Shown: positions 1 to 64,000 of the stretch, piece by piece
How the letters are laid out: every line of letters starts with the position of its first letter
Position numbering within the stretch: the first letter of the stretch is position 1
From: the human T2T-CHM13v2.0 reference genome, Homo sapiens
Length of the DNA stretch: 64,000 nt
Reading direction: 5' to 3'
NCBI GenBank assembly: GCA_009914755.4
Contig: CP086569.2
Location: forward strand, 12,160,001 to 12,224,000
Position numbers and translations under genes: made by a program
The notes under the pieces: model-generated
Told to the model about the DNA's origin: nothing
The model's input: the letters and a program-made list of their open reading frames with translations, nothing else
The model's database searches: none

Positions 1-21
1 AATGGAATGGAACGGAATTTA

Positions 22-1398
22 ATGGAATGGAGTCGAAGGAATGGACAGGAATGTAATGGACTCCAATGGAATGGAATGTATCAAAATGGATTTGAACAGA
101 TTGGAATGGAACGGAATGGAATGCAATGAAATGGAATGGACTCGATCAGAACGGACTGGAGAGGAATGTACACAAATGGAATGGAAACGAATGGAATGCA
201 ATGAAATGGAATGGAATGCAATGGAAGTGAAAGGAGCGGAATCAAATGGAATGGAATGGAATGGAATGGAATGGATTGGAATAGAATGAATTTAAATAAA
301 ATAGAATCGATTGCAATGGTATTGAATGGAAGGGACTTGAATGGAATGGAAAGCAATGGAAGATATTGGAATCGAATGGCATCGAATGAAATGGAATGGA
401 ACGGAATGGAACGGACCCGAATGGAATGGAATGGACTCAAATGTAATGGACTCGAATGGAATCGACTGAAATATAATAGACTCGAAATGAATGGCCTCGA
501 GCGGAATTTATTTGAATAGAATGGAATCAAATGGAATACAATAGTATGGAATGGAATCGAATGGAATGGAATCGAATGGAATGTAATCAAATGGAATGGA
601 ACGGAATTCAATATAATGGAGTAGAATGGAATGCATTGGAAAGGAGCAGAGTGGAATCGAGTGGATTGGAATCGAGTGGAATGGAATCAAAGGGAACGAA
701 ATCGAATTGAATGGACTTGAATGGAATTGAGTCGAAAGGAATTGACTCGATAGGAATGGACTGGAACAAAAAGGAATCAAATGGACAGGAATGGAATGGA
801 ATGGACTCGAATGGAATGGAGTCAAATGCAAACGCATCGAATGGAATGGATTCAAATGGAATGCAATTGAATGGAATAGAAAGGAAGAGAATGGAATTGA
901 GAGTAATGGAAAGATATCGATTGGAATGAAATGGAATGGAAAGGAATTGAATGGAAAGGAATGGACTCGAAAGAAATGGATTGGAATGGAATGGTCTCCA
1001 ATGGAATGGACTGGAGTGGAATGGAATCGAATGGAAAGAAAAGAATGGAACGGAATGGAACGGAAAGGAATAGAATGTTATGGAATCCGATTGGACAGAA
1101 TGGAATGGAATGCAGTTTCATGAAATGGAGTCGAATAGAGTGGCATCAAATGAATGGAATGGAGTGGACTCAAAAGGAATGGACTCGAAAGGAATGGAGT
1201 CGAACCAAATTGAATCGAATGGATTGGAGTCGAACAGAATGGAATGGAATGGAATGAACTCGACTGGAGTAGAGAGGAATGAAAAGGAATAGAATGGAAT
1301 GTAATCAAATGGATTGCAAGTGAATGGAATCAAAAATAATAGAAAGGAATGGAGTGTAAAGGGATGATATTGAATTAAATGGAATGGAATGGAATTTA
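22..1398. repeat. Unit A copy 1 (~1377-bp HSat3 sub-repeat: ~90-bp head plus A body).
   Basis: Anchor 'atggaatggagtcgaaggaatggacaggaatgtaatggactccaatgg' at 22 recurs at 1399. The MDRNVMDSNG... ORF recurs at 41, 1418, 2796, 4174 and 5547. Confidence 0.85.
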
Positions 1399-2776
1399 AT
1401 GGAATGGAGTCGAAGGAATGGACAGGAATGTAATGGACTCCAATGGAATAGAATGGATCAAAATGGATTTGAACAGATTGGAATCGAACGGAATGGAATG
1501 CAATGAAATGGAATGGACTCGATCAGAACGGACTGGAGAGGAATGTACACAAATGGAATGGAAACGAAAGGAATGGAATGAAGTGGAATGGAATGCAATG
1601 GAATTGAAAGCAACGGAATCAAATGGAATGGAATGTATTGGAATAGAATGGATTGGAATAGAATGGATTCAAATAAAATAGAATCGATTGCAATGGTATT
1701 GAATGGAAGGGTCTTGAATGGAATGGAAAGCAATGGAAGATATTGGAATTGAATGGCATCGAATGAAATGGAATGGAACGGAATGGAACGGACCCGAATG
1801 GAATGGAATGGACTCAAATGTAATGGACTCGAATGGAATCGACTGAAATATAATAGACTCGAAAGGAATGGCCTCGAGCGGAATTTATTTGAATAGAATG
1901 GAATCAAATGGAATACAATAGTATGGAATGGAATCCAATGGAATGGAATCGAATGGAATGTAATCAAATGGAATGGAATGGAATTCAATATAATGGAGTA
2001 GATTGGAATGCATTGGAAAGGAGCAGAGTGGAATCGAGTGGATTGGAATCGAGTGGAATGGAATCAAAGGGAACGAAATCGAATTGAATGGACTTGAATG
2101 GAATTGCGTCGAAAGGAATTGACTCGAAAGGAATGGACTGGAACAAAAAGGAATCAAATGGACAGGAATGGAGTGGAATGGACTCGAATGGAATGGAGTC
2201 AAATGCAAACGCATCGAATGGAATGGATTCAAATGGAATGCAATTGAATGGAATAGAAAGGAAGAGAATGGAATTGAGAGTAATGGAAAGCTATCGATTG
2301 GAATGAAATGGAATGGAAAGGAATTGAATGGAAAGGAATGGACTCGAAAGAAATGGATTGGAATGGAATGGTCTCCAATGGAATGGACTGGAGTGGAATG
2401 GAATCGAATGGAAAGAAAAGAATGGAACGGAATGGAACGGAAAGGAATAGAATGTTATGGAATCCGATTGGACAGAATGGAATGGAATGCAGTTTCATGA
2501 AATGGAGTGGAATAGAGTGGCATCAAAAGGAATGGAATGGAGTGGACTCAAAAGGAATGGACTCGAAAGGAATGGAGTCGAACCAAATTGAATCAAACGG
2601 ATTGGAGTCGAACAGAATGGAATGGAATGGAATGAACTCGACTGGAGTAGAGAGGAATGAAAAGGAATAGAATGGAATGTAATCAAATGGATTGCAAGTG
2701 AATGGAATCAAAAATAATAGAAAGGAATGGAGTGTAAAGGGATGATATTGAATTAAATGGAATGCAATGGAATTTA
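1399..2776. repeat. Unit A copy 2 (1378 bp).
   Basis: Same anchor at 1399 and 2777. The ORF sets at 1418..1681 and 1458..1988 mirror those of copy 1. Confidence 0.85.
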
Positions 2777-4154
2777 ATGGAATGGAGTCGAAGGAATGGA
2801 CAGGAATGTAATGGACTCCAATGGAATGGAATGGATCAAAATGGATTTGAATAGATTGGAATGGAACGGAATGGAATGCAATGAAATAGAATGGACTCGA
2901 TCAGAACGGACTGGAGAGGAATGTACACAAATGGAATGGAAACGAAAGGAATGGAATGAAATGGAATGGAATGCAATGGAATTGAAAGCAACGGAATCAA
3001 ATGGAATGGAATGTATTGGAATAGAATGGATTGGAATAGATTGGATTCAAATAAAATAGAATCGATTGCAATGGTATTGAATGGAAGGGACTTGAATGGA
3101 ATGGAAAGCAATGGAAGATATTGCAATTGAATGGCATCGAATGAAATGGAATGGAACGGAATGGAACGGACCCGAATGGAATGGAATGGACTCAAATGTA
3201 ATGGACTCGAATGGAATCGACTGAAATATAATAGACTCGAAAGGAATGGCCTCGAGCGGAATTTATTTGAATAGAATGGAATCAAATGGAATACAATAGT
3301 ATGGAATGGAATCCAATGGAATGGAATCGAATGGAATGTAATCAAATGGAATGGAATGGAATTCAATATAATGGAGTAGATTGGAATGCATTGGAAAGGA
3401 GCAGAGTGGAATCGAGTGGACTGGAATCGAGTGGAATGGAATCAAAGGGAACGAAATCGAATTGAACGGACTTGAATGGAATTGAGTCGAAAGGAATTGA
3501 CTCGAAAGGAATGGACTGGAACAAAAAGGAATCAAATGGACAGGAATGGAATGGAATGGACTCGAATGGAATGGAGTCAAATGCAAACGCATCGAATGGA
3601 ATGGATTCAAATGGAATGCAATTGAATGGAATAGAAAGGAAGAGAATGGAATTGAGAGTAATGGAAAGATATCGATTGGAATGAAATGGAATGGAAAGGA
3701 ATTGAATGGAAAGGAATGGACTCAAAAGAAATGGATTGGAATGGAATGGTCTCCAATGGAATGGACTGGAGTGGAATGGAATCGAATGGAAAGAAAAGAA
3801 TGGAACGGAATGGAACGGAAAGGAATAGAATGTTATGGAATCCGATTGGACAGAATGGAATGGAATGCAGTTTCATGAAATGGAGTCGAATAGAGTGGCA
3901 TCAAAAGGAATGGAATGGACTGGATTCAAAAGGAATGGACTCGAAAGGAATGGAGTCGAACCAAATTGAATCAAATGGATTGGATTCGAACAGAATGGAA
4001 TGGAATGGAATGAACTCGACTGGGGTAGAGAGGAATGAAAAGGAATAGAATGGAATGTAATCAAATGGATTGCAAGTGAATGGAATCAAAAATAATAGAA
4101 AGGAATGGAGTGTAAAGGGATGATATTGAATTAAATGGAATGGAATGGAATTTA
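2777..4154. repeat. Unit A copy 3 (1378 bp).
   Basis: Anchor at 2777 and 4155. The ORF sets are repeated. Confidence 0.85.
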
Positions 4155-5527
4155 ATGGAATGGAGTCGAAGGAATGGACAGGAATGTAATGGACTCCAAT
4201 GTAATGGAATGGATCAAAATGGATTTGAACAGATTGGAATCGAACGGAATGGAATGCAATGAAATGGAATGGACTCGATCAGAACGGACTGGAGAGGAAT
4301 GTACACAAATGGAATGGAAACGAAAGGAATGGAATGAAATGGAATGGAATGCAATGGAATTGAAAGGAACGGAATCAAATGGAATGGAATGGAATGGAAT
4401 GGATTGGAATAGAATGGATTCAAATAAAATAGAATCGATTGCAATGGTATTGAATGGAAGGGACTTGAATGGAATGGAAAGCAATGGAAGATATTGGAAT
4501 CGAATGGCATCGAATGAAATGGAATGGAACGGAATGGAACGGACCCGAATGGAATGGAATGGACTCAAATGTAATGGACTCGAATGGAATCGACTGAAAT
4601 ATAATAGACTCGAAAGGAATGGCCTCGAGCGGAATTTATTTGAATAGAATGGAATCAAATGGAATACAATAGTATGGAATGGAATCGAATGGAATGGAAT
4701 CGAATGGAATGTAATCAAATGGAATGGAACGGAATTCAATATAATGGAGTAGAATGGAATGCATTGGAAAGGAGCAGAGTGGAATCGAGTGGATTGGAAT
4801 CGAGTGGAATGGAATCAAAGGGAACGAAATCGAATTGAATGGACTTGAATGGAATTGCGTCGATAGGAATTGACTCGAAAGGAATGGACTGGAACAAAAA
4901 GGAATCAAATGGACAGGAATGGAATGGAATGGACTCGAATGGAATGGAGTCAAATGCAAACGCATCGAATGGAATGGATTCAAATGGAATGCAATTGAAT
5001 GGAATAGAAAGGAAGAGAATGGAATTGAGAGTAATGGAAAGATATCGATTGGAATGAAATGGAATGGAAAGGAATTGAATGGAAAGGAATGGACTCGAAA
5101 GAAATGGATTGGAATGGAATGGTCTCCAATGGAATGGACTGGAGTGGAATGTAATCGAATGGAAAGAAAAGAATGGAACGGAATGGAACGGAATGGAATA
5201 GAATGTTATGGAATCCGATTGGACAGAATGGAATGGAATGCAGTTTCATGAAATGTATTGGAATATAGTGGCATCAAAAGGAATGGAATGGAGTGGACTC
5301 AAAAGGAATGGACTCGAAAGGAATGGAGTCGAACCAAATTGAATCAAATGGATTGCAGTCGAACAGAATGGAATGGAATGGAATGAACTCGACTAGAGTA
5401 GAGAGGAATGAAAAGGAATAGAATGGAATGTAATCAAATGGATTGCAAGTGAATGGAATCAAAAATAATAGAAAGGAATGGAGTGTAAAGAGATGATATT
5501 GAATTAAATGGAATGGAATGGAATTTA
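4155..5527. repeat. Unit A copy 4 (1373 bp).
   Basis: Anchor at 4155 and 5528. It carries a small internal indel relative to copies 1-3: the 'gaagtgaaaggagcggaatcaaatgg' stretch is shortened. Confidence 0.8.
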
Positions 5528-6875
5528 ATGGAATGGAGTCGAAGGAATGGACAGGAATGTAATGGACTCCAATGGAATGGAATGGATCAAAATGGATTTG
5601 AATAGATTGGAATGGAACGGAATGGAATGCAATGAAATGGAATGGACTCGATCAGAACGGACTGGAGAGGAATGTACACAAATGGAATGGAAACGAAAGG
5701 AATGGAATGAAATGGAATGGAATGCAATGGAATTGAAAGGAACGGAATCAAATGGAATGGAATGGTATGGAATGGATTGGAATAGAATGGATTCAAATAA
5801 AATAGAATCGATTGCAATGGTATTGAATGGAAGGGACTTGAATGGAATGGAAAGCAATGGAAGATATTGGAATCGAATGGCATCGAATGAAATGGAATGG
5901 AACGGAATGGAACGAACCCGAATGGAATGGAATGGACTCAAATGTAATGGACTCGAATGGAATCGAATGAAATATAATAGACTCGATAGGAATGGCCTCG
6001 AGCGGAATTTATTTGAATAGAATGGAATGAAATGGAATACAATAGTATGGAATGGAATCGAATGGAATGGAATCGAATGGAATGTAATCAAATGGAATGG
6101 AACGGAATTCAATATAATGGAGTAGAATGGAATGCATTGGAAAGGAGCAGAGTGGAATCGAGTGGATTGGAATCGAGTGGAATGGAATCAAAGGGAACGA
6201 AATCGAATTGAACGGACTTGAATGGAATTGAGTTGAAAGGAATTGACTCGAAAGGAATGGACTGGAACAAAAAGGAATCAAATGGACAGGAATGGAATGG
6301 AATGGACTCGAATGGAGTGGAGTCAAATGCAAACGCATCGAATGGAATGGATTCAAATGGAATGCAATTCAATGGAATAGAAAGGAAGAGAATGGAATTG
6401 AGAGTAATGGAAAGATATCGATTGGAATGAAATGGAATGGAAAGGAATTGCATAGAAAGGAATGGACTGGAAAGAAATGGATTGGAATGGAATGCTCTCC
6501 AATGGAATGGACTGGATTGGAATGGAATCGAATGGAATGTAAAGAATGGAACGGAATGGAACGGAAAGGAATAGAATGTTATGGAATCCGATTGGACAGA
6601 ATGGAATGGAATGGAGTTTCATGAAATGGAGTCGAACAGAGTGGCATCAAAAGGAATGGAATGGAATGGAGTGGACTCAAAAGGAATGGACTCGAAAGGA
6701 ATGGAGTCGAACAGAATGGAATGGAATGGAATGAACTCGACTGGAGTAGAGAGGAATGTAAAGGAATAGAATGGAATGTAATCAAATGGATTGCAAGTGA
6801 ATGGAATCAAAAATAATAGAAAGGAATGGAGTGTAAAGAGATGATATTGAATAAAAGGGAATGGAATAGAATTTA
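5528..6875. repeat. Unit A copy 5 (1348 bp). This is a transitional copy whose 3' part is already of the HOR type.
   Basis: The head anchor is at 5528. The tail at 6580-6720 lacks the 33-bp 'caaattgaatc[ga]aatggattggagtcgaac' that copies 1-4 have, and it matches the A-body tail of HOR copies H1, H2 and H4. Confidence 0.75.
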
Positions 6876-9800
6876 ATGGAATGGAGTCTCAGGAATGGAC
6901 AGGAATGTAATGGACTCCAATGGAATGGAATGGATCAAAATGGATTTGAACAGATTGGAATCGAACGCAATGGAATGCAATGGAATGGAATGGACTCGAA
7001 TGGAGAAGAGACAAATGGAATGGAAACGAATTCAATGGAATTGAAAAGAATAGAATGGAATGGCCTGTAATGGTAAGATACTAAATGGAATGGAATTGAA
7101 TGGAATGTAGTTTAATGGACCCAAATGTAATGCACTCGAATGGAATATACTGAAATAGAATGGAATCGAAAGGAAAGGTCTCAAATGGAATTTCTTCAAT
7201 ATAATGGAATCGAATGGAATGCAATAGAATGGAAAGGAATCGAATGTAATGGAATCAAATAGAATGGACCAGAATGGAATGGACTGCGATAGAACGTACT
7301 GCAGTGTAAAGGATTGAATTCTAATTCATTCAAATGGAATGGAATTGAATGGAATGGAATCCAATGGAATGGATAGGATTGTACTGGAATGGAATAGCAT
7401 GGAATGCAACGGAGTGGAATGGAGTTGAATGAAGTGGAATGGAATCGATTGGAATGGAATCAAATGGAATGGACGGGAATGGAATGGACTGGAAGAGAAC
7501 AGACTCGAATATAATGGATTGCAATGTAATTGATTGAAATGGAATGGAATCAAATGGAATGTAATAAAATTGAAGGGATTGGAGTTCAATGCAATGAAAT
7601 AGAATGGAATGCAAAGGAAAGGAAAGGCACGGAGTGAAATCGAGTGTAATGGAATCGAATGGAATGAAATCGAATGGAATGGACTCAAAAGAAATGGACG
7701 AGGGACAAAACGGAATCGAACTGTTTGGAATCGAATGGAACGGAATGGAATGGAATGGTCTCCATTGGATGGGAGTAGAACGGATTGGAATGAAATGGAA
7801 TGGAAAGGAATAGAATGGAATGGAAAGGAATGGAAGGTAATGGAAAGATATCGAACGGATTGGAAAGGAATGGAATGGACGCTAATGGAATGGAGTGAAA
7901 TTCAACAGAAACGAATGGAATGGACAGGAGTGAAATGGAGTCGAATGTAATTGACTGGAGAGGAATGGGCTCGAAAGGAATGGACTCAAATAGAATGGAC
8001 TGGAATGGATTGTACTCGAATGGAGTGGAAAGGAATAAAATGGATTCCACCAGATTGGAATGGAACAGAATGTAATGGAATGGAATGGAATGCAATGGAA
8101 TGGCTCGAATGGAATGGAGTCGAATGCAATGGAAGAGAAAGGAAAGGAATTGGATGGAATTGAAAGTAATAGAATGAAATGGAGTGCAAAGGAAAGATAT
8201 CGAATGGAATGGATCGAAAAGAAATAGAATGGAATTGACAGGAATGGAATGGAATAGAATGGAATAGACTGGCGTGAAATGAAAACGAATGGAATGGAAA
8301 CGAATGGAATGGAATGGAAAGGAATGGAGTAGAATAAATACTATGGAATGGAATGGAATGGAATGGAATGGAGGCGAAAGGAAAAGAATGGATTGGAATG
8401 TCACCGAATGGAAAGATATGGAATGGAAAGGAATGGATACGAATGGAATGGAATAGAAAGGAACGGAAAGGTAAAGAATGGAATGGAATCGGATAGAATG
8501 GAATGCAATGTAATGGAGTCGAATGGAAAATAATCGAGTAGAATGATATCGAATGGAATGGAATGGAATGGACTCGAATGGAATGTACTCAAATGGATTA
8601 GAATAGAATGGAATGGAACTAAACGTAATGAACTCGAATGGAATGGACACAAATAGAATGGAAGAGAAAGGAATGGTATTGAATGGAATTTATTCGAATA
8701 GAATGGAATTCAATGGAATGCAACAGTGTGGCATGGAATCAAATGGAATGGAATCGAATGGAATGGACCCGAGTGGAATGGACTCACATAGAACAGCCTC
8801 GAATGTAATGGATGACAATGTATTAGATTCGAAAGGACTGAAATCGAATGGAATGTAATCAAATAGAACGGAATTGAATGCATGGAATGGCATAGAAAGT
8901 AATGCAATGGAATGGAATAGACTGGAATGGAATGGAATCGGATGGAATGTAATGAAATGTAATGGAAGGAATGCCATGGAATGGAATGGAATGGAATGCA
9001 ATGGCCCGGTGTATAATGGAGTGCAATGGATTTCAGTGGAATGTAGTCAAAAGGAATGAAATAGAATGGAATTCAATATAATGGAATGGCATCCAATGGC
9101 AAGGAATGGAGCGGACTCCAATGGAAACGACATGAAAGGAATATAATATAATGGAATGGCATTGAACGAAATGGAATGCAATGGGGTTAAAAGGTAAAAT
9201 ATCGAATGGAAAAGAATTGAATGGACTCGAATGGAATATAATGGAATGGAATGGTCTCGAATGGAATGTACTAGAGTTGAATGGAATCGAATGGAATGGA
9301 AAACAATGGAAAGGAAAGGAAGGGAATTGAAAGGAAAGGAATAGAATGGAATGGAATCGGATGGAACAGAATTGAATGGAATGGAAACTAAAGGAATAGA
9401 ATAGAAAGCAATGGCATTGAATGGAATGGAAATGAATGGAATCAGATGGAACAGAAAGGAATGGAATGGCATCGAATGGATTGGAATGGAATGTAATGGA
9501 ATGGAATGGAAAGGAATGGAATGGACTCAAATGGAATGTACTCAAATGGAATAGAATAGAATGGAATAGAAGTAAATATAATGGACTCGAGAGGAATGGA
9601 TTGGAATAAATTGGAATTGAATGTATTGGATTCGAATGGAAAGGAATGGAATGGAATGGAATGGAATGGATTCGAATGGAATGGAACGAATTGGAATGTA
9701 ATTGAATGGAGTCGAAAACAGTAGAAAGAAAAGAAGTTTAATCGAATGATATCGAATGGAATTGAATGGAATGTACGCGAATGGAATGGACTGGAATGGA

Positions 9801-12364
9801 ATGGAATGACATACAATGGAATCGAAAGGATTGGAATCGAATGAAATGGAATTGAATGGAATACAAAAGAATAGAAAGGAATGGAGTTTAATGGAAAGAT
9901 ATTAAAGGTAATGGAATGGAATTGAGTGGACACAAATGGAAAGGACTGGAATGGAAAGGACTCGAATGAAATGGACCGCATTAGAATGGACTCGAATGGA
10001 ACGGATTGGTGTGGAATGATCTCGAATGGATTGGAAACGAATGGAATGGAAAAGAATAGAATGGAATGTAATCAAATGGAACGAAATGTAATGGAATGGA
10101 TTCGACTGGAACAGAATTGAATGGAGTGGAGTGGAATGGAATGGAATGCAATCGAATGGAATGGACACGAATGGAATAGAATGAAATGAAATGGCATAGA
10201 ATGGAATGGAATCAATCGAATGGAATGGAATGGAATGGAATGGAATGGAATGGAATGGAATGGATGGAATGGAATGGCATGGAATGGAATGGAATGGCAT
10301 GGAATGAAATTTATTGGAATGGGATGGGCCCAAAAGTAATGGACTCAAATAAAAGGGACTCAAATAGAATGAATTGTAAAGAAACGGTCTCGAATGTAAT
10401 TTCTTTGAATAGAATGATATTGAACGGAATGCAATAGTATGGAATGGTATCGAATAGAATGGAATGGAATGGAACGGAATGGAGTGCATTTGAACGGACT
10501 CAAATGCAATAAATTGCAATATAATTGATTCAAATGGAATGAAATCGAATAGAATGTAAACAAATGGAATGGAAGGCAATGCAATGGAAAGGAATCGAAT
10601 GAAATGGAATAAATGGGATGGAATCGAATGGAAAGGACGCGAATATAATGGACTGTTAAGGAAAGGTCTCGAATCGAATTTATTCCAATAGAATGGAATC
10701 GAATGGAATGCAATACTATTGAATCGAATCGAATGGAATGGAATTGAATGGAATGGACAGGAATGGAATGAACTGGAAGTGAATGGACAAGAACGTAATA
10801 TACTGCAATGTAATTTATTCAAATGGAATGGAAAGCAATCGAATGGAATGGACGCGATTGCAATGGACTGGAGTGGAATGGACTGAAATGGAATGGAAAC
10901 GAATGTAATGGAATGGAACGGAAAGCAAAGGAATCTACCGGAATGGAATCGAACGGAACAGAAAGGAATGGAATAGAATGGAGTGGAATGGACTCGAATG
11001 GAATGTATTCGAATGTAATGGACCTGAAAGGAATGTAATCCAATGGAATGGAATGGAATGGAATCAAAAGGAATAGAAAGGAATAGAGTGTAATTGAATG
11101 ATATCGAATGGAAGGGAATGGAATGAACTCGAATGGAATGCACTGGAATGGAATGGACTCGATCAGAACGGACTGGAGAGGAATGTACACAAATGGAATG
11201 GAAACGAATGGAATGGAATGCAATGGAATTGAAAGGAACGGAATCAAATGGAATGGAATGGAATGGAATGGATTGGAATAGAATGGATTCAAATAAAATA
11301 GAATCGATTGGAATGGTATTGAATGGAAGGGACTTGAATGGAATGGAAAGCAATGGAAGATATTGGAATCGAATGGCATCGAATGAAATGGAATGGAACG
11401 GAATGGAACGGACCCGAATGGAATGGAATGGACTCAAATGGAATGGACTCGAATGGAATCGACTGAAATATAATAGACTCGAATGGAATGGCCTCGAGCG
11501 GAATTTATTTGAATAGAATGGAATCAAATGGAAAACAATAGTATGGAATGGAATGGAATCGAATGGAATGTAATCAAATGGAATGGAACGGAATTCAATA
11601 TAATGGAGTAGAATGGAATGCATTGGAAAGGAGCAGAGTGGAATCGAGTGGATTGGAATCGAGTGGAATGGAATCAAAGGGAACGAAATCGAATTGAATG
11701 GACTTGAATGGAATTGAGTGGAAAGGAATTGACTCGAAAGGAATGGACTGGAACAAAAAGGAATCAAATGGACAGGAATGGAATGGAATGGACTCGAATG
11801 GAGTGGAGTCAAATACAAACGCATCGAATGGAATGGATTCAAATGGAATGCAATTCAATGGAATAGAAAGGAAGAGAATGGAATTGAGAGTAATGGAAAG
11901 ATATCGATTGGAATGAAATGGAATGGAAAGGAATTGCATGGAAAGGAATGGACTCGAAAGAAATAGATTGGAATGGAATGGTCTCCAATGGAATGGACTG
12001 GAGTGGAATGGAATCGAATGGAATGAAAAGAATGGAACGGAATGGAACGGAAAGGAATAGAATGTTATGGAATCCGATTGGACAGAATGGAATGGAATGG
12101 AGTTTCATGAAATGGAGTCGAATACAGTGGCATCAAAAGAAATGGAATGGAATGGAGTGGACTCAAAAGGAATGGACTCGAAAGGAATGGAGTCGAACAG
12201 AATGGAATGGAATGGAATGAACTCGACTGGAGTAGAGAGGAATGTAAAGGAATAGAATGGAATGTAATCAAATGGATTGCAAGTGAATGGAATCAAAAAT
12301 AATAGAAAGGAATGGAGTGTAAAGGGATGATATTGAATAAAATGGAATGGAATGGAATTTAATG
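6876..12364. repeat. HSat3 HOR copy H1 (5489 bp, early-type a).
   Basis: The B-head anchor 'atggaatggagtctcaggaatggacaggaatgtaatggactcc' is at 6876 and recurs at 12365. The unique anchor 'ctgtaatggtaagatactaaatgg' is at about 7067. Confidence 0.85.
7060..7335. repeat. Diverged, less pentameric segment that occurs once per HOR and serves as an HOR-specific anchor. Example given in H1.
   Basis: 'ctgtaatggtaagatactaaatgg ... ctgcagtgtaaaggattgaattctaattcattcaaatgg'. It recurs at about 12553, 18058, 24118, 29610, 35118, 40650, 46170, 51765, 57350 and 62930. It contains a short opposite-strand fragment 'ttcattc' and the 6-bp inverted arms tgaatt / aattca. Confidence 0.7.
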
Positions 12365-15300
12365 GAATGGAGTCTCAGGAATGGACAGGAATGTAATGGA
12401 CTCCAATGGAATGGAATGGATCAAGATGGATTTGAACAGATTGGAATCGAACGGAATGGAATGCAATGGAATGGAATGGACTCGAATGGAGAAGAGACAA
12501 ATGGAATGGAAACGAATTCAATGGAATTGAAAAGAATAGAATGGAATGGCCTGTAATGGTAAGATACTAAATGGAATGGAATTGAATGGAATGTAGTGGA
12601 ATGGACGCAAATGTAATGCACTCGAATGGAATATACTCAAATAGAATGGAATCGAAAGGAAAGGTCTCAAATGGAATTTATTCAATACAATGGAATCGAA
12701 TGGAATGCAATAGAATGGAAAGGAATCGAATGTAATGGAATCAAATAGAATGGACCAGAATGGAATGGACTGCCATAGAACGGACTGCAGTGTAAAGGAT
12801 TGAATTCAAATTCATTCAAATGGAATGGAATTGAATGGAATGGAATCCAATGGAATGGATAGGATTGTACTGGAATGGAATAGCATGGAATGCAACGGAG
12901 TGGAATGGAGTTGAATGAAGTAGAATGGAATCGATTGGAATGGAATCAAATGGAATGGACGGGAATGGAATGGACTGGAAGAGAACAGACTCGAATATAA
13001 TGGATTGTAATGTAATTGATTCAGATGGAATGGAATCGAATGGAATGTAATAAAATTGAAGGGATTGGAGTCCAATGCAATGAAATAGAATGGAATGCAA
13101 AGGAAAGGAAAGGCACGGAGTGAAATCGAGTGTAATGGAATCGAATGGAATGAAATCGAATGGAATGGACTCAAAAGAAATGGACGAGGGACAAAACGGA
13201 ATCGAACTGATTGGAATCGAATGGAACGGAATGGAATGGAATGGTCTCCATTGGATGGGAGTAGAACGGATTGGAATGAAATGGAATGGAAAGGAATAGA
13301 ATGGAATGGAAAGGAATGGAAGATAATGGAAAGATATCGAACGGATTGGAAAGGAATGGAATGGACGCTAATGGAATGGAGTGGAATTCAACAGAAACGA
13401 ATGGAATGGACTGGAGTGAAATGGAGTCGAATGTAATTGACTGGAGAGGAATGGGCTCGAAAGGAATGGACTCGAATAGAATGGACTGGAATGGATTGTA
13501 CTCTAATGGAGTGGAAAGGAATAAAATGGATTCCACCAGATTGGAATGGAACAGAATGTAATGGAATGGAATGGAATGGAATGGAATGGCACGAATGGAA
13601 TGGAGTCGAATGCAATGGAAGAGAAAGGAAAGGAATTGGATGGAATTGAAAGTAATAGAATTAAATAGAGCGCAAAGGAAAGATATCGAATGGAATGGAT
13701 CGAAAAGAAATAGAATGGAATGGACAGGAATGGAATGGAATAGAATGGAATAGACTGGCGTGAAATGAAAACGAATGGAATGGAAACGAATGGAATGGAA
13801 TGGAAAGGAATGGAGTAGAATAAATACTATGGAATGGAATGGAATGGAATGGAGGCGAAAGGAAAAGAATGGATTGGAATGTCACCGTATGGAAAGATAT
13901 GGACTGGAAAGGAATGGATACGAATGGAATGGAATAGAAAGGAACGGAAAGGTAAAGAATGGAATGGAATCGGATAGAATGGAATGCAATGTAATGGAGT
14001 CGAATGGAAAATAATCGAGTAGAATGATATCGAATGGAATGGAATGGAATGGAATGGACTCGAATGGAATGTACTCAGATGGATTAGAATAGAATGGAAT
14101 GGAACTAAACGTAATGAACTCGAATGGAATGGACACAAATAGAATGGAAGAGAAAGGAATGGTATTGAATGGAATTTATTCGAATAGAATGGAATTCAAT
14201 GGAATGCAACAGTGTGGCATGGAATCAAATGGAATGGAATCGAATGGAAAGGACCCGAGTGGAATGGACTCACATAGAACAGCCTCGAATGTAATGGATG
14301 ACAATGTATTAGATTCGAAAGGACTGAAATCGAATGGAATGTAATCAAATAGAACGGAATTGAATGCATGGAATGGCATAGAAAGTAATGCAATGGAATG
14401 GAATAGACGGCAATGGAATGGAATCGGATGGAGTGTAATGAAATGTAATGGAAGGAATGCCATGGAATGGAATGGAATGGAATGCAATGGGACGGTGTAT
14501 AATGGAGTGCCATGGATTTCAGTGGAATGCAGTCAAAAGGAATGAAATAGAATGGAATTCAATATAATGGAATGGCATCCAATGGCAAGGAATGGAGCAG
14601 ACTCCAGTGGAAACGACAAGAAAGGAATATAATATAATGGAATGGCATTGAACGAAATGGAATGCAATGGAGTTAAAAGGTAAAATATCGAAAGGAAAAG
14701 AATTGAATGGACTCGAATGGAATATAATGGAATGGAATGGATTCGAATGGAATGTACTAGAGTTGTATGGAATCGAATGGAATGGAAAACAATGGAAAGG
14801 AAAGGAAGGGAATTGAAAGGAAAGGAATAGAATAGAATGGAATCGGATGGAACAGAATTAAATGGAATGGAAATTAAAGGAATAGAATAGAAAGGAATGG
14901 CATTGAATGGAATGGAAATGAATGGAATCAGATGGAACAGAAAGGAATGGAATAGAATCGAATGGAATGGCAACGAATGGATTGGAATGGAATGTAATGG
15001 AATGGAATGGAAAGGAATGGAATGGACTCAAATGGAATGTACTCAAATGGAATAGAATAGAATGGAATGGAAGTAAATATAATGGACTCGAGTGGAATGG
15101 ATTGGAATAAATTGGAATTGAATGTATTGGATTCGAATGGAAAGGAATGGAATGGAATGGAATGGAATGGAATGGATTCGAGTGGAATGGAACGAATTGG
15201 AATGTAATTGAATGGAGTCGAAAACAGTAGAAAGAAATAAAGTATAATCGAATGATATCGAATGGAATTGAATGGAATGTACGCAAATGGAATTGACTGG

Positions 15301-17872
15301 AATGGAATGGAATGACATGTAATGGAATCGAAAGGAATGGAATCGAATGAAATGGAATTGAATGGAATAGAAAGGAATAGAATGGAATGGAGTTTAATGG
15401 AAAGATATTAAAAGTAATGGAATGGAATTGAGTGGACACAAATGGAATGGACTGGAATGGAAAGGACTCGAATGAAATGGAGCGCATTAGAATGGACTCG
15501 AATGGAACGGATTGGTGTGGAATTGTCTCGAATGGATTGGAAACGAATGGAATGGAAAAGAATAGAATGGAATGTAATCAAATGGAACGAAATGGAATGG
15601 AATGGATTCGACTGAAACAGAATTAACTGGAGTGGAATTGAATGGAATGGAATGCAATCGAATGGAATGGACACGAATGGAATAGAATGAAATGAAATGG
15701 CATAGAATGGAATGGAATGGAATGGAATGGAATGGAATGGAATGGAATGGAATGGAATGGAATGCATTGGAATGGAATGGAATGGCATGGCATGGAATGG
15801 AATGGCATGGAATGAAATGGATTGGAATGGAATGGGTCCAAAAGTAATGGACTCAAATAAAAGGGACTGAAATAGAATGAATTGTAAAGAAACGGTCTCG
15901 AATGTAATTTATTCGAATAGAATGATATTGAATGGAATGCGATAGTGTAGAATGGTATCGAATAGAATGGAATGGAATGGAACGGAATGGAGTGCATTTG
16001 AACGGACTCAAATGCAATAAATTGCAATATAATTGATTCAAATGGAATGAAATCGAATAGAATGTAAACAAATGGAATGGAAGGCAATGCAATGGAAAGG
16101 AATCGAATGAAATGGAATAAATGGGATGGAATCGAATGGAAAGGACGCGAATATAATGGACTGTTAAGGAAAGGTCTCGAATCGAATTTATTCCAATAGA
16201 ATGGAATCGAATGGAATGCAATACTATTGAATCGAATCGAATGGAATGGAATTGAATGGAATGGACAGGAATGGAATGAACTGGAAGTGAATGGACAAGA
16301 ACGTAATATATTGCAATGTAATTTATTCAAATGGAATGGAAAGCAATCGAATGGAATGGACGCGATTGCAATGGACTGGAGTGGAATGGACTGAAATGGA
16401 ATGGAAACGAATGCAATGGAATGGAAAGGAAAGCAAAGGAATCTACCCGAATGGAATCGAACGGAACAGAAAGGAATGGAATAGAATGGAGTGGAATGGA
16501 CTCGAATGGAATGTATTTGAATGTAATGGACCTGAAAGGAATGTAATCCAATGGAATGGAATTGAATGGAATCAAAAGGAATAGAAAGGAATAGAGTGTA
16601 ATTGAATGATATCGAATGGAAGGGAATGGAATGAAGTCGAATGGAATGCACTGGAATGGAATGGACTCGATCAGAACGGACTGGAGAGGAATGTACACAA
16701 ATGGAATGGAAACGAATGGAATGGAATGAAATGGAATTGAAAGGAACGGAATCAAATGGAATGGAATGGAATGGAATGGATTGGAATAGAATGGATTCAA
16801 ATAAAATAGAATCGATTGGAATGGTATTGAAAGGAAGGGACTTGAATGGAATGGAAAGCAATGGAAGATATTGGAATCTAATGGCATCGAATGAAATGGA
16901 ATGGAACGGAATGGAACGAACCCGAATGGAATAGAATGGACTCAAATGTAATGGACTCGAATGGAATCGACTGAAATATAATAGACTCGAAAGGAATGGC
17001 CTCGAGCGGAATTTATTTGAATAGAATGGAATCAAATGGAAAACAATAGTCTGGAATGGAATGGAATCGAATGGAATGTAATCAAATGGAATGGAACGGA
17101 ATTCAATATAATGGAGTAGAATGGAATGCATTGGAAAGGAGCAGAGTGGAATCGAGTGGATTGGAATCGAGTGGAATGGAATCAAAGGGAACGAAATGGA
17201 ATTGAATGGACTTGAATGGAATTGAGTGGAAAGGAATTGACTCGAAAGGAATGGACTGGAACAAAAAGGAATCAAATGGACAGGAATGGAATGGAATGGA
17301 CTCGAATGGAGTGGAGTCAAATGCAAACGCATCGAATGGAATGGATTCAAATGGAATGCAATTCAATGGAATAGAAAGGAAGAGAATGGAATTGAGAGTA
17401 ATGGAAAGATATCGATTGGAATGAAATGGAATGGAAAGGGATTGCATGGAAAGGAATGGACTCGAAAGAAATGGATTGGAATGGAATGGTCTCCAATGGA
17501 ATGGACTGGAGTGGAATGGAATCGAATGGAATGAAAAGAATGGAACGGAATGGAACGGAAAGGAATAGAATGTTATGGAATCCGATTGGACAGAATGGAA
17601 TGGAATGGAGTTTCATGAAATGGAGTCGAATAAAGTGGCATCAAAAGAAATGGAATGGAATGGAGTGGACTCAAAAGGAATGGACTCGAAAGGAATGGAG
17701 TCGAACAGAATGGAATGGAATGGAATGAACTCGACTGGAGTAGAGAGGAATGTAAAGGAATAGAACGGAATGTAATCAAATGGACTGCAAGTGAATGGAA
17801 TCAAAAATAATAGAAAGGAATAGAGTGTAAAGGGATGATATGGAATAAAATGGAATGGAATGGAATTTAATG
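12365..17872. repeat. HSat3 HOR copy H2 (5508 bp, early-type b).
   Basis: Anchor at 12365 and 17873. It shares the 'gggtcc' variant (loss of GGGCCC) and the 'CGIV' peptide variant with H3. Confidence 0.85.
15706..15771. repeat. Pure (AATGG)n tract of about 13 units (in H2). The homologous tract is 5-11 units long in other HOR copies.
   Basis: An uninterrupted aatggaatgg... run. Homologous tracts lie at about 10217-10263 (H1), 21226-21263 (H3), 27266-27310 (H4), 43846-43870 (H7), 54976-55027 (H9) and 60556-60610 (H10). Confidence 0.8.
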
Positions 17873-20800
17873 GAATGGAGTCTCAGGAATGGACAGGAAT
17901 GTAATGGACTCCAATGGAATGGAATGGATCAAAATGGATTTGAACAGATTGGAATCGAACGCAATGGAATGCAATGGAATGGAATGGACTCGAATGGAGA
18001 AGAGACAAATGGAATGGAAACGAATTCAATGGAATTGAAAAGAATAGAATGGAATGGCGAGTAATGGTAAGATACTAAATGGAATGGAATTGAATGGAAT
18101 GTAGTGAAATGGACGCAAATGTAATGCACTCGAAAGGAATATACTCAAATAGAATGGAATCGAAAGGAAAGGTCTCAAATGGAATTTATTCAATACAATG
18201 GAATCGAATGGAATGCAATAGAATGGAAAGGAATCGAATGTAATGGAATCAAATAGAATGGACCAGAATGGAATGGACTGCCATAGAACGGACTGCAGTG
18301 TAAAGGATTGAATTCTAATTCATTCAAATGGAATGGAATTGAATGGAATGGAATCCAATGGAATGGATAGGATTGTACTGGAATGGAATAGCGTGGAATG
18401 CAACGGAGTGGAAAGGAGTTGAATGAAGTGGAATGGAATCGATTGGAATGGAATCAAATGGAATGGACGGGAATGGAATGGACTGGAAGAGAACAGACTC
18501 GAATATAATGGATTGCAATGTAATTGATTCAAATGGAATGGAATCGATTGGAATGTAATAAAATTGAAGGGATTGGAGTTCAATGCAATGAAATAGAATG
18601 GAATGCAAAGGAAACGAAAGGCACGGAGTGAAATCGAGTGTAATGGAATCGAATGGAATGAAATCGAATGGAATGGACTCAAAAGAAATGGACGAGGGAC
18701 AAAACGGAATCAAACTGATTGGAATCGAATGGAACGGAATGGAATGTAATGGTCTCCATTGGATGGGAGTAGAACGGATTGGAATGAAATGGAATGGAAA
18801 GGAATAGAATGGAATGGAAAGGAATGGAAGGTAATGGAAAGATATTGAACGGATTGGAAAGGAATGGAATGGACGCTAATGGAATGGAGTGGAATTCAAC
18901 AGAAACGAATGGAATGGACTGGAGTGAAATGGAGTCGAATGTAATTGACTGGAGAGGAAGGGGCTCGAAAGGAATGGACTCGAATAGAATGGACTGCAAT
19001 GGATTGTACTCGAATGGAGTGGAAAGGAATAAAATGGATTCCACGAGATTTGAATGGAACAGACTGAAATGGAATGGAATGGAATGCAATGGAATGGCTC
19101 GAATGGAATGGAGTCGAATGCAATGGAAGAGAAAGGAAAGGAATTGGACAGAATTGAAAGTAATAGAATTAAATGGAGTGCAAAGGAAAGATATCGAATG
19201 GAATGGATCGAAAAGAAGGAGAATGGAATGCACAGGAATGGAATGTAATAGAATGGAATAGACTGGCGTGCAATGAAAACGAATGGAAGGGAAACGAATG
19301 GAATGGAATGGAAAGGAATGGAGTAGAATAAATACTATGGAATGGAATGGAATGGAATGGAATGGAATGGAGGCAAAAGGAAAAGAATGGATTAGAATGT
19401 CACCGAATGGAAAGATATGGAATGGAAAGGAATGGATACGAATGGAATGGAATAGAAAGGAACGGAAAGGTAAAGAATGGAATGGAATAGGATAGAATGG
19501 AATGCTATGTAATGGAGTCGAATGGAAAATAATCGAGTAGAATGATATCGAATGGAATGGAATGGAATGGAATGGACTCGAATGGAATGTACTCAAATGG
19601 ATTAGAATAGAATGGAATGGAACTAAACGTAATTAACTCGAATGGAATGGGCACAAATAGAATGGAAGAGAAAGGAATGGTATTGAATGGAATTTATCCG
19701 AATAGAATGGAATTCAATGGAATGCAACAGTGTGGCATGGAATCAAATGGAATGGAATCGAATGGAATGGACCCGAGTGGAATGGACTCACATAGAACAG
19801 CCTCGAATGTAATGGATTACAATATATTAGATTCGAAAGGACTGAAATCGAATGGAATGTAAAAAAATAGAACGGAATTGAATGCATGGAATGGCATAGA
19901 AAGTAATGCAATGGAATGGAATAGACTGGAATGGAATGGAATCGGATGGAATGTAATGAAATGTAATGGAAGGAATGCCATGGAATAGAATGGAATGGAA
20001 TGCAATGGGACGGTGTATAATGGAGTGCCATGGATTTCAGAGGAATGCAGTCAAAAGGAATGAAATAGAATGGAATTCAATAAAATGGAATGGCATCCAA
20101 TGGCAAGGAATGGAGCGGACTCCAGTGGAAACGACATGAAAGGAATATAATATAATGGAATGGCATTGAACGAAATGGAAAGCAATGGAGTTAAAAGGTA
20201 AAATATCGAATGGAATAGAATTGAATGGACTCGAATGGAATATAATGGAATGGAATGGATTCGAATGGAATGTACTAGAGTTGTATGGATTCGAATGGAA
20301 TGGAAAACAATGGAAAGAAAGGAAGGGAATTGAAAGGAAAGGAATAGAATGGAATGGAATCGGATGGAACAGAATTGAATGGAATGGAAATTAAAGGAAT
20401 AGAATAGAAAGGAATGGCATTGAATGGAATGGAAATGAATGGAATCAGATGGAACAGAAAGGAATGGAATAGAATCGAATGGAATGGCAACGAACGGATT
20501 GGAATGGAATGTAATGGAATGGAATGGAAAGGAATGGAATGGACTCAAATGGAATGTACTCAAATGGAATAGAATAGAATGGAATGGAAGTAAATATAAT
20601 GGACTCGAGTGGAATGGATTGGAATAAATTGGAATTGAATGTATTGGATTCGAATGGAAAGGAATGGAATGGAATGGAATGGAATGGAATGGATTCGAAT
20701 GGAATGGAACGAATTGGAATGTAATTGAATGGAGTCGAAAACAGTAGAAAGAAATAAAGTATAATCGAATGATATCGAATGGAATTGAATGGAATGTACG

Positions 20801-23800
20801 CGAATGGAATGGACTGGAATGGAATGGAATGACATGTAATGGAATCGAAAGGAATGGAATCGAATGAAATGGAATTGAATGGAATAGAAAGGAATAGAAT
20901 GGAATGGAGTTTAATGGAAAGATATTAAAAGTAATGGACTGGAATTGAGTGGACACAAATGGAATGGACTGGAATGGAAAGGACTCGAATGAAATGGAGC
21001 GCATTAGAATGGACTCGAATGGAACGGATTGGTGTGGAATTGTCTCGAATGGATTGGAAACGAATGGAATGGAAAAGAATAGAATGGAATGTAATCAAAT
21101 GGAACGAAATGGAATGGAATGGATTCGACTGAAACAGAATTAACTGGAGTGGAATTGAATGGAATGGAATGCAATCGAATGGAATGGACACGAATGGAAT
21201 AGAATGAAATGAAATGGCATAGAATGGAATGGAATGGAATGGAATGGAATGGAATGGAATGGATTGGAATGGAATGGAATGGCATGGCATGGAATGGAAT
21301 GGCATGCAATGAAATGGATTGGAATGGAATGGGTCCAAAAGTAATGGACTCAAATAAAAGGGACTGAAATAGAATGAATTGTAAAGAAACGGTCTCGAAT
21401 GTAATTTATTCGAATAGAATGATATTGAATGGAATGCGATAGTATAGAATGGTATCGAATAGAATGGAATGGAATGGAACGGAATGGAGTGCATTTGAAC
21501 GGACTCAAATGCAATAAATTGCAATATAATTGATTCAAATGGAATGAAATCGAATAGAATGTAAACAAATGGAATGGAAGGCAATGCAATGGAAAGGAAT
21601 CGAATGAAATGGAATAAATGGGATGGAATCGAATGGAAAGGACGCGAATATAATGGACTGTTAAGGAAAGGTCTCGAATCGAATTTATTCCAATAGAATG
21701 GAATCGAATGGAATGCAATACTATTGAATCGAATCGAATGGAATGGAATTGAATGGAATGGACAGGAATGGAATGAACTGGAAGTGAATGGAGAAGAACG
21801 TAATATATTGCAATGTAATTTATTCAAATGGAATGGAAAGCAATCGAATGGAATGGACGCGATTGCAATGGATTGGAGTGGAATGGACTGAAATGGAATG
21901 GAAACGAATGTAATGGAATGGAAAGGAAAGCAAAGGAATCTACCGGAATGGAATCGAACGGAAGAGAAAGGAATGGAATAGAATGGAGTGGAATGGACTC
22001 GAATGGAATGTATTCGAATGTAATGGACCTGAAAGGAATGTAATAAAATGGAATGGAATTGAATGGAATCAAAAGGAATAGAAAGGAATAGAGTGTAATT
22101 GAATGATATCGAATGGAAGGGAATGGAATGAAGTCGAATGGAATGCACTGGAATGGAATGGACTCGATCAGAACGGACTGGAGAGGAATGTACAGAAATG
22201 GAATGGAAACGAATGGAATGAAAAGAATGGAACGGAATGGAATGGAAAGGAATAGAATGTTATGGAATCCGATTGAACAGAATGGAATGGAATGCAGTTT
22301 CATGAAATGGAGTCGAATATAGTGGCATCAAAAGGAATGGAATGGAGTGGACTCAAAAGGAATGGACTCGAAAGGAATGGAGTCGAACCAAATTGAATCA
22401 AATGGATTGGAGTCGAACAGAATGGAATGGAATGGAATGAACTCGACTGGAGTAGAGAGGAATGTAAAGGAATAGAATGGAATGTAATCAAATGGATTGC
22501 AAGTGAATGGAATCAAAAATAATAGAAAGGAATGGAGTGTAAAGGGATGATATTGAATTAAATGGAATGGAATGGAATTTAATGGAATGGAGTCGAAGGA
22601 ATGGACAGGAATGTAATGGACTCCAATGGAATGGAATGGATCAAAATGGATTTGAACAGATTGGAATCGAACGGAATGGAATGCAATGAAATGGAATGGA
22701 CTCGATCAGAACGGACTGGAGAGGAATGTACACAAATGGAATGGAAACGAAAGGAATGGAATGAAATGGAATGGAATGCAATGGAATTGAAAGGAACGGA
22801 ATCAAATGGAATGGAATGGAATGGAATGGATTGGAATAGAATGGATTCAAATAAAATAGAATCGATTGGAATGGTATTGAATGGAAGGGACTTGAATGGA
22901 ATGGAAAGCAATGGAAGATATTGGAATCGAATGGCACCGAATGAAATGGAATGGAACGGAATGGAACGGACCCGAATGGAATGGAATGGACTCAAATGTA
23001 ATGGACTCGAATGGAATCGACTGAAATATAATAGACTCGAAAGGAATGGCCTCGAGCGGAATTTATTTGAATAGAATGGAATCAAATGGAATACAATAGT
23101 ATTGAATGGAATGGAATGGAATGGAATCGAATGGAATGTAATCAAATGGAATGGAACGGAATTCAATATAATGGAGTAGAATGGAATGCATTGGAAAGGA
23201 GCAGAGTGGAATCGAGTGGATTGGAATCGAGTGGAATGGAATCAAAGGGAACGAAATCGAATTGAATGGACTTGAATGGAATTGAGTCGAAAGGAATTGA
23301 CTCGAAAGGAATGGACTGGAACAAAAAGGAATCAAATGGACAGGAATGGAATGGAATGGACTCGAATGGAGTGGAGTCAAATGCAAACGCATCGAATGGA
23401 ATGGATTCAAGTGGAATGCAATTGAATGGAATAGAAAGGAAGAGAATGGAATTGAGAGTAATGGAAAGATATCGATTGGAATGAAATGGAATGGAAAGGA
23501 ATTGCATGGAAAGGAATGGACTCGAAAGAAATGGATTGGAATGGAATGGTCTACATTGGAATGGACTGGAGTGGAATGGAATCGAATGGAATGAAAAGAA
23601 TGGAACCGAATGGGACGGAAAAGAATAGAATGTTATGGAATCCGATTGGACAGAATGGAATGGAATGGAGTTTCATGAAATGGAGTCGAATAGAGTGGCA
23701 TCAAAAGGAATGGAATCGAATGGAGTGGACTCAAAAGGAATGGACTCGAAAGGAATGGAGTCGAACAGAATGGAATGGAATGGAATGAACTCGACTGGAG

Positions 23801-23932
23801 TAGAGAGGAATGTAAAGGATTAGAATGGAATGTAATCAAATGGATTGCAAGTGAATGGAATCAAAAATAATAGAAAGGAATGGAGTGTAAAGGGATGATA
23901 TTGAATAAATTGGAATGGAATGGAATTTAATG
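17873..23932. repeat. HSat3 HOR copy H3 (6060 bp, early-type b). It is enlarged by about 550 bp through an embedded A-type unit duplication.
   Basis: Anchors at 17873 and 23933. All internal anchors keep a spacing of about 5.5 kb up to roughly 22140. After that comes a deleted partial A and then a full head-plus-A unit. Confidence 0.85.
22140..23932. repeat. Embedded tandem-A-type segment inside H3. It consists of a partial A (22140-22581, with an internal deletion of about 0.9 kb) and a full head-plus-A unit (22582-23932).
   Basis: At about 22205-22225 the A body jumps from '...gtacagaaatggaatggaaacgaatggaatg' directly to 'aaaagaatggaacgg...', which is A-tail sequence. The unit-A head 'atggaatggagtcgaaggaatggacagg' follows at 22582. 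Both pieces carry the 33-bp 'aaccaaattgaatca...' allele seen in A copies 1-4. Confidence 0.75.
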
Positions 23933-26900
23933 GAATGGAGTCTCAGGAATGGACAGGAATGTAATGGACTCCAATGGAATGGAATGGATCAAAATGGATT
24001 TGAACAGATTGGAATCGAACGCAATGGAATGCAATGGAATGGAATGGACTCGAATGGAGAAGAGACAAATGGAATGGAAACGAATGCAATGGAATTGAAA
24101 AGAATAGAATGGAATGGCGTGTAATGGTAAGATACTAAATGGAATGGAATTGAATGGAATGTAGTGGAATGGACCCAAATGTAATGCACTCGAATGGAAT
24201 ATACTCAAATAGAATGGAATCGAAAGGAAAGGTCTCAAATGGAATTTATTCAATACAATGGAATCGAATGGAATGCAATAGAATGGAAAGGAATCGAATG
24301 TAATGGAATCAAATAGAATGGACCAGAATGGAATAGACTGCCATAGAACGGACTGCAGTGTAAAGGATTGAATTCAAATTCATTCAAAAGGAATGGAATT
24401 GAATGGAATGGAATCCAATGGAATGGATAGGATTGTACTGGAATGGAATAGCATGGAATGCAACGGAGTGGAATGGAGTTGAATGAAGTGGAATGGAATC
24501 GATTGGAATGGAATCAAATGGAATGGACGGGAATGGAATGGACTGGAAGAGAACAGACTCGAATATAATGGATTGCAATGTAATTGATTCAAATGGAATG
24601 GAATCGAATGGAATGTAATAAAATTGAAGGGATTGGAGTTCAATGCAATGAAATAGAATGGAATGCAAAGGAAAGGAAAGGCACGGAGTGAAATCGAGTG
24701 TAATGGAATCGAATGGAATGAAATCGAATGGAATGGACTCAAAAGAAATGGGCGAGGGACAAAACGGAATCGAACTGATTGGAATCGAATGGAACGGAAT
24801 GGAATGTAATGGTCTCCATTGGATGGGAGTAGAACGGATTGGAATGAAATGGAATGGAAAGGAATAGAATGGAATGGAAAGGAATGGAAGGTAATGGAAA
24901 GATATCGAACGGATTGGAAAGGAATGGAATGGACGCTAATGGAATGGAATGGAATTCAACAGAAACGAATGGAATGGACTGGAGTGAAATGGAGTCGAAT
25001 GTAATTGACTGGAGAGGAATGGACTCGAAAGGAATGGACTCGAATAGAATGGACTGGAAAGGATTGTACTCGAATGGAGTGGAAAGGAATAAAATGGATT
25101 CCACCAGATTGGAATGGAACAGAATGTTATGGAATGGAATGGAATGCAATGGAATGTCTCGAATGGAATGGAGTCGAATGCAATGGAAGAGAAAGGAAAG
25201 GAATTGGATGGAATTGAAAGTAATAGAATTAAATGGAGTGCAAAGGAAAGATATCGAATGGAATGGATCGAAAAGAAATAGAATGGAATGGACAGGAATG
25301 GAATGGAATAGAATGGAATAGACTGGCGTGCAATGAAAACGAATGGAATGGAAACGAATGGAATGGAATGGAAAGGAATGGAGTAGAATAAATACTATGG
25401 AATGGAATGGAATGGAATGGAATGGAGGCGAAAGGAAAAGAATGGATTGGAATGTCACCGAATAGAAAGGTATGGAATGGAAAGGAATGGATACGAATGG
25501 AATGGAATAGAAAGGAACGGAAAGGTAACAATGGAATGGAATCGGATAGAATGGAATGCAATGTAATGGAGTCGAATTGAAAATAATCGAGTAGAATGAT
25601 ATCGAATGGAATGGAATGGAATGGAATGGACTCGAATGGAATATACTCAAATGGATTAGAATAGAATGGAATGGAACTAAACGTAATGAACTCGAATGGA
25701 ATGGACACAAATAGAATGGAAGAGAAAGGAATGGTATTGAATGGAATTTATTCGAATAGAAAGGAATTCAATGGAATGCAACAGTGTGGCATGGAATCAA
25801 ATGGAATGGAATCGAATGGAATGGACCCGAGTGGAATGGACTCACATAGAACAGCCTCGAATGTAATGGATGACAATGTATTAGATTCGAAAGGACTGAA
25901 ATCGAATGGAATGTAATCAAATAGAACGGAATTGAATGCATGGAATGGCATAGAAAGTAATGCAATGGAATGGAATAGAATGGAATGGAATGGAATCGGA
26001 TGGAATGTAATGAAATGTAATGGAAGGAATGCCATGGAATGGAATGGAATGGAATGCAATGGGACGGTGTATAATGGAGTGCCATGGATTTCAGTGGAAT
26101 GTAGTCAAAAGGAATGAAATAGAATGGAATTCAATATAATGGAATGGCATCCAATGGCAAGGAATGGAGCGGACTCCAATGGAAACGACATGAAAGGAAT
26201 ATAATATAATGGAATGGCAATGAACGAAATGGAATGCAATGGGGTTAAAAGGTAAAATATCGAATGGAAAAGAATTGAATGGACTCGAATGGAATATAAT
26301 GGAATGGAATGGACTCGAATGGAATGTACTAGAGTTGAATGGAATCGAATGGAATGGAAAACAATGGAAAGGAAAGGAAGGGAATTGAAAGGAAAGGAAT
26401 AGAATGGAATGGAATCGGATGGAACAGAATTGAATGGAATGGAAACTAAAGGAATAGAATAGAAAGGAATGGCATTGAATGGAATGGAAATGAATGGAAT
26501 CAGATGGAACAGAAAGGAATGGAATGGCATGGAATGGATTGGAATGGAATGTAATGGAATGGAATGGAAAGGAATGGAATGGACTCAAATGGAATGTACT
26601 CAAATGGAATAGAATAGAATGGAATGGAAATAAATATAATGGACTCGAGTGGAATGGATTGGAATAAATTGGAATTGAATGTCTTGGATTCGAATGGAAA
26701 GGAATGGAATGGAATGGAATGGAATGGAATGGAATGGATTCGAATGGAATGGAACGAATTGGAATGTAATTGAATGGAGTCGAAAACAGTAGCAAGAAAA
26801 GAAGTTTAATCGAATGATATCGAATGGAATTGAATGGAATGTACGCGAATGGAATGGACTGGAATGGAATAGAATGACATGTAATGGAATCGAAAGGAAT

Positions 26901-29423
26901 GGAATCGAATGAAATGGAACTGAATGGAATAGAAAGGAATAGAATGGAATGGAGTTTAATGAAAGATATTAAAGGTAATGGAATGGAATTGAGTGGACAC
27001 AAATGGAATGGACTGGAATGGAAAGGACTCGAATGAAATGGACCGCATTAGAATGGACTCGAATGGAACGGATTGGTGTGGAATGATCTCGAATGGATTG
27101 GAAACGAATGGAATGGAAAAGAATAGAATGGAATGTAATCAAATGGAACGAAATGGAATGGAATGGATTCGACTGGAACAGAATTGAATGGAGTGGAGTT
27201 GAATGGAATGGAATGCAATCGAATGGAATGGACACGAATGGAATAGAATGAAATGAAATGGCATAGAATGGAATGGAATGGAATGGAATGGAATGGAATG
27301 GAATGGAATGGCATGGAATGGAATGGAATGGCATGGAATGAAATGGATTGGAATGGGATGGGCCCAAAAGTAATGGACTCAAATAAAAGGGACTCAAATA
27401 GAATGAATTGTAAAGAAACGGTCTCGAATGTAATTTATTCGAATAGAATGATATTGAATGGAATGCAATAGTATGGAATGGTATCGAATAGAATGGAATG
27501 GAATGGAACGGAATGGAGTGCATTTGAACGGACTCAAATGCAATAAATTGCAATATAATTGATTCAAATGGAATGAAATCGAATAGAATGTAAACAAATG
27601 GAATGGAAGGCAATGCAATGGAAAGGAATCCAATGAAATGGAATAAATGGGGTGGAATCGAATGGAAAGGACGCGAATATAATGGACTGTTAAGGAAAGG
27701 TCTCGAATCGAATTTATTCCAATAGAATGGAATCGAATGGAATGCAACACTATTGAATCGAATCGAATGGAATGGAATTGAATGGAATGGACAGGAATGG
27801 AATGAACTGGAAGTGAATGGACAAGAACGTAATATATTGCAATGTAATTTATTCAAATGGAATGGAAAGCAATCGAATGGAATGGACGCGATTGCAATGG
27901 ACTGGAGTGGAATGGACTGAAATGGAATGGAAACGAATGTAATGGAATGGAACGGAAAGCAAAGGAATCTACCGGAATGGAATCGAACGGAACAGAAAGG
28001 AATGGAATAGAATGGAGTGGAATGGACTCGAATGGAATGTATTCGAATGTAATGGACCTGAAAGGAATGTAATCCAATGGAATGGAATTGAATGGAATCA
28101 AAAGGAATAGAAAGGAATAGAGTGTAATTGAATGATATCGAATGGAAGGGAATGGAATGAAGTCGAATGGAATGCACTGGAATGGAATGGACTCGATCAG
28201 AACGGACTGGAGAGGAATGTACACAAATGGAATGGAAACGAATGGAATGGAATGAAATGGAATGGAATGCAACGGAATTGAAAGGAACGGAATCAAATGG
28301 AATGGAATGGAATGGAATGGATTGGAATAGAATGGATTCAAATAAAATAGAATCGATTGGAATGGTATTGAATGGAAGGGACTTGAATGGAATGGAAAGC
28401 AATGGAAGATATTGGAATCGAATGGCATCGAATGAAATGGAATGGAACGGAATGGAACGGACCCGAATGGAATGGAATGGACTCAAATGTAATGGACTCG
28501 AATGGAATCGACTGAAATATAATAGACTCGAAAGGAATGGCCTCGAGCGGAATTTATTTGAATAGAATGGAATCAAATGGAATACAATAGTATTGAATGG
28601 AATCGAATGGAATGGAATCGAATGGAATGTAATCAAATGGAATGGAACGGAATTCAATATAATGGAGTAGAATGGAATGCATTGGAAAGGAGCAGAGTGG
28701 AATCGAGTGGATTGGAATCGAGTGGAATGGAATCAAAGGGAACGAAATCGAATTGAATAGACTTGAATGGAATTGAGTAGAAAGGAATTGACTCGAAAGG
28801 AATGGACTGGAACAAAAAGGAATCAAATGGACAGGAATGGAATGGAATGGACTCGAATGGAGTGGAGTCAAATGCAAACGCATCGAATGGAATGGATTCA
28901 AATGGAATGCAATTGAATGGAATAGAAAGGAAGAGAATGGAACTGAGAGTAACGGAAAGATATCGATTGGAATGAAATGGAATGGAAAGGAATTGCATGG
29001 AAAGGAATGGACTCGAAAGAAATGGATTGGAATGGAATGGTCTCCAATGGAATGGACTGGAGTGGAATGGAATCGAATGGAATGAAAAGAATGGAACGGA
29101 ATGGAACGGAAAAGAATAGAATGCTATGGAATCCGATTGGACAGAATGGAATGGAATGGAGTTTCATGAAATGGAGTCGAATAGAGTGGCATCAAAAGGA
29201 ATGGAATCGAATGGAGTGGAGTCAAAAGGAATGGACTCGAAAGGAATGGAGTCGAACAGAATGGAATGCAATGGAATGAACTCGACTGGAGTAGAGAGGA
29301 ATGTAAAGGAATAGAATGGAATGTAATCAAATGGATTGCAAGTGAATGGAATCAAAAATAATAGAAAGCAATGGAGTGTAAAGGGATGATATTGAATAAA
29401 ATGGAATGGAATGGAATTTAATG
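23933..29423. repeat. HSat3 HOR copy H4 (5491 bp, early-type a).
   Basis: Anchor at 23933 and 29424. GGGCCC is present at about 27359. Confidence 0.85.
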
Positions 29424-32400
29424 GAATGGAGTCTCAGGAATGGACAGGAATGTAATGGACTCCAATGGAATGGAATGGATCAAAACGGATTTGAACAGAT
29501 TGGAATCGAACGCAAAGGAATGAAATGGAATGGAATGGACTCGAATGGAGAAGAGACAAATGGAATGGAAACGAATTCAATGGAATTGAAAGGAATAGAA
29601 TGGAATGACCTGTAATGTTAAGATAGTAAATGGAATGGAATTGAATGGAATGTAGTGGAATGGACCCAAATGTAATGCACTCGAATGGAATATACTCAAA
29701 TAGAATGGAATCGAAAGGAAAGGTCTCAAATGGAATTTATTCAATACAATGGAATCGAATGGAATGCAATAGAATGGAAAGGAATCGAATGTAATGGAAT
29801 CAAATAGAATGGACCAGAATGGAATGGACTGCCATAGAACGGACTGCAGTGTAAAGGATTGAATTCTAATTCATTCAAATGGAATGGAATTGAATGGAAT
29901 GGAATCCAATGGAATGGATAGGATTGTACTGGAATGGAATAGCATGGAATGCAACGGAGTGGAATGGAGTTGAATGAAGTGGAATGGAATCGATTGGAAT
30001 GGAATCAAATGGAATGGACGGGAATGGAATGGACTGGAAGAGAACAGACTCGAATATAATGGATTGCAATGTAATTGATTCAAATGGAATGGAATCGAAT
30101 GGAATGTAATAAAATTGAAGGGATTGGAGTTCAATGCAATGAAATAGAAGGGAATGCAAAGGAAAGGAAAGGCACGGAGTGAAATCGAGTGTAATGGAAT
30201 CGAATGGAATGAAATCGAATGGAATGGACTCAAGAAATGGACGAGGGACAAAACGGAATCGAACTGATTGGAATCGAATGGAACGGAATGTAATGGAATG
30301 GTCTCCATTGGATGGGAGTAGAACGGATTGGAATGAAATGGAATGGAAAGGAATAGAATGGAATGGAAAGGAATGGAAGGTAAAGGAAAGATATCGAACG
30401 GATTGGAAAGGAATGGAATGGACGCTAATGGAATAGAGTGGAATTCAACAGAAACGAATGGAATGGACTGGAGTGAAATGGAGTCGAATGTAATTGACTG
30501 GAGAGGAATGGACTCGAAAGGAATGGACTCGAATAGAATGGAGTGGAATGGATTGTACTCGAATGGAGTGGAAAGGAATAAAATGGATTCCACCAGATTG
30601 GAATGGAACAGAATGTAATGCAATGGAATGGAATGCAATGGAATGGCTCGAATGGAATGGAGTCGAATGCAATGGAAGAGAAAGGAAAGGAATTGGATGG
30701 AATTGAAAGTAATAGAATTAAATGGAGTGCAAAGGAAAGATATCGAATGGAATGGATCGAAAAGAAATTGAATGGAATGGACAGGAATGGAATGGAATAG
30801 AATGGAATAGACTGGCGTGCAATGAAAACGAATGGAATGGAAACGAATGGAATGGAATGGAAAGGAATGGAGTAGAATAAATACTATGGAATGGAATGGA
30901 ATGGAATGGAATGGAATGGAATGGAATGGAGGCGAAAGGAAACGAATGGATTGGAATGTCACCGAATGGAAAGGTATGGAATGGAAAGGAATGGATACGA
31001 ATGGAATGGAATAGAAAGGAACGGAAAGGTAAAGAATGGAATGGAATCGGATAGAATGGAATGCAATGTAATGGAGTCGAATGGAAAATAATCGAGTAGA
31101 ATGATATCGAATGGAATGGAATGGAATGGAATGGACTCGAATGGAATGTACTCAAATGTATTAGAATAGAATGGAATGGAACTAAACGTAATGAACTCGA
31201 ATGGAATGGACACAAATAGAATGGAAGAGAAAGGAATGGTATTGAATGGAATTTATTCGAATAGAATGGAATTCAATGGAATGCAACAGTGTGGCATGGA
31301 ATCCAATGGAATGGAATCGAATGGAATGGACCCGAGTGGAATGGACTCACATAGAACAGCCTCGAATGTAATGGATGACAATGTATTAGATTCGAAAGGA
31401 CTGAAATCGAATGGAATGTAATCAAATAGAACGGAATTGAATGCATGGAATGGCATAGAAAGTAATGCAATGGAATGGAATAGACTGGAATGGAATGGAA
31501 TCGGATGGAATGTAATGAAATGTAATGGAAGGAATGCCATGGAATGGAATGGAATGGAATGCAATGGGACGGTGTATAATGGAGTGCAATGGATTTTAGT
31601 GGAATGTAGTCCAAAGGAATGAAATAGAATGGAATTCAATATAATGGAATGGCATCCAATGGCAAGGAATGGAGCGGACTCCAATGGAAACGACATGAAA
31701 GGAATATAATATAATGGAATGGCATTGAACGAAATGGAATGCAATGGGATTAAAAGGTAAAATATCGAATGGAAAAGAATTGAATGGACTCGAATGGAAT
31801 ATAATGGAATGGAATGGACTCGAATGGAATGTACTAGAGTTGAATGGAATCGAATGGAATGGAAAACAATGGAAAGGAAAGGAAGGGAATTGAAAGGAAA
31901 GGAATAGAATGGAATGGAATCGGATGGAACAGAATTGAATGGAATGGAAACTAAAGGAATAGAATAGAAAGAAATGGCATTGAATGGAATGGAAATGAAT
32001 GGAATCAGATGGAACAGAAAGGAATGGAATGGCATCGAATGGATTGGAATGGAATGTAATGGAATGGAATGGAAAGGAATGGAATGGACTCAAATGGAAT
32101 GTACTCAAATGGAATAGAATAGAATGGAATTGAAGTAAATATAATGGACTCGAGTGGAATGGAATGGAATAAATTGGAATTGAATGTATTGGATTCGAAA
32201 GGAAAGGAATGGAATGGAATGGAATGGAATGGAATAGAATGGAATGGATTCGAATGGAATGGAACGAATTGGAATGTAATTGAATGGAGTCGAAAACAGT
32301 AGCAAGAAAAGAAGTTTAATCGAACGATATCGAATGGAATTGAATGGAATGTACGCGAACGGAATGGACTGGAATGGAATGGAATGACATGTAATGGAAT

Positions 32401-34933
32401 CGAAAGGAATGGAATCGAATGAAATGGAATTGAATGGAATAGAAAGGAATAGAATGGAATGGAGTTTAATGGAAAGATATTAAAGGTAATGGAATGGAAT
32501 TGAGTGGACACAAATGGAATGGAATGGAATGGAAAGGACTCGAATGAAATGGACCACATTAGAATGGAGTCGAATGGAACGGATTGGTGTGGAATGATCT
32601 CGAATGGATTGGAAACGAATGGAATGGAAAAGAATAGAATGGAATGTAATCAAATGGAACGAAATGGAATGGAATGGATTCGACTGGAACAGAATTGAAT
32701 GGAGTGGAGTTGAATGGAATGGAATGCAATCGAATGGAATGGACACGAATGGAATAGAATGAAATGAAATGGCATAGAATGGAATGGAATCAATGGAATG
32801 GAATGGAATGGAATGGAATGGCATGGAATGAAATGGATTGGAATGGGATGGGCCCAAAACTAATGGACTCAAATAAAAGGGACTCAAGCAGAATGAATTG
32901 TAAAGAAACGGTCTCGAATGTAATTTATTCGAATAGAATGATATTGAATGGAATGCAATAGTATGGAATGGTATCGAATAGAATGGAATGGAATGCACCG
33001 GAATGGAATGCATTTGAACGGACTCAAATGCAATAAATTGCAATATACTTGATTCAAATGGAATGAAATCGAATAGAATGTAAACAAATGGAATGGAAGG
33101 CAATGCAATGGAAAGGAATCGAATGAAATGGAATAAATGGGATGGAATCGAATGGAAAGGACGCGAATATAATGGACTGTTAAGGAAAGGTCTCGAATCG
33201 AATTTATTCCAATAGAATGGAATCGAATGGAATGCAATACTATTGAATCGAATCGAATGGAATGGAATTGAATGGAATGGACAGGAATGGAATGAACTGG
33301 AAGTGAATGGACAAGAACGTAATATATTGCAATGTAATTTATTCAAATGGAATGGAAAGCAATCGAATGGAATGGACGCGATTGCAATGGACTGGAGTGG
33401 AATGGACTGAAATGGAATGGAAACGAATGTAATGGAATGGAACGGAAAGCAAAGGAATCTACCGGAATGGAATCGAACGGAACAGAAAGGAATGGAATGG
33501 AATGGAGTGGAATGGACTCGAATGGAATGTATTCGAATGCAATGTAATGGACCTGAAAGGAATGTAATCCAATGGAATGGAATTGAATGGAATCAAAAGG
33601 AATAGAAAGGAATAGAGTGTAATTGAATGATATCGAATGGAAGGGAATGGAATGAAGTCGAATGGAATGCACTGGAATGGAATGGACTCGATCAGAACGG
33701 ACTGGAGAGGAATGTACACAAATGGAATGGAAACGAATGGAATGGAATGAAATGGAATGGAATGCAACGGAATTGAAAGGAACGGAATCAAATGGAATGG
33801 AATGGAATGGAATGGATTGGAATAGAATGGATTCAAATAAAATAGAATCGATTGGAATGGTATTGAATGGAAGGGACTTGAATGGAATGGAAAGCAATGG
33901 AAGATATTGGAATCGAATGGCATCGAATGAAATGGAATGGAATGGAGTGGAACGGACCCGAGTGGAATGGAATGGACTCAAATGTAATGGACTCGAATGG
34001 AATCGACTGAAATATAATAGACTCGAAAGGAATGGCCTCCAGCGGAATTTATTTGAATAGAATGGAATCAAATGGAATATAATAGTATTGAATGGAATCG
34101 AATGGAATGTAATCGAATGGAATGTAATCAAATGGAATGGAACGGAATTCAATATAATGGAGTAGAATGGAATGCATTGGAAAGGAGCAGAGTGGAATCG
34201 AGTGGATTGGAATCGAGTGGAATGGAATCAAAGGGAACGAAATCGAATTGAATGGACTCGAAAGGAATTGACTAGAAAGGAATGGACTGCAACAAAAAGG
34301 AATCAAAAGGACAGGAATGGAATGGAATGAACTCGAAAGGAATGGAGTCAAATGCAAACGCATCGAATGGAATAGATTCAAATGGAATGCAATTGAATGC
34401 AATAGAAAGGAAGAGAATGGAATTGAGAGTATTGGAAAGATATCGTTTGGAATGAAATGGAATGGAAAGGAATTGAATGGAAAGGAATGGACTCGAAAGA
34501 AATGGATTGGAATGGAATGGTCTCCAATGGAATGGACTGGAGTGGAATGGAATCGAATGGAATGAAAAGAATGGAACGGAATGGAACGGAAAGGAATAGA
34601 ATGTTATGGAATCCGATTGGACAGAATGGAAGGGAATGCAGTTTCATGAAATGGAGTCCAAGAGAGTGGCATCAAAAGGAATGGAATGGAGTGGAGTGGA
34701 CTCAAAAGGAATGGACTCGAAAGGAATGGAGTCGAACCAAATTGAATCAAATGGATTGGAGTCGAACAGAATGGAATGGAATGGAATGAACTCGACTGGA
34801 GTAGAGAGGAACGTAAAGGAATAGAATGGAATGTAATCAAATGGATTGCAAGTGAATGTAATCAAAAATAATAGAAAGGAATGGAGTGTAAAGGGATGAT
34901 ATTGAATAAAATGGAATGGAATGGAACTTAATG
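29424..34933. repeat. HSat3 HOR copy H5 (5510 bp). Early-type through about 33.5 kb, late-type from about 34.0 kb.
   Basis: Anchor at 29424 and 34934. The peptide marker at 33347 (MEWKAIEWNGRDCNG...) is early-type. By about 34000 the 'FRWRPF' and 33-bp-present alleles are late-type. Confidence 0.8.
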
Positions 34934-37900
34934 GAATGGAGTCGAAGGAATGGACAGGAATGTAATGGACTCCAATGGAATGGAATGGATCAAAATGGAT
35001 TTGAACAGATTGGAATCGAACGGAATGGAATGCAATGGAATGGAATGGACTCGAACGGAGAAGAGACAAATGGAATGGAAACGAATTCAATGGAATTGAA
35101 AAGAATAGAATGGAATGGCCTGTAATGGTAAGATGCTAAATGGAATGGAATTGAATGGAATGTAGTGGAATGGACCCAAATGTAATGCACTCGAATGGAA
35201 TATACTCAAATAGAATGGAATCGAAAGGAAAGGTCTCAAATGGAATTTATTCAATACAATGGAATCGAATGGAATGCAATAGAATGGAAAGGAATCGAAT
35301 GTAATGGAATCAAATAGAATGGACCAGAATGGAATGGACTGCCATAGAACGGACTGCAGTGTAATGGATTTAAATCTAATTCATTCAAATGGAATGGAAT
35401 TGAATGGAATGGAATCCAATGGAATGGATAGGATTGTACTGGAATGGAATAGCATGGAATGCAACGGAGTGGAATGGAGTTGAATGAAGTGGAATGGAAT
35501 CGATTGGAATGGAATCAAATGGAATGGACGTGAATGGAATGGACTGGAAGAGAACAGACTCGAATATAATGGATTGCAATGTAATTGATTCAAATGGAAT
35601 GGAATCGAATGGAATGTAATAAAATTGAAGGGATTGGAGTTCAATGCAATGAAATAGAATGGAATGCAAAGGAAAGGAAAGGCACGGAGTGAAATCGAGT
35701 GTAATGGAATCGAATGGAATGAAATCGAATGGAATGGACTCAAAAGAAATGGACGAGGGACAAAACGGAATCGAACTGATTGGAATCGAATGGAACGGAA
35801 TGTAATGGAATGGTCTCCATTGTATGGGAGTAGAACGGATAGGAATGAAATGGAATGGAAAGGAATAGAATGGAATGGAAAGGAATGGAAGGTAATGGAA
35901 AGATATCGAACGGATTGGAAAGGAATGGAATGGACGCTAATGGAATGGAATGGAATTCAACAGAAACGAATGGAATGGACTGGAGTGAAATGGAGTCGAA
36001 TGTAATTGACTGGAGAGGAATGGACTCGAAAGGAATGGACTCGAATAGAATGGACTGGAATGGATTGTACTCGAATGGAGTGGAAAGGAATAAAATGGAT
36101 TCCACCAGATTTGAATGGAACAGAATGTAATGCAATGGAATGGAATGCAATGGAATGGCTCGAATGGAATGGAGTCGAATGCAATGGAAGAGAAAGGAAA
36201 GGAATTGAATGGAATTGAAAGTAATAGAATTAAATGGAGTGCAAAGGAAAGATATCGAATGGAATGGATTGAAAAGAAATAGAATGGAATGGACAGGAAT
36301 GGAATGGAATAGACTGGCGTGCAATGAAAACGAATGGAATGGAAACGAATGGAATGGAATGGAAAGGAATGGAGTAGAATAAATACTATGGAATGGAATG
36401 GAATGGAATGGAATGGAAAGGAATGGAGGCGAAAGGAAAAGAATGGATTGGAATGTCACCGAATGGAAAGATATGGAATGGAAAGGAATGGATACGAATG
36501 TAATGGAATAGAAAGGAAGGGAAAGGTAAAGAATGGAATGGAATCGGATAGAATGGAATGCAATATAATGGAGTCGAATGGAAAATAATCGAGTAGAATG
36601 ATATCGAATGGTATGGAATTTAATGGAATGGAATGGAATGGAATGGAATGGAATGGAATGGACTCGAATGGAATGTACTCAAATCGATTAGAATATAATG
36701 GAATGGAACTAAATGTAATGAACTCGAATGGAATGGACACAAATAGAATGGAAGGGAAAGGAATGGTATTGAATGGAATGTATTCGAATAGAATGGAATT
36801 CAATGGAATGCAACAGTGTGGCATGGAATCAAATGGAATGGAATCGAATGGAATGGACCCGAGTGGAATGGACTCATAGAACAGCCTCGAATGTAATGGA
36901 TTACAATGTATTAGATTTGAAAGGACTGAAATCGAATGGAATGTAATCAAATAGAACGGAATTGAATGCATGGAATGGCATAGAAAGTAAAGCAATGGAA
37001 TGGAATAGACTGGAATGGAATGGAATCGGATGGAATGTAATGAAATGTAATGGAAGGAATGCCATGGAATGGAATGGAATGGAATGCAATGGGACGGTGT
37101 ATAATGGAGTGCAATGGATTTCAGTGGAATGAAGTCAAAAGGAATGAAATAGAATGGAATTCAATATAATGGAATGGCATCCAATGGCAAGGAATGGAGC
37201 GGACTCCAATGGAAACGTCATGAAAGGACTATAATAAAATGGAATGGCATTGAACGAAATGGAATGCAATGGAGTTAAAAGGTAAAATATCGAATGGAAA
37301 AGAATTGAATGGACTCGAATGGAATATAATGGAATGGAATGGACTCGAATGGAATGTACTAGAGTTGAATGGAATCGCATGGAATGGAAAACAATGGAAA
37401 GGAAAGGAAGGGAATTGAAAGTAAAGGAATAGAATGGAATGGAATCGGATGGAACGGAATTGAATGTAATGGAAACTAAAGGAATAGAATAGAAAGGAAT
37501 GGCATTGAATGGAATGGAAAGGAATGGAATCAGATGGAACAGAAAGGAATGGAATAGAATCGAATGGAATGGCATCGAATGGTTTGGAATGGAATGTAAT
37601 GGAATGGAATGGAAAGGAATGGAATGGACTCAAATGGAATGTACTCAAATGGAATAGAATAGAATGGAATGGAAGTAAATATAATGGACTCGAGTGGAAT
37701 GGATTGGAATAAATTGGAATTGAATGTATTGGATTCGAATGGAAAGGAATGGAATGGAATGGAATGGAATGGATTCGAATGGAATGGAACGAATTGGAAT
37801 GTAATTGAATGGAGTCGAAAACAGTAGAAAGAAAAGAAGTTTAATCGAATGATATCGAATGGAATTGAATGGAATGTAGGCGAATGGAATGGACTGGAAT

Positions 37901-40464
37901 GGAGTGGAGTGACATGTAATGGAATCGAAAGGAATGGAATCGAATGAAATGGAATTGAATGGAATAGAAAGGAATAGAATGGAATGGAGTTTAATGGAAA
38001 GATATTAAAAGTAATGGAATGGAATTGAGTGGACACGAATGGAATGGACTGGAATGTAAAGGACTCGAATGAAGTGGACCGCATTAGAATGGACTCGAAT
38101 GGAATGGATTGGAGTGGAATGGCCTTTAATGGATTGGAAACGAATGGAATGGAAAGGAATAGAATGGAATGTAATCAAATGGAACGAAATGGAATGGAAT
38201 GGATTCGACTGGAACAGAACTGAATGTAGTGGAATTGAGTGGAATGGAATGCAATCGAATGGAATGGACATGAATGGAATAGAATGAAATGAAATGGCAA
38301 TGAATGGAATGGAATGGAATGGAATGGAATGGCATGGCATGGAATGGAATGGAATGGCATGGAATGAAATTGATTGGAATGGGATGGGCCCAAAAGTAAT
38401 GGACTCACAGAAAAGGGACTCAAATAGAATGAATTGGAAAGAAACGGTCTCGAATGTAATTTATTCGAATAGAATGATATTGAATGGAATGCGATAGTAT
38501 GGAATGGTATTGAATAGAATGGAATAGAATGGAATGGAATGGAACGGAATGGAGTGCATTTGAACGGACTCCAATGCAACAAATTGCAATATAATTGATT
38601 CAAATGGAATGGAATCGAATAGAATGTAAACAAATGAAATGGAAGGCAATGCAATGGAAAGGAATCGAATGAAATGGAATAAATGGGATGGAATCGAATG
38701 GAAAGGAAGCGAATATAATGGACTGTTAAGGAAAGGTCTCGAATCGAATTTATTCCAATAAAATGGAATCGAACGGAATGCAAAACTGTTGAATCGAATC
38801 GAATGGAATAGAATTGAATGGAATGGACAGGAATGGAATGAACTGGAAGTGAATGGAAAAGAACGTAATATAGTGCAATGTAATTTATTCAAATGGAATG
38901 GAATGCAATCGAATGGAATGGACTCGATTGGAATGGACTGGAGTGGAATGGACTGAAATGGAATGGAAAGGAATGTAATGGAATGGAACAGAAAGCAAAG
39001 GAATCTACTGGAATAGAATCGAACGGAACAGAAAGGAATGGAATGGAATGGAGTGGAATGGACTCGAATGGAATGTATTCGAATGTAATGGACCGGAAAG
39101 GAATGGAATCCAATGGAATGGAATTGAATGGAATCAAAAGGAATAGAAAGGAATAGAGTGTAATTGAATGATATCGAATGGAAGGAAATGGAATGAACTC
39201 GAATGGAATGCACTGGAATGGAATGGACTCGATCAGAACGGACTGGAGAGGAATGTACACAAATGGAATGGAAACGAATGGAATGGAACGAAAAGGAATG
39301 GAATGCAATGGAATTGAAAGGAACGGAATCAAATGGAATGGAATGGATTGGAATAGAATGGATTCAAATAAAATAGAATCGATAGGAATGGTATTGAATG
39401 GAAGGGACTTGAATGGAATGGAAATCAATGGAAGATATTGGAATCGAATGGCATCGAATGAAATGAAATGGAACGGAATGGAACGGACCCGAATGGAACG
39501 GAATGGACTCAAATGTAATGGACTCGAATGGAATCTACTGAAATATAATAGACTCGAAAGGAATGGCCTCCAGCGGAATTTATTTGAATAGAATTGAATC
39601 AAATGGAATACAAGAGTATTGAATGGAATCGAATGGAATGGAATCGAATGGAATGGAACGGAATTCAATATAATGGAGTAGAATGGAATGCATTGGAAAG
39701 GAGCAGAGTGGAATCGAGTGGAATGGAATCGAGTGGAATGGAATCAAAGGGAACGAAATCGAATTGAATGGACTTGAATGGAATTGACTCGAAAGGAATT
39801 GACTCGAAAGGAATGGACTGGAACAAAAAGGAATGAAATGGACAGGAATGGAATGGAATGGACTCGAATGGAATGGAGTCAAATGCAAACGCATCGAATG
39901 GAATGGATTCAAATGGAATGCAATTGAATGGAATAGAAAGGAAGAGAATGGAATTGAGAGTAATGGAAAGATATCGATTGGAATGAAATGGAATGGAAAG
40001 GAATTGAATGGAAAGGAAGGGACTCGAAAGAAATGGATTGGAATGGAATGGTCTCCAATGGAATGGACTGGAGTGGAATGGAATCGAATGGAATGAAAAG
40101 AATGGAACGGAATGGAACGGAAAGGAATAGAATGTTATGGAATCCGATTGGACAGAATGGAATGGAATGGACTTTCATGAAATGGAGTCGGATAGAGTGG
40201 CATCAAAAGGAATGGAATGGAATGCAGTGGACTCAAAAGGAACGGACTCGAAAGGAATGGCGTCGAAGCAAATTGAATCAAATGGATTGGAGTCGAACAG
40301 AATGGAATGGAATGGAATGAACTCGACTGGAGTAGAGAGGAATGTAAAGGAATAGAATGGAATGTAATCAAATGGATTGCAAGTGAATGGAATCAAAAAT
40401 AATAGAAAGGAATGGAGTGTAAAGGGATGATATTGAATAAAATGGAATGGAATGGAATTTAATC
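34934..40464. repeat. HSat3 HOR copy H6 (5531 bp, late-type).
   Basis: Anchor at 34934 and 40465. It carries the late markers '...NVKDSNEVDRIRMDSNGMDWSGM...' at 38029 and 'YSFTFNSLPF'. Confidence 0.85.
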
Positions 40465-43400
40465 GAATGGAGTCGAAGGAATGGACAGGAATGTAATGGA
40501 CTCCAATGGAATGGAATGGATGAAATTGGATTTGAACAGATTGGAATCGAACGGAATGGAATGCAATGGAATGGAATGGACTCGAATGGAGAAGAGACAA
40601 ATGGAATGGAAACGAATTCAATGGAATTGAAAAGAATAGAATGGAATGGACTGTAATGGTAAGATACTAAATGGAATGGAATTGAATGGAATGTAGTGGA
40701 ATGGACCCAAATGTAATGCACTCGAATGGAATATACTCAAATAGAATGGAATCAAAAGGAAAGGTCTCAAATGGAATTTATTCAATACAATGGAATCGAA
40801 TGGAATGCAATAGAATGGAAAGGAATCGAATGTAATGGAATCAAATAGAATGGACCAGAATGGAATGGACTGCCATAGAACGGACTGCAGTGTAATGGAT
40901 TGAATTCTAATTCATTCAAATGGAATGGAATTGAATGGAATGGAATCCAATGGAATGGATAGGATTGTACTGGAATGGAATAGCATGGAATGCAACGGAG
41001 TGGAATGGAGTTGAATGAAGTGGAATGGAATCGATTGGAATGGAATCAAATGGAATGGACGGGAATGGAATGGACTGGAAGAGAACAGACTCGAATACAA
41101 TGGATTGCAATGTAATTGATTCAAATGGAATGGAATCGAATGGAATGTAATAAAATTGAAGGGATTGGAGTTCAATGCAATGGAATAGAATGGAATGCAA
41201 AGGAAAGGAAAGGCACGGAGTGAAATCGAGTGTAATGGAATCGAATGGAATGAAATCGAATGGAATGGACTCAAAAGAAATGGACGAGGGACAAAACGGA
41301 ATCAAACTGATTGGAATGGAATGGAACGGAATGGAATGGAATGGTATCCATTGGAAGGGAGTAGAACGGATTGGAATGGAATGGAATGAAATGGAATGGA
41401 AAGGAATAGAATGGAATGGAAAGGAATGGAAGGTAATGGAAAGATTTCGAACGGATTGGAAAGGAATGGAATAGACGCTAATGGAATGGAATGGAATTCA
41501 ACAGAAACGAATGGAATGGACTGGAGTGAAATGGAGTCGAATGTAATTGACTGGAGAGGAATGGGCTCGAAAGGAATGGACTCGAATAGAATGGACTGGA
41601 ATGGATTGTACTCGAATGGAGTGGAAAGGAATAAAATGGATTCCACCAGATTTGAATGGAACAGAATGTAATGCAATGGAATGGAATGCAATGGAATGGC
41701 TCGAATGGAATGGAGTCGAATGCAATGGAAGAGAAAGGAAAGGAATTGAATGGAATTGAAAGTAATAGAATTAAATGGAGTGCAAAGGAAAGATATCGAA
41801 TGGAATGGACGGAAAAGAAATAGAATGGAATGGACAGGAATGGAATGGAATAGACTGGCGTGCAATGAAAACGAATGGAATGGAAACGAATGGAATGGAA
41901 TGGAAAGGAATGGAGTAGAATAAATACTATGGAATGGAATGGAATGGAATGGAATGGAAAGGAATGGGGGCGAAAGGAAAAGAATGGATTGGAATGTCAC
42001 CGAATGGAAAGATATGGAATGGAAAGGAATGGATACGAATGGAATGGAATAGAAAGGAAGGGAAAGGTAAAGAATGGAATGGAATCGGATAGAATGGAAT
42101 TAAATAGAATGGAGTCGAATGGAAAATAATCGAGTAGAATGATATCGAATGGAATGGAATTTAATGGAATGGAATGGAATGGAATGGACTCGAATAGAAT
42201 GTACTCAAATCGATTTGAATAGAATGGAATGGAACTAAACGTAATGAACTCGAATGGAATGGACAGAAATAGAATGGAAGAGAAAGGAATCGTATTGAAT
42301 GGAATGTATTCGAATAGAATGGAATTCAATGGAATGCAACAGTGTGGCATGGAATCAAATGGAATGGAATCGAATGGAATGGACCCGAGTGGAATGGACT
42401 CATAGAACAGCCTCGAATGTAATGGATTACAATGTATTAGATTTGAAAGGACTGAAATCGAATGGAATGTAATCAAATAGAACGGAATTGAATGCATGGA
42501 ATGGCATAGAAAGTAATGCAATGGAATGGAATAGACTGGAATGGAATGGAATCGGATGGAATGTAATGAAATGTAATGGAAGGAATGCCATGGAATGGAA
42601 TGGAATGGAATGCAATGGGACAGTGTATAATGGAGTGCAATGGATTTCAGTGGAATGTAGTCCAAAGGAATGAAATAGAATGGAATTCAATATAATGGAA
42701 TGGCATCCAATGGCAAGGAATGGAGCGGACTCCAATGGAAACGACATGAAAGGACTATAATATAATGGAATGGCATTGAACGAAATGGAATGCAATGGAG
42801 TTAAAAGGTAAAATATCGAATGGAAAAGAATTGAATGGACTCGAATGGAATATAATGGAATGGAATGGACTCGAATGGAATGTACTAGAGTTGAATGGAA
42901 TCGCATGGAATGGAAAACAATGGAAAGGAAAGGAAGGGAATTGAAAGTAAAGGAATAGAATGGAATGGAATCGGATGGAACGGAATTGAATGGAATGGAA
43001 ACTAAAGGAATAGAATAGAAAGGAATGGCATTGAATGGAATGGAATAGAATGGAATCAGACGGAACAGAAAGGAATGGAATAGAATCGAATGGAATGGCA
43101 TCGAATGGTTTGGAATGGAATGTAATGGAATGGAATGGAAAGGAATGGAATGGACTCAAATGGAATGTACTCAAATGGAATAGAATAGAATGGAATGGAA
43201 GTAAATATAATGGACTCGAGTGGAATGGATTGGAATAAATTGGAATTGAATGTATTGGATTCGAATGGAAAGGAATGGAATGGAATGGAATGGAATGGAT
43301 TCGAATGGAATGGAACGAATTGGAATGTAATTGAATAGAGTCGAAAACAGTAGAAAGAAAAGAAGTTTAATCGAATGATATCGAATGGAATTGAATGGAA

Positions 43401-45985
43401 TATAGGCGAATGGAATGGACTGGAATGGAGTGGAGTGACATGTAATGGAATCGAAAGGAATGGAATCGAATGAAATGGAATTGAATGGAATAGAAAGGAA
43501 TAGAATGGAATGGAGTTTAATGGAAAGATATTAAAAGTAATGGAATGGAATTGAGTGGACACGAATGGAATGGACTGGAATGTAAAGGACTCGAATGAAG
43601 TGGACCGCATTAGAATGGACTCGAATGGAATGGATTGGAGTGGAATGGTCTTTAATGGATTGGAAACGAATGGAATGGAAAGGAATAGAATGGAATGTAA
43701 TCAAATGGAACGAAATGGAATGGAATGGATTCGACTGGAACAGAACTGAACGTAGTGGAATTGAGTGGAATGGAATGCAGTCGAATGGAATGGACAGGAA
43801 TGGAATAGAATGAAATGAAATGGCATGGAATGGAATGGAATGGAATGGAATGGAATGGAATGGAATGGCATGGCTTGTAATGGAATGGAATGGCATGGAA
43901 TGAAATTGATTGGTATGGGATGGGCCCAAAAGTAATGGACTCACAGAAAAGGGACTCAAATAGAATGAATTGGAAAGAAACGGTCTCGAATGTAATTTAT
44001 TCGAATAGAATGATATTGAATGGAATGCGATAGTATGGAATGGTATTGAATAGAATGGAATAGAATGGAATGGAATGGAACGGAATGGAGTGCATTTGAA
44101 CGGACTCCAATGCAACAAATTGCAATATAATTGATTCAAATGGAATGGAATCGAATAGAATGTAAACAAATGAAATGGAAGGCAATGCAATGGAAAGGAA
44201 TCGAATGAAATGGAATAAATGGGATGGAATCGAATGGAAAGGACGCGAATATAATGGACTGTTAAGGAAAGGTCTCGAATCGAATTTATTCCAATAGAAT
44301 GGAATCGAACGGAATGCAATACTGTTGAATCGAATCGAATGGAATGGAATTGAATGGAATGGACAGGAATGGAATGAACTGGAAGTGAATGGAAAAGAAC
44401 GTAATATAGTGCAATGTAATTTATTCAAATGGAATGGAATGCAATCGAATGCAATGGACTCGATTGGAATGGACTGGAGTGGAATGGACTGAAACGGAAT
44501 GGAAAGGAATGTAATGGAATGGAACGGAAAGCAAAGGAATCTACTGGAATAGAATCGAATGGAACAGAAAGGAATGGAATGGAATGGAGTGGAATGGACT
44601 CGAATGGAATGTATTCGAATGTAATGGACCGGAAAGGAATGGAATCCAATGGAATGGAATTGAATGGAATCAAAAGGAATAGAAAGGAATAGAGTGTAAT
44701 TGAATGATATCGAATGGAAGGAAATGGAATGAAGTCGAAAGGAATGCACTGGAATGGAATGGACTCGATCAGAACGGACTGGAGAGGAATGTACACAAAT
44801 GGAATGGAAACGAATGGAATGCAATGAAATGGAATGGAATGAAATGGAATTGAAAGGAACGGAATCAAATGGAATGGAATGGATTGGAATAGAATGGATT
44901 CAAATAAAATAGAATAGATAGGAATGGTATTGAATGGAAGGGACTTGAATGGAATGGAAATCAATGGAAGATATTGGAATCGAATGGCATCGAATGAAAT
45001 GGAATGGAACGGAATGGAACGGACCCGAATGGAAAGGAATGGACTGAAATGTAATGGACTCGAATGGAATCGACTGAAATATAATACACTCGAAAGGAAT
45101 GGCCTCCAGCGGAATTTATTTGAATAGAATTGAATCAAATGGAATACAAGAGTATTGAATGGAATCGAATGGAACGGAATCGAATGGAATGGAACAGAAT
45201 TCAATATAATGGAGTAGAATGGAATGCATTGGAAAGGAGCAGAGTGGAATCGAGTGGAATGGAATCGAGTGGAATGGAATCAAAGGGAACGAAATCGAAT
45301 TGAATGGACTTGAATGGAATTGACTCGAAAGGAATGGACTGGAACAAAAAGGAATGAAATGGACAGGAATGGACTGGAATGGACTCGAATGGAATGGAGT
45401 CAAATGCAAACGTATCGAATGGAATGGATTCAAATGGAATGCCATTGAATGGAATAGAAAGGAAGAGAATGGAATTGAGAGTAATGGAAAGATATCGATT
45501 GGAATGAAATGGAATGGAAAGGAATTGAATGGAAAGGAATGGACTCGAAAGAAATGGATTGGAATGGAATGGTCTCCAATGGAATGGACTGGAGTGGAAT
45601 GGAATCGAATGGAATGAAAAGAATGGAAAGGAATGGAACGGAAAGGAATAGAATGTTATGGAATCCGATTGGACAGAATGGAATGGAATGGACTTTCATG
45701 AAATGGAGTCGAATAGAGTGGCATCAAAAGGAATGGAATGGAATGGAGTGGACTCAAAAGGAACGGACTTGAAAGGAATGGCGTCGAAGCAAATTGAATC
45801 AAATGGATTGGAGTCGAACAGAATGGAATGGAATGGAATGAACTCGACTGGAGTAGAGAGGAATGTAAAGGAATAGAATGGAATGTAATCAAATGGATTG
45901 CAAGTGAATGGAATCAAAAATAATAGAAAGGAATGGAGTGTAAAGGGATGATATTGAATAAAATGGAATGGAATGGAATTTAATG
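40465..45985. repeat. HSat3 HOR copy H7 (5521 bp, late-type).
   Basis: Anchor at 40465 and 45986. Confidence 0.85.
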
Positions 45986-48900
45986 GAATGGAGTCGAAGG
46001 AATGGACAGGAATGTAATGGACTCCAATGGAATGGAATGGATGAAAATGGATTTGAACAGATTGGAATCGAACGCAATGGAATGCAATGGAATGGAATGG
46101 ACTCGAATGGAGAAGAGACAAATGGAATGGAAACGAATTCAATGGAATTGAAAAGAATAGAATGGAATGGCCTGTAATGGTAAGATACTAAATGGAATGG
46201 AATTGAATGGAATGTAGTGGAATGGACCCAAATGTAATGCAGTCGAATGGAATATACTGAAATAGAATGGAATCGAAAGGAAAGGTCTCAAATGGAATTT
46301 ATTCAATACAATGGAATCGAATGGAATGCAATAGAATGGAAAGGAATCGAATGTAATGGAATCAAATAGAATGGACCAGAATGGAATGGACTGCCATAGA
46401 ACGGACTGCAGTGTAATGGATTGAATTCTAATTCATTCAAATGGAATGGAATTGAATGGAATGGAATCCAATGGAATAGATAAGATTGTACTGGAATGGA
46501 ATAGCATGGAATGCAACGGAGTGGAATGGAGTTGAATGAAGTGGAATGGAATCGATTGGAATGGAATCAAATGGAATGGACGGGAATGGAATGGACTGGA
46601 AGAGAACAGACTCGAATACAATGGATTGCAATGTAATTGATTCAAATTGAATGGAATCGAATGGAATGTAATAAAATTGAAGGGATTGGAGTTCAATGCA
46701 AAGGAATAGAATGGAATGCAAAGGAAAGGAAAGGCACGGAGTGAAATCGAGTGTAATGGAATCGAATGGAATGAAATCGAATGGAATGGACTCAAAAGAA
46801 ATGGACGAGGGACAAAACGGAATCAAACTGATTGGAATGGAATGGAACGGAATGGAATGGAATGGTCTCCATTGGATGGGAGTAGAACGGATTGGAATGG
46901 AATGGAATGAAATGGAATGGAAAGGAATAGAATGGAATGGAAAGGAATGGAAGGTAATGGAAAGATATCGAACGGATTGGAAAGGAATGGAATGGACGCT
47001 AATGGAATGGAATGGAATTCAACAGAAACGAATGGAATGGACTGGAGTGAAATGGAGTCGAATGTAATTGACTGGAGAGGAATGGACTCGAAAGGAATGG
47101 ACTCGAATAGAATGGACAGGAATGGATTGTACTCGAATGGAGTGGAAAGGAATAAAATGGATTCCACCAGATTGGAATGGAACAGAATGTAATGCACAAG
47201 AATGGAATGCAATGGAATGGCTCGAATGGAATGGAGTCGAATGCAATGGAAGAGAAAGGAAAGGAATTGAATGGAATTGAAAGTAATAGAATTAAATGGA
47301 GTACAAAGGAAAGATATCGAATGGAATGGATCGAAAAGAAATAGAATGGAATTGACAGGAATGGAATGGAATAGACTGGCGTGCAATGAAAACGAATGGA
47401 TTGGAAACGAATGGAATGGAATGGAAAGGAATGGAGTAGAATAAATACTATGGAATGGAATGGAATGGAATGGAATGGAATGGAATGGAATGGAATGGAA
47501 TGGAATGGAAAGGAATGGAGGCGAAAGGAAAAGAATGGATTGGAATGTCACCGAATGGAAAGATGTGGAATGGAAAGGAATGGATACGAATGGAATGGAA
47601 TAGAAAGGAAGGGAAAGGTAAAGAATGGAATGGAATCGGATAGAATGGAATGCAATATAATGGAGTCGAATGGAAAATAATCGAGTAGAATGATATCGAA
47701 TGGAATGGAATTTAATGGAATGAAATGGAATGGAATGGAATGGAATGGAATGGACTCGAATGGAATGTACTCAAATGGATTAGAATAGAATGGAATGGAA
47801 CTAAACGTAATGAACTCGAATGGAATGGACACAAATAGATTGGAAGAGAAAGGAATGGTATTGAATGGAATGTATTCGAATAGAATGGAATTCAATGGAA
47901 TGCAACAGTGTGGCATGGAATCAAATGGAATGGAATCGAATGGAATGGACCCGAGTGGAATGGACTCATAGAACATCCTCGAATGTAATGGATTACAATG
48001 TATTAGATTTGAAAGGACTGAAATCGAATGGAATGTAATCAAATAGAACGGAATTGAATGCATGGAATGGCATAGAAAGTAATGCAATGGAATGGAATAG
48101 ACTGGAATGGAATGGAATCGGATGGAATGTAATGAAATGTAATGGAAGGAATGCCATGGAATGAAATGGAATGGAATGCAATGGGACGGTGTATAATGGA
48201 GTGCAATGGATTTCAGTGGAATGTAGTCCAAAGGAATGAAATAGAATGGAATTCAATATAATGGAATGGCATCCAATGGCAAGGAATGGAGCGGACTCCA
48301 ATGGAAACGACATGAAAGGACTATAATATAATGGAATGGCATTGAACGAAATGGAATGCAATGGAGTTAAAAGGTAAAATATCGAATGGAAAAGAATTGA
48401 ATGGACTCGAATGGAATATAATGGAATGGAATGGACTCGAATGGAATGTACTAGAGTTGAATGGAATCGCATGGAATGGAAAACAATGGAAAGGAAAGGA
48501 AGGGAATTTAAAGTAAAGGAATAGAATGGAATGGAATCAGATGGAACGGAATTGAATGGAATGGAAACTAAAGGAATAGAATAGAAAGGAATGGCATTGA
48601 ATGGAATGGAAAGGAATGGAATCAGATGGAACAGAAAGGAATGGAATAGAATCGAATGGAATGGCATCGAATGGTTTGGAATGGAATGTAATGGAATGGA
48701 ATGGAAAGGAATGGAATGGACTCAAATGGAATGTACTCAAATGGAATAGAATAGAATGGAATGGAAGTAAATATAATGGACTCGAGTGGAATGGATTGGA
48801 ATAAATTGGAATTGAATGTATTGGATTCGAATGGAAAGGAATGGAATGGAATGGAATGCAATGGATTCGAATGGAATGGAACGAATTGGAATGTAATTGA

Positions 48901-51572
48901 ATGGAGTCGAAAACAGTAGAAAAAAAGAAGTTTAATCGAATGATATCGAATGGAATTGAATGGAATGTAGGCGAATGGAATAGACTGGAATGGAGTGGAA
49001 TGACATGTAATGGAATCGAAAGGAATGGAATCGAATGAAATGGAATTGAATGGAATAGAAAGGAATAGAATGGAATGGAGTTTAATGGAAAGATATTAAA
49101 AGTAATGGAATGGAATTGAGTGGACACGAATGGAATGGACTGGAATGTAAAGGACTCGAATGAAATGGACCGCAATAGAATGGACTCGAATGGAATGGAT
49201 TGGAGTGGAATGGTCATTAATGGATTGGAAACGAATGGAATGGAAAGGAATAGAATGGAATGTAATCAAATGGAACGAAATGGAATGGAATGGATTCGAC
49301 TGGAACAGAACTGAATGTAGTGGAATTGAGTGGAATGGAATGCAATCGAATGGAATGGACAGGAATGGAATAGAATGAAATGAAATGGCATGGAATGGAG
49401 TGGAATGGAATGGAATGGAATGGAATGGAATGGAATGGAATGGCATGGCTTGGAATGGAATGGAATGGCATGGAATGAAATTGATTGGTATGGGATGGGC
49501 CCAAAAGTAATGGACTCACAGAAAAGGGACTCAAATAGAATGAATTGGAAAGAAACGGTCTCGAATGTAATTTATTCGAATAGAATGACATTGAGTGGAA
49601 TGCGATAGTATGGAATGGTATTGAATAGAATGGAATAGAATGGAATGGAATGGAACGGAATGGAGTGCATTTGAACGGACTCCAATGCAACAAATTGCAA
49701 TATAATTGATTCAAATGGAATGGAATCGAATAGAATGTAAACAAATGAAATGGAAGGCAATGCAATGGAAAGGAATCGAATGAAATGGAATAAATGGGAT
49801 GGAATCGAATGGAAAGGACGCGAATATAATGGACTGTTAAGGAAAGGTCTCGAATCGAATTTATTCCAATAGAATGGAATCGAACGGAATGCAATACTGT
49901 TGAATCGAATCGAATGGAATGGAATTGAATGGAATGGACAGGAATGGAATGAACTGGAAGTGAATGGAAAAGAACGTAATATAGTGCAATGTAATTTATT
50001 CAAATGGAATGGAATGCAATCGAATGGAATGTACTCGATTGGAATGGACTGGAGTGGAATGGACTGAAACGGAATGGAAAGGAATGTAATGGAATGGAAC
50101 GGAAAGCAAAGGAATCTACTGGAATAGAATCGAACGGAACAGAAAGGAATGGAATGGAATGGAGTGGAATGGACTCGAATGGAATGTAATCGAATGTAAT
50201 GGACCAGAAAGGAATGGAATCCAATGGAATGGAATTGAATGGAATCAAAAGGAATAGAAAGGAATAGAGTGTAATTGAATGATACCGAATGGAAGGAAAT
50301 GGAATGAAGTCGAATGGAATGCACTGGAATGGAATGGACTCGATCAGAACGGACTGGAGAGGAATGTACACAAATGGAATGGAAACGAATGGAATGGAAT
50401 GAAATGGAATGGAATGAAATGGAATTGAAAGGAACGGAATCAAATGGAATGGAATGGATTGGAATAGAATGGATTCAAATAAAATAGAATCGATAGGAAT
50501 GGTATTGAATGGAAGGGACTTGAATGGAATGGAAATCAATGGAAGATATTGGAATCGAATGGCATCGAATGAAATGGAATGGAACGGAATGGAACGGACC
50601 CGAATGGAATGGAATGGACTGAAATGTAATGGACTCGAATGGAATCGACTGAAATATAATAGACTCGAAAGGAATGGCTTCCAGCGGAATTTATTTGAAT
50701 AGAATTGAATCAAATGGAATACAAGAGTATTGAATGGAATCGAATGGAATGGAATCGAATGGAATGGAACGGAATTCAATATAATGGAGTAGAATGGAAT
50801 GCATTGGAAAGGAGCAGAGTGGAATCGAGTGGAATGGAATCGAGTGGAATGGAATCAAAGGGAACGAAATCGAATTGAATGGACTTGAATGGAATTGACT
50901 CGAAAGGAATTGACTCGAAAGGAATGGACTGGAACAAAAAGGAATGAAATGGACAGGAATGGAATGGAATGGACTCGAATGGAATGGAGTCAAATGCAAA
51001 CGCATCGAATGGAATGGATTCAAATGGAATGCAATTGAATGGAATAGAAAGGAAGAGAATGGAATTGAGAGTAATGGAAAGATATCGATTGGAATGAAAT
51101 GGAATGGAAAGGAATTGAATGGAAAGGAATGGACTCGAAAGAAATGGATTGGAATGGAATGGTCTCCAATGGAATGGACTGGAGTGGAATGGAATCGAAT
51201 GGAATGAAAAGAATGGAACGGAATGGAACGGAAACGAATAGAATGTTATGGAATCCGATTGGACAGAATGGAATGGAATGGACTTTCATGAAATGGAGTC
51301 GAATAGAGTGGCATCAAAAGGAATGGAATGGAATGGAGTGGACTCAAAAGGAACGGACTCGAAAGGAATGGCGTCGAAGCAAATTGAATCAAATGGATTG
51401 GAGTCGAACAGAATGGAATGGAATGGAATGAAGTCGACTGGAGTAGAGAGGAATGTAAAGGAATAGAATGGAATGTAATCAAATGGATTGCAAGTGAATG
51501 GAATCAAAAATAATAGAAAGGAATGGAGTGTAAAGGGATGATATTGAATAAAATGGAATGGAATGGAATTTA
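45986..51572. repeat. HSat3 HOR copy H8 (5587 bp, late-type).
   Basis: Anchor at 45986 and 51573. Confidence 0.85.
47451..47510. repeat. Second pure (AATGG)n tract family, about 12 units in H8. It is 4-6 units in H1 to H4, H6 and H7, about 9 in H5, about 10 in H9 and about 12 in H10.
   Basis: 'ctatggaatggaatgg...' followed by 'ggaggcgaaagg'. Homologues lie at 8345-8370, 13833-13852, 19338-19370, 25393-25425, 30887-30930, 36390-36415, 41930-41955, 53046-53095 and 58627-58685. Confidence 0.8.
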
Positions 51573-54500
51573 ATGGAATGGAGTTGAAGGAATGGACAGG
51601 AATGTAATGGACTCCAAAGGAATGGAATGGATGAAAATGGATTTGAACAGATTGGAATCGAACGGAATGGAATGCAATGGAATGGAATGGACTCGAATGG
51701 AGAAGAGACAAATGGAATGGAAACGAATTCAATGGAATTGAAAAGAATAGAATGGAATGGCCTGTAATGGTAAGATACTAAATGGAATGGAATTGAATGG
51801 AATGTAGTGGAATGGACCCAAATGTAATGCACTCGAATGGAATATACTGAAATAGAATGGAATCGAAAGGAAAGGTCTCAAATGGAATTTATTCAATACA
51901 ATGGAATCGAATGGAATGCAATAGAATGGAAAGGAATCGAATGTAATGGAATCAAATAGAATGGACCAGACTGGAATGGACTGCCATAGAACGGACTGCA
52001 GTGTAATGGATTGAATTCTAATTCATTCAAATGGAATGGAATTGAATGGAATGGAATCCAATGGAATAGATAGGATTGTACTGGAATGGAATAGCATGGA
52101 ATGCAACGGAGTGGAATGGAGTTGAATGAAGTGGAATGGAATCGATTGGAATGGAATCAAATGGAATGGACGGGAATGGAATGGACTGGAAGAGAACAGA
52201 CTCGAATACAATGGATTGCAATGTAATTGATTCAAATGGAATGGAATCGAATGGAATGTAATAAAATTGAAGGGATTGGAGTTCAATGCAAAGGAATAGA
52301 ATGGAATGCAAAGGAAAGGAAAGGCACGGAGTGAAATCGAGTGTAATGGAATCGAATGGAATGAAATCGAATGGAATGGACTCAAAAGAAATGGACGAGG
52401 GACAAAACGGAATCAAACTGATTGGAATCGAAAGGAACGGAATGGAATGGAATGGTCTCCATTGGATGGGAGTAGAACGGATTGGAATGGAATGGAATGA
52501 AATGGAATGGAAAGGAATAGAATGGAATGGAAAGGAATGGAAGGTAATGGAAAGATATCGAACGGATTGGAAAGGAATGGAATGGACGCTAATGGAATGG
52601 AATGGAATTCAACAGAAACGAATGGAATGGACTGGAGTGAAATGGAGTCGAATGTAATTGACTGGAGAGGAATGGACTCGAAAGGAATGGACTCGAATAG
52701 AATGGACAGGAATGGATTGTACTCGAATGGAGTGGAAAGGAATAAAATGGATTCCACCAGATTGGAATGGAACAGAATGTAATGTAATGGAATGGAATGG
52801 AATGCAATGGAATGGCTCGAATGGAATGGAGTCGAATGCAATGGAAGAGAAAGGAAAGGAATTGAATGGAATTGAAAGTAATAGAATTAAATGGAGTACA
52901 AAGGAAAGATATCGAATGGAATGGATCGAAAAGAAATAGAATGGAATTGACAGGAATGGAATGGAATAGACTGGCGTGCAATGAAAACGAATGGAATGGA
53001 AACGAATGGAATGGAATGGAAAGGAATGGAGTAGAATAAATACTATGGAATGGAATGGAATGGAATGGAATGGAATGGAATGGAATGGAATGGAAAGGAA
53101 TGGAGGCGAAAGAAAATGAATGGATTGGAATGTCACCGAATGGAAAGATATGGAATGGAAGGGAATGGATACGAATGGAATGGAATAGAAAGGAAGGGAA
53201 AGGTAAAGAATGGAATGGAATCGGATAGAATGGAATGCAATATAATGGAGTCGAATGGAAATTAATCGAGTAGAATGATATCGAATGGAATGGAATTTAA
53301 TGGAATGAAATGGAATGGAATGGAATGGAATGGAATGGACTCGAATGGAATGTACTCAAATGGATTAGAATAGAATGGAATGGAACTAAACGTAATGAAC
53401 TCGAATGGAATGGACACAAATAGAATGGAAGAGAAAGGAATGGTATTGAATGGAATGTATTCGAATAGAATGGAATTCAATGGAATGCAACAGTGTGGCA
53501 TGGAATCAAATGGAATGGAATCGAATGGAATGGACCCGAGTGGAATGGACTCATAGAACATCCTCGAATGTAATGGATTACAATGTATTAGATTTGAAAG
53601 GACTGAAATCGAATGGAATGTAATCAAATAGAACGGAATTGAATGCATGGAATGGCATAGAAAGTAATGCAATGGAATGGAATAGACTGGAATGGAATGG
53701 AATCGGATGGAATGTAATGAAATGTAATGGAAGGAATGCCATGGAATGAAATGGAATGGAATGCAATGGGACGGTGTATAATGGAGTGCAATGGATTTCA
53801 GTGGAATGTAGTCCAAAGGAATGAAATAGAATGGAATTCAATATAATGGAATGGCATCCAATGGCAAGGAATGGAGCGGACTCCAATGGAAACGACATGA
53901 AAGGACTATAATATAATGGAATGGCATTGAACGAAATGGAATGCAATGGAGTTAAAAGGTAAAATATCGAATGGAAAAGAATTGAATGGACTCGAATGGA
54001 ATATAATGGAATGGAATGGACTCGAATGGAATGTACTAGAGTTGAATGGAATCGCATGGAATGGAAAACAATGGAAAGGAAAGGAAGGGAATTGAAAGTA
54101 AAGGAATAGAATGGAATGGAATCGGATGGAACGGAATTGAATGGAATGGAAACTAAAGGAATAGAACAGAAAGGAATGGCATTGAATGGAATGGAAAGGA
54201 ATGGAATCAGATGGAACAGAAAGGAATGGAATAGAATCGAATGGAATGGCATCGAATGGTTTGGAATGGAATGTAATGGAATGGAATGGAAAGGAATGGA
54301 ATGGACTCAAATGGAATGTACTCAAATGGAATAGAATAGAATGGAATGGAAGTAAATATAATGGACTCGAGTGGAATGGATTGGAATAAATTGGAATTGA
54401 ATGTAATGGATTCGAATGGAAAGGAATGGAATGGAATGGAATGGAATGGATTCGAATAGAATGGAACGAATTGGAATGTAATTGAATGGAGTCGAAAACA

Positions 54501-57158
54501 GTAGAAAGAAAAGAAGTTTAATCGAATGATATCGAATGGAATTGAATGGAATGTAGGCGAATGGAATAGACTGGAATGGAGTGGAGTGACATGTAATGGA
54601 ATCGAAAGGAATGGAATCGAATGAAATGGAATTGAATGGAATAGAAAGGAATAGAATGGAATGGAGTTTAATGGAAAGATATTAAAAGTAATGGAATGGA
54701 ATTGAGTGGACACGAATGGAATGGACTGGAATGTAAAGGACTCGAATGAAGTGGACCGCATTAGAATGGACTCGAATGGAATGGATTAGAGTGGAATGGT
54801 TTTTAATGGATTGGAAACGAATGGAATGGAAAGGAATAGAATGGAATGTAATCAAATGGAACGAAATGGAATGGAATGGATTCGACTGGAACAGAACTGA
54901 ATGTAGTGGAATTGAGTGGAATGGAATGCAATCGAATGGAATGGACAGGAATGGAATAGAATGAAATGAAATGGCATGGAATGGAATGGAATGGAATGGA
55001 ATGGAATGGAATGGAATGGAATGGAATGGCATGGCTTGGAATGGAATGGAATGGCATGGAATGAAATTGATTGGTATGGGATGGGCCCAACAGTAATGGA
55101 CTCACAGAAAAGGGACTCAAATAGAATGAATTGGAAAGAAACGGTCTCGAATGTAATTTATTCGAATAGAATGATATTGAATGGAATGCGATAGTATGGA
55201 ATGGTATCGAATAGAATGGAATAGAATGGAATGGAATGGAACGGAATGGAGTGCATTTGAACGGACTCCAATGCAACAAATTGCAATATAATTGATTCAA
55301 ATGGAATGGAATCGAATAGAATGTAAACAAATGAAATGGAAGGCAATGCAATGGAAAGGAATCGAATGAAATGGAATAAATGGGATGGAATCGAATGGAA
55401 AGGACGCGAATATAATGGACTGTTAAGGAAAGGTCTCGAATCGAATTTATTCCAATAGAATGGAATCGAACGGAATGCAATACTGTTGAATCGAATCGAA
55501 TGGAATGGAATTGAATGGAATGGACAGGAATGGAATGAACTGGAAGTGAATGGAAAAGAACGTAATATAGTGCAATGTAATTTATTCAAATGGAATGGAA
55601 TGCAATCGAATGGAATGGACTCGATTGGAATGGACTGGAGTGGAATGGACTGAAACGGAATGGAAAGGAATGTAATGGAATGGAACGGAAAGCAAAGGAA
55701 TCTACTGGAATAGAATCGAATGGAACAGAAAGGAATGGAATGGAATGGAGTGGAATGGACTCGAATGGAATGTAATCGAATGTAATGGACCAGAAAGGAA
55801 TGGAATCCAATGGAATGGAATTGAATGGAATCAAAAGGAATAGAAAGGAATAGAGTGTAATTGAATGATACCGAATGGAAGGAAATGGAATGAAGTCGAA
55901 TGGAATGCACTGGAATGGAATGGACTCGATCAGAACGGACTGGAGAGGAATGTACACAAATGGAATGGAAACGAATGGAATGGAATGAAATGGAATGGAA
56001 TGAAATGGAATTGAAAGGAACGGAATCAAATGGAATGGAATGGATTGGAATAGAATGGATTCAAATAAAATAGAATCGATAGGAATGGTATTGAATGGAA
56101 GGGACTTGAATGGAATGGAAATCAATGGAAGATATTGGAATCGAATGGCATCGAATGAAATGGAATGGAACGGAATGGAACGGACCCGAATGGAATGGAA
56201 TGGACTCAAATGTAATGGACTCGAATGGAATCGACTGAAATATAATAGACTCGAAAGGAATGGCTTCCAGCGGAATTTATTTGAATAGAATTGAATCAAA
56301 TGGAATACAAGAGTATTGAATGGAATCGAATGGAATGGAATCGAATGGAATGGAACGGAATTCAATATAATGCAGTAGAATGGAATGCATTGGAAAGGAG
56401 CAGAGTGGAATCGAGTGGAATGGAATCGAGTGGAATGGAATCAAAGGGAACGAAATCGAATTGAATGGACTTGAATGGAATTGAGTCGAAAGGAATTGAC
56501 TCGAAAGGAATGGACTGGAACAAAAAGGAATGAAATGGACAGGAATGGAATGGAATGGACTCGAATGGAATGGAGTCAAATGCAAACGCATCGAATGGAA
56601 TGGATTCAAATGGAATGCAATTGAATGGAATAGAAAGGAAGAGAATGGAATTGAGAGTAATGGGAAGATATCGATTGGAATGAAATGGAATGGAAAGGAA
56701 TTGAATGGAAAGGAATGGACTCGAAAGAAATGGATTGGAATGGAATGGTCTCCAATGGAATGGACTGGAGTGGAATGGAATCGAATGGAATGAAAAGAAT
56801 GGAACGGAATGGAACGGAAACGAATAGAATGTTATGGAATCCGATTGGACAGAATGGAATGGAATGGACTTTCATGAAATGGAGTCGAATAGAGTGGCAT
56901 CAAAAGGAATGGAATGGAATGGAGTGGACTCAAAAGGAACGGACTCGAAAGGAATGGCGTCGAAGCAAATTGAATCAAATGGATTGGAGTCGAACAGAAT
57001 GGAATGGAATGGAATGAAGTCGACTGGAGTAGAGAGGAATGTAAAGGAATAGAATGGAATGTAATCAAATGGATTGCAAGTGAATGGAATCAAAAATAAT
57101 AGAAAGGAATGGAGTGTAAAGGGATGATATTGAATAAAATGGAATGGAATGGAATTTA
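51573..57158. repeat. HSat3 HOR copy H9 (5586 bp, late-type, near-identical to H10 and H11).
   Basis: Anchor at 51573 and 57159. Many ORF translations of 100-225 aa are identical to those of H10 and H11. Confidence 0.85.
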
Positions 57159-60100
57159 ATGGAATGGAGTTGAAGGAATGGACAGGAATGTAATGGACTC
57201 CAAAGGAATGGAATGGATGAAAATGGATTTGAACAGATTGGAATCGAACGGAATGGAATGCAATGGAATGGAATGGACTCGAATGGAGAAGAGACAAATG
57301 GAATGGAAACGAATTCAATGGAATTGAAAAGAATAGAATGGAATGGCCTGTAATGGTAAGATACTAAATGGAATGGAATTGAATGGAATGTAGTGGAATG
57401 GACCCAAATGTAATGCACTCGAATGGAATATACTGAAATAGAATGGAATCGAAAGGAAAGGTCTCAAATGGAATTTATTCAATACAATGGAATCGAATGG
57501 AATGCAATAGAATGGAAAGGAATCGAATGTAATGGAATCAAATAGAATGGACCAGACTGGAATGGACTGCCATAGAACGGACTGCAGTGTAATGGATTGA
57601 ATTCTAATTCATTCAAATGGAATGGAATTGAATGGAATGGAATCCAATGGAATAGATAGGATTGTACTGGAATGGAATAGCATGGAATGCAACGGAGTGG
57701 AATGGAGTTGAATGAAGTGGAATGGAATCGATTGGAATGGAATCAAATGGAATGGACGGGAATGGAATGGACTGGAAGAGAACAGACTCGAATACAATGG
57801 ATTGCAATGTAATTGATTCAAATGGAATGGAATCGAATGGAATGTAATAAAATTGAAGGGATTGGAGTTCAATGCAAAGGAATAGAATGGAATGCAAAGG
57901 AAAGGAAAGGCACGGAGTGAAATCGAGTGTAATGGAATCGAATGGAATGAAATCGAATGGAATGGACTCAAAAGAAATGGACGAGGGACAAAACGGAATC
58001 AAACTGATTGGAATGGAATGGAACGGAATGGAATGGAATGGTCTCCATTGGATGGGAGTAGAACGGATTGGAATGGAATGGAATGAAATGGAATGGAAAG
58101 GAATAGAATGGAATGGAAAGGAATGGAAGGTAATGGAAAGATATCGAACGGATTGGAAAGGAATGGAATGGACGCTAATGGAATGGAATGGAATTCAACA
58201 GAAACGAATGGAATGGACTGGAGTGAAATGGAGTCGAATGTAATTGACTGGAGAGGAATGGACTCGAAAGGAATGGACTCGAATAGAATGGACAGGAATG
58301 GATTGTACTCGAATGGAGTGGAAAGGAATAAAATGGATTCCACCAGATTGGAATGGAACAGAATGTAATGGAATGGAATGGAATGCAATGGAATGGCTCG
58401 AATGGAATGGAGTCGAATGCAATGGAAGAGAAAGGAAAGGAATTGAATGGAATTGAAAGTAATAGAATTAAATGGAGTACAAAGGAAAGATATCGAATGG
58501 AATGGATCTAAAAGAAATAGAATGGAATTGACAGGAATGGAATGGAATAGACTGGCGTGCAATGAAAACGAATGGAATGGAAACGAATGGAATGGAATGG
58601 AAAGGAATGGAGTAGAATAAATACTATGGAATGGAATGGAATGGAATGGAATGGAATGGAATGGAATGGAATGGAATGGAATGGAGGCGAAAGAAAATGA
58701 ATGGATTGGAATGTCACCGAATGGAAAGATATGGAATGGAAGGGAATGGATACGAATGGAATGGAATAGAAAGGAAGGGAAAGGTAAAGAATGGAATGGA
58801 ATCGGATAGAATGGAATGCAATATAATGGAGTCGAATGGAAATTAATCGAGTAGAATGATATCGAATGGAATGGAATTTAATGGAATGAAATGGAATGGA
58901 ATGGAATGGAATGGAATGGACTCGAATGGAATGTACTCAAATGGATTAGAATAGAATGGAATGGAACTAAACGTAATGAACTCGAATGGAATGGACACAA
59001 ATAGAATGGAAGAGAAAGGAATGGTATTGAATGGAATGTATTCGAATAGAATGGAATTCAATGGAATGCAACAGTGTGGCATGGAATCAAATGGAATGGA
59101 ATCGAATGGAATGGACCCGAGTGGAATGGACTCATAGAACATCCTCGAATGTAATGGATTACAATGTATTAGATTTGAAAGGACTGAAATCGAATGGAAT
59201 GTAATCAAATAGAACGGAATTGAATGCATGGAATGGCATAGAAAGTAATGCAATGGAATGGAATAGACTGGAATGGAATGGAATCGGATGGAATGTAATG
59301 AAATGTAATGGAAGGAATGCCATGGAATGAAATGGAATGGAATGCAATGGGACGGTGTATAATGGAGTGCAATGGATTTCAGTGGAATGTAGTCCAAAGG
59401 AATGAAATAGAATGGAATTCAATATAATGGAATGGCATCCAATGGCAAGGAATGGAGCGGACTCCAATGGAAACGACATGAAAGGACTATAATATAATGG
59501 AATGGCATTGAACGAAATGGAATGCAATGGAGTTAAAAGGTAAAATATCGAATGGAAAAGAATTGAATGGACTCGAATGGAATATAATGGAATGGAATGG
59601 ACTCGAATGGAATGTACTAGAGTTGAATGGAATCGCATGGAATGGAAAACAATGGAAAGGAAAGGAAGGGAATTGAAAGTAAAGGAATAGAATGGAATGG
59701 AATCGGATGGAACGGAATTGAATGGAATGGAAACTAAAGGAATAGAACAGAAAGGAATGGCATTGAATGGAATGGAAAGGAATGGAATCAGATGGAACAG
59801 AAAGGAATGGAATAGAATCGAATGGAATGGCATCGAATGGTTTGGAATGGAATGTAATGGAATGGAATGGAAAGGAATGGAATGGACTCAAATGGAATGT
59901 ACTCAAATGGAATAGAATAGAATGGAATGGAAGTAAATATAATGGACTCGAGTGGAATGGATTGGAATAAATTGGAATTGAATGTAATGGATTCGAATGG
60001 AAAGGAATGGAATGGAATGGAATGGAATGGATTCGAATAGAATGGAACGAATTGGAATGTAATTGAATGGAGTCGAAAACAGTAGAAAGAAAAGAAGTTT

Positions 60101-62739
60101 AATCGAATGATATCGAATGGAATTGAATGGAATGTAGGCGAATGGAATAGACTGGAATGGAGTGGAGTGACATGTAATGGAATCGAAAGGAATGGAATCG
60201 AATGAAATGGAATTGAATGGAATAGAAAGGAATAGAATGGAATGGAGTTTAATGGAAAGATATTAAAAGTAATGGAATGGAATTGAGTGGACACGAATGG
60301 AATGGACTGGAATGTAAAGGACTCGAATGAAGTGGACCGCATTAGAATGGACTCGAATGGAATGGATTAGAGTGGAATGGTTTTTAATGGATTGGAAACG
60401 AATGGAATGGAAAGGAATAGAATGGAATGTAATCAAATGGAACGAAATGGAATGGAATGGATTCGACTGGAACAGAACTGAATGTAGTGGAATTGAGTGG
60501 AATGGAATGCAATCGAATGGAATGGACAGGAATGGAATAGAATGAAATGAAATGGCATGGAATGGAATGGAATGGAATGGAATGGAATGGAATGGAATGG
60601 AATGGAATGGCATGGCTTGGAATGGAATGGAATGGCATGGAATGAAATTGATTGGTATGGGATGGGCCCAACAGTAATGGACTCACAGAAAAGGGACTCA
60701 AATAGAATGAATTGGAAAGAAACGGTCTCGAATGTAATTTATTCGAATAGAATGATATTGAATGGAATGCGATAGTATGGAATGGTATTGAATAGAATGG
60801 AATAGAATGGAATGGAATGGAACGGAATGGAGTGCATTTGAACGGACTCCAATGCAACAAATTGCAATATAATTGATTCAAATGGAATGGAATCGAATAG
60901 AATGTAAACAAATGAAATGGAAGGCAATGCAATGGAAAGGAATCGAATGAAATGGAATAAATGGGATGGAATCGAATGGAAAGGACGCGAATATAATGGA
61001 CTGTTAAGGAAAGGTCTCGAATCGAATTTATTCCAATAGAATGGAATCGAACGGAATGCAATACTGTTGAATCGAATCGAATGGAATGGAATTGAATGGA
61101 ATGGACAGGAATGGAATGAACTGGAAGTGAATGGAAAAGAACGTAATATAGTGCAATGTAATTTATTCAAATGGAATGGAATGCAATCGAATGGAATGTA
61201 CTCGATTGGAATGGACTGGAGTGGAATGGACTGAAACGGAATGGAAAGGAATGTAATGGAATGGAACGGAAAGCAAAGGAATCTACTGGAATAGAATCGA
61301 ACGGAACAGAAAGGAATGGAATGGAATGGAGTGGAATGGACTCGAATGGAATGTAATCGAATGTAATGGACCAGAAAGGAATGGAATCCAATGGAATGGA
61401 ATTGAATGGAATCAAAAGGAATAGAAAGGAATAGAGTGTAATTGAATGATACCGAATGGAAGGAAATGGAATGAAGTCGAATGGAATGCACTGGAATGGA
61501 ATGGACTCGATCAGAACGGACTGGAGAGGAATGTACACAAATGGAATGGAAACGAATGGAATGGAATGAAATGGAATGGAATGAAATGGAATTGAAAGGA
61601 ACGGAATCAAATGGAATGGAATGGATTGGAATAGAATGGATTCAAATAAAATAGAATCGATAGGAATGGTATTGAATGGAAGGGACTTGAATGGAATGGA
61701 AATCAATGGAAGATATTGGAATCGAATGGCATCGAATGAAATGGAATGGAACGGAATGGAACGGACCCGAATGGAATGGAATGGACTGAAATGTAATGGA
61801 CTCGAATGGAATCGACTGAAATATAATAGACTCGAAAGGAATGGCTTCCAGCGGAATTTATTTGAATAGAATTGAATCAAATGGAATACAAGAGTATTGA
61901 ATGGAATCGAATGGAATGGAATCGAATGGAATGGAACGGAATTCAATATAATGGAGTAGAATGGAATGCATTGGAAAGGAGCAGAGTGGAATCGAGTGGA
62001 ATGGAATCGAGTGGAATGGAATCAAAGGGAACGAAATCGAATTGAATGGACTTGAATGGAATTGACTCGAAAGGAATTGACTCGAAAGGAATGGACTGGA
62101 ACAAAAAGGAATGAAATGGACAGGAATGGAATGGAATGGACTCGAATGGAATGGAGTCAAATGCAAACGCATCGAATGGAATGGATTCAAATGGAATGCA
62201 ATTGAATGGAATAGAAAGGAAGAGAATGGAATTGAGAGTAATGGAAAGATATCGATTGGAATGAAATGGAATGGAAAGGAATTGAATGGAAAGGAATGGA
62301 CTCGAAAGAAATGGATTGGAATGGAATGGTCTCCAATGGAATGGACTGGAGTGGAATGGAATCGAATGGAATGAAAAGAATGGAACGGAATGGAACGGAA
62401 ACGAATAGAATGTTATGGAATCCGATTGGACAGAATGGAATGGAATGGACTTTCATGAAATGGAGTCGAATAGAGTGGCATCAAAAGGAATGGAATGGAA
62501 TGGAGTGGACTCAAAAGGAACGGACTCGAAAGGAATGGCGTCGAAGCAAATTGAATCAAATGGATTGGAGTCGAACAGAATGGAATGGAATGGAATGAAG
62601 TCGACTGGAGTAGAGAGGAATGTAAAGGAATAGAATGGAATGTAATCAAATGGATTGCAAGTGAATGGAATCAAAAATAATAGAAAGGAATGGAGTGTAA
62701 AGGGATGATATTGAATAAAATGGAATGGAATGGAATTTA
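57159..62739. repeat. HSat3 HOR copy H10 (5581 bp, late-type).
   Basis: Anchor at 57159 and 62740. Confidence 0.85.
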
Positions 62740-64000
62740 ATGGAATGGAGTTGAAGGAATGGACAGGAATGTAATGGACTCCAAAGGAATGGAATGGATG
62801 AAAATGGATTTGAACAGATTGGAATCGAACGGAATGGAATGCAATGGAATGGAATGGACTCGAATGGAGAAGAGACAAATGGAATGGAAACGAATTCAAT
62901 GGAATTGAAAAGAATAGAATGGAATGGCCTGTAATGGTAAGATACTAAATGGAATGGAATTGAATGGAATGTAGTGGAATGGACCCAAATGTAATGCACT
63001 CGAATGGAATATACTGAAATAGAATGGAATCGAAAGGAAAGGTCTCAAATGGAATTTATTCAATACAATGGAATCGAATGGAATGCAATAGAATGGAAAG
63101 GAATCGAATGTAATGGAATCAAATAGAATGGACCAGACTGGAATGGACTGCCATAGAACGGACTGCAGTGTAATGGATTGAATTCTAATTCATTCAAATG
63201 GAATGGAATTGAATGGAATGGAATCCAATGGAATAGATAGGATTGTACTGGAATGGAATAGCATGGAATGCAACGGAGTGGAATGGAGTTGAATGAAGTG
63301 GAATGGAATCGATTGGAATGGAATCAAATGGAATGGACGGGAATGGAATGGACTGGAAGAGAACAGACTCGAATACAATGGATTGCAATGTAATTGATTC
63401 AAATGGAATGGAATCGAATGGAATGTAATAAAATTGAAGGGATTGGAGTTCAATGCAAAGGAATAGAATGGAATGCAAAGGAAAGGAAAGGCACGGAGTG
63501 AAATCGAGTGTAATGGAATCGAATGGAATGAAATCGAATGGAATGGACTCAAAAGAAATGGACGAGGGACAAAACGGAATCAAACTGATTGGAATCGAAA
63601 GGAACGGAATGGAATGGAATGGTCTCCATTGGATGGGAGTAGAACGGATTGGAATGGAATGGAATGAAATGGAATGGAAAGGAATAGAATGGAATGGAAA
63701 GGAATGGAAGGTAATGGAAAGATATCGAACGGATTGGAAAGGAATGGAATGGACGCTAATGGAATGGAATGGAATTCAACAGAAACGAATGGAATGGACT
63801 GGAGTGAAATGGAGTCGAATGTAATTGACTGGAGAGGAATGGACTCGAAAGGAATGGACTCGAATAGAATGGACAGGAATGGATTGTACTCGAATGGAGT
63901 GGAAAGGAATAAAATGGATTCCACCAGATTGGAATGGAACAGAATGTAATGGAATGGAATGGAATGCAATGGAATGGCTCGAATGGAATGGAGTCGAATG
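62740..64000. repeat. HSat3 HOR copy H11 (partial, truncated by the window end).
   Basis: Anchor at 62740. The sequence is co-linear with H9 and H10 to the window end. Confidence 0.8.

What the first reader, a model, noticed from the sequence alone, without database searches (positions are those of the whole stretch)
22140..23932. The 6.06-kb HOR copy H3 contains the same head-plus-A junction in single copy, plus an internally deleted A
All H3 anchors keep 5.5-kb spacing up to about 22140. From there an A body is truncated by a deletion of about 0.9 kb (junction near 22205-22225). It is followed by a complete head-plus-A unit (22582-23932) before the next B head. Both pieces carry the 33-bp 'aaccaaattgaatca...' allele of A copies 1-4 rather than the allele of neighbouring H2 and H4. 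This could be the progenitor or a relic of the expansion seen at 1-6875, or an independent recurrence at the same breakpoint. Either reading points to a rearrangement hotspot at the head sequence.
Basis: seen in the sequence. Interest (0 to 1): 0.5.

Follow-up and report, generated by a model that had tools for sequence, protein, structure and literature searches.

The report
Partial repeat duplication in HSat3 satellite
One 6.06-kb copy of a roughly 5.5-kb human satellite-3 repeat carries an extra 538 bp, a remnant of the same internal duplication that forms a 1.37-kb sub-repeat array nearby; this is ordinary satellite-DNA turnover and not evidence of a breakage hotspot.

Summary
The window is a (GGAAT)n-derived human satellite 3. 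It carries the diagnostic 24-mer of the Y-specific subfamily HSat3A3. Layout: a tandem array of a 1.37-kb segment "A" (1-6997), then ten ~5.5-kb units, each made of A plus R.

The structural observation holds. H3 (6060 bp) is canonical up to 22220. Junction J1 (11-bp microhomology, 22210-22220) joins A column 55 to A column ~895, so ~0.84 kb is missing. An A tail follows (22221-22703), then the A-tail/A-head junction J2 (22687-22705), then a complete A (22704-24051).

Two details are wrong:
- The indel allele is 30 bp, not 33.
- Only the truncated piece carries it (22378-22407).

The truncated tail clusters with array copies A1-A4 (87% bootstrap) and shares private variants with them. The complete A clusters with H4 (96%).

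J2 in H3 is therefore identical by descent with the array's J2, not an independent recurrence. J2 also occurs in 17 human-derived metagenome contigs.

The junction homologies are commonplace: 244 exact repeat pairs of ≥19 bp per unit. No secondary structure is predicted at either junction. The hotspot claim is unsupported.

Verdict: ordinary unequal-exchange or deletion variation in a nested tandem repeat. Whether H3 is a relic or a progenitor stays unresolved.

The parts
1..6997 (+). Tandem array of the A segment. It is cut by the left edge of the window. A-head motifs sit at 144, 1521, 2899, 4277 and 5650. Units A1-A4 are 1373-1378 bp. The last unit, A5 (5650-6997), ends in the native tail.
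   Evidence: Spacing of 1377/1378/1373 bp; motif map; unit lengths.
22130..22165 (+). Native sequence upstream of A (end of R2). It shows that H3 enters its A segment normally.
   Evidence: The preA motif matches exactly at 22130, as in the other units. Alignment to H2 is identical up to 22220 apart from one base at 22195.
22166..22220 (+). First 55 bp of an A unit (H3a head, alignment columns 0-54), native type with T at column 48.
22210..22220 (+). Junction J1: the 11-bp microhomology CGAATGGAATG. It joins A column ~54 to A column ~895, so 835-840 bp of the unit are missing.
   Evidence: Head-specific A at 22209 and tail-specific AAAAG from 22221. The exact junction 32-mer occurs once in the window.
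22221..22703 (+). H3a tail: 483 bp of array-type A tail (columns 895-1382).
   Evidence: 7-12 mismatches and no indels (one 1-bp gap against A1) against A1-A4. Against A5, H1, H2, H3b and H4: 9-18 mismatches plus 35 gap columns. The clade with A1-A4 has 87% bootstrap. 4 of 483 mismatches to the array-type consensus in human-derived metagenome contigs.
22378..22418 (+). The 30-bp indel allele (22378-22407) plus the second copy of its flanking 11-bp direct repeat TGGAGTCGAAC (22408-22418).
   Evidence: Present in A1-A4, H3a and H5-H10. Absent in A5, H1, H2, H3b and H4.
22687..22705 (+). Junction J2: the 19-bp crossover homology TGAAATGGAATGGACTCGA between A tail and A head. It carries the J2-private G-to-A change at 22689.
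   Evidence: The J2 tail motif with this A occurs only at 109, 1486, 2864, 4242, 5615 and 22669; sequence read. The same junction is in 17 human-associated metagenome contigs.
22704..24051 (+). H3b: a complete A unit (1348 bp). It has J2-type A at column 48. From column 170 onward it matches the local native haplotype (H4-like), and it lacks the 30-bp allele.
24046..24072 (+). Native A-tail to R junction (start of R3).
   Evidence: The natTail motif matches exactly.

Best explanation
WHAT IT IS. The window is human satellite 3, subfamily HSat3A3 by its diagnostic 24-mer. That subfamily is reported as Y-specific. It is organised as a kb-scale nested tandem repeat whose unit is A (~1.35 kb) plus R (~4.2 kb).

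STEP 1. An out-of-register exchange once occurred at a 19-bp homology present both just upstream of A and at the end of A. It produced a tandem A-A junction, J2. That junction-bearing unit was amplified into a 1.37-kb-period array (1-6997, probably continuing to the left of the window).

STEP 2. Unit H3 holds one copy of this same J2, identical by descent with the array's.

STEP 3. A second, separate event made J1. It joined column ~54 of the first A to column ~895 at an 11-bp microhomology. H3 was left with 0.4 + 1 A copies and 538 extra bp.

MY COMMITTED READING (about 50% among the sub-scenarios). H3 once held at least two full A copies joined by J2. It acquired them by descent from a double-A unit or by repeat-templated repair from the array. 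It then lost 0.84 kb (plus any multiple of 1.37 kb) by an intra-array slippage or unequal sister-chromatid deletion. On this reading H3 is a collapsed relic or sister lineage. It is not a recurrence, and it has no function beyond being satellite DNA.

SHOWN: the anatomy, both junctions, shared descent of J2, and the local identity of the complete A.
INFERRED: the order of events, the mechanism, and the Y-chromosome location.
For: FAMILY
- Pentamer composition fits satellite 3.
- The HSat3A3-specific 24-mer from Table 1 of PMC4022460 occurs 14 times exactly, once per A tail. The other 13 subfamily 24-mers have no exact match.
- The J2 42-mer occurs in 17 contigs of human-associated (human gut, human skin) metagenomes. 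Their A units are about 99% identical to array unit A4.

ANATOMY
- Motif map and alignments.

SHARED DESCENT OF J2
- Private states shared by H3a and A1-A4: a 5-bp deletion at columns 1008-1012, T1238, A1368, C969 and the +30 allele. A48 is shared on the right side of J2.
- Bootstrap support is 87% for the clade A1-A4 + H3a.
- Gapless 2002-bp alignment to 5145-7146.

SISTER RATHER THAN NESTED
- H3a lacks the array-wide A1144 and H3b lacks the array-wide C170.
- A1-A4 excluding H3a has 57% bootstrap, which is weak.

COMPLETE UNIT IS LOCAL
- H3b + H4 has 96% bootstrap.

COMMONPLACE SUBSTRATES
-.

KNOWN CONTEXT
- Altemose et al. describe nested tandem repeats in HSat2/3 'evolving and expanding hyper-locally' (10.1101/2021.07.12.452052).
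- Unequal exchange is documented in Y satellites (10.1101/2022.12.01.518724).
Against: - The direction and order of events are not resolved.
- The R segment after the array (R0) and the one after H3 (R3) share no private sites. Descent of H0 and H3 from one double-A unit therefore has no independent support.
- H3b is not specially close to A5 (2.1-2.4%, against 1.24% in the body and 2.40% in the tail to H4, and 1.39% / 2.18% to H1).
- The sister-lineage inference rests on two or three sites.
- J1 was not found in any public contig searched. As a result J1 has no confirmation independent of this assembly.
- Subfamily assignment rests on one published 24-mer. Chromosome assignment is taken from the literature.
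- The metagenome contigs are short-read assemblies and may collapse repeats.
Confidence: 0.75

Rival explanations
1. A single unequal sister-chromatid exchange. An array unit's tail (column ~895) joined the A head (column ~54) of a downstream unit at the 11-bp microhomology. This created J1 directly and duplicated everything in between: about 17 kb with today's spacing, or one unit if H1-R1-H2-R2 were inserted later. On this reading J1 is not a deletion.
For: - Bases 22199 to about 25400 stay in gapless register with 5145 to about 8346, at roughly 2.3% mismatch.
- R0's nearest relative is R3 (1.67%).
- R1 and R2 form a derived pair with 25 private sites and could be a later insertion.
Against: - The predicted paralogy fails beyond R3. 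R4 against R1 is 2.38% (R4 against R3 is 1.55%), and R5 against R2 is 3.61%, among the largest distances in the matrix.
- The 15-bp and 10-bp deletions shared by H1 and H2 are absent from H4 and H5.
- R0 and R3 share no private site.
- H3b groups with H4, and A5 groups with H1/H2.
Confidence: 0.12
2. A one-step templated insertion. A break near column 55 of H3's single A was repaired off an array unit, by synthesis-dependent strand annealing or template switching. The repair copied head, J2 and 483 bp of tail, then rejoined at the 11-bp microhomology.
For: - The array-type tract in H3 is short. It runs from column 895 of the tail through J2 to column 48 of H3b. From column 170 H3b is local-type.
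- H3a is only 4 of 483 bases from the array-type consensus.
- No large duplication is required.
Against: - The copied strand would contain the perfect 55-nt head homology. In-register annealing should therefore beat an 11-nt microhomology (inference).
- C170 could simply have arisen in the array after the split.
- H3a lacks the array-wide A1144, although a donor could lie left of the window.
Confidence: 0.1
3. Independent recurrence of the A-A duplication at a rearrangement hotspot in the head sequence.
For: - J2 forms at a 19-bp homology that would give the same apparent breakpoint each time.
- J1's left breakpoint lies 55 bp from J2's right breakpoint.
Against: - The J2-linked tail in H3 carries array-private variants and the +30 allele. 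All neighbouring native tails (A5, H1, H2, H3b, H4) lack them.
- 87% bootstrap places H3a with the array copies.
- Comparable homologies are abundant in the unit.
- No structure is predicted at the junctions.
- The 55-bp proximity has a post-hoc chance of about 8%.
Confidence: 0.02
4. Assembly artefact. The 6.06-kb copy is a mis-join of reads from the A array and from a normal unit.
For: - J1 is single-copy in the window.
- J1 was not found in the metagenome or genome contig collections.
Against: - The region has its own private substitutions on both sides of J1 and J2.
- H3b is H4-like rather than a copy of A5.
- The flanks are collinear.
- A single-copy junction is not expected in low-coverage human contamination, so its absence from public contigs carries little weight.
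Confidence: 0.03

Closest known systems
Nested tandem repeats (NTRs) of human satellites 2 and 3, for example the ~3.6-kb DYZ1/HSat3A6 unit and the 1.77-kb chr1 HSat2 unit (Altemose et al., 10.1101/2021.07.12.452052; PMC4022460; 10.1101/2022.12.01.518724)
   Same: - A kb-scale repeat unit built from diverged (CATTC)n pentamers with no discrete monomers.
- Periodicity that changes locally within an array ('evolving and expanding hyper-locally').
- Evolution by unequal exchange.
   Different: - The unit here is ~5.5 kb, with a 1.37-kb sub-segment that forms its own array.
- I did not find this periodicity or the J2 junction described in the texts I could read.
HSat3A3, the Y-specific HSat3 subfamily of Altemose et al. 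2014 (PMC4022460)
   Same: [quoted passage not shown] No other subfamily's 24-mer matches exactly.
   Different: - Only one diagnostic k-mer was available to test.
- The chromosomal location, and any equivalence with DYZ17 or with the pericentromeric Y HSat3 block (10.1101/2022.12.01.518658), could not be tested here.
Structural-variant units of alpha-satellite higher-order repeats, produced by unequal crossing-over (Smith-type model; my background knowledge)
   Same: - Variant units that gain or lose part of the repeat through out-of-register exchange at internal homologies.
- Variants shared by descent among nearby units.
   Different: Alpha-satellite HORs are made of discrete ~171-bp monomers, so exchanges are monomer-phased. 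Here there are no monomers beyond the pentamer, and the junctions use 11-19-bp chance homologies.
The hybrid 2.7-kb repeat in the DYZ18 region, derived from parts of DYZ18 and DYZ1 units (Hallast et al., 10.1101/2022.12.01.518658)
   Same: A Y-linked satellite unit created by joining parts of existing kb-scale units, then amplified as its own array.
   Different: That repeat joins two different satellite units. Here, two parts of the same unit are joined.

Membership tests
Human satellite 3 (HSat3) | Derived from the (CATTC)n / (GGAAT)n pentamer, with strand-asymmetric composition | tested here: met
   - TRF reports periods 5/10/15 across the whole window.
- GC skew is about +0.6 throughout.
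- Exact GGAAT covers 30% of bases, and the top five pentamers are rotations of GGAAT.
Human satellite 2 (HSat2) | Subfamily-specific 24-mers of HSat2A1, HSat2A2 and HSat2B (PMC4022460, Table 1) | tested here: not met
   No matches, even with 2 mismatches allowed. ATCATCGAATGG-type motifs are absent.
HSat3A3 subfamily | Presence of the subfamily-specific 24-mer CTTTACACTCCATTCCTTTCTATT | tested here: met
   14 exact matches (as the reverse complement), once per A tail, including 22521 and 23869. Three more matches appear with 1-2 mismatches. The ten other HSat3 subfamily 24-mers have no exact match.
HSat3A3 subfamily | Localisation to the human Y chromosome | not testable with these tools
   No human genome is searchable here. 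Human origin is supported indirectly: J2-bearing contigs come from human gut and skin metagenomes.
Nested tandem repeat (NTR, sensu Altemose et al.) | A kb-scale tandem unit that is not composed of discrete monomers of similar length | tested here: met
   Periods are 5.49-5.59 kb. The A unit matches the rest of the unit only at the pentamer background level of about 68% in any register.
   No sub-unit periodicity was found between the pentamer and 1.37/5.5 kb, apart from an old 205-bp internal duplication.
Recombination or rearrangement hotspot | Independent, recurrent breakpoints at the same site | tested here: not met
   The J2 copies share private flanking variants, so they represent one event.
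Recombination or rearrangement hotspot | A sequence or structural feature that sets the site apart from the rest of the repeat | tested here: not met
   - DNA folding z-scores are +0.9 to +1.3 at both junctions on both strands.
- The 19-mer occurs 5 times per unit.
- There are 244 maximal exact repeat pairs of ≥19 bp per unit.
Structured RNA families (Rfam) | A match at or above the gathering score | tested here: not met
   No matches in 16000-30000.

The most novel reading that the evidence does not exclude
The first ~55 bp of the A segment (GATCAGAACGGACTGGAGAGGAATGTACA...) may be a genuine preferred breakpoint region in this satellite. It is the least pentamer-like stretch near both junctions. 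On this reading both the amplification of a 1.37-kb sub-array and its later partial collapse were seeded there. That would give a sequence-defined site from which new periodicities nucleate in a non-recombining Y-linked array.
Probability: 0.05. Interest if true: 0.4.

Novelty: new member of a known kind. Interest (0 to 1): 0.15.

Why it matters
It matters little beyond bookkeeping.

It is a clean, base-resolved example of how kb-scale periodicities in human satellite 3 change. A sub-segment is duplicated at a chance 19-bp homology and amplified into its own array. A copy of the same junction sits three units away, partly deleted at an 11-bp microhomology.

If the Y-chromosome assignment is right, every step must be intrachromosomal (sister-chromatid or intrachromatid). 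J1 would then be a single-copy, phylogenetically datable marker inside an otherwise hard-to-align array. Such a marker would be useful for anchoring alignments of this satellite across Y haplogroups.

It does not reveal a new mechanism or element.

Tried and rejected
1. I looked for a sub-structure of the 5.5-kb unit as four A-like 1.38-kb blocks (4 × 1377 = 5508). It was rejected. A matches the rest of the unit only at the ~68% pentamer background.

2. I tested a 17-kb block duplication (5145-22220 copied to 22199-39274). It was not supported beyond R3.

3. MAFFT initially placed the 55-bp head of the partial unit inside the tail. I redid the alignment with head and tail as separate fragments.

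4. An Rfam scan of 16000-30000 found nothing.

5. An inverted-repeat search and DNA folding at J1 and J2 found nothing above shuffles.

6. A search for the J1 46-mer in metagenome contigs and genome contigs gave 0 hits. The J2 42-mer in genome contigs also gave 0 hits.

7. The literature gave no published 5.5-kb or 1.37-kb period for this subfamily in the texts held. The PMC id I recalled for the Science version of Altemose et al. is not held.

8. I considered that near-matches to the HSat3A4 24-mer might link A to the 1366-bp pTRS-47 repeat. Those matches lie in R, not A.

9. The double-A contigs (L005, L010, L014, L015) cannot be taken as proof of a two-copy progenitor. Short-read assemblers collapse tandem arrays.
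Full report
WHAT THE WINDOW IS

All 64 kb are a diverged (GGAAT)n satellite. TRF finds periods of 5, 10 and 15 bp across the whole window. GC is 0.37-0.39 and GC skew is about +0.6 throughout. Exact GGAAT covers 30% of bases.

I tested the published most-common subfamily-specific 24-mers for the 14 HSat2/3 subfamilies (PMC4022460, Table 1). Only the HSat3A3 24-mer matches exactly. It matches 14 times, once per A unit. HSat3A3 is described as Y-specific.

A 42-mer spanning junction J2 occurs in 17 contigs of human-associated (human gut, human skin) metagenomes, which I read as human contamination. The sequence is therefore human satellite 3. It is probably Y-linked, but I could not test chromosomal location. 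Rfam finds nothing in 16000-30000.

LAYOUT

K-mer spacing and motif maps give the following:

- A tandem array of a 1.37-kb segment A occupies 1-6997. A-head motifs lie at 144, 1521, 2899, 4277 and 5650. Units A1-A4 are 1373-1378 bp. A5 ends in the native tail.
- The array is cut by the left edge of the window.
- Ten units of A (1323-1363 bp) plus R (4143-4237 bp) follow.
- Unit lengths are 5486, 5508, 6060, 5491, 5510, 5531, 5521, 5590, 5586 and 5581 bp.
- A has no detectable relatives in R beyond the ~68% pentamer background. In the terms of Altemose et al. this is a nested tandem repeat, not a monomer-based HOR.

THE OBSERVATION

- H3 matches H2, apart from one base at 22195, up to 22220, then departs.
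- From 22199 it aligns to the tail of A. The match is best, and gapless, to the array end: 22199-24200 against 5145-7146, with 49 mismatches in 2002 bp.
- Junction J1 is the 11-bp microhomology CGAATGGAATG at 22210-22220. The base before it (22209) is head-specific. The bases after it (from 22221) are tail-specific. The junction sequence is unique in the window.
- The partial unit, 22166-22703, is 538 bp, so 835-840 bp are missing.
- Junction J2 is the 19-bp homology TGAAATGGAATGGACTCGA at 22687-22705.
- A complete A follows at 22704-24051 (1348 bp), then the native tail-to-R junction at 24046.

WHAT IS WRONG IN THE OBSERVATION

- The 'aaccaaattgaatca' allele is a 30-bp indel, not 33 bp. It is bounded by an 11-bp direct repeat, TGGAGTCGAAC.
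- It is present at 1203, 2581, 3959 and 5332 (A1-A4), at 22386 (the truncated piece), and in H5-H10.
- It is absent from A5, H1, H2, H4 and the complete H3 unit.
- So only one of the two H3 pieces carries it, and it is not specific to the array.

RELATIONSHIPS OF THE TWO H3 PIECES

I aligned all 15 full A units plus the H3 fragments.

- The H3 partial tail differs from A1-A4 by 7-12 of 483 bases with no indels (one 1-bp gap against A1).
- It differs from A5, H1, H2, H3b and H4 by 9-18 bases plus 35 gap columns.
- States shared only with array units: a 5-bp deletion at columns 1008-1012, T at column 1238, and A at column 1368. The last is base 22689, inside the J2 homology.
- It also shares C at column 969 and the +30 allele, which only H5 (column 969) or H5-H10 (+30) share among native units.
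- To the right of J2, H3b shares A at column 48 with A2-A5. The native-flanked heads (H3a and H4-H10; the site is deleted in H1/H2) have T there.
- Neighbour-joining with 500 bootstraps, substitutions only, gives 87% for the clade A1-A4 + H3a tail. It gives 96% for H3b + H4.
- In the body, A1-A4 form an 82% clade that excludes H3b.

The truncated piece is therefore array-type and the complete piece is local-type.

IS J2 IN H3 AN INDEPENDENT RECURRENCE?

No. A duplication arising locally from H2/H3/H4-type alleles would have a tail without the 30 bp and without the array-private variants.

J2 is also old and widespread. Contigs assembled from human DNA in metagenomes carry it. Their A units are about 99% identical to array unit A4, with no gaps. 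The H3 tail is 4 of 483 bases from that consensus, compared with 3, 6, 5 and 10 for A1-A4.

This also suggests that the array-type A is a high-copy unit and that the array continues left of the window.

Several contigs show preA-A-J2-A-native tail. Short-read assemblers collapse tandem copies, so I do not read that as a two-copy unit.

PROGENITOR, RELIC OR TRANSFER?

H3a lacks the A at column 1144 that all window array copies, and the array-type consensus units in the metagenome contigs, carry. H3b lacks the array-wide C at column 170. This places the H3 copy as a sister to the visible array copies rather than nested among them. However, that rests on two or three sites, with only 57% bootstrap.

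I tested the idea that J1 arose from one unequal sister-chromatid exchange that duplicated about 17 kb.

- R0 is closest to R3 (1.67%), but the two share no private site.
- That closeness is explained by R1 and R2 sharing 25 derived sites.
- R4 against R1 (2.38%) and R5 against R2 (3.61%) contradict the predicted paralogy.
- H1 and H2 share 15-bp and 10-bp deletions that H4 and H5 lack.

A one-step templated insertion fits the short array-type tract. It would require out-of-register annealing at 11 nt in preference to the 55-nt in-register homology, which I judge unlikely (inference).

I therefore favour a two-step history. H3 held at least two A copies joined by the inherited J2, then lost 0.84 kb (plus n × 1.37 kb) by slippage or unequal exchange at the microhomology. 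My estimates:

| Scenario | Probability |
|---|---|
| Two-step relic (favoured) | ~50% |
| Single unequal exchange | ~12% |
| One-step templated insertion | ~10% |
| Assembly artefact | ~3% |
| Independent recurrence | ~2% |
| Unresolved mixtures | remainder |

HOTSPOT CLAIM

One junction inherited twice is one event. The junction homologies are commonplace:

- The J2 19-mer occurs five times per unit.
- One unit holds 244 maximal exact repeat pairs of ≥19 bp.
- 53% of positions share an 11-mer with another position in the same unit.

Neither junction region folds better than shuffled sequence on either strand, with z-scores of +0.9 to +1.3.

The only residue is that J1's left breakpoint lies 55 bp from J2's right breakpoint. 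In a 1377-bp unit that has a post-hoc chance of about 8%.

COMPARISON WITH WHAT IS KNOWN

This is the behaviour already described for HSat2/3 nested tandem repeats, whose periodicity varies and expands hyper-locally. It also fits Y-linked satellites evolving by unequal exchange, including hybrid units that become arrays. I found no description of this particular 5.5-kb unit, its 1.37-kb sub-array or J1/J2 in the texts I could read. It is a new instance of a known kind.

VERDICT

- The structural observation is essentially right.
- The allele statement is half wrong.
- The hotspot and recurrence interpretations are not supported.
- Interest is low (0.15).
- The main practical value is that J1 is a single-copy marker inside a satellite array.

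Noticed in passing
window 1-6997, and loci L001-L017: The A array runs off the left edge of the window. Human-derived metagenome contigs assemble an array-type A consensus that is about 99% identical to A4. The published 'most common' HSat3A3 24-mer also lies in the A tail. Together these suggest the 1.37-kb array is a large, high-copy domain, and that the window sits at its boundary with the 5.5-kb domain.
   Followed up: partly
window 35053-64000 versus 6998-33689: The units fall into two haplotype groups. R0-R4 differ from R5-R9 by about 3%. The rightmost copies are nearly identical (R8 against R9 0.17%; R7 against R8/R9 about 0.8%). This points to a very recent local amplification at the right end.
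   Followed up: partly
window 11161-22165 (H1, R1, H2, R2): R1 and R2 share 25 private substitutions. The A units of H1 and H2 share a 15-bp deletion (columns 46-60) and a 10-bp deletion (columns 405-414). They form a derived pair lying between the A array and H3.
   Followed up: partly
A-unit alignment columns 672-1382; for example window 6321-6997, 23371-24051 and 28862-29542: A5, H1, H2, H3b and H4 share a haplotype block over the last ~700 bp of A: G672, C806, no 30-bp allele, and TC at columns 1274-1275. A1-A4, H3a and H5-H10 carry the other block. The last array unit, A5, switches from array-type to local-type between columns 404 and 672.
   Followed up: partly
window 33690-35052 (A of H5): H5's tail is the closest native relative of the array-type tails. 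The clade A1-A4 + H3a + H5 has 85% bootstrap, and H5 shares C969 and the C-variant of the 30-bp allele. The J2-linked tail may therefore derive from an H5-like allele.
   Followed up: no
window 18217-18661, and the equivalent position about 225-665 bp into every R copy: An old 205-bp internal tandem duplication (~78% identity) is present in all ten R copies. TRF reported it in R2 only.
   Followed up: yes
window 17809 and 29360: The HSat3A3 diagnostic 24-mer is disrupted by one substitution in H2 and in H4. K-mer-based copy counts would therefore slightly undercount units.
   Followed up: no
loci L012 (natTail at 65 to preA at 6249), L015, L006: In some metagenome contigs the R-like segment is longer (~6.2 kb) or only 82-85% identical to the window's R. 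These are either diverged unit variants elsewhere in the family or chimeric short-read consensus.
   Followed up: no
locus L008, 1885-3269: This contig shows preA followed by an A with a native-type head and body (T48, G170, T404) and a largely array-type tail (A893, C969, A1144, T1238, A1368, but without the 5-bp deletion) running into J2. That is the structure expected at the left boundary of an A array.
   Followed up: partly
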